A stretch of DNA of 64,000 nucleotides. Origin: Gammaproteobacteria bacterium. Its GTDB lineage: Bacteria; Pseudomonadota; Gammaproteobacteria; PIVX01. The position numbers and the translations under genes are program-made. The stretch spans positions 47,163 through 111,162 of the forward strand of contig PIVX01000004.1 of the NCBI GenBank assembly GCA_003353785.1, given 5' to 3'. This document shows, piece after piece, positions 1 through 64,000 of this stretch; positions within the stretch are counted from its first letter, which is position 1, and each line of letters opens with the position of its first letter. The notes beneath the pieces are model-generated. The model searched no databases, was not told where the DNA came from, and was given only the letters and a program-made list of their open reading frames with translations.

Positions 1-528
1 GAAATCAGCGGTCATTCCTTTTGATTTCAAAGTTAAATTATGTTGATATACAATAGTGATTTCTTCGTTAGTCTCTGCATAATCTCTATTTGGATAGAAT
101 GTAATAAAATCTCCATCTATTTTAGTATGTTCATGCTCACCATCTTGAGTAATATTAACATTACCTATTAATGTTATTCTAGAAAAGTTTTTTGTAGTTT
201 CAGCTAAGTCAGCATTAACAACATAAGGATCCTTAGATTTGTCTAACACGTGTATTTCAGGCTCTTCAGCAACTATTAGATCTTCTTTATCAGCATGCGA
301 CATACATTTTGCATAGGTTATTCTATTTAAATCACCATCTTTAGAAAACTCTTTGATTGTTATATTTTTCATAGTAGTAGAATATTTGCTATGAACCACA
401 GCATTTTTATGTATTATTTCTTGGGCTCCACTTTGGCCGTTATTAATAAATAAGTAATAACTAATTATCACTATGCTAATAGAGAGCAAAATAAGGCTAA
501 CATTTCTTTGTAACATTCTTTTTTGCAT
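1..528 (-). CDS. lptC: LPS export protein LptC (3' end runs off window)
   Basis: Open frame from the ATG at 528 (3 nt after the kdsD stop) to position 1. Translation MQKRMLQRNVSLILLSISIVIISYYLF... has a single N-terminal anchor followed by a beta-rich periplasmic part ending ..AETNEEITIVYQHNLTLKSKGMTADF. kdsD-lptC adjacency is typical of Gammaproteobacteria. Confidence 0.65.
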   Translation of the reverse strand, partial: MQKRMLQRNVSLILLSISIVIISYYLFINNGQSGAQEIIHKNAVVHSKYSTTMKNITIKEFSKDGDLNRITYAKCMSHADKEDLIVAEEPEIHVLDKSKDPYVVNADLAETTKNFSRITLIGNVNITQDGEHEHTKIDGDFITFYPNRDYAETNEEITIVYQHNLTLKSKGMTADF

Positions 529-530
529 GA

Positions 531-1514
531 CTATATACCTGATTCTATAAGTTGTAACATTGTAATAGCTCCGACAATTTGTTTATCGTTGTTTATTACA
601 AGTGAAGAATTAATTTTATTTTTTTTCATATACTGTAGAGCATCTACAGCTAAAGTATCGGCATAAATTATTTTATATTTTCTAGTCATAACTTCTTTTA
701 TGGTAGTATTATCAATATTAATGCCTTTATTAAAGGTTCTACGTAGATCGCCATCAGTGAATACCCCTTGGATCTGATTTTTTTCATCAACTATTCCGGT
801 AAAGCCTAAAGCTTTAGTTGATATTTCTAATAAAGCATCTTTAATAGAAGTATTTGGTAGAACTTTCGGCGTACTATCGCCGGTTTTCATTATATCTTTG
901 ACTCTTATTATTAATCTGCGACCAAGTTTTCCCCCAGGATGGGTTTTAGCAAAATCATCCTTTGTAAAACCTTTAGCTTGTAATAACGCTATAGCTAGTG
1001 CATCCCCTAAAACTAGAGTTGCTGTTGTACTTGATGTTGGCGCTAATCCTAGAGGGCATGCTTCTTTATCAACTTTTACAGATAAACTAATATCACTACT
1101 ATTAGCTAAAATGGAATCTGGGTTACCTGTTATTGATATACAAGTCACTTCTAATCTTTTTATTGAAGATAGCAGAGCAATTACCTCTGGTGTTGAGCCA
1201 GAATTTGATAAAATTAATACGATGTCAGTTTGTCTGACCATCCCAATATCTCCATGACTGGCCTCACTAGGATGCATAAAGCATGCTGGACTGCCTGTAC
1301 TAGAGAAGGTTGCAGCAATTTTATTAGCGATATGACCTGATTTGCCCATGCCGACAACAACTATCTTACCTTGACAAGTAAGAAGAACCTCACATGCTTT
1401 ATGAAAATTCTTATCTATTTGTTTTTTAATAGAATTTACCGCATCTATTTCCATATCGATAACATCGAGGGCTAATTTACAAAAATCTGGTTTAATCTGC
1501 TTTTTCTGTTTCAT
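531..1514 (-). CDS. kdsD: arabinose-5-phosphate isomerase KdsD (SIS domain plus tandem CBS domains)
   Basis: 327 aa. SIS motif VVVGMGKSGHIANKIAATFSSTGSPACFMHPSEASHGDIGM and a C-terminal CBS pair. Confidence 0.93.
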   Translation of the reverse strand: MKQKKQIKPDFCKLALDVIDMEIDAVNSIKKQIDKNFHKACEVLLTCQGKIVVVGMGKSGHIANKIAATFSSTGSPACFMHPSEASHGDIGMVRQTDIVLILSNSGSTPEVIALLSSIKRLEVTCISITGNPDSILANSSDISLSVKVDKEACPLGLAPTSSTTATLVLGDALAIALLQAKGFTKDDFAKTHPGGKLGRRLIIRVKDIMKTGDSTPKVLPNTSIKDALLEISTKALGFTGIVDEKNQIQGVFTDGDLRRTFNKGINIDNTTIKEVMTRKYKIIYADTLAVDALQYMKKNKINSSLVINNDKQIVGAITMLQLIESGI

Positions 1515-1924
1515 GATTGATATTATACCACATTTTATCTAAAAAGTGGTGGACTTTTGAGCAGGTGTACAGACATATATTAAATAAATTGAGTGGAAAT
1601 ATTGCTAATAACTGTAAGTATTTGATTAAAAGCTTTTTAACCTGAATAATGTGAATTAGTCATTGATTATAATATAGTAATAAATATCAAAGATTTTGTG
1701 ATAGCAGAACTAGGGCTGGGCAATCTCGCAGATAAGCAATGCTCTAACTGGCAGCCCTGACGCACCAATCACCATAATCTCTGATTTTTAGCAATGATCA
1801 TACTTATGAAATAATTAATTATTATTGTGCTTAATCAAGCGAATACCATAGTAAGCTTCTTAGCAACAGTAGCTAATATAATTTCTCTTTGTTTTTTAGC
1901 TATATTCATTTATAACCTCAGAAA

Positions 1925-2440
1925 TCAATTTGATTTATTTACTCTCTGATCAGCGTTATCTTTAGCTTTTTTATGAGAGTAAAGATAATGTATATCCATA
2001 CATTTAATCCCATATCTTGGTACAAATATGATAAAAAACCATATTTTCCATCCCAGTTTTATTCCAAAAATTTTTTTAAGGAATTTCAAAAAATAATATC
2101 TTAACTTTCCGATGCCATTTCTAGTATCATATTCTTCTTGTAATTTTGTGCAGAATTGATCATGGTTGAAGTCAAATAGCAAGGATACCCTGTAAGAGAA
2201 CATGCTATTCAAGTTTGGTATTGATGGTAAAGAAGCGAAAGTACTATTTTCACCCATTACGTAAGCAGCCATGATTTCATCATGATAGTATATGGGACCC
2301 TGTGATAGATGATAGTAATAAAGCAGGTAATCTATTGGCAATAATTTTTTTTCAGCATATCCACAATTTCTAAAAATTCTTGAGGGTGTTGGGAAAAAAG
2401 GTGCACCTATATCAAGAACAATAGGATTTTGGAGCTTCAA
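1925..2440 (-). CDS. hypothetical protein, possibly a 5'-truncated gene remnant
   Basis: 171-aa ORF with a TTG start. The frame stays open upstream only to a stop codon, with no ATG. No recognisable motif. It lies in a region with no other solid genes. Confidence 0.3.
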   Translation of the reverse strand: MKLQNPIVLDIGAPFFPTPSRIFRNCGYAEKKLLPIDYLLYYYHLSQGPIYYHDEIMAAYVMGENSTFASLPSIPNLNSMFSYRVSLLFDFNHDQFCTKLQEEYDTRNGIGKLRYYFLKFLKKIFGIKLGWKIWFFIIFVPRYGIKCMDIHYLYSHKKAKDNADQRVNKSN

Positions 2441-3169
2441 AAAAAATAATCCAGTAACATATTCAAGGATATTCCATATAACACGTTATAAAACACCATA
2501 AAAGTCAAAATCAGATTCTTTATGCAACCGCATAATTATCATTATTGATAACTAGTGTTCGAATGGTTTCAGCTGTTTTATTGGTCAAAGCCGCTACATT
2601 TTTTCCTTTACGTTTTACTAATGATTTAACCCATTTACTTTGCTTATTTTCTTTTTTCATAGCCGTTCGCACACAGAACGATCTCCGTGTATTAATATAG
2701 TTTTAAGCTAGGAGTCTCCTCTCTTACTAGTTCCAAATAATGCTGTTTTTGGTACTTAAATATTGTTTAATGCAGATTCATGCGTCAAAACTGTCTAACT
2801 GGAGTTATCTCTATAGCTTAGTTATTGTGGGATGAAGCAGGAAGCTCCTACTAGAATTATGCAGTAATTTAGTAATGGGAGTATGTCGTAATGGTCATGA
2901 GTTAGATAAATAGTTAAAAGTTGATTTTAGACTTAATTTTGTAAAGAGAACGTTAAATATTAATGTGTAGAAGTTATGTTTAAATTCTTTATTGATAGCG
3001 AAATTGCTGGTTTTGTGTTTCATTATTTTTGATGACTGTATGGATGTTTTTGTCAAAATCTGCTGGAAAGCTAAAATGAATAGAATCATTATTAATATTT
3101 GTTGTAGAATCAATACCAAGTTCTTTCACAAGATTTTTTACAATTTTTTTCTCTACACCTATTGCTACA

Positions 3170-6100
3170 TTACTTCCTTCTGAAGCTATTTATGTCTTTT
3201 ACATCACTTATTTCTACATTACTTATTTCTGATTTTATATCATTATAATTTGTACCACGATAGCTGATCTCTTTAGGATCTAAATTGGAAGTTGATAATT
3301 TCTCAAAAAAGGTTATGGCTTTTGTTTTATTGGAAGGCCAATTAAGGTAGGTAGCGTTACTATTTTTACCAAATCTATGATAGCCTGCTACTTTAGAAAA
3401 AATGGCCTTTTTCCAAACTGCATTTTTTTGTTCTTTTGACAGAGAATTTCCATATTTTTCAACTAATGCAACTGTTTCTTTAATGAATGCTAATTTAGTA
3501 TCTTGGTTATTCATATTGTTCCATTTTAATTTATCATAATGTTTTTGATCTGATATATTTATTAATATTTTTAGATAGTTTATCTTTTGGGGATTATCTA
3601 AATCATTGTCATTATTAAGAGCAGCAAGTATAGTGTTTTTATATTCAGATAATGAACTCATTTCCTTTATATGGATCTGTTTAATGATATTGAGGTGTTT
3701 TTGGGCAATTATTTTGTTGTTTCCTTCCATATGTTGTATTTGAAACTTCATATAAGCACAATATTCTTTACCATTAGCTTGAAGTAAAGATGTAAAGTCT
3801 TTGTTTTGTATTAATTTGTTGAATTGTTTTTCTGTCCGAGCACCAAGGATTTTTTCTACAATATCTTTAGTAGATAAATTAAATAAGGATTCATCAGATA
3901 TATGATGTTTAGCAACACGATTGGTTGTGATAGGAATATGACGGTTTGTGTGTATGTCTTGCGGTTGGCTAGACCCAAGTATATCATCATCGATAATGTC
4001 CTTGACAGCACTGTGAATACTAGGGCTTTCTGTTGTTTGAAGAGTTTCTTCTATTATATCATCATCGGCAATGTCATTTATATCAATGGTGATATTGGTG
4101 TTTTCTGTTTCTTGAAAAATTTCTTCAATAGGATCTTTAAGATGAATTTCAGGTTTTAACTTGCTTGGATCTTGACGATTATTAGTTTCTGCTACTAAAA
4201 AAATACTTTTACTTTTATTAGGCTCAGGTGGTAGTGCATCTTTATTAAAGCACAATGTATTATCATTGGGAATTTCAGAAGTATCTTTGAGCATTGTACC
4301 AAGTTCGTTAATAAAGAAGTCACGAAGCTGCTTATTACCAAAGTTGATAGATAACTTACCATCATTAGATTGATAGGTACCAAATCCGTTTATGCTTGGA
4401 TCTATATAAAATACAGTAGAATTTTCTGGAATAGTAGACATAGGTATATGTATATTAAGATTTTTGGCGGCCAAAAGTAATCTATCTTTGAATAGATCTC
4501 TATTTTTTTTGCTACCAAATCTTAATGCTACTCTTCTATCATCTTTTCCGTCTAGTATGTCTGGTTTAGCTGAATATATAATGATAGTTTGACTGGTATT
4601 TATTTGCGGAATAATTTTTTCAATAGATTCTTTAGTGGGAGCTTTAAGCTCTAAATTATGTTTCTGTTGGAGATTATGATCTGTTAATGTTGTGACAATA
4701 TTTTTCTGTCGATTAGGGTAATGGGGTAGTACATTGGTATGGAAATACAGATTATTATTAGTATTTGGAATATCAGAATGCTGTTTGACTTCCGAGCCGA
4801 GTTCGTTAATAAAGAAATCACGAAGTTGATTATTACCAAAAGCAATTGCTAATTGGCCATTGGAAGATACATAGGTGCCAGGTTCATTTGACTCCCCGCT
4901 CGGTTCAAAATAAAGTGTGTCAAGGTTTTCATAATGAAAAGTTAGCCTTATATTCACGCCAAGCTCACTTGCTTTTTTATGAAACTGCTTCATAAAATTC
5001 TCTCTCTCTTCTTTATTATCAAATTTTAATGCCACTTTTCTAGGGTATGTATTGGCTGAATAAATAGTGACGGATTTATTAGTTCTTTTTTTTGATTTAA
5101 CTTGCTGTTGAATATTATCGGGTTTGGGATATACCTTTTGGATAGTATTTACAGTACTTTGTAAGTTGTTATGTCCAGTGGAATTCTTGATCCTATTTGG
5201 ATCGTTATATGCCCCGGATATTTGGGCGCTGCCGATAAATGCCGTTGATGTAGCAACTATATCTTCCTCCATAGCATAATCTCCTGATTTATAATATTCG
5301 CCAATATCGTTTAATCCTAATACTGCGTCCATATCGCTTGGGTTTACAACAGCACATACATAGTCTGCTTGGGCTAAATTAATAGCTAAAAATTTTGAAT
5401 CCTTTAGATGTATATTGACAGGACAATCAATTTTTTTTTGATGTCTTGCTAGAACTTCTTTACATTTAGAAAAATGCTTTGGTCTAGGATTATAAAATAT
5501 ACCATCAAATTTACCTTCATACTCTTTTTTTTCTAGTAATTCAAATAATGTGTCGAAATATATTTCGGCTACAGTATTTGGATCAGTACCAGCAAATGCC
5601 CCCAATCCTATTGGAGGAATAGAAATATATTTACATCCCTGGGAGATGGAAGCTTCTAAAATGTTTTCCCACATATTGGAAATACACATTCTTGCTAATC
5701 CTGATTGGATTAATTGTTTTTCATTTATAGATTTCCCTGAGTAAGCAAAATTAATCCCAGGGGCTGAAATAACAACACAAGGGGTTTTACCATCTAAATT
5801 TTCATTTCTTACTTTATTGCGTGCTTCTTGGCCATGTAGATGTTCTTCAACGAGGAAATGAACTTGCTGAGAATGGCATATACTTGAACTTATAAGCATT
5901 ATTGGCATTTGCGCTATAGTGTTAAAGTGATCTTGATCTTTGAAACCTAAATCTTTCCATGAATTACGCCAATTTTCTAATTGTCCTGACTGTTGCAAAA
6001 TTTGATATAATGATCTAGGATCTTGATGCCTTATTGCCAAGGCTTTTAGATTGTGTTGTAGTTTTAAGAAAGCGGCTTTAGGTAAAACATTAGGATTAAC

Positions 6101-6436
6101 AATAAGCTTTGAGGAATTAGCTAAATCTTGTAGGGTACTTAAAGATATAGAAGGACTACCCTTTCCAAGTTCTGGACAGCTATTTATTTGTATTTTCTTA
6201 TTTTTTTGTTCACTTAGTTTTGTTTCTAATGTGGTTAATTTTGAATTTTCCCAACCTTTTTTAGGGGATAATTGTTGAATTACTTCTTTTGCTAAATACC
6301 CTTGATTCTTTACAGTATGATAGTTATTGTACATATCATAATATGAGCCTATTTTCTGTCCAGATGGTCCAACAAAATTGGAGAATGTACCTGTCTTATT
6401 TAGTATATGGCTTATTTTTGTTAATAGGTCTCTCAT
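3170..6436 (-). CDS. large (1088 aa) hypothetical protein with two internal ~120-aa tandem repeats; candidate secreted effector
   Basis: Long uninterrupted ORF with no signal peptide. It has duplicated blocks (..VALKFDNKEERENF..GNNQLRDFFINELG.. and ..VALRFGSKKNRDLF..GNKQLRDFFINELG..), acidic D/E/I-rich linkers, and a Glu/Asp-containing C-terminus ..SEISNVEISDVKDINSFRRK. Confidence 0.85.
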   Translation of the reverse strand: MRDLLTKISHILNKTGTFSNFVGPSGQKIGSYYDMYNNYHTVKNQGYLAKEVIQQLSPKKGWENSKLTTLETKLSEQKNKKIQINSCPELGKGSPSISLSTLQDLANSSKLIVNPNVLPKAAFLKLQHNLKALAIRHQDPRSLYQILQQSGQLENWRNSWKDLGFKDQDHFNTIAQMPIMLISSSICHSQQVHFLVEEHLHGQEARNKVRNENLDGKTPCVVISAPGINFAYSGKSINEKQLIQSGLARMCISNMWENILEASISQGCKYISIPPIGLGAFAGTDPNTVAEIYFDTLFELLEKKEYEGKFDGIFYNPRPKHFSKCKEVLARHQKKIDCPVNIHLKDSKFLAINLAQADYVCAVVNPSDMDAVLGLNDIGEYYKSGDYAMEEDIVATSTAFIGSAQISGAYNDPNRIKNSTGHNNLQSTVNTIQKVYPKPDNIQQQVKSKKRTNKSVTIYSANTYPRKVALKFDNKEERENFMKQFHKKASELGVNIRLTFHYENLDTLYFEPSGESNEPGTYVSSNGQLAIAFGNNQLRDFFINELGSEVKQHSDIPNTNNNLYFHTNVLPHYPNRQKNIVTTLTDHNLQQKHNLELKAPTKESIEKIIPQINTSQTIIIYSAKPDILDGKDDRRVALRFGSKKNRDLFKDRLLLAAKNLNIHIPMSTIPENSTVFYIDPSINGFGTYQSNDGKLSINFGNKQLRDFFINELGTMLKDTSEIPNDNTLCFNKDALPPEPNKSKSIFLVAETNNRQDPSKLKPEIHLKDPIEEIFQETENTNITIDINDIADDDIIEETLQTTESPSIHSAVKDIIDDDILGSSQPQDIHTNRHIPITTNRVAKHHISDESLFNLSTKDIVEKILGARTEKQFNKLIQNKDFTSLLQANGKEYCAYMKFQIQHMEGNNKIIAQKHLNIIKQIHIKEMSSLSEYKNTILAALNNDNDLDNPQKINYLKILINISDQKHYDKLKWNNMNNQDTKLAFIKETVALVEKYGNSLSKEQKNAVWKKAIFSKVAGYHRFGKNSNATYLNWPSNKTKAITFFEKLSTSNLDPKEISYRGTNYNDIKSEISNVEISDVKDINSFRRK
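4217..5074 (-). repeat. two tandem coding repeats (~4712-5074 and ~4217-4588) inside the 1088-aa ORF
   Basis: Protein residues ~455-575 and ~617-740 align. Shared strings are IYSA, RRVALRF/RKVALKF, GTY.S.(N/D)G(Q/K)L(A/S)I.FGN(N/K)QLRDFFINELG and IPN.N. Confidence 0.85.
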
Positions 6437-6662
6437 TTTAAAAATATGGATAAGTTAAAAAAATTTTAAGCTTTATAATAAAATGTAGCATTATTAGATT
6501 CTTAGTCAAATCATTACTCCAAAAAGCAGTTCTTTATACGTATTTGCTGGGTATTTAAAAGTGATACTAGATAATTTGTTGAGGAACTCGGTTTTGTACT
6601 GCTTGAACTTTAATTCTAATGTTCTATGATGTACACTAAAATTTAGTGTGTTTAGGTATAAT

Positions 6663-7214
6663 ATGAACAAAAATAACTTGATCTGGATTGATTTAGAAAT
6701 GACTGGACTAGAGCCTAGTTCCGATCGGATTATAGAGATAGCGACTATAGTTACCAATTATGAGTTAGATGTAGTTGCAGAAGGTCCATCGTTTGCTATA
6801 TATCAGCCTCAAGAAATATTAACAAATATGGATGGATGGAATACTTTGCATCATACTGGATCAGGGCTCGTTGATAGAGTAAAAGCTAGCGATATTTCTG
6901 TAGGAATTGCTGAGAAACAAACTTTAGAATTTTTAGAGCAATATGTTATAAAAGGGAAGTCTCCAATGTGTGGTAATTCAATTTGTCAGGATAGACGTTT
7001 CCTAGTAAATTATATGCCTACTCTAGAGCAATTTTTTCATTATCGTCATCTTGATGTTAGTACAATAAAGATTTTGGCTAACACATGGTTTCCTGATATT
7101 GCAAAAGGTATTGAGAAGAAATCTCAGCATTTAGCTCTATATGATGTTAGGGACTCAATTGAGGAATTAAAGTACTATAGAAAGTATATATTTCGAAAGC
7201 AAGATGACAAATAA
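6663..7214 (+). CDS. orn: oligoribonuclease
   Basis: [18 protein letters not shown]... is a DEDDh exonuclease N-terminus typical of Orn. The ATG at 6663 is preferred over the upstream GTG at 6648 in the ORF track. Confidence 0.92.
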
Positions 7215-8673
7215 TTCACAGTTGAGTAAATGCTATAATAATGAAGCCATTCGCAAAATAGAAAAATTAGCTTTTGGATCTATAAATATTAATGATTTAA
7301 TGGAAAGAGCAGGAAAAGCTGTTTTTCAATTTATTCGATCTCGTTATTCATCTTGTTCTATTCTAGTGTTTTGTGGTTCTGGTAATAATGGAGGAGATGG
7401 ATATGTAGCGGCAAGATTGGCTCATGAGCATGGTTATCAGGTGTCTATAATATGGTTAGGTTCTCCTAGGCAACTACCAGAACCTGCATTAACTGCTTAT
7501 AAAAGATGTCAAAAAGCAGGGATCAGTATTAAGGGATTTGACAATTCTATTGATTATCACGCTGATTTAATTGTTGATGGTTTGCTGGGAATAGGGCTTT
7601 CTAGAGAGATTAAAGGCAAGTTATTAGAAGCTGTTAATTTTATTAATGTACAAAAATGTCCAGTAATTAGTATAGATGTTCCTAGTGGTATAAATTCTGA
7701 TACTGGCAGTATTATGGGGAGTGCTATAAAAGCTGATCATACGATCACCCTTATTGCCAATAAAATTGGGATATTAACTAATGATGCAGTTGATTGTATA
7801 GGAGAGTTGTTAGTTGATTGCCTGGAGCTTAAAGAAGATGTATTTAATCAAGTTGAACATTCTGGTGAGATTATACAAAAGCAAAATTTAGAAAATAACT
7901 TAATTCCAAGGAATTTAAATACGCATAAAGGAGATTATGGCCATGTAGTTATTGTCGGAGGTTCAAAGGGTATGGCCGGAGCTGTTATGATGGCAGCTAG
8001 AGCTGCTTTTAAGGTTGGTGTAGGTAGAGTAACTATTATTACTGAGCAAAGTCATACAAATTCTTTGTTTGCATATCTTCCAGAAGCTATGGTATATCCT
8101 TTCGACGAGTCTTTTGCGAAGCATCTTAATACAGCAGATGTAGTAGTATTTGGTTCTGGGATGACTAATAATAGCTGGTCTAAGCAGGTGTGGGATAGCT
8201 TTGACTATAAAGGGGTAACGGTTTTAGATGCAGGAGGATTAAGACTTTTATCTCGTTATCCTAAATATGATCGGAATTACATTTTAACTCCTCATCCGGG
8301 AGAAGCGGCTGATTTGCTTAAATTATCTGAGCCTAATCTAATTCAAAAGGATCGTTTTAAAGCAATAAGAGACATTGCTAAAAAATATCAAGCAACTGTT
8401 ATTTTAAAAGGTGCTGGTAGTATTATATGTGACCAAAATTCTAAGTTTTATATATCCCGATATGGTAATCCATGGATGGCAACTGCTGGAACGGGAGATG
8501 TTTTAAGTGGAATAATTGGAGGGTATCTTGCTAATGGTTACAGTAATATATTTGCTGCAAAACTTGGTGTTATGATTCATGCTCTAGCAGGAGATCAAGC
8601 AGCACAAGGTAGACCAAAAGGTTTAATGGCTACTGATTTGATTGAGAAAATTAGAGAAGTAATTAATATCTAA
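7204..8673 (+). CDS. nnr: bifunctional NAD(P)H-hydrate repair enzyme (epimerase/dehydratase, YjeF family)
   Basis: 489 aa. N-terminal YjeF_N motif ([17 protein letters not shown]) and C-terminal carbohydrate-kinase motif ([12 protein letters not shown]...GAG...[11 protein letters not shown]). Confidence 0.92.
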
Positions 8674-8678
8674 TATTT

Positions 8679-9152
8679 ATGGTTGAGAAGTTTGATTTAG
8701 TCGATTTAAATTCAGTAAAGAAATTTGCTAAGTTATTTGCTGAAAATATTGAGAGTCCTTTTTGTTGTTATCTAAATGGTAATTTGGGTGCTGGTAAAAC
8801 GACTCTTGTACAGTATATCCTAAAATCATTAGGAGTCACTGATATAGTGGTTAGCCCTACTTTTACTATTATTGAACGATATAGTTGTGATTTTGAGATT
8901 TTCCATATAGATCTATATAGAATTGATTCTCCAAATGAATTAGAATATACCGATATTCCAGAACTAATAAATAATGATGGAGTTTTTTTTATTGAATGGG
9001 CTGAAAATGGCGATCATTTTATACCACTAGCTGATTTAATTATTGAAATAATGGTCAAAGGTTGTAGACGTCAGGTTTTGATAACAGCAAGATCTTTAAA
9101 GGCAACACATCTTTTAACTAATTTATTAAAGAATGTTAATAACGAACTATAG
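8679..9152 (+). CDS. tsaE: tRNA t6A37 biosynthesis ATPase TsaE
   Basis: 157 aa with P-loop GNLGAGKTTLVQ and SPTFTI motif. Sits in the nnr-tsaE-amiB synteny. Confidence 0.9.
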   Translation: MVEKFDLVDLNSVKKFAKLFAENIESPFCCYLNGNLGAGKTTLVQYILKSLGVTDIVVSPTFTIIERYSCDFEIFHIDLYRIDSPNELEYTDIPELINNDGVFFIEWAENGDHFIPLADLIIEIMVKGCRRQVLITARSLKATHLLTNLLKNVNNEL

Positions 9153-20190: not shown

Positions 20191-20604
20191 TTATTTATAA
20201 GGAGTATTATTAAAAGGACTAGGATTAAAATTTTGCTCATTAATTACCTCTAGTACCTTTTCTTGGACCTCTTCATATTTTTGATTTGTTTTACTTGTGC
20301 GATTAGCATTGAGAGAGCCAGACTCCGCACCTTGTCCTAATGCTGCCTGAATCATTACTGCCGTGCAGGGCCCTAATTGTGTGCTTCCTAGGTAATCAGC
20401 TGGACCAAATCCTAAAGTTACATTCTGCATTTGTGTCTGTTGACCACTCAATATGTTACCTAATAGGTTTTTTTGATGCTGCGAAGTATCATTTTTAACA
20501 TATTCCATAAAGGCTTTTATTGATGCTTTGAAATCTGCAGAATTTGGGTTCATCTTTTTGATCTTTTTTTGTAGCTTATTTATAAAATCCTGATCGTTAG
20601 GCAT
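20191..20604 (-). CDS. hypothetical protein
   Basis: 137-aa ORF with a GGAG-like sequence upstream. Convergent with the barrel gene. No motif recognised. Confidence 0.55.
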   Translation of the reverse strand: MPNDQDFINKLQKKIKKMNPNSADFKASIKAFMEYVKNDTSQHQKNLLGNILSGQQTQMQNVTLGFGPADYLGSTQLGPCTAVMIQAALGQGAESGSLNANRTSKTNQKYEEVQEKVLEVINEQNFNPSPFNNTPYK

Positions 20605-20877
20605 GATTTATCTCCTAAATTTTTTACTCTTGTTAATAAATTATAGTAGAAGTTAATAAAAAAGTTATTTTGGATAACTATATGAAAAAATGATATTTTA
20701 TGGTTATGAACAGGTAAAAGTGTGTTAAAATGTTATTGAATTTTTAGATAAAGTGTTATTTTAAACAATAAATTTAACAATATTTGGAAATAAGCTTGTT
20801 TTTAATTAGCTATGCTAATAGTCTGTAGTTTATCTTAATTTGTTAAAAAAACGTAATTCTTATACAATGATTTTCAT

Positions 20878-23010
20878 ATGAATAAAAAAAGATATGTTGA
20901 TCCATATGCTGAGGATGAAGCTAAAAAATATGCTAATCCTGTTCCTAGTCGTAAATTCCTGCTAGAGTTGTTGGAAGAAATTGGTGTTCCAATAGGTTTC
21001 AAAGCTTTGTTAAAAAGACTAGCTCTTAAAGAAGATAGTGAACAAGAAGGGTTAAGGCGTAGATTAAAGGCTATGGTGCGTGATGCCGAGCTAATGCGCG
21101 ATCGCAAAAATAGATTTTGTCTGATTGATAAATTGGAATTAGTTCGTGGAACAGTTCAAGGGCATACGGATGGCTATGGATTTTTATTAGCTGAAAAGTT
21201 AGGACAAGACTATTATATTGCTGCTAATCAAATGCGCCATGTGTTACATGGAGATAAGGTATTAGCAAGAATATTTAAGAACAAAACAGGGAAATGGGAA
21301 GTAAAAATTAGGGAGATAATTCAAAAAACTGTTGAAATAATAGGAACTGTAGAGAAAAATGAAGAGCTGATTTATGTTAAACCTACTAATACCGCTATTT
21401 CTCATAATATATTTCTATCTAAAGAAGATTTAAATAAAGTTAACAAAGGTATGCTTGTTATTGTTAATTTAGTAACTCATCCATTTGATTCTCCTCAAGT
21501 TCTAGGAAAAATTGTCCATATACTAGGCGATTATATGGATCCTGGACTTGAAGTCGATATTACGATACACAATAATCAAATCCCAAACGTTTGGAGTGAT
21601 GATATTCTAAGAGAAACTAATCAGTTAAAGAATTTATCATTCAAGAAGCATGGAGAAGATCATACAAACTTACCATTTATTACGATAGATGGTGCTGATG
21701 CTAAGGATTTGGATGATGCTGTATTTTGTGAAAAACAAGGGGTGGATTGGATATTGTACGTTGCTATTGCCGATGTTAGTCATTATGTTAAACCAGATTC
21801 ATTGGTAGATCTAGAAGCAAAAAATCGCGGTAATTCTACTTATTTTCCTAATCGTGTGGTTCCAATGTTACCTAGTGTTTTATCTAATGATTTATGTTCT
21901 TTGAATCCTAATGAGAATAAAGCCGTATTAATTTGTAAGATGAAAATTTCTAGATTTGGTAACTTAAGTAGTGCTAAATTTGTTGAGAGTACAATTTGTT
22001 CCAAAGCTCGTTTAAGCTACCAGCAAGTAGCAGATTTTTACAATGGAGAAGACTTGGTTGATTTTACTTCAGGGGTTAAAGAAAATTTGCTAAATTTGTA
22101 TGATTTATATAAAAGATTAAGTGAACAAAGAAAAAAAAGGCATGCAATTGAATTAGAGATCCCAGAAAACAAAATAATTTTTTCTGAACAAAAAAAGATA
22201 GAGAAAATAATTCTTTCAAGTAGAAATGTTGCGCATAAAATTATAGAGGAATGCATGCTAATGGCTAATGTGGCAGCTGCTGATCTGGTTAATCGAGAGA
22301 ATTTACCATGTTTATATAGAAATCATAATAAGGCTGATCCAGAAATTTTAAATGATCTGGCTAATCAATTCAGCATGGTTGGCGTAAAGGTACCTAATGG
22401 CATTACAACTAATGAAGATTTTTCCGAGATCATAGAGCAAATAAAATTAAGAGATGATGCAGGGTTGTTACAAATGCTGATTTTGTGCTCTATGCAGCAA
22501 GCTAACTATACGCATGAATGTTTAGGACATTTTGGTCTTGCTCTTGAAAAATATACTCATTTTACTTCACCAATTAGAAGGTATCCAGATCTAATTGTTC
22601 ATAGAGTAATATGTAATTATCTTAATAAAGAGAAGCGACAGATAAGCATTGATGAACTTAGTGAAATGGGTGCACATTGTTCTATGACAGAAAGACGCTC
22701 TGAAGCAGCAGAGCGTGAAGTAATAAGTTGGCTAAAATGCGAGTATATGCTTGAACATGTAGGTAATGAATATATGGGTACTATTAGCAGTATTACAGAT
22801 TTTGGTTTATTTGTGACCTTGAATGAATATTATGTTGATGGTTTAGTACATGTAACATCTTTGAAGAATGATTATTATAAATATGAACAAAGTAAATTAA
22901 GACTTGTTGGTAAACGTACTGGTACTAAATATCAATTTGGTGAAAATATCAAGGTTATTGTTACAAATGTTGATCTAGATAGACGAAGAATTGATTTTTC
23001 CCTCGCATGA
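20878..23010 (+). CDS. rnr: ribonuclease R
   Basis: 710 aa. RNB catalytic motifs (ITIDGADAKDLDDAV, HFGLALEKYTHFTSPIRRYPDL) and a C-terminal S1 domain. Confidence 0.94.
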   Translation: MNKKRYVDPYAEDEAKKYANPVPSRKFLLELLEEIGVPIGFKALLKRLALKEDSEQEGLRRRLKAMVRDAELMRDRKNRFCLIDKLELVRGTVQGHTDGYGFLLAEKLGQDYYIAANQMRHVLHGDKVLARIFKNKTGKWEVKIREIIQKTVEIIGTVEKNEELIYVKPTNTAISHNIFLSKEDLNKVNKGMLVIVNLVTHPFDSPQVLGKIVHILGDYMDPGLEVDITIHNNQIPNVWSDDILRETNQLKNLSFKKHGEDHTNLPFITIDGADAKDLDDAVFCEKQGVDWILYVAIADVSHYVKPDSLVDLEAKNRGNSTYFPNRVVPMLPSVLSNDLCSLNPNENKAVLICKMKISRFGNLSSAKFVESTICSKARLSYQQVADFYNGEDLVDFTSGVKENLLNLYDLYKRLSEQRKKRHAIELEIPENKIIFSEQKKIEKIILSSRNVAHKIIEECMLMANVAAADLVNRENLPCLYRNHNKADPEILNDLANQFSMVGVKVPNGITTNEDFSEIIEQIKLRDDAGLLQMLILCSMQQANYTHECLGHFGLALEKYTHFTSPIRRYPDLIVHRVICNYLNKEKRQISIDELSEMGAHCSMTERRSEAAEREVISWLKCEYMLEHVGNEYMGTISSITDFGLFVTLNEYYVDGLVHVTSLKNDYYKYEQSKLRLVGKRTGTKYQFGENIKVIVTNVDLDRRRIDFSLA

Positions 23011-23729
23011 ATGATAATAAATACATATACGGGTTGCAAACAATCGCGATGATTTTAGATCAAGATCCAAAGCTTATTTTAAAATTATATGTTAATTCAT
23101 CTACTCAGAATAAAAGAATTGCTGGTTTAATCGATAAAGCTAGCAAGCTTGGAATATCGACAGAGAAAATCTTAGATTTTAGTAAGTATGCAATTAAATC
23201 ACACCAACCATTAGTGGCAGAATGCCGAGCTTTTCCTAATTTAGATGAGTCTGTATTGAATGAAATAGTTGAAAAAAATGAAGCTGTTACTTTAGTAATT
23301 CTAGACGGAATTACTGATCCACATAATTTAGGGGCAATTTTACGTAGTTGTGCTGCTATGAATGTTACAGCTGTTGTTATCCCCAAAAATAACGCAGTAG
23401 GATTGACTCCAACCGTTAGAAATATTGCTTGTGGGGGAGCTGAAATTGTCCCGTTTATTCGTGTTAGTAATTTAGCTAGAACGTTAAAAAATTTAAAAAA
23501 ACAAGGTCTTTGGTTATATGGAGCGGCGGTTGGTACTGGTTCTGAGTTGAATAGTGTTGTCTTTCCTAAGAAGATAGGGTTGGTTTTTGGTGGAGAACAT
23601 GCTGGTTTAAAACGCCTTACTCAAGAAAATTGTGATGAGGTAGTTAAGATAAATTTAGCTAATAATATGGATAGCTTAAATGTTTCAGTTGCTGCAGGAA
23701 TATTTATTTATGCGGCACAGCAACGCTAG
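23007..23729 (+). CDS. rlmB: 23S rRNA (guanosine-2'-O)-methyltransferase RlmB (SpoU family)
   Basis: SpoU motifs LDGITDPHNLGAILRS, VFGGEHAGL and SLNVSVAAGI. Follows rnr as in E. coli. Confidence 0.9.
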   Translation: MNDNKYIYGLQTIAMILDQDPKLILKLYVNSSTQNKRIAGLIDKASKLGISTEKILDFSKYAIKSHQPLVAECRAFPNLDESVLNEIVEKNEAVTLVILDGITDPHNLGAILRSCAAMNVTAVVIPKNNAVGLTPTVRNIACGGAEIVPFIRVSNLARTLKNLKKQGLWLYGAAVGTGSELNSVVFPKKIGLVFGGEHAGLKRLTQENCDEVVKINLANNMDSLNVSVAAGIFIYAAQQR

Positions 23730-23741
23730 CTCTATAGTGAG

Positions 23742-24920
23742 CTATGCCACTTGCCACTCTTGGAGCGTCTTTGATAATTTTGTTAGTAACTCAGATGATT
23801 CTTGTTGGTTTATGATAAGTGGTGGTAGCATTCTAACTATATTTTCAGAAGTAACATTTATTAATAGATTATTATTTATACCAAATTTGACGATTTCTTT
23901 GCAAGGTTTATCCATTTCTATTGCGAGCATTAAGCCACTACCTCTACTTTCAATAATAGTAGGAAAATCAAATTTTTTAAGCTCCTCTAGAATAAAACTT
24001 CCCATATTATTTACATTGGTAAAGATATCTTGGCTTATTAAGGTATCTAATACTACAGATGCCGTGTGACATGCTAGAGGATTGCCACCAAAGGTAGAAC
24101 CATGAGTTCCATAAGTAAGTAATGAACATGCTTTATCACGCATTAAACATGCTCCAATAGGCATTCCACCTGCTAATCCTTTTGCTGTCATTAAAATGTC
24201 AGGAACAATGTTATGGTGCATATATTCATATAATTTTCCAGTTCGACCAACACCAGATTGCACTTCATCTAGGGCTAATAACCAATCATTCTTATCGCAT
24301 AGCTCGCGTAATTTACTTAGATAATTATTATCGGGAATTATTATCCCGTTCTCACCTTGAATAGGCTCAACTAGAATACTTACGATCTCAGAATCGTCTT
24401 GTAATTGAGAAATGGCATTTATATCGTTGTAAGGAACATGAATAAATCCTTCGAGTAAGGGGTCGAATCCTGTTCTAGTTCTTAGATTAGATGCACTGAG
24501 TGAGCCAAAAGTTCTACCATGGAATGCTCCGTTCGTAACAATGATTTTAGGATTTTGAATTGCATTTTTCTTTCCGTAGAGCCTTGAACATTTAATGGCT
24601 GTTTCCACTGCTTCAGTCCCTGAATTTGTAAAAAATATTTGTTCCATTTCTGTTAAGCAACACAACTGCTCTGCTAACTTATTTTGCCAAGTTATAGTAA
24701 AAGCATTTGAGCAGTGGATGAATTTGTTTGCTTGTTCAATAATAGCTTCAGTAACTTTTGGGTGAGCATGGCCTAGAGGGCATGAGCCAATTCCACTTAT
24801 TGCGTCTAGATAAGAGTTATTTTGCTCATCGAATAAATATACTCCTTTTCCATGGGTAAAGGCAATGGCTTGAGGACGATAAGTTGTAATTCGACTATTT
24901 TTGTTTGTTGAAGTTTGCAT
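23742..24920 (-). CDS. argD: class-III PLP aminotransferase (acetylornithine/succinyl-DAP aminotransferase type)
   Basis: 392 aa with [22 protein letters not shown] and [12 protein letters not shown] (PLP Lys). Substrate not determinable from sequence. Confidence 0.8.
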
Positions 24921-25479
24921 TTACGAAATCCCAATTTACTAGTTTCCAAAAAGTTTCTAAGTATTTTGGTCTAGCATTACGATAATCTATATAATAGGCA
25001 TGTTCCCATACATCACAGGTTAATAGAATGTTATGATTTTGTGTTAATGGTGTTGCTGCATTGGAGGTACTTATTATTTCTAACTGCTTATTTTGCTTTT
25101 GTACAAGCCATGCCCATCCGGAGCCGAATGTAGTGATTGCTGCTGTGGAGAAAGCTTGTTGAAATTTATCCATTGAAGAGTATGTTTGTTCAATCATTTG
25201 GATTAGCTCAGCAGTTGGTTGAGTCTTATTAGGTGTTAAACAATTGAAATAAAAAGTGTGGTTCCAGATCTGGGCAGCATTGTTGAATATTCCTCCATCG
25301 GCGGAAAGGATTATTTCCTCAAGAGTTTTTTCAGCAAATTGAGTATTATTTACTAATTTGTTTAAATTATCAACATAAACTTTGTGATGTTTACCATAAT
25401 GATATTCTAAAGTTTCTTTAGATATATGTGGCTCTAGGGCATCTAGCTCATAAGGTAATTCAGGTAGTTTATGTTCCAT
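24895..25479 (-). CDS. sodB: Fe/Mn superoxide dismutase
   Basis: [28 protein letters not shown] and [11 protein letters not shown] motifs. Confidence 0.94.
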
Positions 25480-25596
25480 GCTCTTCTCCTAAATAGTTTA
25501 GTGTAAACTTTCAGCCTGAGCAAATCAATGGAATAGTTTTTGTTGCTATTTAGTAGTATAATAGTTTCTCAATTATTAAGAATTAGGGGATTAAGT

Positions 25597-25908
25597 ATGG
25601 ATATAACCGAAAAGATTAAACAAGAAATTCAACAGAATCCTATCATTTTATATATGAAGGGTACTAAAGAAGCTCCACAGTGTGGTTTTTCATCACATGC
25701 TGTATATATTCTTATGCAGACAGGAGTTGATTTTGAAACTAGAGATGTTTTGGCTAATCCTGAGGTTAGACAACAATTACCTTTAGTATCAAATTGGCCT
25801 ACGTTTCCCCAGCTGTTTATTAATGGGGAATTAGTAGGAGGATCTGATATAGTAAACGAACACTTCAAATCAGGTGAATTGAAACGTTTACTAGCAGAAG
25901 TAGCTTAA
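25597..25908 (+). CDS. grxD: monothiol glutaredoxin (Grx4 family)
   Basis: CGFS active site (PQCGFS) and WPTFPQLFINGELVGG. ATG at 25597 with AGGGGA upstream is preferred over the TTG at 25540. Confidence 0.9.
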   Translation: MDITEKIKQEIQQNPIILYMKGTKEAPQCGFSSHAVYILMQTGVDFETRDVLANPEVRQQLPLVSNWPTFPQLFINGELVGGSDIVNEHFKSGELKRLLAEVA

Positions 25909-25931
25909 TTAATTTACCGTAGGAGGTTATT

Positions 25932-26534
25932 ATGACATTAGTAGGAAAAGTAGCACCAGATTTTGTTGCTCCAGCTGTATTGCCAAGTGGAGAAGGAGTA
26001 GATAGTTTTAGTTTGTTAAAGAATATCGAGGGTAAATATGCCTTAATATTTTTCTATCCTTATGATTTTACTTTTGTATGCCCAACTGAACTTATAGCTC
26101 TAAATAATAGAATGGATGGGTTTAAGGAGCGTAAAATTGAAGTAATTGGTGTATCCATTGATTCAACCCATACTCATAATGCTTGGCGGAAGACTGCTAT
26201 AGCAAGTGGTGGAATAGGTGAAGTGAAATTTCCTTTAGTTTCTGATGTTAAGCATAATATTTGTCAGAGCTATGGAATTCAACATCCTGAAAATGGAGCT
26301 TCATTTCGCGGGGCATTCATTATTGATAAAAAAGGTGTGGTAAGAGTTGAAATGATTAATGATTTCCCAATTGGTAGGAATATCGATGAAATTTTACGTT
26401 TATTTGATGCTGTCCAGTTTAATGAACAACATGGAGAAGTTTGTCCTGTTGGATGGCAAAAAGGCAAAGAAGGTATGAAAGAAACTTACCAAAGTGTTTC
26501 TCAGTATCTTGAAAAGAATAGTAATGACCTATAA
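25932..26534 (+). CDS. ahpC: typical 2-Cys peroxiredoxin (AhpC/Tsa family)
   Basis: Peroxidatic FTFVCPTEL and resolving GEVCPVGW cysteines. AGGAGG Shine-Dalgarno. Confidence 0.92.
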   Translation: MTLVGKVAPDFVAPAVLPSGEGVDSFSLLKNIEGKYALIFFYPYDFTFVCPTELIALNNRMDGFKERKIEVIGVSIDSTHTHNAWRKTAIASGGIGEVKFPLVSDVKHNICQSYGIQHPENGASFRGAFIIDKKGVVRVEMINDFPIGRNIDEILRLFDAVQFNEQHGEVCPVGWQKGKEGMKETYQSVSQYLEKNSNDL

Positions 26535-26920
26535 ATAAAATAGGGAAATATTATTTTTTTACAAAAAAGTCTTGATTAGTTAAAAATGATGAGGAATAAT
26601 GTAGATAAATTTTGAAGGATTAGTCAATTTCCTTGCAGAATTTACAAATTTTTGAGAAATATTTATAAAAATGCTGCATTATTTTGCAATTTATAGATAA
26701 TGTGGTATATATTAGGATTATGTGAGAATAGATTTCTCATATAGCTTGTTTTACAAGAGTTTAACAAGCTAATTGTACAGAGTAGTATTTGTGAGGAAAT
26801 GATACTGTTCTGACACTAGGAGGAGAAGCTTGCTTTTCTGAATAATAAGTTGGAAACAAAAGTGCTATATTTGCACAACTGTATGTTTCCTCAAAATAAT
26901 AAGACAAGGAGAAGAAGGGA

Positions 26921-28339
26921 ATGAAGCTTTCAAAAATAGTATTAAAGATAGTCTTTATGTCAGTTACTCTGATTACATGCAACAGTATTTTTGCTAATAC
27001 TGATATGATGTTTCAAGAGGTTCTAGATCGAAACGCGAATCCTTATATAGCAAAAGGGGATCACGATAATCGTATTTTTTGGTCAGGTGAACTACTAGGT
27101 ATTGTAGGGCTAAGAACTGCAGTTACTAGAGATGGAGCAGATAAACATCCTACTGGAACAGATATTACTTTACCTAGAGCAAATCTCTATATGGATGCTG
27201 TAGTTAATGATTGGGCAATGGCTCATTTGGCTTTGTCTTTTCATGGTTTATCAGTAGGCACGGACGTAGAGGGTTTTAGAGATAAAAATACTTTTGATGA
27301 AACTCAAGGGAATGGAATGTACACTAGAGCTGGTATCTTTGCCGCTTTTGATGGACTTACTTATCGACCTTATCGTCTAGTAGATGAAGCCTATGTGACT
27401 CTTGGTAATTTACATCGTCACCCGGCATATTTTAGAATGGGGCTTGGTAGAGTACCTTTTGGTTTATATGATAGAAATCAAATTTTATTAAATTGGACAA
27501 CTCTGTTTACTGAAACTCAAGCTATGTTTGCTCAATTTGGTATTATGGATGCATCAGGGTTTTTCGGTGCAGTATACGCATTTAGAGGTTTATCGCAGTT
27601 AGATGATATTGTGCGTGTTAAAGACTCTAATGGTGATGCACAGAGTGATGGAGTAAGAGATGGTTATCCGCATATTAATAATGGCGGTATTTCTCTTGGC
27701 TATTGTATGAATCACGGGCATACAGGTATTAAAGTTGCGGTAGACTGGATGTATAATATTATAGGTGGAGTTAATGTCTTTAGAACTATGGCGTTAGGTT
27801 CCAAGGTGAGTTCTGAAAGTGGTGAAGTAGCTAAAGTGTATTTTAAAAAGATAATGGGTATACATTTGGGAGTAAAAGGCCACTATAATCAATTTGATTT
27901 TAGAACCAACTTCATGATGGCCATGAATAAATTCAATAAAAATGAAGCGATACTAGCTGAGAAGCAACCGATGGTTTGGTCAATTGGAAGTGGAATACAT
28001 TTTAGGATGGGTTATCGACCTTCACGCTTTGGTATAGGATTCCAAATGACTAACAATCTGAAAAATGCAGCTATTGATAAGAGTGCAGCACAACTAACAG
28101 TTGCGAACGCTAAAGGAGCTGGTTGGTTGAAGGGTATTATCAATCAGTGGAGGGTGCATTTTGATTGGACTACAGAAATATTCAAAAATGTTACTGCCGG
28201 TGTTCATTATGCCTTTGAAGAGCCATACAAGGATACTTTGAAGAAAACAGCAACGGATATTTCTAATCCTAACAAAGAAACAATAAGACCTGATAAAGTA
28301 CATACAGCTTTCATCAGCTTAAGGACTAAGATAGCGTAG
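26921..28339 (+). CDS. putative porin-type outer-membrane protein (paralog of 29201-30550)
   Basis: 472 aa with a signal peptide. Shares blocks with the second copy: NDWAMAHLALSF / NEWAMAFFEISY and VTLGNLHRHPAYF..VPFG / ITLGNLNRFPLYV..VPFG. Family name not verifiable here. Confidence 0.7.
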   Translation: MKLSKIVLKIVFMSVTLITCNSIFANTDMMFQEVLDRNANPYIAKGDHDNRIFWSGELLGIVGLRTAVTRDGADKHPTGTDITLPRANLYMDAVVNDWAMAHLALSFHGLSVGTDVEGFRDKNTFDETQGNGMYTRAGIFAAFDGLTYRPYRLVDEAYVTLGNLHRHPAYFRMGLGRVPFGLYDRNQILLNWTTLFTETQAMFAQFGIMDASGFFGAVYAFRGLSQLDDIVRVKDSNGDAQSDGVRDGYPHINNGGISLGYCMNHGHTGIKVAVDWMYNIIGGVNVFRTMALGSKVSSESGEVAKVYFKKIMGIHLGVKGHYNQFDFRTNFMMAMNKFNKNEAILAEKQPMVWSIGSGIHFRMGYRPSRFGIGFQMTNNLKNAAIDKSAAQLTVANAKGAGWLKGIINQWRVHFDWTTEIFKNVTAGVHYAFEEPYKDTLKKTATDISNPNKETIRPDKVHTAFISLRTKIA

Positions 28340-28365
28340 TACTCTCTTAGTACTGAAACTATCTT

Positions 28366-28394
28366 AAAAAGCCCGCTATAAGCGGGCTTTTTTT
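28366..28394. terminator. bidirectional rho-independent terminator between the porin gene and rnt
   Basis: AAAAA-GCCCGC-TATAA-GCGGGC-TTTTTTT. The GC stem is flanked by an A-run and a T-run between convergent genes. Confidence 0.8.
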
Positions 28395-28983
28395 ATTTTA
28401 ATTTTAATTGATTGATGATTTTACAAAAGAGCTCGGCTGTTACTTTAGCATCGTATAAGGCGCTGTGAGCTTTATCTGGATCAAAGGGAATTTTTGCTTC
28501 AAATAGTAATTGCGCTAATACAGTATGCTTATATACTGCTGCACCAAGAGTTGCAGTGTCAAAGCTGGTAAAACCATGCAAAGGACTCTTAAGCTTCGTG
28601 CGTTTAGCAGCAGCATTAATAAATGCTAGATCAAACCAAGCATTATGACCTACTAATACTGCACGCTGGCATTTTGCTAGTTTTACTTCTTTTTTAATAA
28701 TACTGAATAACTCTTGGAGTGATTCTTGTTCTGCCACTGCAAATCTAAATGGGTGAAAAGGATCGATATTATTGAATTTTAAAGATGCTGGATCTAAATT
28801 TGCTCCTTCAAAGGGCAGAATATGCTGATGAAGGGTTTTGCTTGGAATCAATAACCCATCCTCCATTTTTATAAAGACGCATGCTAATTCAAGTAAAGCA
28901 TCTTTTGCTGGATTTAATCCGGCTGTTTCTACATCAATTACTACTGGAAGGAATTTTCTAAATCTATTTTCTATTAAATCCAT
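28393..28983 (-). CDS. rnt: ribonuclease T
   Basis: DEDDh motifs LPVVIDVETAGLNP, LVGHNAWFDLAF and HSALYDA. Confidence 0.92.
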   Translation of the reverse strand: MDLIENRFRKFLPVVIDVETAGLNPAKDALLELACVFIKMEDGLLIPSKTLHQHILPFEGANLDPASLKFNNIDPFHPFRFAVAEQESLQELFSIIKKEVKLAKCQRAVLVGHNAWFDLAFINAAAKRTKLKSPLHGFTSFDTATLGAAVYKHTVLAQLLFEAKIPFDPDKAHSALYDAKVTAELFCKIINQLKLK

Positions 28984-29200
28984 ATATTCTCTATATTTTA
29001 GCTATTTAATTTTACTTAGACTCTATTGTAACTAAATTTTCAGAGCTAGCTTATAAACTTGTTACTATTCGTACAAAAAAAGCTATTGTCTTACATCAGT
29101 GTTTAAAAAGACATCATAGTTATAGTTGAATTACTTGTAAATATTTGGCAGAATGAACTAAATAAAAATAACACTTAGCAAATTAGTTAAGGAGATTGCA

Positions 29201-30550
29201 ATGAAGAAATTAACTAGAATAATAAAAGGGTTTGTATTTATAGCATTAGTAAATATAACATACGCAGATACTCCTTTAACACCTATTCAGTATGTCAGAG
29301 GTGAACCAGTATTTTCTAGTCCTTATCTGGGTGAAAGATCTGATTTTGAGTCATTTGATTTAATAATTAATATTTCAGATGTTGATCAATCGCTACGTTT
29401 GCTAGAGCAAATGCAAGATGCTGAGAAACGTCTTAAGAAAAGAGGTTATACAATGCCATCTCAACCAACTATTGATTTAAGTGGTAGTATTATAGTTTCT
29501 GCTACTGTTGATCAAGAATTTGGAAAAAGTAAATATAATGAAAGTTTTGCATTAGATGAAGTTGAGTTAGATGTATTTACTAGGATTAATGAATGGGCCA
29601 TGGCATTCTTTGAAATTAGTTATTCTAGCTCTGCAATTCCTAATCCTCAAGAAACTTTAGGAGTTTCTAACAGAAAATTAGATAATTCTAGATTTTATTT
29701 GAAACAAGGATTTATTACTCTTGGTAATTTAAATCGTTTCCCTTTATATGTAGTTGGCGGCCAAATTTTTGTACCTTTTGGAACAAAATCTACTAGTCTT
29801 GTTTCAGGGCCTTTTACAGGTGGTTTAACTGATACTAAACAACGTGCTTTATTAATTGGCTTTAAACATGGCAATTCTATGTTGAATTATAATGCTGCAG
29901 TGTATGGATTTAATAGCTCATATCGAGGTGGTAAGAATGATGGTGGTGCTAAGATAGGAATAAATTTTTCTAAATCAGGGTTTTCTGCTTCAGTGTCTGG
30001 AGGAGTGATTTCTAATATTTTTGAAGCTGAAATATTTCAAAATAATGGTGATACATTCTCTGGTTTTGCCATATTTGATGAGAAAGAGAAACCACAATCT
30101 AGAAAAATTGGTTTAACTGCTTTTGCTAGCATTGGTTATAAAAATGTTACCTTACAAGGCGAATTTTTTACTGTTGGATCTGCATTACCAAAAGAATTCT
30201 TTTCCAATGGTGATGGTGGTCGTGTTAAACCAAGAGCCTTCCATGTTGAAATGGCCTCAGAGAATAAATTTCATACTATTCCATCCTTATTTGCTATAGG
30301 GTATGGAGAATCAGCTAAAGCTCAATCATTAGAGCAGGCTAAACGTAAAATTTATGCTTCGGTTACTATAGAACCGATTAAATCTACTTTGTTTGGTATT
30401 GAATATTCAAGAACTCGTGATTATGCTAAAGGCTCGAAGGCTAAAACTTGGGGATATGATTCCACAACTGAGAAAGGTGCGTTAGTTGACGTTACTGGAA
30501 CTGGTGATTGGAAGAATGCTATTAATATATTCTTTGGCTATTTTTTCTAA
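29201..30550 (+). CDS. putative porin-type outer-membrane protein (paralog of 26921-28339)
   Basis: 449 aa with a signal peptide. C-terminal ..NIFFGYFF ends in Phe. Shares blocks with the upstream paralog. Confidence 0.7.
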   Translation: MKKLTRIIKGFVFIALVNITYADTPLTPIQYVRGEPVFSSPYLGERSDFESFDLIINISDVDQSLRLLEQMQDAEKRLKKRGYTMPSQPTIDLSGSIIVSATVDQEFGKSKYNESFALDEVELDVFTRINEWAMAFFEISYSSSAIPNPQETLGVSNRKLDNSRFYLKQGFITLGNLNRFPLYVVGGQIFVPFGTKSTSLVSGPFTGGLTDTKQRALLIGFKHGNSMLNYNAAVYGFNSSYRGGKNDGGAKIGINFSKSGFSASVSGGVISNIFEAEIFQNNGDTFSGFAIFDEKEKPQSRKIGLTAFASIGYKNVTLQGEFFTVGSALPKEFFSNGDGGRVKPRAFHVEMASENKFHTIPSLFAIGYGESAKAQSLEQAKRKIYASVTIEPIKSTLFGIEYSRTRDYAKGSKAKTWGYDSTTEKGALVDVTGTGDWKNAINIFFGYFF

Positions 30551-30562
30551 AATAGATAAAAA

Positions 30563-30586
30563 GGGAGCAGGATATTTTCTGCTCCC
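30563..30586 (+). terminator. hairpin downstream of the second porin gene (weak terminator candidate)
   Basis: GGGAGCAG-loop-CTGCTCCC, 13 nt after the stop codon. No clear T-run follows. Confidence 0.3.
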
Positions 30587-30798
30587 TGATAGTAATTTGC
30601 TAATGCTCTCTTCTGAGATTGTATTATTTAATATTTGAAAGCAGCAAAACAATTCTATAGTTATAAATTTTAATATGTTTAAGTGTTAGCAGATAATACC
30701 TAAATGTAATACTGAAACAATTTTGCTTGATTTCAGAAAACGGTTAGGTTAAAAATTGTCTAAATAAACTGTACGTTCAATTTATTTAATTAAGGGAA

Positions 30799-31437
30799 TT
30801 ATGACAATGACTGTTGTTCTAAGTAGTATCCACAGTGCTTTGTTAGGAAGCATGAGTCGCAGTCTGGCTTTCTAGCCTTACAAATGTATCTACCGTGTAG
30901 AATAAGCCAGTGGTGGGCATCTAGTAAGAATTGTTTTGGAATATTATTTTCTAACTGTTGTTCTACTGCTAAAGGAGTTTTACCTTTAGCTATGCCTAAT
31001 CTGTTAGATATTCTGAATATATGGGTATCTACAGCTATAGTTGGTTTGCCAAAAGCTGTATTTAAAATAACATTAGCAGTTTTCCTGCCTACTCCAGGGA
31101 GTTCTTCTAGTTCTAGCCTAGTGTTTGGCACTTCACTATTATGTTTATCAATTAGTATTTTACATAAAGCAATAATATTTCGTGCTTTCGTATTGAATAA
31201 GCCGATAGATTGGATATATGTTTTTAGCTTTTTTTCTCCTAAATTATAAATCTGAACGGGAGTATTATAATGAATAAAAAGTTTTACGGTGGCCTTATTA
31301 ACACTTTTATCGGTTGCCTGAGCTGATAAAACTACAGCTACTAATAGTTCAAAATTACTAGAATAAATTAATTCGGTAGTGGGAGTAGGATTATTTTTTT
31401 GAAATTTTTGAAATATTTTTTTAATATCTATTTGCAT
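30799..31437 (-). CDS. nth: endonuclease III
   Basis: HhH-GPD motif LPGVGRKTANV, DTHIFR, and an FeS cluster loop C..ARKPDCDSC....C. Confidence 0.93.
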   Translation of the reverse strand: MQIDIKKIFQKFQKNNPTPTTELIYSSNFELLVAVVLSAQATDKSVNKATVKLFIHYNTPVQIYNLGEKKLKTYIQSIGLFNTKARNIIALCKILIDKHNSEVPNTRLELEELPGVGRKTANVILNTAFGKPTIAVDTHIFRISNRLGIAKGKTPLAVEQQLENNIPKQFLLDAHHWLILHGRYICKARKPDCDSCFLTKHCGYYLEQQSLS

Positions 31438-31438
31438 A

Positions 31439-31999
31439 TTATTTACTATTTAACAGTTTTTGAATGTGTTGCTGTTTTTGTTGTACGGTTTCTTTGTCTT
31501 TATTACTAATTTTTTTGAAAATATCATCTTTTTTTCCTTGTCTTTTTTGTTTAGCATAGTAGCGTGCTTTGGCAATTTCCGGTGAATATTGAGTATTATC
31601 ATTAGTTTGTTCTATACAATCAACAGGGCATGCCGGTATACATAAATTACATCCAGTACATTCTTGTTTAATAATAGTGTGCATTTTTTTTGCTGCGCCA
31701 ACTATGGCATCAACAGGACATGCCTTGATACATTTTACACAACCAATACAATCTGATTCACGTACTTTGACTATAGTTGCAGAGGATTTATGTTTATTAA
31801 TCCTGTCTAAGAAAGGAGTTGGATCACGGTTTAGGCGTTTGGCGATCTCTATTAATGTTTTGCTACCACCAGGAACACACCGATCTATGCGGTCTCCTTG
31901 GATAATTGCTTTAGCATAAGATAGACAGTCAGGATAGGTGCATTCTCTACACTGAGTTTGAGGTAGAATATTGTCAATCTCAGTAACAGTAGGATTCAT
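31439..31999 (-). CDS. RnfB/RsxB-like 4Fe-4S ferredoxin protein
   Basis: N-terminal CRECTYPDC..C cluster and two CxxCxxCxxxCP motifs (CIGCVKCIKACP, CTGCNLCIPACP). Lies next to nth, as rsxB-family genes do in enterics. Confidence 0.8.
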   Translation of the reverse strand: MNPTVTEIDNILPQTQCRECTYPDCLSYAKAIIQGDRIDRCVPGGSKTLIEIAKRLNRDPTPFLDRINKHKSSATIVKVRESDCIGCVKCIKACPVDAIVGAAKKMHTIIKQECTGCNLCIPACPVDCIEQTNDNTQYSPEIAKARYYAKQKRQGKKDDIFKKISNKDKETVQQKQQHIQKLLNSK

Positions 32000-33981
32000 T
32001 ATTTAACTAACATTCCAGGAACTGCTCCACTGTCTGGAGATAGCATGTAGACATTCTCTTTATTACAAGCCATTAATACCATTCCCTCAGATATGCCAAA
32101 ACGCATTTTTCGAGGTTTTAAATTAGCAACTAATATTGTTAATCTACCTTCAATATCTTTTGGATCATAGGTCTTTTTGATCCCTGCAAATACTTGTCGT
32201 AATTTTTCTTCACCAACATCAAGTTCTAGTTTTAGTAATAAATCTGCTCCTTCTATATGAGATGCCGAGACTATCTTAGCTATTCGTAATTCAACTTTAC
32301 TAAAATCTTCGATTGTAATATGCTCGTTTTCTATTTTAGGTTTGTCTTGCTCCATATTATGTTCCTGTAGTTTTATTAATTGAGATTCTTCGATTCTTTT
32401 AGTCAATGGTGTAAATTTATTAATTGTATGTGATAGTAGGGGGGACTTTATATCTGCCCAAGTTAAACTACTAATATTTAGAAAATTCTCAATAGATATA
32501 GCCATCATGGGTATAATTGGTTTTAGATAAATTGTTAATAGTCTAAATAAATTTACCCCCATAGTACAAATATCTTGCACTAATGAAATATCTTTTTGTT
32601 TGATAAGCTGCCACGGTTTGTTTTGGTCTATATATTGATTGGTTAGATCAGCACATTCACAAATAATTCTAATTGCTTTAGAAAATTCTCTATTTTCATA
32701 TAACGTAGCGATCTGCTCTGATTTTCCAGAGACAATATTAAATAATTCTTCATTATGAAGTTTATTAGCAAGCTTATTTTCAAAGTGTTTTGCTAGGAAC
32801 CCACTACACCTACTAGCTATGTTGACAAATTTGCCAACTAAATCAGCATTAACTCTTAGCATATAGTCGTTTAAGTTAAAATCTATATCTTCCACAGTAT
32901 TTGATAACTTAGCTGCAAAATAATATCTTAAATGCTCTGGATCTAAATGGTCTAGATATTGTTTTGCTGCGATAAAATTACCGCGAGATTTAGACATTTT
33001 ATTACCATTGATAGTTAAAAATCCATGAGCAAAAATAGAAGTTGGAGTACGGTAATTACTAGCAGTTAGGATGGCTGGCCAGAATAATGCATGGAAATAG
33101 ATGATGTCTTTGCCAATGAAGTGATAAACTTCATAGTCACTATTTTTATTCCAGATCTCATCGAAATCTAATTCAGAGGTTTGAGCTGTATAGTTTAAAA
33201 TGCTAGCTAAATAGCCAATGGGAGCATCGAGCCAGACATAGAAATATTTATTTGGATGATTTGGTATTTCAAAACCGAAATATGGATGATCTCTAGATAT
33301 ATCCCAATCCCTTAAATCATTTTTGAACCATTCCAGTAATTTATTTTTTACTTCTGGTTGTAGTGAATGTGTTTTAAGCCATTCTATTAAAATTTTCTGA
33401 TAGTTATTAAGCTTAAAAAATAAATGTTCAGATTCTTTGGTAATTGGAATCGTTTGACTTAAAATAGATATGGGATCTTTCATCTCTAGAGGGCTATATG
33501 TTGCCCCGCAGTTTTCGCAGCTATCCCCATGCTGTTCTTTTGTATTGCATTTTGGACAAATTCCTTGAACATATCGATCTGGTAAAAAAATATTTTTAAC
33601 TTGATCAAAAGCTTGTTGAATTGTTTTAGAAGAAATATCTCCATTTTCTTCAAGTTTTTTAAAAATCGTATTTGCTAGTTCTCTATTTTCTTTAGAGTGA
33701 GTGGTATGGTAGTTAGAAAATTCTATATTAAATTTTGAGAAATCCTTTATATGTTGTTCTCTTATGGGTTTAATAAATTTTTCAGGATCTTGGTTTTGTT
33801 CAGCAGCTTTTAGCATAATTGGCGTACCGTGAGCATCGTCTGCACAAAAATACCAGCATTGATTACCTTTAATATTTTGAAATCTAGCCCATATATCTGT
33901 TTGAACACCTTCTAAAATATGTCCTATGTGTAAGGGGCCATTTGCATATGGTAGGGCACTAGTAATTATAATTTTACGCAT
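31999..33981 (-). CDS. metG: methionyl-tRNA synthetase
   Basis: HIGH (PYANGPLHIGH), KMSKS, a zinc knuckle (CPKC...CENC) and a C-terminal tRNA-binding domain. Confidence 0.95.
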   Translation of the reverse strand: MRKIIITSALPYANGPLHIGHILEGVQTDIWARFQNIKGNQCWYFCADDAHGTPIMLKAAEQNQDPEKFIKPIREQHIKDFSKFNIEFSNYHTTHSKENRELANTIFKKLEENGDISSKTIQQAFDQVKNIFLPDRYVQGICPKCNTKEQHGDSCENCGATYSPLEMKDPISILSQTIPITKESEHLFFKLNNYQKILIEWLKTHSLQPEVKNKLLEWFKNDLRDWDISRDHPYFGFEIPNHPNKYFYVWLDAPIGYLASILNYTAQTSELDFDEIWNKNSDYEVYHFIGKDIIYFHALFWPAILTASNYRTPTSIFAHGFLTINGNKMSKSRGNFIAAKQYLDHLDPEHLRYYFAAKLSNTVEDIDFNLNDYMLRVNADLVGKFVNIASRCSGFLAKHFENKLANKLHNEELFNIVSGKSEQIATLYENREFSKAIRIICECADLTNQYIDQNKPWQLIKQKDISLVQDICTMGVNLFRLLTIYLKPIIPMMAISIENFLNISSLTWADIKSPLLSHTINKFTPLTKRIEESQLIKLQEHNMEQDKPKIENEHITIEDFSKVELRIAKIVSASHIEGADLLLKLELDVGEEKLRQVFAGIKKTYDPKDIEGRLTILVANLKPRKMRFGISEGMVLMACNKENVYMLSPDSGAVPGMLVK

Positions 33982-34450
33982 AATATATTATTGGTTAATT
34001 AATTGTATCATTGTACAACATAGTGCTGTTGGGGATCTATATCTTATCTATGTTTTAATAAGATAAAAAAATTTATTATTAGTTAAATATTATCATAATA
34101 GGTTGTATTATAAGAAAATTTAATTTGCATTTTGAGTCAGCCAAAATTGTTTATTGATAATAATTTATAAATATCTGGTAATATTTAGCCAGGATAATGG
34201 CTTTGTGTATTGATAAGTATGCTTATATTTAAGTTTTAATGCAAATTTTATTTTCTAATTGAAATATATTTAGTTATTGAGATTAGATAATTATCAAAAA
34301 AAATATATATTGCAAATGCAAGATGAGCATAAAAATATATATATATTGACCCTTTAACAATTCATTGTAAACAACAAGTATTCTTATTTATCTAAAAGAG
34401 CTATTTAAATTCCTAATTATACCCATAAATTATTTTTTTAAAAAGTTAAT

Positions 34451-34565
34451 GTTATAATGGAATCTCCGTAACAACTAACTGCCAGGGAGGTCTACGACTA
34501 TGAGAAAACATCCATAATATAAGACCTATACAGACTCGTATTTAATATGCGAGTCTGTATATTTG
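34451..34565 (+). promoter_or_regulatory. candidate leader: extended -10, SD plus 5-codon mini-ORF (MRKHP), long hairpin, upstream of the MFS gene
   Basis: TGTTATAAT at 34451-34458. GGGAGG at 34485-34490, 9 nt before ATG AGA AAA CAT CCA TAA (34500-34517). 11-bp perfect stem at 34528-34538 / 34550-34560. Confidence 0.3.
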
Positions 34566-34638
34566 AAGGACGGTTCAAATAATTAAAAGGATTTATTTAG
34601 CCGAATAACGAAATATAAGTTTACAGGTTACAATACCA

Positions 34639-35922
34639 ATGTTTAAAAAATATAATATTGCTGCAAAATCCAGTGCTTTTGGATATTTTTCTTATTGCTA
34701 CAATAATTCTATTTTTGGTATGTTTATTGCTATTTGTATGCCATTGTTGTTTGAAGATTTCACCTTACATGAACAAAAAATTTATGGTTCTATTTGTTTT
34801 TTTGTAGGGTTCTTGTCTAGGCCATTTGGAGGATTTTTATTTGGTTTTTTAGGGGATATTAAAGGTCGTGCCTTTGCATTATCGTTTGCTAGTCTTATGG
34901 TTGTTTTGCCTACAATATGTTTGGCATTGTTACCTTCTACCGCTTATTTAAGTGGCTTTGCTTTATTATATATAATTCTATTTTTAAGATTTGCTCAAGG
35001 GATAGGTCTTGGAGGCAGTTTCTCTAATACAATTGTTTTTGTTGCTGAGCAAAGTAATATTAAAAGTCAGTTTAGTTTAACTGGGTTTATGACTTCGGCT
35101 GGTTTTTTTGGTGCATCGATCGCCACCCTAATAGGCTTTCTAGCAGCTATTTTTCTTCAAGAGGATCTTGCTTGGAGATTTAGTTTATTTCTTGGAGGAA
35201 TAGTAGGATATGTTGCTTATCTAATGATTAGTAGAATTAAAGAATCAATACAATTGAATCAAGAAGTAAATAGTTTATATACCCTAGTTGAACATTTTAA
35301 AGAATATAAAGTAATTTTATTTATAGTGTTTTTATTAGGTGGGCTAAATTTATTTCCAATTTATCTGTCTACTATTTATATGAACTATGTGTTGGTTAAT
35401 TATTTGGGTTATAAAACTTTAGGGGTAATGTTAAATAATACTCTAATGCTTGGCTTAACTGGACTTTTTGTTTGGTTATCTGTTCCGTTATTAGAGAAAT
35501 ATGGACCTTTTAGATTATTAAAAAATACTATGTTTTACTATATACTATTGGCAGTTCCTATGTATGTATTAGCTTTTTACTTTGAAAACACTATTAGCTT
35601 TTGTGCTTTACAGATCTTTTTATTATTAGGTGATGGGCCTATGATTCTAGCTGTTTTCTATTTAGTGCCGAGGCTCTTTCCTAATCATATTAGGTGTAGT
35701 TCTGTTGGAGTAAGTTTTACTTTAGGAAACGCTCTGATAGGAGGGTGTGTACCATTATTTGCTAGTTATTTTGCTTACATTGGGGGGAGTGAGAGCATTG
35801 TTTCATTATTGTTATTATTTGTAGCTATAGTCTTTTTACTTATTATTGTAATCTTAGAAAGACGTCCTGCTCATCTGGATATTTTTAGTCAGGAGTTAAG
35901 CCTCAGCAGTAGCAGAGGTTAG
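34639..35922 (+). CDS. MFS transporter (ProP/metabolite:H+ symporter-like)
   Basis: 427 aa, ~12 hydrophobic segments, and an MFS loop motif GFLGDIKGR. Confidence 0.85.
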   Translation: MFKKYNIAAKSSAFGYFSYCYNNSIFGMFIAICMPLLFEDFTLHEQKIYGSICFFVGFLSRPFGGFLFGFLGDIKGRAFALSFASLMVVLPTICLALLPSTAYLSGFALLYIILFLRFAQGIGLGGSFSNTIVFVAEQSNIKSQFSLTGFMTSAGFFGASIATLIGFLAAIFLQEDLAWRFSLFLGGIVGYVAYLMISRIKESIQLNQEVNSLYTLVEHFKEYKVILFIVFLLGGLNLFPIYLSTIYMNYVLVNYLGYKTLGVMLNNTLMLGLTGLFVWLSVPLLEKYGPFRLLKNTMFYYILLAVPMYVLAFYFENTISFCALQIFLLLGDGPMILAVFYLVPRLFPNHIRCSSVGVSFTLGNALIGGCVPLFASYFAYIGGSESIVSLLLLFVAIVFLLIIVILERRPAHLDIFSQELSLSSSRG

Positions 35923-36834
35923 CTGTGCAAATTTTTTTGTATTATCTGTATTTATATTTTTAAAGTATTCTCTAATAAATTTCCCTGTTTTATTTAGGGA
36001 TAAATTATCTTTCCAATAGGCTGGGTATGTAAAGCACATAATAACTATTGGGCCATTAATCTCAGGTAATATTCTAACAAATTCATAATTTTTAGCCATT
36101 ATTGATTCTAAAGACAAAGACAGTATGCCTTGACCTTCTGCTGCGGCTCTAACTAATCCTGCAGTAGTATTTATGCATGTGACGTTATCTAGTGGAATAT
36201 TGGCTCTGTTTATATGCCAATTTAATGTTGGATAACTCTTATGATCAAAATCTTTAGTAAAACTTAAAAAATGGTGCCTTTGTAAATCTTCTAAATTTTC
36301 TGGTAACCCATATCTTTTTATATAAGTTTTTGATGCCCATAAGCTAGAATGAAATTTAAGTAAAGGTAACTGTATTAAATGAGTACTTTCAGAATTGTAA
36401 GGGGTAATTGATATTATACTACCTAGTTTTTGACTATCAATTAGATAATCGTCAGTTATGAAATTCAGTTTTATATTGGGTAGTTGTATTTTAAAATTTG
36501 AAAGCATGGGCACCAACCAATCTTCAATTATTGATGCGGTCGTATATATATTAATTTTACCTGCTTCTAAGTTTGGATCATTATTCATAAGATTTAATAA
36601 AGACTCGTATGTATCGACAAGTAATGGAACAGTTTTGTAGAATATTTCCCCAGGCCTCGTAAGTTTTATTGGCCCTGCACGAAAATTCCTTATAATTAAT
36701 TTATGACCTATTTCTTCTTCTAGGCTGCTTATTCTTCTAGATACAAAAGAAAGAGATAGTTTTTGGCTATCTGCTAGTTTGCTAAAATTTCCTGCTGTTA
36801 CTAGTGCATTGAAGAGCTTTAATTTTTCAAAAAA
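35896..36834 (-). CDS. LysR-family transcriptional regulator
   Basis: N-terminal HTH MFFEKLKLFNALVTAGNFSKLADSQKLSLSFVSRRISSLEEEIGHKLI. ATG at 36834 preferred; the ORF is also open from a GTG at 36864. The 3' end overlaps the convergent MFS gene. Confidence 0.85.
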   Translation of the reverse strand, partial: FFEKLKLFNALVTAGNFSKLADSQKLSLSFVSRRISSLEEEIGHKLIIRNFRAGPIKLTRPGEIFYKTVPLLVDTYESLLNLMNNDPNLEAGKINIYTTASIIEDWLVPMLSNFKIQLPNIKLNFITDDYLIDSQKLGSIISITPYNSESTHLIQLPLLKFHSSLWASKTYIKRYGLPENLEDLQRHHFLSFTKDFDHKSYPTLNWHINRANIPLDNVTCINTTAGLVRAAAEGQGILSLSLESIMAKNYEFVRILPEINGPIVIMCFTYPAYWKDNLSLNKTGKFIREYFKNINTDNTKKFAQLTSATAEA

Positions 36835-37259
36835 CATTGCCAATCCTATTGACTTATTAAGCACTTTTGAATACTATTATTTCCTGAATATGTATTGTAG
36901 CTTTTCAAGAAAAAAAAGCAATACCTAGAAACTGAAATACTGGCATGGAAAAGTATTACTTAGATCAGAAACTTTTAATCTAAGTAGTATAGCTAACAAA
37001 AAATACAATCTAATTTATAGATTGTATGTATTTTTGCTTAGTGCATTGCTATAGCAACATACAGTTGCTTATCATGGGGTGAAATGTTGTTTACGGGTAG
37101 GAATTTATTGGCAATCAATAATTTATTTTAGATTATGAGGTTGCCAATTTATTTCTGAACTAGTAGATCAAAAATTTTCTACTATCTGAAAAAATAATAG
37201 TTATGTAACATACTGACTAAGTAACTATTTGGTTCATAGTCAAAGTCATGAAATATTGA

Positions 37260-37469
37260 CATCCTCACCCACCTAAAATATCTGTATCTAAATTAATGAA
37301 TAGCCTAAAAGGTGGATCTAGCAGATATTTAAAAATCCATTTCCCTGAATTAGAAAAATACTATTGGGGAAATGCTTTATGATCTCCCAGTTACTTTGCT
37401 GGTAGTTGTGGTGGTGCACCTTTAGAAATCATCAAAGAATATATTAGAGCTCAAGAGACACCTAACTAG
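37260..37469 (+). pseudogene. IS200/IS605-family tnpA (Y1 transposase) C-terminal remnant
   Basis: Translation HPPKISVSKLMNSLKGGSSRYLKIHFPELEKYYWGNAL*SPSYFAGSCGGAPLEIIKEYIRAQETPN. There is an in-frame TGA where Trp is expected, and the N-terminal catalytic half is absent. Confidence 0.75.
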
Positions 37470-37652
37470 ACGAGTGCTTTATATCCTCCACCTGAAGGAA
37501 TAGGTTTTATGGCACGATGTTGATAAACTGAAAATTAAATTGGTTCCTTAGGAGTTAATCTATAATTAAATTTCTCTTTTACGGAGTATTGCTTATTCAT
37601 AATATCATCGTAATATTTATTCTTGAGGAATATTTCCCTAATCAGCAAAGGT

Positions 37653-37907
37653 ATGGAGTTCTACAAAAAAATATTTGTAATAATTTTATTAGTACTTATT
37701 CATTGTTCCCAAGCAATAGAAATTATTATTAAAAATGATACAAGGAGACATATTGCTAAATATGAATTAATTGTACACGAGTTTGAGAAAGGGTTTAAGT
37801 TTTTTACTAGTGGAAAAAATCTATCTGCGGATACAAGTGAAACTAAAGAGACGGGTATTAATTCTGGTTTGATATGCATTTACCTTAGTTTTGGGGTACA
37901 TAAATAA
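37653..37907 (+). CDS. small hypothetical exported protein
   Basis: 84 aa from the ATG at 37653. Signal-like MEFYKKIFVIILLVLIHCSQA. Confidence 0.45.
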   Translation: MEFYKKIFVIILLVLIHCSQAIEIIIKNDTRRHIAKYELIVHEFEKGFKFFTSGKNLSADTSETKETGINSGLICIYLSFGVHK

Positions 37908-37998
37908 TTAAAGCTAAATAGTTAGATGTCGGTCTAATTCTGGTTCTGATATTCTAGCTTTTTAAAAATTGGAATGAATGCCACAGAAGGAGTACACT

Positions 37999-38334
37999 AT
38001 GTCAAAAAAACTATTTATACCAAGCATTGCTGAAATAGCAGAAAAAGATCTGGAATATTATGAAGAATTTTTGCAGTCTAATGCAATGGCTTATACAATT
38101 AAGTTAGTGATAGAAGGAAAGAATAACGGTTCGCAACTTTTTATTAAATCTATAGTACCAGCAAAAATTGGTACATTGTGTTGTGCCATGATTTTATCTG
38201 AAGGTAATCAATCAAGGGCATCTAGATTATTAGGTATTAGTAGAGGTACTATGCGGCAATATTTATTAAGGTACTTTGATCTATTAGACATTGGTACAAG
38301 TGATAATATTGGGAATTATCCTAAGATATTATAA
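37999..38334 (+). CDS. Fis-type HTH DNA-binding protein
   Basis: C-terminal GNQSRASRLLGISRGTMRQYLLRY matches the Fis HTH (GNQTRAA..GINRGTLRKKLKKY). GAAGGAG lies 6 nt upstream of the ATG at 37999. Confidence 0.7.
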   Translation: MSKKLFIPSIAEIAEKDLEYYEEFLQSNAMAYTIKLVIEGKNNGSQLFIKSIVPAKIGTLCCAMILSEGNQSRASRLLGISRGTMRQYLLRYFDLLDIGTSDNIGNYPKIL

Positions 38335-38440
38335 TCTGTTATATTGATAACATATTGTATGATATATTTGGAAGAATTATTCTTGCTAAATAAGATCGTA
38401 TTTGTTAGCCTTTTAACAGGATTTTTTAATTATTTTAGTA

Positions 38441-39268
38441 ATGGATAATATAAGTAGCTTATTATTACAATTTAACAATGAAATTAGGTTGAGTGGTTTC
38501 TTTGGTATATTTATTATTCTGAGCTTTTGTGAAATTTATATTCCAAGGCGGCAACTAATAGTTGCAAAATATCGTAGATGGTATGCTAATCTAGGAATTA
38601 TTATTATCAATAGTTTATTAGTTGAGATAATTTTTCCTGGTATCTTGATTATAGTGTCTGTTTGGGCGTATAGAAATAATATAGGGATATTAAATTATTT
38701 AGATTTTCCCATATTAGTTAATATGGTTGTTTCAGTATTATTCTTAGACTTTGCTATCTATGTTCAGCATGTGGCATTCCATAGGTTTAATTTTCTATGG
38801 AAAATTCATAAGGTGCACCATGTAGATCTTGATCTGGATGTTACAACGGGACTTAGATTCCATCCATTTGAAATAATAATATCACTACTTATAAAGGCTA
38901 TAATAGTATTAGCAATAGGAATTTCTGCTGTGAATGTTATAATATTTCAAATAATACTTAATACTACTAGCATGTTTAATCACAGCAATATTAGTCTTCC
39001 AAATTTTTTGGATAGAGTATTACGTTATTTAATTGTGACTCCTGATATGCATTTAGTGCATCATTCTGATATTCTCGAGGAAAATAATAGTAATTATGGT
39101 TTTAATTTGTCTATCTGGGACAAAATATTTAAAACTTATCTAGTTTCTCCTAAGTCTGGTTTAGATAATATGCGTATTGGAGTGCCTCATTACAAAGACC
39201 AAAGATATTCTAAAAATTTACTAGTCATCTTATTTTTACCATTAAAACGTCGAAGAAAAAATTTTTAG
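38441..39268 (+). CDS. fatty-acid hydroxylase / sterol desaturase superfamily membrane protein
   Basis: Histidine boxes HVAFH, HKVHHVD and HLVHH in a 4-5 TM protein. Confidence 0.8.
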   Translation: MDNISSLLLQFNNEIRLSGFFGIFIILSFCEIYIPRRQLIVAKYRRWYANLGIIIINSLLVEIIFPGILIIVSVWAYRNNIGILNYLDFPILVNMVVSVLFLDFAIYVQHVAFHRFNFLWKIHKVHHVDLDLDVTTGLRFHPFEIIISLLIKAIIVLAIGISAVNVIIFQIILNTTSMFNHSNISLPNFLDRVLRYLIVTPDMHLVHHSDILEENNSNYGFNLSIWDKIFKTYLVSPKSGLDNMRIGVPHYKDQRYSKNLLVILFLPLKRRRKNF

Positions 39269-39400
39269 CACCAGCGCCGTCAACGATCTTTATTAATAGT
39301 GGTAATGTGGTTGCTCTTTGTCATGAATGACGAAGCTTCTAACTTCCAGGCTACAGCTGACAAGTAGTCAGTCTTAGGCAAGCTTCCATTGGTCAAAACC

Positions 39401-39418
39401 AAAAGCCCTTCGGCTTTT
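39401..39418 (+). terminator. stem-loop AAAAGCC-CTTC-GGCTTTT (terminator or IS-end hairpin)
   Basis: 7-bp stem with a tetraloop, about 130 nt downstream of the hydroxylase gene and just upstream of the second tnpA remnant. Confidence 0.4.
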
Positions 39419-39473
39419 AATTTCAAGATACCTTGTTGTTTTATATTCTTTGCTATATTTATATCCCTCGTGA

Positions 39474-39680
39474 GTAATGCCTATTGCAATGTTAGTTAAT
39501 TCACTCAAAGATCTCTCTAGTGGAATGCTTAGCAAAGAATTCGTTGTATTCAAAACATCTTATTGGGGCGATAGTGTTGCATTATGGAATAGGGTTATTT
39601 TATGGCTTCGGTTGGAGGAGCGCTGGTTGAGGTTCTTTGATAATATCTAGAATAGCAGCAAACGCTTGAGTAGAGCCCTT
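39474..39680 (+). pseudogene. second, more decayed IS200/IS605-family tnpA remnant (frameshifted)
   Basis: Frame 1 reads MLVNSLKDLSSGMLSKEFVVFKTSYWGDSVALWNR. After a frameshift it continues YFMASVGGALVEVL followed by stop codons. This follows the tnpA C-terminal pattern KG.SS..L.KEF......WG..LWS.GYF..SVGG. Confidence 0.6.
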
Positions 39681-39901
39681 ATTAATGACGATCGATGGTT
39701 TACGGTGTTGTTACTAAAATATCAGCTATCAAAATCCATATTTTATCAACATGTTATTACCTTGGCGGCTGGTTTTTAGATATTAATATCTCTGAAATAT
39801 ATACAAATATATGTGTTTGAATTAGATAGTATTTAATTAATATATTGCCAAAAAGTGTTTTTTATGGTATATTATGCCTAATAAATAAACAAATGTTCAT
39901 T

Positions 39902-42118
39902 ATGCAATATTCAAATCACTCACTACTCAAGAAATTTGTTCTTACTTTTTCCAATATCGTACTACTATTTGCTTATATAGCTAGTGTTGAATCTTCTGAG
40001 CTATATTTACCTAAACTTGAAATTAGCTTGAAAGGTGGTAACAAGCGTTCTATTGTAAGGCCAGGTGTAGTATTACCAATATTACAGACTAGAGATACTC
40101 TGACCTATGTAAATCTTATTTTTATGGGAGATAATAACCAAGCTCTTGAAGGTAATTTTGGGATCGGTTATAGAAGAATAGTAAATGATAAACAACTTTT
40201 TGGTATTTTTGGACATTATGATATTCGTAAGTCTCCATATGGTAATAAATATCATCAAAGAACTATAGGATTAGAATGGTTTGTCGGATTGATAGAGTTA
40301 AGAGGGAACATCTATCTGCCATATAATGAGAAAAATTCTATTGCTAGTAGCAAGAAACTCAAAGCAAAAGTTTATAATCATAGGGTAAGAATTGATTCTG
40401 GTAAGTTAACGCGTTCAGAAAAACCTTTAGCTGGATTTGATGCAGAATTTGGCTCTGCCATTCCGGGAAGAAATAATATTTCAGCGCATATTGCTTATTA
40501 TAGGTTTGGACAGAATTGCCAAGGGGTGCGTGGACGTGCTGCACTTCAATTAAATAAAGTACTTACTGTGGATTCTGAGGTTAGTTATGATCCATTAAGA
40601 AAAATATCGTATTTCTTGGGGTGTAAGTTAAGTTGGGAATTTGGCAGTAGAAAGGAAGCTAACCCATTAACTTATTTACAAAAGAAAATGACGATTAATC
40701 CTGTAAGAGATATTGATATTGTCATAAATGATCAGATATTAGATTTTAGTCCTGAACATACCTTCAATGGAAGCGTAACAGAAGAGTTTGTAATTGAGCA
40801 TGATGGGGAATATTACGTGCATAAAAAAGGTAATTTAGTTCAGATTACTGTTGATCAAGCACTTGATTATGTAAAGAAACGCTCTAAGGCATTGGTGGTG
40901 ACTAATGGTAAGGGTGAATTTAAATTACTTAGAACTTCTAAATGCTCAGACAATAATAACTATAAGAACGAGAAAGCATCTTTACGTAACTCTACTGGAA
41001 CATTTTCTAAGATCAAAGCGATTAATGATAAAGATTTTGCTGACATTATGTCTGATGGTGGAGACAGTATACGCTTTTTGCCTGAAGAGAAAGAACGGGT
41101 TAATTCTTTGACGTTGTCTCAAAGCTCAAAAATAGAAATAATCGAAGATCAAGAAGGGGTGGAAACCTTTGCTAGTAATGGTGGCTCTAATAATATGCAG
41201 TGGTCTACCTTTTTTCAGGGGTTAAAAAAATTATTGAGCGAACAACAAAAAGCGTCCGACACAAGAGTGCAAAATGCTATAAATGCGATGAATGGAGTTA
41301 AATCAAAGCCAAATAATAATAAGAAAGAAGATACCAAAACCTCTGGATTTAGAGCAAGTAGAGCTATTGGTATAATCAAAGATGAACAAAGTGATGGGTT
41401 TACGGTTGTTGCTAATACTAATAGATATCAACCGCAGCAACAGTATGTACAGCCAACACAGAATACTCAAAACTATCAACAGCCACAACAGAAATATTCT
41501 CCTAGTAATAATGCAAGTAAGGAGCCTGTTAAAGTTGAAAAACTTAATGGTAAGCCGCTTGTTAGTAACAATAAACCTAAACCTAAGAAGAAGGCACTTC
41601 CAAAGCAGATGAAAATTGGAGGAAATAAGGTAATAAAAAATACGTTCACTATAGGACAGATGACAGCAAGACAAGAAGAAATGAAAAAACTTAAAGCTAA
41701 ACCTAAATTTGATTTTTCAAAGATGGGTGGGATATTTGCTGGTGCAAAACGGAAGAAGAGCAAAGTAAAACAAAAGTCTATTGCAGAATTGCAAAAAAGT
41801 GCCAATAGTAGTGGGAATTCAAAAGGAACTGATCCACGTAAGACAACAGCGTCTACTTATAAGCATCCTATGGTAGGTGGTTTACTTATTCCAACTAGTG
41901 GAAAAGATGCAACAATCTGTTACCATGGTAAACCTGTGATCGTTAAAAAACAGCAATATAAGAATAATGTTCATAGTCTAAATAGGGGGGGGTACTGGTT
42001 CCTAAGAGCTGTGACTTATCATAAGGATACTGGTGGATTTTGGAAATTTAACGGTGATGATAACTCCGTTCTTGAATATACTGATAAGAGCTTCATAAAG
42101 GATGCCAAAAAATGCTGA
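39902..42118 (+). CDS. inverse autotransporter (intimin/invasin-type beta-domain) with non-canonical passenger
   Basis: Signal sequence MQYSNHSLLKKFVLTFSNIVLLFAYIASVES. Beta-domain blocks VLPILQT..NFGIGYRR..LFGIFGHYD..TIGLEWF..LRGNIYLPY..PLAGFDAEFG..IPG. The passenger lacks Ig-like repeats and has a Q/P/K-rich tract. Start could also be 39893 or 39845. Confidence 0.8.
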   Translation: MQYSNHSLLKKFVLTFSNIVLLFAYIASVESSELYLPKLEISLKGGNKRSIVRPGVVLPILQTRDTLTYVNLIFMGDNNQALEGNFGIGYRRIVNDKQLFGIFGHYDIRKSPYGNKYHQRTIGLEWFVGLIELRGNIYLPYNEKNSIASSKKLKAKVYNHRVRIDSGKLTRSEKPLAGFDAEFGSAIPGRNNISAHIAYYRFGQNCQGVRGRAALQLNKVLTVDSEVSYDPLRKISYFLGCKLSWEFGSRKEANPLTYLQKKMTINPVRDIDIVINDQILDFSPEHTFNGSVTEEFVIEHDGEYYVHKKGNLVQITVDQALDYVKKRSKALVVTNGKGEFKLLRTSKCSDNNNYKNEKASLRNSTGTFSKIKAINDKDFADIMSDGGDSIRFLPEEKERVNSLTLSQSSKIEIIEDQEGVETFASNGGSNNMQWSTFFQGLKKLLSEQQKASDTRVQNAINAMNGVKSKPNNNKKEDTKTSGFRASRAIGIIKDEQSDGFTVVANTNRYQPQQQYVQPTQNTQNYQQPQQKYSPSNNASKEPVKVEKLNGKPLVSNNKPKPKKKALPKQMKIGGNKVIKNTFTIGQMTARQEEMKKLKAKPKFDFSKMGGIFAGAKRKKSKVKQKSIAELQKSANSSGNSKGTDPRKTTASTYKHPMVGGLLIPTSGKDATICYHGKPVIVKKQQYKNNVHSLNRGGYWFLRAVTYHKDTGGFWKFNGDDNSVLEYTDKSFIKDAKKC

Positions 42119-42148
42119 TAAGAGCTTCATAAAGGATGCCAAAAAATA
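42081..42148 (+). repeat. 34-bp direct tandem duplication spanning the stop codon of the inverse autotransporter gene
   Basis: CTGATAAGAGCTTCATAAAGGATGCCAAAAAATG (42081-42114) is repeated at 42115-42148 with only the last base differing. Confidence 0.9.
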
Positions 42149-42271
42149 AATCCATTTTTGTTAATTAGCTTTAAATATCTAGAATTAATAATATTAAACG
42201 AATTAATGATAAATGTTTTTCAAAGAAACTGTTATCATACCTAGAAATTAGTAATCAATTTAGGTAGAGAT

Positions 42272-42850
42272 ATGTCAATTAAACCAGATAGATGGATCAA
42301 GGAAATGTCTATGGAGCATGGGATGATTACTCCATTTGTAGATTCACAAGTAACTAACAAAGATCAAGAAAAAGTAATTTCTTATGGCAACTCAAGTTAT
42401 GGGTATGATGTTAGATGTGCCAGAGAATTCAAGATATTTACTAATATCAATTCTTCTATTGTTGATCCAAAGAATTTTAGTGAAGATAGTTTTGTGGATA
42501 TTGAGACGGATATCTGTATTATCCCTCCTAATTCATTTGCTTTGGCACGTACAATAGAATACTTTAAGATCCCACGTAACGTACTTACTATTTGTCTTGG
42601 AAAATCTACTTATGCTAGATGTGGAATAATAGTGAATGTTACTCCGTTAGAACCTGAGTGGGAAGGCCACGTAACATTAGAATTCTCTAATACAACCCCA
42701 CTACCAGCTAAAATATATGCGAATGAAGGGGTTGCCCAGTTTTTATTTTTAGAATCTGATGAATCTTGTGAAATTTCATATCTTGATAAGCAAGGTAAAT
42801 ACCAAGGGCAAACGGGAGTGACTTTGCCAAAACTTAAAGAATCAAATTAG
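42272..42850 (+). CDS. dcd: dCTP deaminase
   Basis: MSIKPDRWI.., SSYGYDVR and [15 protein letters not shown] motifs. Confidence 0.93.
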
Positions 42851-43205
42851 TTGATTGAGATGATACGGAGCCACCATCGTCTTCACTAGTGTAATCATCG
42901 TCATCTTTGATTTCACAGTTGAGTTTTGAGGCGTTGACTCTTTCTTTTAGATCTTTTCCTGGCTTAAAGTGTGGACTATGTTTGGCTTTAGTTACAACAC
43001 GATTTCCAGTTTTAGGGTTATGTGCATTCCTTGGAGGGCGATAGTGCAAGCAGAAGCTGCCAAACCCACGAATTTCAATTCTACCACCTCTACCAAGAGT
43101 TTCTCTTAAATACTCTAGTAGCAGATTGACACTAAGAGAAACATCTTTTTCAGAAATATGTTTTTGCTTATTTGTTAAAATATTTATTAGCTCTGACTTG
43201 ATCAT
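42834..43205 (-). CDS. ihfB: integration host factor beta subunit with ~30-aa acidic C-terminal extension
   Basis: MIKSELI... [27 protein letters not shown]....K..PHFKPGK. The tail is [15 protein letters not shown]. Confidence 0.9.
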
Positions 43206-43489
43206 TTAATTTGAACCTTATCCTATGAAATCAATAAGTTGAAACAATTTTAATACTCATATATCAGTTTAGCAAATTTAATTGGCTTTGGTGTCGATTT
43301 TTAGAAAAAATCTTTTTATTATCAAAATAAGTATAGCAATAAAACAAAAAGATAAAATTTAATCCATATATATAATTTTAGGTATGCGATATTTGTAAAA
43401 AAAATGTCACCATAGGTTTTGCTTTGCTACATACATCAAGGTAATATTAAGAACTGCAATTTAAATTCATTCTTGTTAAATAAATATAC

Positions 43490-44527
43490 ATGAACATAGT
43501 GTCCATAAAAAGAAGACTTACTTATCCTATAATAAAGATTTATTTTGTTATTTTTACATCGGCTATGTTTGCTACAAATAGTGATGCTCTTTATGTAGCT
43601 AAAATAAATGTACCAAATCGTTCATTGGAGGCTAGAAAGGTAGCTATACGTTTAGGGCTAGCAGAAGTTATTAAGCGTGTTACTAGCGATGAAAATGTAA
43701 TGGGTCTTATGGAAATTGAAAATATTCTTGAAAAACCGGATAACTATTTACAAAGTTATGGTTATATGGAGGAAAATAGTGAATTAGCGATCAAGATGAA
43801 TTTTAATATAAAACAAATTAATTCTATGTTGAGAGAACTGGAAATTAGCCCTTGGATTAAGAGACCTGAAATTTTATTATGGGTTTTTATTGATGGTAGA
43901 AGTTTAGCGCAATTGAGGAGTAATACTGTAGAAGATGTAGTAAATATAATTACTCAAATTAGCTCGAAAGTAGGATTGCCAATTTACTTTCCTTTAGGGG
44001 ATTTAGAAGAAGAACAGGAGTTTGGTAATATAAATATTATCCAGTCTCAGGAGTTAATTGAAAATTTATCTAAAAAATATGCAAAAGAGGTAATTGTTGT
44101 TAGTAATATGCAGCATGTCTTAGAAGGTTGGAATATATCATGGATGCTTTATACTCAAGCTGAGACTCAGCACTGGGTTGATGAAGATTTCAGTCTTGAG
44201 CTTGCGATAAAATCTGGTTTTACTAATATAGCTAATTTACTTAAAGAAAGATTCCATTTATCTAGCAGTTATGGCATAACTGAAATTAAATTTAGTGTTA
44301 GAAATATTTCCTCTAATAAGGCTTATAAGCGGGTGCAAAGCTATTTATCAAAGCTATCTATTGTCGATTCTGTTAATATTATTAGTTTAAAAAAGCAAAA
44401 TGTTACTTTCCAGGTGAATTTAACTCAAGATGTTAATAAGTTTAGGGAAGTATTAGAGCTAAATGAACAATTGGAATTTGCCGGTAGCATAAATCCTGAA
44501 TATTTAATATATGAATTTAAACCATGA
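43490..44527 (+). CDS. hypothetical exported protein (position upstream of the phosphatidyltransferase and hda suggests a DUF2066-type family)
   Basis: 345 aa with signal-like YFVIFTSAMFATNSDA. The family call rests on recalled gene context only. Confidence 0.55.
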   Translation: MNIVSIKRRLTYPIIKIYFVIFTSAMFATNSDALYVAKINVPNRSLEARKVAIRLGLAEVIKRVTSDENVMGLMEIENILEKPDNYLQSYGYMEENSELAIKMNFNIKQINSMLRELEISPWIKRPEILLWVFIDGRSLAQLRSNTVEDVVNIITQISSKVGLPIYFPLGDLEEEQEFGNINIIQSQELIENLSKKYAKEVIVVSNMQHVLEGWNISWMLYTQAETQHWVDEDFSLELAIKSGFTNIANLLKERFHLSSSYGITEIKFSVRNISSNKAYKRVQSYLSKLSIVDSVNIISLKKQNVTFQVNLTQDVNKFREVLELNEQLEFAGSINPEYLIYEFKP

Positions 44528-45075
44528 GATATCTACCAAATTTATTAACTATTCTACGCATAATTTTACTAATACCATATATATATTGCTTATATGTGGG
44601 TAAAAACATAATGGCATTAATGATTTTCTCTATAGCTGGTTTGACCGACTGTTTAGATGGTTATTTTGCTAGAAAATTTTCTTGGGCAAGCAATATAGGG
44701 GCGATTTTAGATCCACTAGCAGATAAATTATTAATGATAAGCAGTTTCTCTATTCTATATATCATTGGGGCTATAAATATATATGTTCCTATAATAATTA
44801 TATTAAGAGATCTGTATATTATTTTTGGTATAGTGTATATATATCATCAAGATCCAGGTGTACTAAAATTCCAACCTTCGTTTATAAGTAAATTGAATAC
44901 AGTTTTACAATTGTTATTAATATTTTTAACTTTAATTAATATTAGTTTATTTCATATTAATATTTGGTTCCTAAAGTTCACGATGCTGATAGTAGTTGTT
45001 ACAACTGTAGTTAGTTTATTTCAATATATTAAATTAGCAAGGGGTTGGCTTGCTGTGGGAAATAGGTATGAGTGA
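44524..45075 (+). CDS. CDP-alcohol phosphatidyltransferase family protein
   Basis: DCLDGYFARKFSWASNIGAILDPLADK matches DG(x)2AR(x)8G(x)3D(x)3D. Multi-TM protein. Confidence 0.88.
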   Translation: MRYLPNLLTILRIILLIPYIYCLYVGKNIMALMIFSIAGLTDCLDGYFARKFSWASNIGAILDPLADKLLMISSFSILYIIGAINIYVPIIIILRDLYIIFGIVYIYHQDPGVLKFQPSFISKLNTVLQLLLIFLTLINISLFHINIWFLKFTMLIVVVTTVVSLFQYIKLARGWLAVGNRYE

Positions 45076-45754
45076 GCAATTGATACTACCGATTTTACAA
45101 GTTAGGAGGATGACTTTTAGTAATTATTATGCTGGGATTAACCTTGATGTAGTGGAATCTTTACAAATGGCTCTTGAGCAGAATAAAAACTCTGTTTACT
45201 ATTTATTTGGTAAAAATGGAACAGGTAAGACACATTTATTAAAAGCCTGTTTTAATAAACAAAAATATAATAAAGCTAGTGCGGGTTATTTTTCACTTAA
45301 TGCTGCTGATTTTAAAAAGGATATTAATGATGCAGATCCTTCAGGCCTAGTTTGTATTGATGATTTAGAGCATATTGCTAATAATAGGAGTTTGGAGGAA
45401 GTTATATTTCACTTGTATAATCAAGTTTTAGAGAATAAAGGATTATTGATTTTAGCAGCTAGAAAATCTCCTAGGAATATCAATGCGTTATTGCCAGATC
45501 TTGTTTCTAGACTATCTTGGGGATTAGTGTATAATTTAAAAGAGTTGTCCGAGGACGATATTATTATTGTTTTACACAACTTTGCTCTCGACATGGGATT
45601 AACTCTACCAGTAGATGTCGTAAAATTTTTATTGGTTAGATGTTCGAGAAGTGTTAATAATTTACTTTCTATAGTTAGTATACTTGATAAAGCTGCTTGT
45701 AGTGAAAAACGTAAATTGACTATTCCATTTGTTAAGGTGGTTCTAAATATTTAA
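45068..45754 (+). CDS. hda: DnaA regulatory inactivator Hda
   Basis: AAA+ P-loop GKNGTGKTHLLKA, box II IDDLEH, and a DnaA-like C-terminal helix region. ATG at 45068 preferred. Confidence 0.85.
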   Translation: MSEQLILPILQVRRMTFSNYYAGINLDVVESLQMALEQNKNSVYYLFGKNGTGKTHLLKACFNKQKYNKASAGYFSLNAADFKKDINDADPSGLVCIDDLEHIANNRSLEEVIFHLYNQVLENKGLLILAARKSPRNINALLPDLVSRLSWGLVYNLKELSEDDIIIVLHNFALDMGLTLPVDVVKFLLVRCSRSVNNLLSIVSILDKAACSEKRKLTIPFVKVVLNI

Positions 45755-45769
45755 TGAGAAGTGATTATT

Positions 45770-46705
45770 ATGAATATTATAGATGATGCAATAATACAAA
45801 AATACTTAGATGAAGCTGTTAAAGTATCCCGTGCAAATGATGCTGGAGAGGTAGCTAAATATATTCCAGAATTATCTTTACAAGATCCAAGGCAAACAGC
45901 AGCAATTATCAGGACTACCAATAATAAGATTTATTCTTCAGGCGATAGTTTGCATGATGATTTTACTTTGCAGAGTTCCGCAAAATTAGTAGTTTTAATC
46001 GGATTATTAGAAGAGTTTGGGTCGGAAGAGGTTTATAAGTGGGTTATGGTAGAGCCTTCTGGGCATGATTTTAATTCAGTTGCCAGACTTGATCAGTTTG
46101 GACCTTATCCTTCTAATCCGATGCTAAATGCTGGTGCGATTACGCTTTGTAGCAAGATCCCTGGTAATGATGAGGATAAAATGCATTGGCTTGATGTTTG
46201 GATTGAAAAGCTCTTTAATGAGAAAGCCCGTTTGAATACCAAAGTTTTTGCTTCTGAGCGTAGAACGGGCGATCGTAATAGGGCTCTTGCATATTTATTA
46301 AGGAGTAATAATATGCTCGAGGGAGATGTCGAAAGAATTTTGGAAATATATTTTACTTTATGTTCATTCGAGATGTCTCCTTATCAAGCGGCTCATCTTC
46401 CATATTTACTTGCGAATAAAGGTAAGAATACTAGCGGTGAGCAAATCATTTCTGAGAACACAGTTAAGCAATCCATATCGATTATGGCTACATGCGGTTT
46501 ATATAATGAGTCTGGGAAGCATCTGGTAAATACAGGGATGCCAGCTAAAAGTAGTGTATCTGGTTATATTTTTGCAGTAGTTCCTGGGATTGCTGGTATT
46601 GTAACTTTTAGTCCTAGAGTTAATGCCAAAGGGAGTAGTGTTCGGGGTTCAATCATTCTTCGCGAACTCTCTAATAAGCTTAATTGGCATTTTGCACTTA
46701 ATTAA
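45770..46705 (+). CDS. glsA: glutaminase A
   Basis: Serine-beta-lactamase-like glutaminase motifs FTLQSSAKL, NPMLNAGAI and MPAKSSVSG. Alternative GTG start at 45761. Confidence 0.88.
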   Translation: MNIIDDAIIQKYLDEAVKVSRANDAGEVAKYIPELSLQDPRQTAAIIRTTNNKIYSSGDSLHDDFTLQSSAKLVVLIGLLEEFGSEEVYKWVMVEPSGHDFNSVARLDQFGPYPSNPMLNAGAITLCSKIPGNDEDKMHWLDVWIEKLFNEKARLNTKVFASERRTGDRNRALAYLLRSNNMLEGDVERILEIYFTLCSFEMSPYQAAHLPYLLANKGKNTSGEQIISENTVKQSISIMATCGLYNESGKHLVNTGMPAKSSVSGYIFAVVPGIAGIVTFSPRVNAKGSSVRGSIILRELSNKLNWHFALN

Positions 46706-46713
46706 TAATAATG

Positions 46714-47388
46714 CTAACTAATTTTTAAAACGATCCCAATATCTAAGGAATGAAAATCAAAAGAAGACTCAAAGAAATTGTTGTTAGATATTTGTCCTAT
46801 TTTTTGTGAAAAGGTACTATGGTATCTATACTCTAAGCTTAGATCCCACATATGATTTAAAATTAAATGAAATCCTACTATAGCGTTATAGACAAAAACA
46901 TTATAAGATCTACTAAATCTCTGCGCTACTGGTTCTGTAGATAGATGGGAATAATAATTTAACTTCATGTGGCTGTAGCCAGCACCAACACCAAAAATAA
47001 ATTTAACAGGTCCATCTAATGTGAAGTCATAGTAACTATTTAAAATAAAATCTTTTAAATTACCAGTTGTGCTTTTATCATTGGTAAACTTTTTTACCGG
47101 GCTATTGTTTATTCGAGTATTAACTTCCTCAATGCGTGTTTTAGCAAAATGGCTAGTAAAAGCTACACGAAATTGATCAAATTTGTATCCTAGGCTTCCT
47201 CCAAAATTGTACGTTGGCTTAGAATGAAGCTCTAATAACCGTTGGCTTTTACTATCTTCAGTCTTCCCCAAAACAGTTAGTCCACCTTGTCCTTGAACAT
47301 ACCAGCCATATAAATAATTAAAGGAGAATGATGTAGCTGAATACATAAGAAAATTAATAAAACTAAATAAAATAAATAATTTCTTCAT
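46714..47388 (-). CDS. small (8-stranded type) outer-membrane beta-barrel protein
   Basis: 224 aa with a signal peptide, alternating hydrophobic strands and repeated G.G.GY blocks. Distant paralog of 54170-54823. Confidence 0.65.
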   Translation of the reverse strand: MKKLFILFSFINFLMYSATSFSFNYLYGWYVQGQGGLTVLGKTEDSKSQRLLELHSKPTYNFGGSLGYKFDQFRVAFTSHFAKTRIEEVNTRINNSPVKKFTNDKSTTGNLKDFILNSYYDFTLDGPVKFIFGVGAGYSHMKLNYYSHLSTEPVAQRFSRSYNVFVYNAIVGFHLILNHMWDLSLEYRYHSTFSQKIGQISNNNFFESSFDFHSLDIGIVLKIS

Positions 47389-47818
47389 ATGTATTCCAGG
47401 TAAAATCTAGTTTACATTATATTTAATAACTATTGTTGTCAATATATATCTCTGGTTTCTGGGTATTTATCTGCAAATGTCAATAAGACTATTTTATCGA
47501 GAGGTTAGGTTAGTCGTTAATATCTAGTGTATACAACAAGAGCAGAGTACGGGCATGCAAAGAAATAGATGCTAAATAGGTGAACTATTCGTAGATAAAG
47601 CATATGAGTAGTTCACAGCTGAAATTTAGATAATATTTTAAAAATTTTGAGATGGTTTATCATTTTATTATTAAAGTTATTTAGTCGGTATTAGTAAAGA
47701 AGTCCGGTTTGGAACTAATTGCACTAAGTATGTATGGTGGTGTAATATTTACCTTATTAAGGAAAAAAATTTTAGAATTTGTTCTAAATTAAATCAGTTT
47801 AGTTGGAGAATACCTAGC

Positions 47819-48358
47819 ATGAAAAATCTAAGAACTATTGTAAACGTAGCTATAATGATATTTAGTGTAAATTGCATTTTTGCATTTCCTCCCATTTATG
47901 ATGCAGGAATATTTAATTTATTTGACAAAATGATTAAGAATAGCGTGCTCATAAACAGATTTCCTAGTTATATGAGAAAGGAATTTGAATCCAAAGAGGG
48001 TTTTTACACTATTAGTTTGTTGCAATCTAATGCTGATTTCAGATGTGCCGAAGGGAATAGTTATAATGTTAATTTGCTGATGGATAGTGGCTTATGTCGT
48101 GAAGAATGGGTATTAATGCATACGAATAGATTTAAAAAAATCTACAAGCAATCTTACGATAACCAAGATCGTTATTTTGAGATGGGATATTCTATTTACT
48201 TCGAAGAATCGTCGCTGCATTATACGTTTGTGTATCATATAGTAATTGATGAGATGAATATCTCAGATAATAAACAGTATCCAAAAGTTGGCAGAACAAT
48301 TGGTAGGATTGTCGCCAAAAGACAATTAGGAAGTAAATATGAATGTACAATTTTATAG
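47819..48358 (+). CDS. hypothetical exported protein
   Basis: 179 aa with signal-like MKNLRTIVNVAIMIFSVNCIFA. No motif recognised. Confidence 0.6.
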   Translation: MKNLRTIVNVAIMIFSVNCIFAFPPIYDAGIFNLFDKMIKNSVLINRFPSYMRKEFESKEGFYTISLLQSNADFRCAEGNSYNVNLLMDSGLCREEWVLMHTNRFKKIYKQSYDNQDRYFEMGYSIYFEESSLHYTFVYHIVIDEMNISDNKQYPKVGRTIGRIVAKRQLGSKYECTIL

Positions 48359-48404
48359 ATGTTATAGAGTTGAAAATTTCCAAAGCGTTTACGAGATGGA
48401 AGAT

Positions 48405-48452
48405 GATAAAAAGAGCATTTTTATCATTCACTTAGTGAATTAAGTGATTTTG
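48405..48452. terminator. two adjacent hairpins between convergent genes
   Basis: GATAAAAA-GAGCA-TTTTTATC (48405-48425) and TCACTTA-GTGAAT-TAAGTGA (48428-48447), followed by TTTT. Confidence 0.35.
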
Positions 48453-48470
48453 TGATCGATAGTGCAAGAT

Positions 48471-50501
48471 TTAATATTGTTTTTTCATATATACATCCAT
48501 ATTATCATCATATATTCTGATGTTGTCAAAAAAAGATTCTTGCCCTAAAGATGCTTCAAACGAGATTAGCTTATTTTTATTTTGGAGCTGTCCAACAACT
48601 TGGTAGTTGTCGCCCCATTTTGCCTTATAATGTACCATATTTCTATCGGGAGTTATTATATTCTTTAACAAATTAAATTCTTTTGTTAAACCTGTATTAA
48701 ATGAATGTTGGGGAAGAAAATCTTCCCAAGATACTCCTATTATATAGGATAATGGTATCTTAGGAAATAACCAGTAGAAGATAGCTGCATAAAAAGAATA
48801 TCCTTCCATGCGATAAAAAGAAAAAATATTATTTTTCTTTGAAAAAAATAATTTACAATTATCTGTTTGCAAGTTATTTTCTCCATTGAGACTAATACTT
48901 GGAGTGAAAGTAACAGTGAAAGACTTGTCAGTTTTTTTATCTAGGCAAAAATAACTTAAATTATGGCCTAGGACAAAATTAAATGATTCAGTTACTGAGG
49001 TTTCTCTAGGAATTACAAAAATTTCTTGTTTTTTGCGTAACTTGTTACTGTAAAAAAAATAGTTATTCGAATTTATATAAGGATAAAAACTAAAAGGAAT
49101 AGTATTTGAAAATAGATATAGAGAAGTTTGCATTTGGATATGAACGTGTGGAACTGGTGAATATCCAGAATTACCACATAGGCCTATTAATTCATTTTCA
49201 CAAACTATCTGTCCTGGGGCAAGAGTTATAGAATTTTGAGCCAAATGTCCTATGGTTATAAAATAACCATAACTGTTTTCAATAACTACATAATTACCAA
49301 ATTTATTTTCATAGTCCAAATTACCAATCTCATTATCAGGTAAATATGATACTAACTGTATTATTTTACCATTACACGGACTAAGAATTTCTTTACGGAA
49401 ACAATGATAGTCTTCTAGTATATATCCATCTCCAGTATGGGTTTTACCATGCCTTTCAACAACAAAGTCATATGCATATTGCCAAATTCCTTTATGAGTC
49501 CATTGATCATTAAAGCCTTGCCATACAACCCATGTTCCTTTAAAAGGAAAGTTAATACTAATGACATTAGAATCTGCTTTATTTGTGTTATGTAAGAAAG
49601 AATCTAAATTTAGTTCAGGGGTCTCTAAATTTATTTTTGGGATTAACCAGAAATTAAACTGTTTTAGTACATATAAAATACTTAATGAGGTGAAAACAAA
49701 AGGTAAAGTAAATATTGGGATATTGTATATTTTGTATAAGACTAATTCTGCGTTAAGAAACAAAACAGAAATACAAACGCCTAAAGATGCTATTATTACA
49801 CTACCTCTACTAGGAATTAAAAAAATACTTCCAAGATAAATGAAAACTAAAATATGATTAAAACCACCATATATATACCAAGATAGATAATTATTAAGTA
49901 ATAATGATATAAGCACACTTAGGTAATATCCTAAAAGACTAAAAATGAGTATAATTCTTGAGTGTAATAATAATAGTGCAGAGATTGCTATTCCTATGTA
50001 TAAATTTGGACAAAAAAAGATACTACTTAATGTAAGGAGAAAACCACTGATCCAATTAGCATGGTAATCGGTACTAAAACCAGTATAGTTATGAGAACAG
50101 AGCCACAATATTGTGCTTATCAAAGTGAAAGGAAGTGTAAGTGCTGGCAGATTAAAGTTATTATACAAAACATTTTCGATATTAAAGCTAACGATAAAGG
50201 TAAGTATCCCACAAATAACGGTTAATAAAACACTGGTAATGGATATAGGATAAATACTTCCAATGGTAAATCCTACCAGCAAGGAATTATAAGTATAACA
50301 CCCAAAAAATAAAAAATATCTATAGCAACTAATTGAAACTGCAAAATAATACGCTGAAAGCAGTGAAATAGAACCAAGAATAAATAATTTTGGGTAAAAT
50401 ATTAGTGTTGGTATGATTAATATTAGAATATTTTTATTTCTCAAAAAAATAATTTCTGAATAACTAGGAAATATTATTTTATTTATTAAGGTATATATCA
50501 T
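48471..50501 (-). CDS. fusion protein: urea-transporter (UT)-family membrane domain + M23 metallopeptidase domain + unassigned ~215-aa C-terminal domain
   Basis: UT-like internal duplication: YTYNSLLVGF...LPALTLPF and GGFNHILVF...IPIFTLPF. M23 motifs: WTHKG..YAYDF, GNYVVIEN..GHL and CGNSGYSPVPHVHIQ. ATGA overlap with the upstream decarboxylase gene. Confidence 0.8.
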   Translation of the reverse strand: MIYTLINKIIFPSYSEIIFLRNKNILILIIPTLIFYPKLFILGSISLLSAYYFAVSISCYRYFLFFGCYTYNSLLVGFTIGSIYPISITSVLLTVICGILTFIVSFNIENVLYNNFNLPALTLPFTLISTILWLCSHNYTGFSTDYHANWISGFLLTLSSIFFCPNLYIGIAISALLLLHSRIILIFSLLGYYLSVLISLLLNNYLSWYIYGGFNHILVFIYLGSIFLIPSRGSVIIASLGVCISVLFLNAELVLYKIYNIPIFTLPFVFTSLSILYVLKQFNFWLIPKINLETPELNLDSFLHNTNKADSNVISINFPFKGTWVVWQGFNDQWTHKGIWQYAYDFVVERHGKTHTGDGYILEDYHCFRKEILSPCNGKIIQLVSYLPDNEIGNLDYENKFGNYVVIENSYGYFITIGHLAQNSITLAPGQIVCENELIGLCGNSGYSPVPHVHIQMQTSLYLFSNTIPFSFYPYINSNNYFFYSNKLRKKQEIFVIPRETSVTESFNFVLGHNLSYFCLDKKTDKSFTVTFTPSISLNGENNLQTDNCKLFFSKKNNIFSFYRMEGYSFYAAIFYWLFPKIPLSYIIGVSWEDFLPQHSFNTGLTKEFNLLKNIITPDRNMVHYKAKWGDNYQVVGQLQNKNKLISFEASLGQESFFDNIRIYDDNMDVYMKKQY

Positions 50502-51856
50502 ATAGCAAGATGTTCAGGAATACTCTCTCGTCGAATTAGATCAGTAAGATCTTCCTTTCCTCTAATAAGATGTGGGTTTCGTTGAGTATCTATCATAACT
50601 ATTGCTGGTCTATACTCAATAAATTGCATCCATTGAGTAACATTATATGCTCCAACTGGAGATAAGATTATTTGGTCGTTTGTATTTAAGGGAGGTAATA
50701 ATATTCCACTATCTACAACATCTATGTTCATGCATAAAGGGCCGTACAGTACAGACATTTCCATATGTTCTTGGAATTGTCTATTTATCTCAATGTTAAA
50801 TTTATACCAAGTTGATGTGTATAATAAATTGATTCCTGCATCTATCACGTATCCCTTAGTTCCATCCGGCAATCTTTTAGTTGACTTAACTGTACTAATT
50901 AAAAAGCCTGCATCATCTATTAATGCTCTTCCATTTTCTAAAAAAATTTTGAGTCTTGGTTCACTTAACTTATTATCTTCTAAAGCCGAAATAATAGTTT
51001 TTGCAAAAACTTCCATATTAGGTACGATAATATTCTGATGATAATAACTATCTCTAAGTTTACTATTAGATGGTAATCCTCCACCAAGATCAATATACTT
51101 TATTTTGGCATATTTTTTTTCTTCTAGCATTTGTGAAAAGATGGTCATTTTTTTGACCTGGATCTTATATAAATTTGGGTCGAGAACAAAAGTTCCAATA
51201 TGGCAATGTAGCCCTACTAAATTTAATTTACTATGGAGTTTAATTTTTTTTACCGCAGCAAGAGATTCCCCTGATTCTAGATTAAAACCAAATCTAGACC
51301 ATAAAGGATATGTACCAGTATCTAAGTTAAGACGAATACCTACATCGATAATCTTATTTAGTTTATTGGCAATATGTGATATTTCTTCAATTTCTTCGAA
51401 GTTATCTATATGGATCTTAGCACCTTCTCGTATTGCTTTTACCAGGGATTGGTGAGATTTATTAGGGCCATTAAAGATGATTTTGTTTCCAGGAATTCCT
51501 ATATATCTTGCTTTATCGTATTCCATTTCAGAGACAACCTCTGCTAAGAATCCTTCTTGATAGAAAATAGAACAAATCGCATCAAGGTAGTTAGTTTTAT
51601 ATGACCATGCCATTTGAATATCAAAAATTGATGTCGAAAAGTACTTTTTATATTTTTGGATTTTTTTGCGAATAGTATCTTCGGAAAAAACAAATAATGG
51701 AGAACCAAACTTGTTAATTAATTCATTAATATCTACAGAATCTATATGAGTTCTTGTTTTAATAGATTGGTTGCTGTGCCATTCATTCCTATTGATACAT
51801 CCGGATTTAAGTTTAGTAATAATAGGTTTTTCATAAGAAAGAATTGGATCGTCCAT
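50498..51856 (-). CDS. fold-type-III PLP-dependent decarboxylase (Orn/DAP/Arg decarboxylase family)
   Basis: PLFVFSEDTI, the PLP-Lys context AWSYKTN, HCHIGT, DLGGGLP, ENGRALID, YGPLCMNIDV and PVGAYN. Confidence 0.85.
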   Translation of the reverse strand: MDDPILSYEKPIITKLKSGCINRNEWHSNQSIKTRTHIDSVDINELINKFGSPLFVFSEDTIRKKIQKYKKYFSTSIFDIQMAWSYKTNYLDAICSIFYQEGFLAEVVSEMEYDKARYIGIPGNKIIFNGPNKSHQSLVKAIREGAKIHIDNFEEIEEISHIANKLNKIIDVGIRLNLDTGTYPLWSRFGFNLESGESLAAVKKIKLHSKLNLVGLHCHIGTFVLDPNLYKIQVKKMTIFSQMLEEKKYAKIKYIDLGGGLPSNSKLRDSYYHQNIIVPNMEVFAKTIISALEDNKLSEPRLKIFLENGRALIDDAGFLISTVKSTKRLPDGTKGYVIDAGINLLYTSTWYKFNIEINRQFQEHMEMSVLYGPLCMNIDVVDSGILLPPLNTNDQIILSPVGAYNVTQWMQFIEYRPAIVMIDTQRNPHLIRGKEDLTDLIRRESIPEHLAI

Positions 51857-52936
51857 TTATGCCTCTTTATTTTCTGAATATAGAGATAATTCACCTTGTG
51901 TAAAAATATCATCTAAATCACTAATATTATAAATTGATTCTTCTATATGTCTAATAAATAGTTTCCCTGCAACATAACTAATTGGTTCATTTTTAGCATT
52001 ATATCCTAAGGCATTACAGACAATAATTTCAGGTAAATTCAATCCTAGCTGGGTAGAAAAATATATCCATGAAGGAAATCTAGGGTTAACTTCAATTAAA
52101 TAAATTTGTTCCCCAGAAGCTATACATTCTATTTCAAAAGGTCCTCGCCAATTAGTATACTCAACAAATTTTCTGGCAATATTATCTAACTTAGTATTAT
52201 GTATCGAAACACCTGTCCAAATTTTTCCAATCCCCGTAGTAGTAATTTTTCGCACACATGCTGAACCTAATATCTTACCTTCCCCATTTCCAATACCAAT
52301 TATATTTATTTCGTCTCCCACTATTTCATCTTGTATTATTACTGGATAACCATAGTTATAAATAATTTTATTTAGGTAAATTGTAACCTCTTGTAAAGAG
52401 GTTGTTTTATAACAACAGTAGCTATTGCCCTTTATTACTAGAGGGGGTGGTATTTTTTTTATTGCTGAATGTAATTGGTCGTAGGAAAAGATGATTTCTT
52501 GATTAGGGATTTTTGTATCAACTATTTTAGATAAATTTTCCAATTTTATTTTATTACATAATTCTAGCTGCGTCTCTGTAGGAGAAAATAAATAAATTCC
52601 TAATTCTTTTAATTGCTGATGATACCTAGCATAAAATAATAACTCACTATCTAAATTAGGTATAATAACGTTTAGATCAAACTTATTTTTTATATAAGAT
52701 AATCTTGCTAAAGTGTGCTTAGGATCTGATGAGGGATAAGGCATTAAACAGATTTTATCAAAGAAATTATTTAAAAAAACACCAGATTCCATTCCATCAT
52801 ATGCCAAGCCAATTATTCTATGTGGGTAGGCAAAAGAGCTTCGTAAACTTTTGGCAACGCCTACTCCAGGAGCTGGATTCTCACAAGAATTTATTCCAGT
52901 GATCCCAACACAGATATTCTCTCTATTAAAAGTCAT
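51857..52936 (-). CDS. ATP-grasp carboxylate-amine ligase
   Basis: 359 aa. PLVIKG, VIIQDEIVGDE and LIEVNPRFPSW are ATP-grasp blocks. There is no gap to either neighbouring gene. Confidence 0.8.
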   Translation of the reverse strand: MTFNRENICVGITGINSCENPAPGVGVAKSLRSSFAYPHRIIGLAYDGMESGVFLNNFFDKICLMPYPSSDPKHTLARLSYIKNKFDLNVIIPNLDSELLFYARYHQQLKELGIYLFSPTETQLELCNKIKLENLSKIVDTKIPNQEIIFSYDQLHSAIKKIPPPLVIKGNSYCCYKTTSLQEVTIYLNKIIYNYGYPVIIQDEIVGDEINIIGIGNGEGKILGSACVRKITTTGIGKIWTGVSIHNTKLDNIARKFVEYTNWRGPFEIECIASGEQIYLIEVNPRFPSWIYFSTQLGLNLPEIIVCNALGYNAKNEPISYVAGKLFIRHIEESIYNISDLDDIFTQGELSLYSENKEA

Positions 52937-53182
52937 CTATAATATTCCTAAAAATCTCATATTATTTATAAAATCTGTTAAATCAGCATCTATGGTTTTT
53001 TTATCTAAGGAAAATTGTTCAGCAATGTTATTGGCAATGTCGTTAATGGAATATTGTTTATTTATCATGTTAATTATCTCTATTCCTATACAGTTAGTAA
53101 AATAACTGCTACCTGTATGTTTATCGAAAATAAATCCACTATTACTGAGAGAAAGTTTAGACAAGTTTGTGTAGTTATCCAT
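52937..53182 (-). CDS. PqqD-family small protein (RiPP-recognition-element-like)
   Basis: 81 aa. GFIFDKHTGSSYFTNCIGIEIINMINKQYSINDIANNIAEQFSLDKKTIDADLTDFINNMRFLGIL follows the PqqD pattern (..g..y.lN..g..i...l....t..ei...l...y.......D...F...L...g.l). Confidence 0.7.
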   Translation of the reverse strand: MDNYTNLSKLSLSNSGFIFDKHTGSSYFTNCIGIEIINMINKQYSINDIANNIAEQFSLDKKTIDADLTDFINNMRFLGIL

Positions 53183-53262
53183 ATTTTACTTATTATATTG
53201 ATATATATATTTTTTAGACTAAAATAATATTAGCATTAAAAACCAATATTTATGGATGAAAT

Positions 53263-53991
53263 ATGAATAAAATAAAAAAGTTAGTGCTTTTAATTTTTTC
53301 TATACTCTATAGCTTTAATATTTATGCATTTAACTGGGATAAGACGTATATTCAAAGCAGCTATGGGGGAGATTATAAAATAACTACTAAAAAATCTAGA
53401 GGTACTTTTACTATATCTGATTCTAGTAGTTGGAAGTTTGGAGAGAACTATTTCTTTATTGAAGCTGCAGATTTTGTTCATGATGAACTTTTATTGTATG
53501 GGGAATTTGATCCTTCCCTAAGTTTAGGAAAAATATTTAATACAAAAGTTGGAGCAGGCCCAATTGTAGACACATTAATAACGACCAGGTTTTATGCTGA
53601 TGAGTTGAATGCTAGAGAAACTGATTATGGGCTCATGTGGTACTGGGATTTTCATAGAATTTTTCAGTATGTTTCCACCAAAATTGTATATCGCAAAGTT
53701 TTAAATGTGCCAGGGAATGCTGTTGGCCTTCAACTTAATTCTCAAATTAATATTCATAAATACATTTTTTCTACGATTTTTGTTGATTGGACACCAAAGA
53801 GTCAATCGTTAGCACATAACAGAGGGAAAAATCTCTTCGGTAGAATAGAACTGTTTGGTGATGTTGGGAGTATCATTTATAGACCTTATCATATATATCT
53901 TGGTTGTGGCTTTTCTTATTGGAGAAATAAACTAGGTGTACAAGGAACTCATGAGCGGGTTTTATATGGAGTAATCAGATTTTATATATAG
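53263..53991 (+). CDS. Tsx/OmpK-like outer-membrane channel
   Basis: Signal peptide, then W.KTYIQSSYGGDYK..T.S.SSSWKFGENYFFIE..........LYGEFDPSLSLGKIF. Terminal aromatic-rich strand ..VLYGVIRFYI. The assignment comes from recalled family pattern. Confidence 0.55.
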   Translation: MNKIKKLVLLIFSILYSFNIYAFNWDKTYIQSSYGGDYKITTKKSRGTFTISDSSSWKFGENYFFIEAADFVHDELLLYGEFDPSLSLGKIFNTKVGAGPIVDTLITTRFYADELNARETDYGLMWYWDFHRIFQYVSTKIVYRKVLNVPGNAVGLQLNSQINIHKYIFSTIFVDWTPKSQSLAHNRGKNLFGRIELFGDVGSIIYRPYHIYLGCGFSYWRNKLGVQGTHERVLYGVIRFYI

Positions 53992-54109
53992 AAATTAACA
54001 TATAGAAAAATAGCTAGTTGCCAATTCAATTTAATAGGCCTGCCATGTTACTAAAATTCAGAGCGCCATTATTATCTATACAAGTTGCATAAAGAAGCAA
54101 GTAATTCAA

Positions 54110-54130
54110 GGATCTCCTCTAGAGAGATCC
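54110..54130. terminator. hairpin between the convergent Tsx-like and OMP genes
   Basis: GGATCTC-CTCTAGA-GAGATCC. No strong T-run. Confidence 0.3.
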
Positions 54131-54169
54131 CTGTTATCTAAATCGATTTATATTTTTTATGTTGATGAT

Positions 54170-54823
54170 TTAGGCAACTATGAATTTAAAGCCTATGTTA
54201 ATATTATAAGGAGATATGAACACATGTTTGTAATCTTTATTACCAAATTTTGTCAATGTTACTTCTGTAGCTCCTAAAAATTTGTATTCTAAAAATATAC
54301 TCATAACATTATTCATGTGGTATTGTGCCCCAGCTAGAAATTGAAAACCAAATGCATTAGTAGATTCATTAGTTGTTTGAGCTGTATTATTTATTTTATT
54401 ATTGAAATTGCTTTTAAAGTGAGCCCAACCGATACCAATACCTAGATAAGGTGTTATATTTGGATCTATTTCAACGTCATAAATTCCATTTAACATAACA
54501 TTTATCATCGATCCCTCTTTATTGTTAGATTTGTCTGATAGAGTTTTATTTTTTTGGGTAAATTTAGCTTCAGCTACTTTTGCGCGTAAATAGTTGAACT
54601 CTAATTCAGTTCTAAACATATCTAGTTTTTGTCCTACACTACCACCAATATTAAAAGATTTGTCGTATTCTAAATCTATTTTTGTTCCTGTTTGATTTTG
54701 GTCTTGAGAATTGATCCCACTAAATCCGACCTTTACAGTTACGTAAGTGTTATCCATACCGGCACTTGCAAAAGCACTGAAACCTAACATAGCTAATACC
54801 AATATACGGGATCTATTTTTCAT
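54170..54823 (-). CDS. small (8-stranded type) outer-membrane beta-barrel protein
   Basis: 217 aa with signal peptide MKNRSRILVLAMLGFSAFASA, G.G.G blocks, and terminal ..NINIGFKFIVA. Confidence 0.65.
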   Translation of the reverse strand: MKNRSRILVLAMLGFSAFASAGMDNTYVTVKVGFSGINSQDQNQTGTKIDLEYDKSFNIGGSVGQKLDMFRTELEFNYLRAKVAEAKFTQKNKTLSDKSNNKEGSMINVMLNGIYDVEIDPNITPYLGIGIGWAHFKSNFNNKINNTAQTTNESTNAFGFQFLAGAQYHMNNVMSIFLEYKFLGATEVTLTKFGNKDYKHVFISPYNINIGFKFIVA

Positions 54824-55229
54824 CTTATAACGCCTCTATTATTTTAGTTATTATTATTCGTCAATGTAATTTATCTAGAGAAGAATTGTCAAATAAATAT
54901 ATTAATTTATGGTAATGGAGGGCAAAAAACGCTCAATAAGAATTGATAGTGATTAAGATACGCTAAATCCAATCTTTCTTAATTTTTTTGTTAATGTTTT
55001 TAAAAAATATTGACCTAATTCCTTGGATGGATTATGTTAAAAAGTTAAAAGTAGAAGCAAATAAATATTTTTGTAAAGGTTATAAAGGATAAATATATTT
55101 ACTACAAAACAAATTTAAGTATTAAGAAAAACAACACATACATGTTTGTATATTGATATAGAAGGTTCTTTTGAGCCAGGTAGTTTAGATGATATAATCT
55201 AATATAATGTATTAGTCTCGGAGAATATT

Positions 55230-56528
55230 ATGGCTCTTGATCCTTTTTTATTGGCAAGAATTCAGTTTGCTGCAAATATAACGTTTCATATTTTATTTCC
55301 AACTATAACTATAGCGTTAGCTTGGATTTTATTGTTTTTCAGATTAAGATTTAATAAAACAGGCCAAAAATATTGGATGCATGCATATAAACTTTGGGTC
55401 AAAGTTTTTGCTTTAAGTTTTGCGTTAGGTGTTGTAAGTGGTATTACAATGTCTTTTCAGTTTGGGACTAATTGGCCAGGGTTTATGAAAACAGTTGGAA
55501 ATGTTGCTGGACCGTTGTTAGGTTTTGAGGTTTTGTCTGCATTTTTTCTGGAGGCAACTTTCTTGGGGATAATGCTATATGGTATCAGCAGAGTTCCAAA
55601 TTGGCTGCATACATTGGCAACCTTTATTGTAGCATTTGGTACTAGTTTGTCAGCTTTTTGGATTATAGCCTTAAATTCTTGGATGCAATCGCCAAGAGGG
55701 TATGAAATTGTCGATGGTGTTGTTAGAGTAACCAGTTGGCTGGAAGTTATTTTTAACCCAACCATGCCATATACTTTATCACATATGCTATTAGCATGTT
55801 TTATTACAGTTGCATTTTTGTTGGCAGGCGTGTCGTCTTATCAAGTTTTAATAGGTAATAAAAATGAATTTGTGATAAAAACACAAAAATTTAGTATTTA
55901 TTTGGCTTTAGTACTCTTACCGGTTCAAATGATTGTGGGTGATTTAGTAGGAGTTAATGCCGTTAAAACCCAACCAGCTAAAGTTGCTGCTATTGAAGGT
56001 TTATGGGAAACTTCAAGGGGAATTCCTGCGATAATTTTTGCTATTCCTAATGAAAAAGAGCGTAAAAATCATTTTCAAGTAGGTATTCCAAAGTTATCTA
56101 GTTTCTTACTCACTCATAGTTTTGATGGTGAAGTTAAAGGATTAAATGAATTTAAAGATAAGCATCCTCCTGTTGGTCCAGTATTCTGGGCATTTAGAAT
56201 AATGCTTGGTACAGGTATGATTATGTTTGTAGTCTCGATGTTTACTGCTTGGCAGTTAAGATACAAAGGGGAAGTTTCTAAGTTTGGTAATGTGGTGTTA
56301 GTGTTGTTAACTTTTTCTGGATGGGTAGCTACTATTTCCGGTTGGTATGTTGCTGAGATTGGTCGACAGCCTTATCTAGTATATAACCTGTTAGAGACTA
56401 AGAGTGCTGTATCAGATGTGCCTCCTAATATGCTTAGTTCGACATTAACTATATATCTTGTCACGTATATATTATTAATTTGTGCTTATGTATACTCGGT
56501 ATTCTTTATAGCTAAAAGAAGTAATTAA
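55230..56528 (+). CDS. cydA: cytochrome bd-type quinol oxidase subunit I (short Q-loop, CIO-like)
   Basis: LARIQFAANITFHILFPTITIAL, GFEVLSAFFLEATFLG and QPAKVAAIEG. Only 432 aa. Confidence 0.9.
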   Translation: MALDPFLLARIQFAANITFHILFPTITIALAWILLFFRLRFNKTGQKYWMHAYKLWVKVFALSFALGVVSGITMSFQFGTNWPGFMKTVGNVAGPLLGFEVLSAFFLEATFLGIMLYGISRVPNWLHTLATFIVAFGTSLSAFWIIALNSWMQSPRGYEIVDGVVRVTSWLEVIFNPTMPYTLSHMLLACFITVAFLLAGVSSYQVLIGNKNEFVIKTQKFSIYLALVLLPVQMIVGDLVGVNAVKTQPAKVAAIEGLWETSRGIPAIIFAIPNEKERKNHFQVGIPKLSSFLLTHSFDGEVKGLNEFKDKHPPVGPVFWAFRIMLGTGMIMFVVSMFTAWQLRYKGEVSKFGNVVLVLLTFSGWVATISGWYVAEIGRQPYLVYNLLETKSAVSDVPPNMLSSTLTIYLVTYILLICAYVYSVFFIAKRSN

Positions 56529-56542
56529 TGGAGAAATAAGAA

Positions 56543-57523
56543 GTGGAAATAATAGAGATTAACGGCCATTGGCTTCCAATTGCATTTGGTTTTTTATTGG
56601 CTCTAAGTGTATTTCTATATATGGTGCTTGATGGGTATGATCTTGGTGTTGGTTTATTATTACCATTTGGTAGAGATATTAAAATGCAAACTTCTATGAT
56701 TGCTAGTATGGGACCATTTTGGGACGCTAATGAAACTTGGTTAGTTTTGAGTGTAGGGATAATATTAATTGCTTTTCCAATGGCTCATGGAATAATTTTA
56801 ACCGCATTGTATCTACCGGTATTTGTCTTATTATTAGGAATTATCATGAGAGGAGTGGCTTATGAATTTAGAAATAATTGTAAGAAAAAATATATAGTTT
56901 GGTGGCATAGGTGTTTTTTCCTTGGTTCGTTTGTTATGTCGATCTCGCAAGGATATATAATAGGTATATTTAGCTCAGGACTTATTTATACAACTTTTAG
57001 CAATCAACTTGCTATTTTGATTGCTGTAGTTTTAACCCTTACCTATGCTTTTAATGGGGCTTCTTGGATGATTATTAAGTCTGAACATGCTCTATATGAA
57101 TTATCTATAGTTTTGGCTAAGCGTACTTTAAGGACTATGATGTTAAGTGTTTTTGCTCTAATGGTGTTTTTGTTATATGAATTTGGGTTTATACAGTCTA
57201 CAACGCATTTAATTCTATTTTGCTTAACCTTAGTGATTTATTTTGTATTAGAATTTTGTCTTAAGGGAATTTCAAATGGTAAAAATTGGCGGCCTTTCAT
57301 TGGGGTTGTTTTATTATTATCTATTTATGTAATTACTATTGTTTATACATCTTATCCTTATATAATTCCAAGTAAAATGACTGTTTGGGAGGGAGCGGCC
57401 TCAATTGAGGCATTAAGGATTATCTTTATTGGTGCTATGATAATATTACCAATGATAATTGCTTATAATATATTACTTCACAAGGTATTTTGGGGAAAAT
57501 TATCAGGTTTGTCCTATGATTAA
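56543..57523 (+). CDS. cydB: cytochrome bd-type quinol oxidase subunit II
   Basis: 326 aa. DGYDLGVG, GPFWDANETWLV and RGVAYEFR. GTG start. Confidence 0.9.
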   Translation: MEIIEINGHWLPIAFGFLLALSVFLYMVLDGYDLGVGLLLPFGRDIKMQTSMIASMGPFWDANETWLVLSVGIILIAFPMAHGIILTALYLPVFVLLLGIIMRGVAYEFRNNCKKKYIVWWHRCFFLGSFVMSISQGYIIGIFSSGLIYTTFSNQLAILIAVVLTLTYAFNGASWMIIKSEHALYELSIVLAKRTLRTMMLSVFALMVFLLYEFGFIQSTTHLILFCLTLVIYFVLEFCLKGISNGKNWRPFIGVVLLLSIYVITIVYTSYPYIIPSKMTVWEGAASIEALRIIFIGAMIILPMIIAYNILLHKVFWGKLSGLSYD

Positions 57524-57573
57524 CTTAAGGATTGGTTTTTGATGGTTATAATTTTTAATTAAAATTGTTTCAG

Positions 57574-58839
57574 ATGATTAGTAAATTTTTAGATCTAACA
57601 AATATGCAGAAATTTCTTAAAAGAAAGTTGATAAATTTTGGCCCTATAATGGGTTATAGCATTAGACAATTTTTTATTGATGATTGTTTATACAAGGCCT
57701 CTGCCCTAACTTTTACCACATTGTTATCAATTGTTCCTTTAATGTCTGTTAGTTTTACTGTATTGTCAGCTTTTCCTCAATCAAAACTTTTTGCAGCTGA
57801 GATCCAGAGTTTTATTTTTGAATCTTTTGTTGCTGGTAAGGGTAAGTTAATTGAATCGTATTTAGAAGAGTTTGCACTTCATGTTAGTGAATTATCTTCC
57901 ATTGGACTGTTATTTTTGATCTCCTCAGCAGTAATGATGTTATTTACTATCGAAGGTTCTATGAATCAGATCTGGAGAGTTAAAGAACGGCGTCATGGTA
58001 TTAGTGCTTTCTTAATGTACTGGGCCGTATTAACTTTAGTACCGTTTTTGCTGGGTGTTAGTTTAGCAATTAGTTCATATTTTATGTCATTACCTTTTTA
58101 TGCAGGAGCCGCAAAAAGTATAGGGTTAGATTCTCATACATATATAAAGTGGCTACCAACTATTTTCACTTTTATTATTTTCCTAGTTTTATACATAGCT
58201 GTTCCTAATATAAAAATTAGAGTGCGTTCAGGATTACTAGGAGCATTTTTAGCTACTTTATTGTTTAGTATGTCTAAATGGGGTTTTAGTTTATATTTGC
58301 AGCAATATAAAACTTACGAGTTATTGTATGGGGCATTTGCAATCATTCCAATATTTTTAGTTTGGTTATATATAGTCTGGATCGTGGTTCTATTTGGTGC
58401 TGAGATAGCTCATGCTTGTTCAATAGGTCATTTATCATCTAAGCATGATTCTTTAGATCCTTTTAGTCAAACTTTGATTTGGTTAAAAAGTATTTGGGAG
58501 GCTCAAATTGATGGTAAGATTTTGAATCTACATAATTTAACTGATATTGATGAATTTAGATATAAATTAACACCAATAGAGCAGCTTAATAGCTTATTAG
58601 ATGCAAAATTGCTCAGGCTAACTGCAAAAGGTGGATTATTGCTTAGTTGTGATTTGCGCACAGTCACGATTGGAGATTTATCTAGAAGATTACCCTGGAA
58701 AATACCTAGCTCTGAGGAATTGCCAGATCACCCTTTTCTTAATATTTTCCGGCGATCATTGGAGGATATAGAGAAAAATACTAATGAACCTCTTAGTAAG
58801 AATTTGCATAATATTTTTACATTATCAGGATCTGAATGA
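57574..58839 (+). CDS. yihY: YihY/BrkB-family inner membrane protein with a C-terminal soluble extension
   Basis: ASALTFTTLLSIVPL.., 6 TM segments, LFGAEIAH. ATG at 57574 preferred. Confidence 0.85.
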   Translation: MISKFLDLTNMQKFLKRKLINFGPIMGYSIRQFFIDDCLYKASALTFTTLLSIVPLMSVSFTVLSAFPQSKLFAAEIQSFIFESFVAGKGKLIESYLEEFALHVSELSSIGLLFLISSAVMMLFTIEGSMNQIWRVKERRHGISAFLMYWAVLTLVPFLLGVSLAISSYFMSLPFYAGAAKSIGLDSHTYIKWLPTIFTFIIFLVLYIAVPNIKIRVRSGLLGAFLATLLFSMSKWGFSLYLQQYKTYELLYGAFAIIPIFLVWLYIVWIVVLFGAEIAHACSIGHLSSKHDSLDPFSQTLIWLKSIWEAQIDGKILNLHNLTDIDEFRYKLTPIEQLNSLLDAKLLRLTAKGGLLLSCDLRTVTIGDLSRRLPWKIPSSEELPDHPFLNIFRRSLEDIEKNTNEPLSKNLHNIFTLSGSE

Positions 58840-58953
58840 AGCCATTTTGTGATTTTGGCTCAAAATAAATAGGCAAAGGTTAACTTTAAAGAATTACCAG
58901 ATAATTTTATTGCTTGGTACTATCTAAATAGATTCAATAAAGTATCTGATTAA

Positions 58954-59029
58954 TGGCTCCCCGGGACGGGCTCGAACCGCCGACCTAATGATTAACAGTC
59001 ACCCGCTCTACCGACTGAGCTACCGGGGA
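58954..59029 (-). tRNA. tRNA-Asn (GTT), CCA encoded
   Basis: The reverse complement TCCCCGGTAGCTCAGTCGGTAGAGCGGGTGACTGTTAATCATTAGGTCGGCGGTTCGAGCCCGTCCCGGGGAGCCA folds as a cloverleaf: 7-bp acceptor stem, D-loop AGTCGGTA, anticodon loop CTGTTAA, T-loop TTCGAGC. Confidence 0.95.
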
Positions 59030-59061
59030 ATATGATGAAATTCTACCGTGATGGTTTAGCA

Positions 59062-60249
59062 TCAGTCAAGTGATAACACAAAAGAATGCAATCTTTGAAC
59101 GGCTTCTTTAATTACATCATCATCTGCACTAAATGAAATACGAACATGCTGACTATTGCCAAATGCTGTACCAGGTACTATGGCGAGATTAGCTTCTTCT
59201 AGTAGTCTGTCACAGAATTCAACATCGTTTTTGAAATTATGTTTAGATAAAATTTCACTAATATTTGGAAAGCTATAAAAAGTTCCTTTGCTTGGGATAA
59301 CATTTATTCCATCAATATCTTTTAGAGCAGGGTAAAGCCAATCATGGCGTCTTTTAAAGTTATCTACCATGCTTTTAATTACTGAATTTGGTAGTTTCAA
59401 TGCACATGCAGCTGCCTTTTGTGCAATAGAATTTGGACAAGAGGTACTTTGAGATTGAACTATCTTCATTGCACGAATGAGTTCTTGTGGCCCTGCTGCA
59501 TAGCCAATTCTCCAGCCAGTCATAGAGTATGCTTTAGATACTCCATTTACGATAATAGCTCTATCAATTAGTTCGGGGCATGCTGTTGCAATATTATCGA
59601 ATTTATCTTCCCACAGTGTATGTTCATATATATCATCAGAAAGGATCATGATATTTGGATATTTACTAAGGATTTTTCCAATTGCTTGTAGATCTTTTTT
59701 AGTATAAGTAATCCCGGATGGATTCGATGGACTATTTAGCAAAAGCAGCCTAGTTTTATCTGTGATAGATTGTTCTAATATTTCTGGATTAAGCTTAAAT
59801 TTATCTTCAATCGAGGTTTGGATTATTATCGGAACACCTGATGCTAATTTTATCATTTCGGGATAAGAGACCCAATATGGAGAAACAACTAAAACTTCAT
59901 CTTCTGGATTGAGCAGAGCCACTAAGGTATTAAAAAGAGCTTGTTTTGCTCCAGAGGACACTATTAACTGATCTAATTCATAGTTAAGATTATTATCATT
60001 AATGAATTTTTGTTGAATAGCTTCTTTGAGCTCTAAGATTCCATCTATAGCTGTATATTTGGTAAAGCCTGCTGAAATAGCTTGTTTTGCTGATTCTTTA
60101 ATTTCATCGGGGGTGTCACAATCTGGTTCTCCTTGGCTTAGACTGATAACATTTTTACCCATGCCACGCAATTTATTGGCCTTTGCTGCAATGGCAAATG
60201 TGGCTGAAGGCTTGATTTGTTGGACTTTTTTTGAAATAGTATTATCCAT
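59062..60249 (-). CDS. aspC: class-I PLP aminotransferase (aspartate aminotransferase type)
   Basis: 395 aa with LSQGEPD, NSPSNPSG and SKAYSMTGWRIGY (PLP Lys). Confidence 0.85.
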   Translation of the reverse strand: MDNTISKKVQQIKPSATFAIAAKANKLRGMGKNVISLSQGEPDCDTPDEIKESAKQAISAGFTKYTAIDGILELKEAIQQKFINDNNLNYELDQLIVSSGAKQALFNTLVALLNPEDEVLVVSPYWVSYPEMIKLASGVPIIIQTSIEDKFKLNPEILEQSITDKTRLLLLNSPSNPSGITYTKKDLQAIGKILSKYPNIMILSDDIYEHTLWEDKFDNIATACPELIDRAIIVNGVSKAYSMTGWRIGYAAGPQELIRAMKIVQSQSTSCPNSIAQKAAACALKLPNSVIKSMVDNFKRRHDWLYPALKDIDGINVIPSKGTFYSFPNISEILSKHNFKNDVEFCDRLLEEANLAIVPGTAFGNSQHVRISFSADDDVIKEAVQRLHSFVLSLD

Positions 60250-60495
60250 TATTTACTCCAAGTTAATGTTATTATTATAAAAAAATCTATTAAAATTATA
60301 TAAGTATTATAGTTTATTATTTAGGACTAATATAATGTATTTAAAAATATTATAGTCTTTTTGATATTCAATGCTAAAGTATTTTTATTATGAATAAAGT
60401 GCTAAAATACAAAAATTAAATTAATTCAATACTGTATAAATCCAAGTTGGGTCTATTTAACGTATAAAGAATACTTTTAGGGGAGCTAACAAGAT

Positions 60496-61026
60496 ATGTC
60501 GGTATCTAAATTAAATACTTTTTGCTTGTCTGAAAAATTAGCAGCTTCCATTAAGAATATTTATCAACCAGCTGGTCTTAAGATCACAAAAGTGGTTAGT
60601 GAAGATGAAAGCTTAGAGTATGAAGCCTATCGTTTTGAACTAAGTGGTTGTAAGGCTGTTTTTCGTGCAGCTAAAACAACTCCTAATAAAATAGGACAAT
60701 TTGTTACAATATGGAAAAGACCTACTGCCATAAGTCCAATAATGCCTTTTGATATCAAAGATGATATAGATTTTATAATAATTAGTACCACGAATGGGCA
60801 TGATGAGGGGAATTTTATTTTTAGCAAGCATGTCTTAGTGGATCAGGAAATTATATCTGCTAATGGTAAAGACGGTAAAAGAGCAATTAGGGTTTATCCT
60901 CCTTGGTCGAAACCGGTTGCTCCACAAGCAATAAAAACTCAATCTTGGCAGCTTAAGTATTTTTTATCATTTGGGCAAGATTGTAAAGCTATGTTATCTT
61001 TAGTGGGAGATTACTTAAAAAATTAA
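60496..61026 (+). CDS. MepB-family protein
   Basis: KIGQFVTIWKRP...GNFIFSKHVL...GKRAIRVYPPWS...QAIKTQSWQLKYF matches my recollection of the MepB domain pattern. Confidence 0.6.
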   Translation: MSVSKLNTFCLSEKLAASIKNIYQPAGLKITKVVSEDESLEYEAYRFELSGCKAVFRAAKTTPNKIGQFVTIWKRPTAISPIMPFDIKDDIDFIIISTTNGHDEGNFIFSKHVLVDQEIISANGKDGKRAIRVYPPWSKPVAPQAIKTQSWQLKYFLSFGQDCKAMLSLVGDYLKN

Positions 61027-61209
61027 GATAGTTAATAATGTAATGTGCAATTAAATAGTGATTTTTAGTTTCTTATTTCAGGTGTGTTGTGAAGAAACAA
61101 TAATAAATATTTTAATAACAGTGAATTCCAGATTAGTTTTTCATATATACTATTATGCTTGAATGATTAATATAAATTAACCATAATAAAACAGAATTAT
61201 ATTTTATTT

Positions 61210-63231
61210 ATGCCAAAGAAAAATTTAGAAATTGTAACTTCACATACTCCAGCTGGTGATCAAGTTAGTGCTATTGAAAAATTGACTGAAGGTTTAGCTG
61301 ATGGTTTGGTGAATCAAACTTTGCTTGGGGTTACCGGATCAGGTAAGACCTTTACCGTTGCCAATGTTTTACATAATATTCAAAGACCAGCGATAGTTTT
61401 AGCCCCTAACAAGACTTTAGCTGCTCAATTATATGGGGAATTTAAAAACTTTTTCCCTAAGAATGCTGTTGAATACTTCGTCTCATATTATGATTATTAT
61501 CAGCCGGAAGCTTATGTGCCAGCTTCTGATACGTTTATTGAGAAAGACGCCTCTATCAATGAGCATATTGAACAAATGCGTTTGTCGGCAACTAAAGCGT
61601 TGCTGGAAAGAAAGGATGTGATTGTAGTTGCATCTGTATCTGCTATCTATGGCCTTGGAGATCCTAAAGCCTATATGGAAATGCTTTTGCATCTACGTCG
61701 AGGAGATATCATTGATCAACGGGGGATCCTTAAAAGGTTAGCTGAGTTACAGTATTCAAGAAATGATGTTGAATTAAGTCGTGGTACATTTAGAGTAAGG
61801 GGAGAGGTTATAGATATTTTTCCTGCTGATAGTGATCAAGATGCTATAAGAATAGAATTATTTGATGAGGAAGTAGAAAATATAGCTGTTTTTGATCCGT
61901 TAACTGGAGTCATATTATATAAATTGCAAAGAGTAACTATTTACCCTAAAACTCATTATGTAGCTCCTAGAGATACTTTGTTAGAGGCAATAGATGCTAT
62001 TAAGATTGATCTAGAAGATAGGTTGCATATTTTACAAAAGAATAACAAACGGCTAGAAGAGCAAAGGTTAAGTCAAAGAACTAGGTATGATATTGAAATG
62101 ATTATGGAGCTTGGATATTGTTCAGGGATTGAAAATTACTCTAGGTATTTGTCTAAAAGGACTCCTGGAAAGCATCCCCCTACATTATTGGATTATCTTC
62201 CTGATGATGCCATATTAATTGTTGATGAGTCTCATGTTATGATTCCGCAGCTAGGAGGTATGTACAAAGGTGATCGTTCTAGAAAAGAAACTCTAGTTGA
62301 GCATGGTTTTCGTTTGCCTTCAGCTCTAGATAATAGACCTTTAAAATTTGAAGAATTTGTTTCATTAAGTCCTCAAGCTATTTTTGTAAGTGCTACTCCT
62401 GGGAATTATGAAATAGAAAATTCAGATCAAATAGTTGAACAAGTCGTGCGTCCTACTGGTCTTTTGGATCCAGAAATAGAATTAAGACCTGTTAATACAC
62501 AAGTAGATGATTTGTTATCAGAAATTAATGTAAGAATAAAGAAAAATGAACGTGTTTTAGTGACTACTCTAACCAAGAAAATGGCAGAGGACTTAACAGA
62601 TTATTATTTTGAGCTTGGAATAAAAGTAAGATATTTACATTCTGGTGTGGATACAGTAGAGCGTGTTGAAATTATCAGAGATCTAAGATTGGGAGAATTT
62701 GATGTTCTTATTGGGATTAACTTACTTAGAGAAGGTTTAGACATGCCAGAGGTATCATTAGTTGCAATCTTAGATGCAGATAAGGAAGGTTTTTTACGCT
62801 CTAAAAGATCCTTAATCCAAACTATTGGTAGAGCAGCAAGAAATTTACATGGTAAGGCTATTTTATATGCAGACGTAGTTACTAAATCTATTAAAGCAGC
62901 TCTTGATGAAACTAATCGTCGTCGTGAGAAACAAGCTTCTTATAACAAACAGCATAATATTACCCCAATAGGAATTAGCAAAAATGTTGCTGATATTATG
63001 GGATTGTCAGATTATCTTGCAAAGAAAACCAACAAAAGCAATCGAAAAATTGACACTATTAATATTCAAGCTTTACCTCCTGCACAAGCAGCAAAAGAGA
63101 TCAAAAAAATTGAAAAAGAAATGTTGAAATATGCTGAAAAATTGGAATTTGAAAAAGCAGCAGAATTACGAGAGCAATTATTACATTTAGAAAAGCAGTT
63201 AATTGGGATAGATTTTGCACAAAGCAACTAA
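61210..63231 (+). CDS. uvrB: excinuclease ABC subunit B
   Basis: [14 protein letters not shown], the beta-hairpin region [10 protein letters not shown], and the C-terminal UVR domain [13 protein letters not shown]. Confidence 0.96.
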
Positions 63232-63309
63232 TATTACAGCTCTTAAAAATATTTAATAGATCTAGAATAAATTAAGATGATATTATGTGGGAATAGTAAG
63301 GAGATGTAT

Positions 63310-63930
63310 ATGAAATTGTTATTAAAATTAGTGCTCATAGTTTTTTGTGTTAATACCATTGCTGCAGTTAAATACTATGATGCTCGTCCTGGAACAAATT
63401 TTACGGATGATATTGCGCCAGAAGATGTATTGATCATTAAAATAACTACTTTCCCAGGTACAATAGTTTATAAAGATGGTGAAGGTGATTTGGATACTGA
63501 GTGTATCAATACTAAAAACTATATGCTGAATAAGCGTAATGCATTTAATCAATTTGCTACTTACGTTCCATATGATAGTAAGAGTGGTGAAATTAAGCTA
63601 ACAATAACTAATACAAATAAGCATCGTGAGCGTACAGTAATAATTTATACAATATCTGCACCTTCTTCTGTAAATGATGAAGAAAAAGTTCCGGATATTG
63701 TTTATGACTATACAGATGTTGAGTTACTTCTTAAGTCTACGAAAACTTTTTGTAAAGATGTTGGCAAACATTCTAAACATATATCCCAGAGTGTATATAA
63801 AAATCATATTAAACCGATTGGACATGATCCATTAGTAAAATCGGTAAAACATACTGTTAACAATGCTAGTAATCAAGCCTATAAGTCCCAAAAGAAATTT
63901 TTTAAAAAGAAACGGAAATTTCGTTTTTGA
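63310..63930 (+). CDS. hypothetical exported protein with a basic C-terminus
   Basis: Signal-like MKLLLKLVLIVFCVNTIAAV. AAGGAG lies 6 nt upstream of the ATG at 63310. Tail is KKFFKKKRKFRF. Confidence 0.6.
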   Translation: MKLLLKLVLIVFCVNTIAAVKYYDARPGTNFTDDIAPEDVLIIKITTFPGTIVYKDGEGDLDTECINTKNYMLNKRNAFNQFATYVPYDSKSGEIKLTITNTNKHRERTVIIYTISAPSSVNDEEKVPDIVYDYTDVELLLKSTKTFCKDVGKHSKHISQSVYKNHIKPIGHDPLVKSVKHTVNNASNQAYKSQKKFFKKKRKFRF

Positions 63931-64000
63931 TCTTACTAGCTCATAATTAGCAAAGGTTTGTAAATACTAAATCTAAGCAGTTGGAAGCTTCATCATTTAT

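Follow-up and report, generated by a model that had tools for sequence, protein, structure and literature searches.

A cassette of four genes, widespread in hundreds of bacterial species and previously uncharacterised, encodes a RiPP-recognition element (RRE) of the PqqD family, an ATP-grasp ligase, a PLP decarboxylase and a membrane protein in which a urea-transporter (UT) channel is fused to an M23 peptidase. In the 64,000-nucleotide stretch of DNA analysed here (the window), it spans positions 48471–53182 of the minus strand. The explanation that we favour, tentatively and at slightly less than an even chance, is a self-contained operon that would ligate, decarboxylate, cleave and release one fixed small metabolite by a chemistry that we infer, with the RRE docking on a leader-like tail of the decarboxylase itself.

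The four ORFs are contiguous and tightly packed (52937–53182, 81 aa; 51857–52936, 359 aa; 50498–51856, 452 aa; 48471–50501, 676 aa), as the initial annotation described. Of the two TAG/ATG junctions reported there, that at 52936/52937 has this form, whereas the one at 51856/51857 reads TAA/ATG, a trivial slip; the ATGA overlap at 50498–50501 is present. The motifs quoted for the ligase and decarboxylase (LIEVNPRFPSW, AWSYKTN, HCHIGT, GGGLP and GPLCMNID) all occur in the translations, and Pfam profiles recovered every family assignment: PqqD, ATP-grasp, the N and C domains of Orn/DAP/Arg decarboxylases, and UT with Peptidase_M23. The window carries the minimal four-gene form of what is in full a six-gene operon, without the genes that many loci have in addition for two secreted proteins, a TPR protein and one of ~284 aa. 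Only 80–120 bp of intergenic DNA flank the minimal cassettes of the window and of Francisella.

Organization and distribution of the cassette

Co-conservation was assessed in 84 loci, comprising the 80 best of at least 596 species-level genome matches and four earlier loci. The gene order is the same throughout those 80 best of at least 596 matches, and the cassette recurs in this order in about 20 phyla; Persephonella and Francisella loci, for example, are identical in order. Individual genes are apparently absent from some loci: the decarboxylase gene is present in 82 of the 84 loci, the PqqD gene in 80 and the UT gene in 72. Two of the four apparent PqqD absences are divergent PqqD copies, and wherever upstream sequence exists a PqqD-like gene lies immediately upstream of the ligase. 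The remaining absences fall mostly where a locus stops shortly beyond the neighbouring gene, which is a general pattern and not a case-by-case assignment. A reciprocal search seeded from the UT-M23 protein landed in the same cassette with all three seeds. The neighbouring genes are unrelated housekeeping genes, nothing else being recurrent beside the cassette, which is found in unrelated genomic contexts and moves as a self-contained unit.

The four families are therefore co-conserved as neighbours beyond chance across unrelated phyla. No characterised pathway was matched in NCBIfam, PADLOC, RefSeq/UniProt names or the searchable literature; existing annotation and the literature searched hold only generic or wrong names for the cassette genes. 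Together with the agreement of the 81-aa protein with PqqD and RRE profiles, these results uphold the initial annotation in its view of the genes as one undescribed system.

Ligase and decarboxylase

The ligase (359 aa; 51857–52936, minus strand) matches ATP-grasp_3 (PF02655) above the cut-off, with PF15632 just under it, and is assigned from the Pfam match and conserved core to an uncharacterised family of carboxylate-amine ligases. Its homologs (n=219, at 35–45% identity) share 45 invariant residues, including the ATP-grasp core E268/E270/E282/N284/R286. Among solved structures nothing comes closer than 2PN1, a functionally uncharacterised CPS-like protein (E 5e-19), and solved RimK, LysX and MdnC/graspetide ligases are unmatched at E 0.01. 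The NCBIfam label is also CPS-like, but its 72 bits, where the cut-off is 390, reflect generic ATP-grasp similarity only.

The decarboxylase (452 aa; 50498–51856, minus strand) has an alanine-racemase (AR) fold, and its membership of the Orn/DAP/Arg type is borne out by Orn_Arg_deC_N (PF02784, E 1e-31) and Orn_DAP_Arg_deC (PF00278, E 7e-9). Its closest relative of solved structure is the N-citrylornithine decarboxylase FigC (7KH2, 214 bits), followed by MjDAPDC (157) and BtrK (76). NCBIfam scores are below cut-off for both FslC (248 vs 500) and lysA (221 vs 298). Catalytic residues are invariant among orthologs (K87 and H219 in 76/76; G258, R310 and C375 in 74/74 aligned), and those of the pocket (T347, W350, Y351, M376, N377, I378, T407, Q408, Q411, F412 and I413) are nearly so in 74–76 orthologs across phyla. 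As in FigC, the catalytic Cys is followed by Met and not by the acidic residue to which a free amine would bind; the Cys-Met pair and the Thr/Tyr of the specificity helix are common to FigC and this family. The citrate-binding residues of FigC are lost, H357, R387 and N389 being replaced by I378, Q408 and Met, respectively, and T347 takes the place of DAPDC R343, which binds the distal carboxylate of DAP. Because the pocket is nearly invariant and has neither set of residues, a single fixed conjugate is the probable substrate.

Ligation followed by decarboxylation of the conjugate, as originally proposed, is compatible with these features, since FigC acts on an N-acylated ornithine and shares the Cys-Met pair; the order of the two steps is suggested by the pocket residues. 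In the favoured scheme, the ATP-grasp enzyme would join a carboxylate and an amine, one partner retaining a free alpha-amino-acid end, and the FigC-like decarboxylase would then strip that alpha-carboxylate to leave an amine-terminated amide. Candidate products are an N-acyl-diamine or an omega-aminoacyl amide, with a distal part that would be neutral, unlike citrate.

The recognition element and the decarboxylase tail

The 81-aa protein (52937–53182, minus strand) is a discrete RRE, which matches PqqD (PF05402, E 2e-7) above the gathering cut-off as had been expected. By profile comparison it is nearest to the lasso-peptide B1 proteins: the family profile finds TfuB1 (6JX3) and TbiB1 (5V1U) at E~3e-11, and true PqqD at 3e-4. 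Residues N30, D67, F71 and M75 of the window copy align with N33, D70, F74 and M78 of LppB, which contact the YxxPxΦ leader, and these positions are conserved family-wide as N30, D67, F71 and L75. The Asn and Asp contacts are common to many PQQ RREs as well (PMC13381572). Neither the likeness to B1 nor the decarboxylase tail as a ligand was part of the initial annotation.

A genuine RRE with its leader-binding residues kept would fit a classical RiPP pathway with a precursor encoded elsewhere, in which the RRE binds the leader, the ATP-grasp enzyme adds or cross-links a residue for the decarboxylase to trim, the M23 peptidase removes the leader and the membrane protein serves in export or immunity. 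As in the logic of lasso systems, a protease and a membrane exporter are combined with an enzyme that forms amides with ATP, and some RiPP systems have unlinked precursors. We nevertheless consider this reading unlikely. Within about 6 kb either side, in the 84 loci and the window, PqqD itself is the sole conserved small ORF, and no precursor is among the called genes of the three later loci reached from the UT-M23 seeds. The short flanks of the minimal cassettes leave little room for one, and an unlinked precursor would be stranded as the cassette moves between unrelated contexts. Invariance of the decarboxylase pocket argues for a single fixed substrate, and no peptide would fit through a pore of the urea type, which is much too narrow.

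A candidate ligand is found within the cassette. Homology of the decarboxylase begins at residue 38 relative to FigC and at residue 24 relative to BtrK and HpDAPDC, and is preceded by a family-specific tail (residues 1–24; 51785–51856, minus strand) that is conserved at the extreme N-terminus of the orthologs, absent from FigC and DAPDC and unrecognised by Pfam and NCBIfam. The tail holds the motif Y8-E-K-P11-I-I13 (51818–51835, minus strand), with Tyr in 67 of 68 orthologs and the Pro and the final hydrophobic residue in all 68. This is the [Y/W]xxPxΦ motif published for lasso/LPP leaders (PMC13381572, PMC10368454). Two other conserved [YW]xxPxΦ sites both lie within folded cores, so that the tail motif is the sole one outside. 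The lasso-like spacing Y(-17), P(-14), Φ(-12), G/A(+1) (reference spacing from PMC10368454) is kept in 64/68 orthologs, and the one ortholog with Phe for the tail Tyr is also the one with Phe for RRE D67, a single covariation event. Comparison of the tail profile with PqqA gave scores not above those of shuffles; an ungapped tail PSSM was marginal for two PqqAs (p 0.01–0.03) and not significant for a third PqqA or a lasso leader. The tail is probably the ligand of the RRE, by way of a motif that is short and statistically modest.

The same tail could instead act as a covalent scaffold by a BtrI- or LysW-like carrier logic, with the RRE presenting it to the ATP-grasp enzyme; an acidic or diamino acid would be ligated either to the Lys at Y+15 or to an N-terminus that has just become exposed, decarboxylated while tethered and released by M23 as an isopeptidase. 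This Lys is present in 63 of 68 orthologs within a conserved N-K-F-G, an acylated distal group would suit the FigC-like features of the pocket, BtrJ/BtrK and LysX/LysW are precedents for ATP-grasp chemistry on a carrier, BtrK is listed among the AR-fold decarboxylases (PMC8503589), and a GGACT gene in a few Persephonella loci recalls BtrG. The window protein, however, has Arg at Y+15 and, after it, N-E for F-G, Lys and Arg are interchangeable at the other conserved basic positions of the tail, and GGACT is added in just 3 of 84 loci, so that we judge a tail carrier to be quite unlikely. The closer parallel drawn in the initial annotation, with a substrate presented by a separate peptide or carrier, was not borne out: a BtrI-like ACP or LysW-like gene is absent from all examined loci, BtrK is distant compared with FigC, and LysX is unmatched. 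A LysW-type role for the PqqD C-terminus is disfavoured because its length varies among orthologs.

In the favoured operon, the lasso-B1-type RRE would serve no free precursor but dock on the YxxPxΦ of the decarboxylase tail, and so bring the enzyme to its partner proteins. For the majority of orthologs, a second role may be to hold the tail in place for a cut ahead of the conserved Gly at the lasso '+1' distance, a step that may not apply to the window copy because of its R-N-E in place of K-F-G.

The membrane protein

The 676-aa protein (48471–50501, minus strand) is a UT-M23 fusion, as first annotated (UT E 1e-40, residues 9–278; Peptidase_M23 E 3e-9). The channel domain (49668–50477, minus strand) has a urea-transporter fold in an AF2 model (pLDDT 85.9), with a Foldseek TM of about 0.8 to dvUT (3K3F/3ME1), and its pore motifs LPALTLPF and IPIFTLPF align with VPALTAPF and MPALTWPF of dvUT, with TxPF conserved. 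These features would suit urea or carbamoyl nitrogen metabolism, where the channel would move urea or a ureido compound and the ligase and decarboxylase would act on a ureido amino acid (e.g., citrulline to N-carbamoylputrescine). A ureido group could be accommodated in the decarboxylase pocket, which is neutral, polar and aromatic, and the best NCBIfam and PDB matches of the ligase are CPS-like. That label is generic, genes for urease, amidolyase, OTC or the agmatine pathway are not linked to the cassette, and the RRE, M23, TPR and 284-aa proteins would be left without a role; we regard the proposal as exceedingly improbable.

The LytM-type M23 domain (about residues 320–460; 49122–49544, minus strand) matches the folds of DipM, lysostaphin, ShyA and Csd1/2. 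Thirty homologs all keep H336, D345, H419, H452 and H454, and in alignments with solved M23 enzymes H419 and the HxH fall on catalytic residues. Its activity is not certain, because the His of the canonical HxxxD is displaced, the invariant H336 lying five residues upstream. Behind M23 follows a β-rich C-terminal domain of about 196 aa (48474–49061, minus strand; AF2 pLDDT 86.3 when modelled alone), without a match in Pfam or NCBIfam. The best hits in a PDB fold search are LolA/FABP-like at a TM of about 0.3, none with E<1e-3, and among 1.84 billion representatives the domain occurs exclusively behind the M23 of the UT-M23 family, short matches looking like fragments. Judged from sequence and model, the domain is new.

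In one fusion protein (P0196), between the C-terminal domain and a TPR domain lie an Arg-rich stretch and a TM helix, and similar fusions recur. Since the fused TPR lies across the TM helix and the stand-alone TPR protein carries a signal peptide, as does the 284-aa protein, M23 and the C-terminal domain are predicted to be on the cytoplasmic, not the periplasmic, side. This bears on a role in cell-wall peptide metabolism, where M23 would cut a peptide derived from peptidoglycan, remodelling or recycling of a DAP-containing stem peptide would fall to the ligase and the DAPDC-like enzyme, and the TPR and ~284-aa proteins would form an envelope link. The nearest sequence relatives of M23 are the peptidoglycan DD-endopeptidases Csd1, Pgp3 and ShyA, DAPDC belongs to the decarboxylase family, and the accessory proteins are secreted envelope proteins. 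Against this stand the cytoplasmic M23, the Thr in place of the DAP-binding Arg, the missed lysA cut-off and the absence of linked Mur, Mpl, Ldc and Amp genes. We know of no role for an RRE in peptidoglycan metabolism, and such a function is very unlikely.

In the ligation–decarboxylation operon that we favour, M23 on the cytoplasmic face of the channel would perform a cleavage, and the product would exit via the UT-like pore, which is narrow and may not pass amides larger than urea. In full versions it would next pass the periplasmic TPR protein and then the secreted ~284-aa protein, probably an outer-membrane barrel.

Comparison with known systems

The rhizoferrin pair FigA/FigC (FslA/FslC) and related NIS-siderophore pairs of a ligase and an AR-fold decarboxylase (SbnH and others) are alike in that a ligase amidates a diamino acid before a DAPDC-like decarboxylase, which refuses the free amino acid, acts. 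FigA is an IucA/IucC NIS synthetase and not an ATP-grasp enzyme, FigC has the citrate-binding residues replaced in the cassette, and rhizoferrin systems use an MFS exporter, where the cassette has an RRE, the UT-M23 protein and the N-terminal tail instead.

Lasso machinery (B1 RRE, B2 protease, C cyclase, D exporter) shares with the cassette the type of RRE with its Asn, Asp and Phe leader contacts, the YxxPxΦ 17 residues before a conserved Gly, and a protease accompanied by an enzyme that forms amides with ATP and by a membrane component for export. The motif is not on a separate precursor, as in lasso systems, but fused to an enzyme of 450 aa; the protease is of the M23 and not the transglutaminase type, the ligase is ATP-grasp and not Asn-synthetase-like, and the export component a passive UT-type channel and not an ABC transporter, with the PLP decarboxylase as an extra. 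The butirosin (BtrI/BtrJ/BtrK) and LysW/LysX systems likewise pair an ATP-grasp ligase with an AR-fold decarboxylase acting on a tethered amino acid, but the cassette has no ACP or LysW-like gene and its PqqD C-termini are not fixed. With PQQ biosynthesis (PqqA/PqqD/PqqE) it shares the Pfam family of the small protein but not PqqA, PqqB, PqqC or PqqE, and in statistical terms the tail is only marginally similar to PqqA.

In C39 peptidase–ABC exporters, a cytoplasmic peptidase fused to a membrane exporter couples cleavage to release. The cassette protein, which would likewise fuse a cytoplasmic peptidase to a membrane component, resembles them by logic only, with M23 for C39, a passive urea-channel fold for the ABC pump and an extra domain of unknown fold. 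The bacterial and mammalian urea channels dvUT, UT-A and UT-B share the fold and both TxPF pore motifs with the cassette UT at 16–20% identity (NCBIfam urea_trans_yut 70 vs a cut-off of 275), but only the latter is fused to M23 and an apparently new domain, always inside a biosynthetic cassette.

Organization and distribution of the cassette

The cassette is best read as a self-contained biosynthesis and release module. It occupies positions 48471-53182 of the minus strand, where ORFs for an RRE (81 aa), an ATP-grasp ligase (359 aa), a PLP decarboxylase (452 aa) and a UT-M23 membrane protein (676 aa) abut or overlap. The initial annotation described TAG/ATG-type junctions at 52936/52937 and 51856/51857; this holds for the former, whereas the latter reads TAA/ATG, and the ATGA overlap at 50498-50501 is present. 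Its four domain calls are upheld by Pfam, with PqqD at E 2e-7, ATP-grasp_3 above the gathering cut-off, Orn_Arg_deC_N together with Orn_DAP_Arg_deC, and UT (residues 9-278) together with Peptidase_M23. Across the window and the compared loci, Pfam finds only PqqD, ATP-grasp, Orn/DAP/Arg decarboxylase, UT and M23 in the cassette and adjacent genes, and all NCBIfam scores of the four proteins stay below the curated cut-offs. An anti-phage defence system was considered and rejected, as PADLOC gave matches for none of them.

The cassette lies among chromosomal housekeeping genes (metG, uvrB, mutL, rnr and cydAB), and the G+C content of about 31% extends across the whole window with no break in composition at the cassette. 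The closest named relatives of the MetRS are from Gammaproteobacteria and just about 57% identical, which together with the AT-rich DNA and an lpg1496_N protein nearby points to an AT-rich, little-sampled gammaproteobacterium as the host. The latter protein (1088 aa, 3170-6436, minus strand) contains two domains of this Legionella effector family (PF20980; E 4e-23), and hints at a Legionellales-like intracellular host. Two large ORFs on the plus strand, at 39845-42118 (757 aa) and 26921-28339 (472 aa), remain without a Pfam assignment at E 1e-5, and a tRNA-Asn (GTT) at 58954-59029 (minus strand) is the sole RNA gene found in the 64 kb. A scan for promoters and terminators was uninformative in this AT-rich DNA, promoter-like sites being rarer than in shuffled sequences.

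The ligase has 219 homologs at 35-45% identity, and a pattern scan using one genome per species returned at least 596 relatives, the best 80 of which, judged by their record titles, fall into about 20 phylum-level groups. Cassettes are found in Aquificota, Campylobacterota, Planctomycetota, Cyanobacteriota, Bacteroidota, Francisella and giant sulfur bacteria, among other groups, and culturable hosts include Francisella salina, Mucilaginibacter gossypiicola, Hydrogenothermus marinus and Thermosulfuriphilus ammonigenes. When the window proteins were used as tblastn queries over 84 loci, the decarboxylase was matched in 82/84, PqqD in 80/84, UT in 72/84 and M23 in 69/84. Two seeming PqqD absences are divergent copies immediately upstream, and the UT/M23 absences, which were not checked one by one, occur mostly at loci that end shortly past the neighbouring gene. 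The gene order (PqqD, ligase, decarboxylase, UT-M23) is constant, and reverse seeding with UT-M23 recovered the same cassette in three of three genomes (Thermosulfuriphilus, Nitratiruptor and Thiomargarita). The four families are thus co-conserved as neighbours, in the same order in both surveys, and no recurrent flanking family was found beyond the cassette at the surveyed loci, where flanking genes vary from locus to locus.

Two accessory genes frequently follow the core: 49/84 loci have one for a TPR protein (about 200 aa), and 37/84 have one for a protein with a length of about 284 aa. Both are absent from the window and Francisella cassettes, and homologs of neither were found anywhere in the 64-kb window. 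Three small genes of outer-membrane β-barrel type surround the window cassette, at 46714-47388 and 54170-54823 on the minus strand and at 53263-53991 on the plus strand; two match PF13505/Surface_Ag_2, and the remaining one has a signal peptide and no Pfam match. Neither these small outer-membrane proteins nor the divergent 242-aa neighbour represents the missing 284-aa protein, since profile similarity is absent.

Some individual loci deserve mention. In the complete genome of T. ammonigenes (CP048877; L085, 6584-7622), gene calling splits the ATP-grasp gene into ORFs of 176 and 171 aa, with the remainder of the cassette intact; this may reflect a frameshift, decay to a pseudogene or an error in sequencing. 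A gamma-glutamyl cyclotransferase-like (GGACT) gene that recalls BtrG of butirosin biosynthesis follows the TPR gene in Persephonella-type cassettes (L001/L002, 12970-13314; L040, 11965-12306), at only 3/84 loci. In Nitratiruptor (AP023065; L086), another M23 peptidase gene, of the conventional Csd3 type (15218-16396), is located some 4 kb further downstream and is probably part of the cell-shape machinery, with no relation to the cassette.

With at least several hundred species in about 20 phyla, the cassette represents a sizeable blind spot in bacterial metabolism, as its proteins are filed under unrevealing names. The Francisella orthologs are called 'PqqD family protein', 'ATP-grasp domain-containing protein', 'alanine racemase' or 'FslC', and 'urea transporter' in RefSeq and UniProt, and no paper on the four-gene cassette was found in the literature searched.

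Decarboxylase pocket and ligase family

As for structural relatives, the decarboxylase is closest to the N-citrylornithine decarboxylase FigC/FslC (PDB code 7KH2; 214 bits), followed by M. jannaschii DAPDC (PDB code 1TWI; 157 bits), and BtrK (PDB code 7RU7; 76 bits) is a third solved relative. The signature of AR-fold PLP decarboxylases is complete, with the PLP lysine K87 and the stacking histidine H219 in 76/76 orthologs, and G258 of the Gly loop, the phosphate-binding R310 and the catalytic C375 in all 74 aligned. Specificity positions were compared via the published analysis of FigC, according to which an acidic residue after the catalytic Cys binds the free amine in ODC and DAPDC (PMC7857480). 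This residue is not kept in the cassette decarboxylase, where Met follows the Cys as in FigC. The DAPDC arginine for the distal DAP carboxylate (R343 in MjDAPDC) is replaced by T347, and the FigC citrate ligands H357, R387 and N389 by I378, Q408 and M410, which are conserved across orthologs. The window enzyme scores 248 against the NCBIfam FslC model (cut-off 500) and 221 against the lysA model TIGR01048 (cut-off 297.9).

The pocket residues are close to invariant in all phyla compared, which suggests that the substrate is one conserved conjugate, with a free alpha-amino-acid end and an acylated, non-citrate and largely neutral distal part. A substrate of this kind supports an order in which ligation precedes decarboxylation, and disfavours a hypervariable peptide. 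The Francisella sciaenopsi ortholog (P0286) is auto-named 'rhizoferrin biosynthesis N-citrylornithine decarboxylase FslC' in UniProt and 'alanine racemase' in RefSeq; because the substrate-binding residues are altered, both names are likely mis-annotations.

For the ligase, the best PDB match of a family profile built from 20 members is 2PN1, a CPS-like protein of unknown function (E 5e-19), and the further matches (CPS, pyruvate carboxylase, PurD, PylC and Ddl) are generic ATP-grasp enzymes only. RimK, LysX and the MdnC/microviridin ligases are not among the PDB matches of the profile at E 0.01, and the NCBIfam graspetide-maturase models give no match at E 0.1. The substrates of the ligase cannot be read from its sequence.

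A lasso-type RRE and its candidate ligand

The assignment of the 81-aa protein as PqqD/RRE passed the profile check, and the family profile places it closer to the lasso B1 proteins TfuB1 and TbiB1 (E about 3e-11) than to true PqqD (3e-4 to 9e-3). Discrete lasso and LPP RREs recognise a [Y/W]xxPx[L/V/I/F/A] motif, and in LppB, Asp70 hydrogen-bonds the leader Tyr, Asn33 fixes the Pro kink, and the pockets are lined by Phe74 and Met78 (2026 structural study, PMC13381572). With the 18-residue tag offset removed from the LppB numbering (checked on V35, C39, F74 and M78), N33, D70, F74 and M78 correspond to N30, D67, F71 and L75 of the window RRE. N30 is at least 90% conserved, and D67 is invariant save for a Phe at one locus (L081). 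Judging from these retained contact residues, the RRE appears to be built for binding of a YxxPxΦ peptide.

In search of a separate gene for such a peptide, ORFs of 15-100 aa from the 84 loci and the window were clustered all against all. No conserved small ORF other than PqqD was found within about 6 kb on either side; the ORF clusters consist of PqqD and shadow frames only, which eliminates a precursor peptide inside the cassette, and the minimal cassettes lack room for a precursor gene. Nor is there a small precursor among the called genes of the three UT-M23-seeded loci. Individual candidates were also rejected. A 66-aa ORF upstream in Thiomargarita is unrelated, and the extra DNA between PqqD and ligase consists of unrelated genes at L026 and of a duplication at L008, where PqqD and the 5' end of the ligase gene are repeated exactly (4709-5343 vs 5606-6885) on a MAG contig, most likely as an assembly artefact. 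The NCBIfam lead WgkC, a tryglysin radical-SAM RiPP protein, is unrelated. A classical RiPP pathway whose precursor is encoded at an unlinked site would fit the peptide-binding character of the RRE, but is less consistent with the evidence, including the pocket of the decarboxylase, than a self-contained module. A LysW-like C-terminal carrier role for the PqqD protein was rejected because its C-termini vary in length.

The best candidate ligand is instead a tail on a partner enzyme. Relative to FigC, DAPDC and BtrK, the decarboxylase family is extended at its N-terminus by about 24 residues, with the consensus M-K-K-x-Y-E-K-P-V-I-x-K-L-x-x-G-M-M-N-K-F-G. Within its YxxPxΦ motif, the Tyr is present in 67/68 orthologs, and the Pro at +3 and a hydrophobic residue at +5 in 68/68. 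Of the only three conserved [YW]xxPxΦ sites in all cassette proteins, this is the one outside a folded core, as the others belong to the AEWGYPVIVQ strand of the ATP-grasp and to a TIM-barrel segment. Lasso leaders have a Tyr at -17 and Gly at core position +1 (PMC10368454). In the tail, 64/68 orthologs have G/A at Tyr+17, and this position, with K (63/68) and then F/Y (58/68) ahead of it, falls at the start of the canonical fold. The window tail retains YEKPII, whereas its positions -2/-1/+1 are occupied by R-N-E. In a comparison of 62 paired loci, the sole tail with Phe for Tyr (L081) is paired with the sole RRE with Phe for D67, as would be predicted for compensation of a lost hydrogen bond between the Tyr hydroxyl and Asp, although this is a single event.

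Homology of the tail to PqqA was dropped. A tail profile HMM scores PqqA sequences no higher than shuffles, an ungapped PSSM is marginal for two PqqAs (p 0.01-0.03) and fails to reach significance with either a third PqqA or a lasso leader, and the tail has no match in Pfam or NCBIfam, including Pfam PqqA, which genuine PqqA sequences do match. The argument is therefore kept at the level of the motif. A role of the tail as covalent carrier is less consistent with the evidence than docking of the RRE within a self-contained module.

Membrane topology and proposed mechanism

In an AF2 model of the 676-aa protein (pLDDT 85.9), the N-terminal part overlays urea channels (dvUT) in Foldseek with a TM-score of about 0.8, in agreement with Pfam UT (E 1e-40), and both TxPF pore motifs are retained (LPALTLPF and IPIFTLPF align with the dvUT motifs). 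The score against the NCBIfam urea-transporter equivalog is 70 for a cut-off of 275. The channel fold would suit metabolism of ureido compounds, a reading that nevertheless agrees less well with the evidence as a whole than a biosynthesis and release module.

The middle part adopts an M23 fold. H336, D345, H419, H452 and H454 are invariant, and H419 and H452-x-H454 align with solved M23 enzymes. Of the canonical HxxxD motif, the Asp (D345) is fixed, but the residue four positions before it varies; the invariant H336 is found nine residues upstream, and phmmer left the N-terminal motif unaligned. Because of this variable histidine position, M23 activity is likely, but not certain. The C-terminal 200 or so residues (CTD) have no Pfam or NCBIfam match; the last 196 residues modelled alone reach pLDDT 86.3 (AF2), and a fold search against PDB gave nothing significant, only LolA/FABP-like half-barrels at a TM-score of about 0.3. 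The CTD is found solely behind M23 within the UT-M23 family, and in no other architectures.

M23 peptidases are normally extracytoplasmic. Here, single UT-M23-CTD-TPR chains of about 1080 aa (P0196 and P0264; L014 and L026, Planctomycetota) carry an Arg-rich stretch and a TM helix between CTD and TPR, and the stand-alone TPR and 284-aa proteins have signal peptides. Taken together, these features place M23 and CTD in the cytoplasm, beside the ATP- and PLP-dependent enzymes, and TPR in the periplasm, and the fusions tie the TPR protein to the membrane protein. With a terminal aromatic residue and β-barrel-like patterns, the 284-aa protein is probably an outer-membrane barrel, in which case the full system spans the envelope. 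Metabolism of cell-wall peptides, which the peptidase fold brings to mind, is less consistent with the evidence than a self-contained module with M23 on the cytoplasmic side.

In such a module, the ATP-grasp ligase would form a conjugate on which the FigC-like decarboxylase acts, while the RRE would dock onto the leader-like tail of the decarboxylase itself. The channel-tethered cytoplasmic M23 would then cleave, either for product release or, in most lineages, for removal of the decarboxylase leader, and a small product could exit via the UT-type pore and then, in cassettes that encode them, by way of the TPR and 284-aa proteins. We consider it possible, but only tentatively, that a RiPP-type RRE has been repurposed for an enzyme-borne leader-like tail, that it delivers the decarboxylase to the cytoplasmic M23 on a urea-channel-fold pore, and that the resulting assembly is a membrane-docked ligase-decarboxylase complex, matured by proteolysis in most lineages, that makes an unfamiliar class of exported small amine or amide. 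That the RRE-tail mechanism leaves the cassette without precedent has a similar probability, less than even but appreciable. If the repurposed-RRE reading is true, the cassette is an envelope-spanning biosynthesis and release machine whose counterpart has not been described; if the RRE-tail link is correct, RRE-based genome mining would need to allow for protein-borne leaders. Two features of the design are unusual in any case, an RRE that lacks a precursor peptide and an M23 domain that is cytoplasmic and joined to a urea-channel fold. Identification of the product would establish a new family of compounds, be they natural products or physiological metabolites, and would add a new function to those of UT-fold channels.

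Similarities and differences are noted with several known systems. Lasso clusters also contain a discrete B1-type RRE with the leader-contact residues, but their YxxPxL leader resides in a separate short precursor gene, whereas the motif occurs here only as the decarboxylase tail, and their transglutaminase-type B2 protease and Asn-synthetase-like C cyclase are both absent from the cassette and its neighbours. Graspetide (microviridin-type) RiPPs combine a matching ATP-grasp maturase with an adjacent precursor gene, neither of which was found here, and PQQ biosynthesis has PqqA and the radical-SAM PqqE beside PqqD, neither of which occurs at any cassette locus. In the butirosin system BtrI/J/K, the acyl-carrier protein BtrI adjoins the ligase and decarboxylase, whereas the cassette has no ACP-like or other recurrent small gene; BtrK is of the same superfamily as the cassette decarboxylase, but far more distant than FigC by bit score. 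The FigA/FigC pathway depends on an IucA/IucC-type NIS synthetase, absent from the window and all surveyed loci, and the cassette decarboxylase lacks the citrate-binding residues of FigC and stays below the FslC cut-off. It differs from LysA in the specificity-helix Arg, the acidic residue after Cys and the TIGR01048 score. The four-gene combination, the cytoplasmic M23-UT fusion, the new CTD, and the RRE with a candidate protein-borne leader in place of a precursor appear to be undescribed in the literature and databases searched. Every domain family in the cassette is, on the other hand, already known, and the pairing of a ligase with an AR-fold decarboxylase has precedents in FigA/FigC and BtrJ/BtrK.

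Follow-up and report, generated by a model that had tools for sequence, protein, structure and literature searches.

The DNA analysed here is a stretch of 64,000 nt, referred to below as the window. On its minus strand, positions 48471..50501 hold an open frame that runs uninterrupted for 676 codons up to its stop. The encoded product, here called UT-M23, is a three-domain membrane protein in which a complete urea-transporter (UT)-type pore is joined to an M23 zinc peptidase with a full catalytic site and to a beta-rich C-terminal domain (C-domain) specific to the family. Its gene is the last of a four-gene operon, read on the same strand, in which it is preceded by genes for a small PqqD-like protein (81 aa; 52937..53182), an ATP-grasp ligase (359 aa; 51857..52936) and a FigC/FslC-like PLP decarboxylase of the alanine-racemase fold (452 aa; 50498..51856). 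The ATG of the UT-M23 gene overlaps the stop codon of the decarboxylase gene as ATGA, and the remaining junctions leave no gap. These overlapping and zero-gap junctions show that UT-M23 is co-transcribed with the three upstream genes; probably, its translation is coupled to theirs as well.

The three-part architecture had been proposed in an earlier note, made from the same DNA, which named a sequencing frameshift as the finding that would undo it. The architecture is upheld by Pfam matches to UT and Peptidase_M23 and by an AlphaFold2 (AF2) model of the whole protein (pLDDT 87.6, pTM 0.80), whose confidence is maintained across the domain junctions. More than 120 database proteins are colinear with UT-M23 over 87-99% of its length. 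This shared architecture of approximately 690 aa recurs in unrelated assemblies, complete genomes included, and occurs in at least 436 loci of species-representative genomes from many diderm phyla. Joining of two or three genes by a frameshift or by the assembly was rejected on the strength of these homologues, loci and confident junctions, and has practically no chance of being right. The same numbers contradict the description of the architecture as unusual. It is, in fact, already catalogued: the combination of UT and M23 is mentioned by Cagliani et al. 2026 (PMC12998343). This was the sole mention in our literature searches, which found neither a described function for the protein nor a paper on its gene cassette. 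What is new here is the operon context, a second type of gene cluster, the probable placement of the peptidase and C-domain in the cytoplasm and the altered ladder residues in the UT filter.

The UT fold occupies residues 1-285 (49647..50501, minus strand). The Pfam UT profile (PF03253), which has 292 positions, aligns with residues 9-278 from its position 3 to position 290 (E 1.3e-40), so that the profile search supports the fold assigned to this region over nearly the whole profile. Both repeat motifs noticed at the outset are present, with YNSLLVGF (71-78) and LPALTLPF (118-125) in one half and GFNHILVF (213-220) and IPIFTLPF (261-268) in the other. The two inverted six-helix halves (Pa, T1a-T5a; Pb, T1b-T5b) are offset by approximately 142 residues. 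When the AF2 model was searched with Foldseek, solved urea transporters (8xd9, 3me1, 4ezc) were returned at E 1e-8 to 1e-10, with matches to dvUT, UT-A and UT-B. Profile coverage and structural matches thus agree on the ten-helix, two-fold inverted-repeat UT fold. The curated model for bacterial urea transporters (TIGR03441, Yut) scores 70.1 bits, well short of its cut-off of 274.6.

Compared with the UT/SLC14 proteins (dvUT of Desulfovibrio vulgaris, Yut, UT-A, UT-B), UT-M23 has the same two-repeat fold and carries the NxxLVG and LPxxTLPF signatures in both halves. Mapping of the selectivity filter showed conservation of the Leu/Thr/Leu/Thr constriction at Sm (L75, T122, L218, T265) and, in the UT-M23 family, of most positions at So and Si. 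The pore-mouth ladder differs. On the cytoplasmic side, the Si Gln is replaced by Glu, at residue 16 in the present protein and in 26 of 38 family sequences; on the periplasmic side, the So Gln/Glu is Ser160 here and Ala in 26 of the 38. As far as the alignment goes, then, the narrow middle of the filter appears conserved and two polar ladder residues appear changed in most members. UT-M23 further departs from UT/SLC14 in bearing an extra 390-aa, predicted cytoplasmic enzyme module and in lying within a biosynthesis-type operon rather than beside urease.

The M23 metallopeptidase domain spans residues ~313-478 (49068..49565, minus strand). Pfam Peptidase_M23 (PF01551) matches residues 397-458 with 37.5 bits (gathering score 28.7), and M23 chains in the PDB match by sequence over about the same interval. 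In the AF2 model, the domain retrieves lysostaphin, ShyA and LytM through Foldseek at E of about 1e-5 to 1e-6, as well as Csd1 and DipM. We propose H336, D345 and H454 as zinc ligands and H419 and H452 as catalytic residues. The metal ligands pointed out in the earlier note were correctly placed, and all five residues are invariant in 38 of 38 diverse homologues. All 85 full-length family members carry W[TS]H-x8-D[FL] and PHxH, and a CGNSG loop lies at 442-446. The longer His-to-Asp spacing, which had been likened to that of LasA, is real, being fixed at 8 residues in all 85 members; it departs from the HxxxD of M23B and also from LasA, where the spacing is 12. Relative to the known M23 enzymes (LytM, lysostaphin, ShyA, LasA), UT-M23 thus has the same fold, with the HxH, the third catalytic His and the His...Asp pair invariant. 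It differs from them in being predicted to hold its peptidase in the cytoplasm, fused behind a channel, and in lacking a peptidoglycan-binding domain. The best NCBIfam peptidase models (MepM, ShyA, Pgp3) give 22-24 bits against cut-offs of 341-700.

Between the pore and the peptidase lies a linker (residues 286-312; 49566..49646, minus strand), predicted to be cytoplasmic, which AF2 folds as a single helix (295-307). It is rich in Lys and Arg across the family (4.55 per 31 residues) and contains an invariant Pro295-Glu296 within the family consensus TPEETLD. The C-domain follows the peptidase (residues ~479-676; 48474..49067, minus strand). This region, in which no nameable motif had been recognized, is likewise blank in Pfam and NCBIfam, and AF2 folds it confidently as a beta-rich domain (pLDDT 87) with conserved residues G567, P583, W592, D594 and P597. 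A Foldseek search of the PDB with the C-domain yielded weak neighbours: LolA (E 2.4e-3), OlmO/OssO and FABP, with TM scores of 0.26-0.38. None reached E 1e-3, so that assignment to a LolA- or lipocalin-like barrel is weak. RseB and LprG were also among the weak structural neighbours. A library-wide search located the C-domain in UT-M23 family members, in fragments and in TPR fusions; the only other matches were a few short ones lacking a family match and two repeat-like long proteins.

The side of the membrane faced by the peptidase was examined from the charge distribution and from natural gene fusions. Across the family, Lys and Arg together number 4.6 in the linker behind the UT fold and 2.6 in the stretch at the N-terminus, compared to 0.9 per 25 residues for the loop between the repeats and 0.05 for loop 204-213. 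In the AF2 model, the UT fold is not followed by any extra membrane helix. Four natural fusions join UT-M23 and its C-domain to a TPR protein; in these, the C-domain is followed by an Arg-rich stretch and a hydrophobic signal-anchor before the TPR portion begins. Based on the charge distribution and the four fusions, the M23 domain and C-domain most likely face the cytoplasm. The extracytoplasmic location that is typical, if not defining, of characterized M23 enzymes is therefore not what these data indicate.

The decarboxylase (PF02784 and PF00278) has N-citrylornithine decarboxylase FigC (7kh2) as its best solved relative (E 4.6e-62; LysA, 1.1e-44). All 68 family sequences carry GPLCMNID, a motif that reads GPSCMQHD in FigC and GGLCESSD in LysA. 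The C-M-N substrate loop thus resembles that of FigC (C-M-Q) and not that of LysA (C-E-S), and the arginine with which LysA holds the distal carboxylate is absent from the family. Against the curated FslC model the protein scores 248.3 bits, below the cut-off of 500, and its partner is an ATP-grasp enzyme in place of the NIS synthetase that accompanies FigC/FslC. FigC, SbnH, AcsE, MccE and BtrK each act on an amino acid that has been conjugated before it is decarboxylated (PMC7857480). The ATP-grasp protein (PF02655, PF15632) belongs to the branch of carbamoyl-phosphate synthase and biotin carboxylase. PRK12767-type models match it, and in the PDB its profile retrieves 2pn1 (2.5e-17) as well as the carbamoyl-phosphate synthase large chain, pyruvate carboxylase, PurD and PylC.

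The first gene of the operon encodes a protein with the peptide-binding, RRE-type fold of PqqD (PF05402, 31.6 bits; gathering score 23.4), and 50 loci encode a conserved orthologue of 78 aa ahead of the ATP-grasp gene. A role as a LysW-type carrier was rejected, as the C-terminus is hydrophobic and has no conserved acidic residue. The presence of PqqD suggests a peptide substrate. However, an all-against-all comparison of ORFs of 18-90 aa within the clusters and 1.5 kb to either side yielded only PqqD and antisense shadows, and among tiny ORFs (5-40 aa) within 260 nt upstream of PqqD none was conserved across loci. A precursor peptide gene, as expected of a RiPP system, was thus not found in or beside the cluster. 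One lineage-specific 30-aa ORF is common to loci L061 and L075 and has no counterpart elsewhere.

Neither the outer-membrane barrel nor the TPR protein that accompany UT-M23 in other genomes was found in the window (HMM search of all ORFs of at least 70 aa across the 64 kb), and comparison of two flanking signal-peptide proteins (242 aa and 179 aa) with these partners by hhalign was negative. The window therefore holds a minimal, four-gene form of the cassette. A PADLOC search found no match to anti-phage defence systems. Scanning this AT-rich DNA for promoters and terminators was uninformative, promoter-like sites being fewer than in shuffled sequence.

A survey of UT-M23 genes and their neighbours, as suggested in the earlier note, revealed a widespread family with a recurrent ligase/decarboxylase operon. 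The order PqqD, ATP-grasp, decarboxylase, UT-M23, barrel, TPR is found in about two thirds of 85 loci. It occurs in Campylobacterota, Aquificota, Thermodesulfobacteriota and Gammaproteobacteria, and also in Gemmatimonadota, Verrucomicrobiota, Chlamydiales and others, many of the carriers being free-living autotrophs. The association of the peptidase with the operon was confirmed in metagenomes, starting from the ATP-grasp gene: 63 of the 65 loci continue with the decarboxylase gene, and 44 of the 48 that are long enough to show it go on to UT-M23. Two loci have the three enzyme genes and no adjacent UT-M23. The barrel and the periplasmic TPR protein, which come after UT-M23 in most other diderm bacteria, carry signal peptides and are absent from loci of Actinomycetota and Armatimonadota. 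The barrel is small (~280 aa); its profile found no match in the PDB, and in Pfam 4 of 25 members gave weak OMP_b-brl matches.

A second type of cluster retains UT-M23 and the TPR protein, and usually the barrel, together with a different set of enzymes. Its decarboxylase is a non-homologous, fold-I Orn/Lys/Arg decarboxylase (PF01276, E about 1e-71), its ATP-grasp protein is of a different kind (PRK06524, E 1e-144), and an additional enzyme is a C45 Ntn amidase/acyltransferase (PF03417, E 1e-36). PqqD was not found in these clusters, and a search for a hidden PqqD-like domain by hhalign was also negative. To judge from the predicted enzymes, the theme common to both cluster types is decarboxylation of basic amino acids combined with amide-bond chemistry. 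The occurrence of PqqD, with its hint of a peptide, sits ill with the lack of a conserved precursor gene and with the PqqD-free second type. For the same two reasons, removal of a leader in the RiPP sense gains no direct support. The probable cytoplasmic side of the peptidase fits the suggestion that it acts at the membrane on the operon product, and speaks against a function in peptidoglycan cleavage.

Altogether, UT-M23 is probably the membrane end of a small-molecule pathway and not a cell-wall enzyme. Our tentative reading, which we regard as quite possible, is that it combines an inner-membrane pore with a cytoplasmic amidase for the maturation or release of a small, amine-terminated amide metabolite. 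The ATP-grasp enzyme would link an ornithine-, lysine- or diamino-type amino acid through an amide bond to a carboxylate, which might belong to a small acid or to a PqqD-bound peptide. The FigC-like enzyme would then strip the alpha-carboxyl group from the conjugated amino acid, leaving a product of the N-acyl-diamine type. The M23 domain and C-domain, presumably suspended at the cytoplasmic mouth of the pore, could cleave the mature compound off, or free it from, a precursor or carrier; alternatively, they might destroy a wrong or toxic compound. The narrow UT-type pore, which appears to have acquired an acidic residue at its cytoplasmic entry, would then let the compound or a fragment of it pass the inner membrane. 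Where present, the TPR protein and the barrel might conduct it through the outer envelope or place it there. UT pores are passive conduits sized for molecules about as large as urea; an N-acyl-diamine may exceed that size, and the channel offers no energy coupling for export. Moreover, we know of no precedent for an M23 enzyme acting as a cytoplasmic small-molecule amidase. The wider proposal, a phylum-spanning envelope pathway in which the UT fold is the inner-membrane conduit for a new class of amine/amide metabolites and M23 a cytoplasmic maturation or gating amidase, is more doubtful.

Characterized systems offer partial parallels. In the rhizoferrin pathway of Francisella (FigA/FigC, or FslA/FslC), the decarboxylase is the closest solved relative of the present one and has the C-M-x loop in common with it, and the logic of ligating before decarboxylating fits the gene order of the cassette. 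In the cassette, however, an ATP-grasp enzyme stands in for the NIS synthetase as ligase, UT-M23 takes the position of the MFS pump at the membrane, and a TonB-type receptor is lacking. The butirosin module (BtrI/BtrJ/BtrK) presents the same trio of small protein, ATP-grasp ligase and alanine-racemase-fold decarboxylase, the BtrK-type enzyme acting on a tethered amino acid. The small protein of the cassette differs in having a PqqD fold instead of an acyl-carrier fold, with a hydrophobic C-terminus devoid of a conserved acidic attachment residue. Like the PCAT (C39-ABC) transporters, UT-M23 is predicted to place a peptidase on the cytoplasmic face of a product conduit, and its operon encodes a PqqD-type peptide-binding protein. 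Yet UT-M23 lacks both an ABC ATPase and the C39 fold, its pore is far narrower than a peptide exporter, and a precursor gene was not found.

We also considered that UT-M23 might still be a true channel for urea, ammonia or small amides, with the M23 domain and C-domain as a regulatory or metabolic addition to an operon for nitrogen or polyamine metabolism. The UT domain would then pass a urea-like by-product or substrate released or consumed by the operon. The complete UT fold, with both signatures and the conserved Sm constriction, is what such a channel would have; both ATP-grasp types belong to the carbamoyl-phosphate-synthase/biotin-carboxylase branch, which activates bicarbonate or carbamate, and both cluster types encode decarboxylases for basic amino acids. 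We consider this reading unlikely in view of the low score against the curated urea-transporter model (70 bits, 274.6 being required) and the change, in most members, of the polar ladder residues that define So and Si. Urease, agmatinase, allophanate hydrolase and a biotin carrier are absent from every cluster examined, and the invariant peptidase site and the barrel and TPR partners would be left unexplained. Alternatively, the flow could be inward: barrel and TPR protein would capture a peptide-like or amide compound, the UT domain admit it, and M23 hydrolyse it, leaving pieces for the decarboxylase and ligase to convert. Channels are naturally bidirectional, a peptidase at the cytoplasmic exit would suit immediate hydrolysis, and an outer-membrane barrel with a periplasmic protein looks like an uptake chain. 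To judge from a GC content of about 30%, from Rickettsia-Adr-like barrels and from proteins that are singletons at 90% identity, the organism of the window moreover seems to be a reduced, host-associated one. Such salvage is decidedly unlikely, given that ATP-consuming ligases and FigC-type decarboxylases are biosynthetic in all characterized cases, that no periplasmic binding protein or energized importer accompanies the cassette, and that it also occurs in many free-living autotrophs.

Two further readings concern cell-wall cleavage and polymer export. Known M23 enzymes are extracytoplasmic, cleave peptide bonds of the peptidoglycan or elastin type and normally serve as cell-wall hydrolases; several databases annotate UT-M23 accordingly, as a murein endopeptidase. 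It could then be a periplasmic enzyme anchored by its UT domain, with the TPR protein and barrel as envelope partners and the operon enzymes supplying a diamine attached to peptidoglycan. This agrees with MepM, ShyA and Pgp3 being the best NCBIfam peptidase matches, with the extracytoplasmic location of the weak C-domain neighbours LolA, RseB and LprG, and with the signal peptides of the TPR protein and barrel. Those NCBIfam scores are tiny, however. The positive-inside pattern places both termini of the UT domain in the cytoplasm, with no further membrane helix to follow, and in four independent fusions a signal-anchor parts the C-domain from the periplasmic TPR. With the M23 domain and C-domain in the cytoplasm a role as murein hydrolase is unlikely, and we regard the murein reading as improbable. 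Systems that secrete polymers, such as AlgK/AlgE, PgaA and BcsC, usually rely at the outer membrane on a TPR protein and a partner beta-barrel. By analogy, the ATP-grasp enzyme and decarboxylase might build a linear polyamide or polyamine-amide chain, to be trimmed or released by M23 and exported through the UT slot and the TPR/barrel pair. The TPR protein weakly matches PgaA-, BcsC- and PrsT-type models, and ATP-grasp enzymes can polymerize, as does cyanophycin synthetase, which is among the matches of the ATP-grasp profile. The TPR matches are generic, however, and the barrel is small; no synthase-type membrane enzyme is present, no evidence points to a polymer, and the window form lacks both outer components. 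Polymer export is therefore very improbable.

Returning to the proposed small-molecule pathway, its interest lies in the two folds that it brings together. UT and M23 are well studied, each with one accepted job, namely permeation of urea and cleavage of the cell wall. A family that joins them in hundreds of species, with the peptidase apparently cytoplasmic, suggests a second job for both. The strict pairing of a ligase with a decarboxylase for conjugated amino acids, reinvented with non-homologous enzymes, points to a common, undescribed small metabolite, which is probably polyamine-like and handled at the envelope. The current annotations "urea transporter" and "peptidoglycan DD-metalloendopeptidase" are probably misleading. 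Several cultured bacteria carry the cassette (Nitratiruptor sp. YY09-18, Thermosulfuriphilus ammonigenes, Thermodesulfatator autotrophicus, Hydrogenothermus marinus, Psychromonas aquimarina), which makes it directly accessible to experiment; T. autotrophicus and Nitratiruptor have the six-gene form and P. aquimarina the second cluster type. If the proposal is true, this would be the first non-urea role of the UT fold and the first cytoplasmic, non-peptidoglycan role of M23.

The open reading frame at 48471-50501 on the minus strand comprises 676 open codons and encodes a protein, here UT-M23, in which a urea-transporter (UT) fold is followed by an M23 peptidase and a beta-rich C-terminal domain (C-domain). 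The Pfam urea-transporter domain, PF03253, is complete (residues 9-278, profile positions 3-290 of 292, E 1.3e-40). Both motif pairs that an earlier note had quoted for a two-fold repeat were located (residues 71-78 with 118-125 and 213-220 with 261-268) in two six-helix halves offset by approximately 142 residues. The M23 domain proposed in the same note was recovered at residues 397-458, scoring 37.5 bits against a Pfam gathering score of 28.7, and its putative zinc-ligand and catalytic residues H336, D345, H419, H452 and H454 show no variation in the family alignment. The motifs W[TS]H-x8-D[FL] and PHxH are present in 85/85 full-length members; the long His-Asp spacing, perceived in the note in a single protein, is a fixed trait of the family. 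An AlphaFold2 model made with 38 homologues as input is confident over the whole length (pLDDT 87.6, pTM 0.80) and resembles solved urea transporters (8xd9, 3me1, 4ezc) as well as the M23 enzymes lysostaphin, ShyA, LytM and Csd1.

The final ~200 residues, in which the note could name no motif, likewise gave no family match in Pfam or NCBIfam. Modelled on its own (pLDDT 87), the C-domain has structural neighbours that are all weak (TM 0.26-0.38), namely LolA (E 2.4e-3), the OlmO/OssO spirocyclases, FABPs, LprG and RseB; that it forms a small barrel for binding a ligand is no more than a plausible guess. Among 1.84 billion representative proteins, the C-domain was found in the UT-M23 family, in family fragments and in TPR fusions, the other matches being two long, repeat-like proteins and a few short ones that match no family.

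In a database search UT-M23 had 170 relatives, the best 120 of which are ~660-760 aa each, all with both Pfam domains, at 81-99% query coverage and 30-42% identity. A scan of a single genome for each species identified at least 436 UT-M23 loci in Gammaproteobacteria, Campylobacterota, Aquificota, Thermodesulfobacteriota, Gemmatimonadota, Verrucomicrobiota, Planctomycetota, Calditrichota, Ignavibacteriota, Chlamydiales and others. Recurrence of the architecture in these 120 relatives and 436 or more loci rules out a frameshift or assembly artefact, an origin that we consider next to impossible, and an arrangement initially called unusual proves not to be rare. It is mentioned once in the literature, with no function given (Cagliani et al. 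2026, PMC12998343). The UT-M23 of the window is a divergent member of this catalogued, functionally uncharacterised family.

Published filter residues were transferred to the pore via alignment with human UT-A2. The quartet of the central Sm site is kept (L75, T122, mostly Ser in the family, L218 and T265), as are Y71, L121, I17, I161, F163 and, conservatively, F264. Of the polar ladder residues, the cytoplasmic-side Gln is replaced by Glu in 26/38 sequences and the periplasmic-side Gln/Glu by Ala, again in 26/38. The pore is probably still narrow and of UT type, with a specificity that has probably shifted.

Over the family, K+R residues average 2.6 in the N-terminal stretch and 4.6 in the linker after the UT fold; the long inter-repeat loop, which is extracellular in mammalian UTs (PMC4357013), has 0.9 per ~25 residues, and loop 204-213 has 0.05. 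The model contains no hydrophobic helix after the UT fold. Four independent natural fusions (database proteins P0076, P0144, P0128 and P0154) join UT-M23, including its C-domain, to one or two TPR copies. All four retain, between C-domain and TPR, a hydrophobic signal-anchor with preceding Arg-rich sequence, which places the C-domain and the periplasmic TPR on opposite membrane sides. As to the side that the M23 domain faces, a check suggested in the earlier note, we infer from the K+R pattern and the fusions that M23 and C-domain would be cytoplasmic, which counts against the database label of murein endopeptidase. The fusions also provide Rosetta-stone evidence that UT-M23 and the TPR protein cooperate.

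In the window, a PqqD-like gene abuts an ATP-grasp ligase gene, which abuts a PLP decarboxylase gene whose stop codon overlaps the UT-M23 start as ATGA. In Nitratiruptor, Thermosulfuriphilus and Thiomargarita, these four genes are followed by those for a ~280-aa protein with an aromatic C-terminal residue and weak OMP_b-brl matches (the barrel) and a ~200-aa TPR protein, both with signal peptides; this six-gene order prevails among 85 loci. When metagenome loci were entered via the ATP-grasp gene, the decarboxylase came next in 63/65, and UT-M23 next in 44/48 of sufficient length, the exceptions being disrupted clusters or cases with UT-M23 missing nearby. Coupling of the cassette to UT-M23 is strong, not absolute. 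No barrel or TPR homologue occurs within the 64-kb window, and both are also absent from Actinomycetota and Armatimonadota loci. Neither a conserved precursor peptide gene in or beside the clusters across loci nor a defence-system signature for the cassette was found.

Individual loci vary. Two metagenomic loci (L099 6768-9407, L145 395-3064) carry PqqD, ATP-grasp and decarboxylase without adjoining UT-M23. Near a solitary UT-M23 in a Persephonella MAG lies a class-III, acetylornithine-aminotransferase-like gene (L014 5904-7067, PF00202, E 3e-117), with ligase and decarboxylase absent nearby. In the complete genome of Thermosulfuriphilus ammonigenes (L003 5584-6622, L004 2016-3054) the ATP-grasp is called as 176-aa and 171-aa ORFs; either the gene is truly split or frameshifted, or the sequence is in error. 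At L012 4469-5590, PqqD and the 5' portion of the ATP-grasp gene are partly tandem-duplicated upstream of an intact operon. The related Ignavibacteriota loci L061 (2149-2238) and L075 (5046-5138) share a 30-aa ORF ~170 nt upstream of PqqD (MNQNISVEVFEGNGFSEIMDGASLEEYLES, MMNQETTAEVFDGNGYSEIMDIRSMEEYLVH); missing from every other locus, it could encode a peptide particular to this lineage or simply be conserved because the two are close relatives.

The top solved relative of the decarboxylase is Francisella N-citrylornithine decarboxylase (7kh2, E 4.6e-62), as compared with E 1.1e-44 for LysA and ~1e-19 for BtrK. Its substrate loop reads GPLCMNID in 63/68 family members (C-M-N in 68/68), whereas FigC has GPSCMQHD and LysA GGLCESSD, and the arginine with which LysA binds the distal carboxylate is missing. 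By these residues the enzyme resembles FigC, not LysA; at 248 bits against the 500 required by the model, it was rejected as an FslC orthologue. FigC, SbnH, AcsE, MccE and BtrK belong together as enzymes whose amino acid substrates are already joined to a larger scaffold when decarboxylated (Li et al. 2020, PMC7857480). By analogy, ATP-grasp ligation would come first and decarboxylation second, giving an N-acyl-diamine-type product. The profile of the ATP-grasp ligase lies nearest to PurD, PylC and enzymes of the carbamoyl-phosphate-synthase-like and biotin-carboxylase-like kinds.

A second cluster type, found in Psychromonas, Shewanella, a Moraxellaceae genome and others, has UT-M23, usually the barrel, and TPR, after which come the genes of three other enzymes. 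The decarboxylase, ~890 aa long, is of the fold-I Orn/Lys/Arg type (PF01276). The ATP-grasp, of ~500 aa (NCBIfam PRK06524, E 1e-144), is no more than a distant relative of the window ligase. Conserved immediately 3' of this ATP-grasp gene is that for a 325-aa Ntn hydrolase of the peptidase-C45/AAT type (L079 15051-16028, L044 15748-16725, L081 15073-16053). No PqqD-like domain is detectable in this type. The Shewanella locus has an additional barrel and TPR pair 3' of the Ntn hydrolase. Since the enzymes are swapped for non-homologous ones, the constants become visible: a basic-type amino acid is decarboxylated, an amide is formed with ATP, an amide is hydrolysed, and the membrane module stays.

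The operon is flanked by two plus-strand genes with signal-peptide-like N-termini, one convergent (47819-48358, 179 aa) and one divergent (53263-53991, 242 aa); their products have no match in Pfam or NCBIfam and no profile similarity to the usual barrel and TPR partners. A 79-aa antisense ORF overlapping the former (48192-48431, minus strand) is probably spurious. Two minus-strand genes for small outer-membrane beta-barrels (OMP_b-brl) bracket the region, at 46714-47388 and at 54170-54823 (Rickettsia adhesin Adr model, E 3e-15), a hint of a host-associated organism. Housekeeping neighbours include Hda, a PgsA-like gene, glutaminase A, cydAB, yihY and aspartate aminotransferase. GC is ~29-35% along the whole window (1-64000) and cumulative GC skew climbs steadily, which makes the plus strand the probable leading strand, with the operon on the other one. 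Within a 15-billion-protein collection, the window proteins remain singletons at the 90% identity level.

Several functions can be weighed for UT-M23. A true urea or ammonia channel bearing an attached enzyme seems unlikely; the filter quartet is kept, and the score with the curated urea-transporter model is far under threshold. A route for uptake or salvage is rather improbable. A periplasmic murein hydrolase, in line with the database label, is quite improbable, the K+R pattern and the four fusions indicating a cytoplasmic M23, and polymer export has a slight chance. The remaining probability goes to explanations outside those considered here. A literature search on the cassette found no paper, and its system-level picture seems to be new to the literature. 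We tentatively favor a reading in which UT-M23 would combine an inner-membrane pore with a cytoplasmic maturation or release amidase, in the pathway of a small amine-terminated amide metabolite of which the barrel and the TPR protein would form an optional outer-envelope leg.
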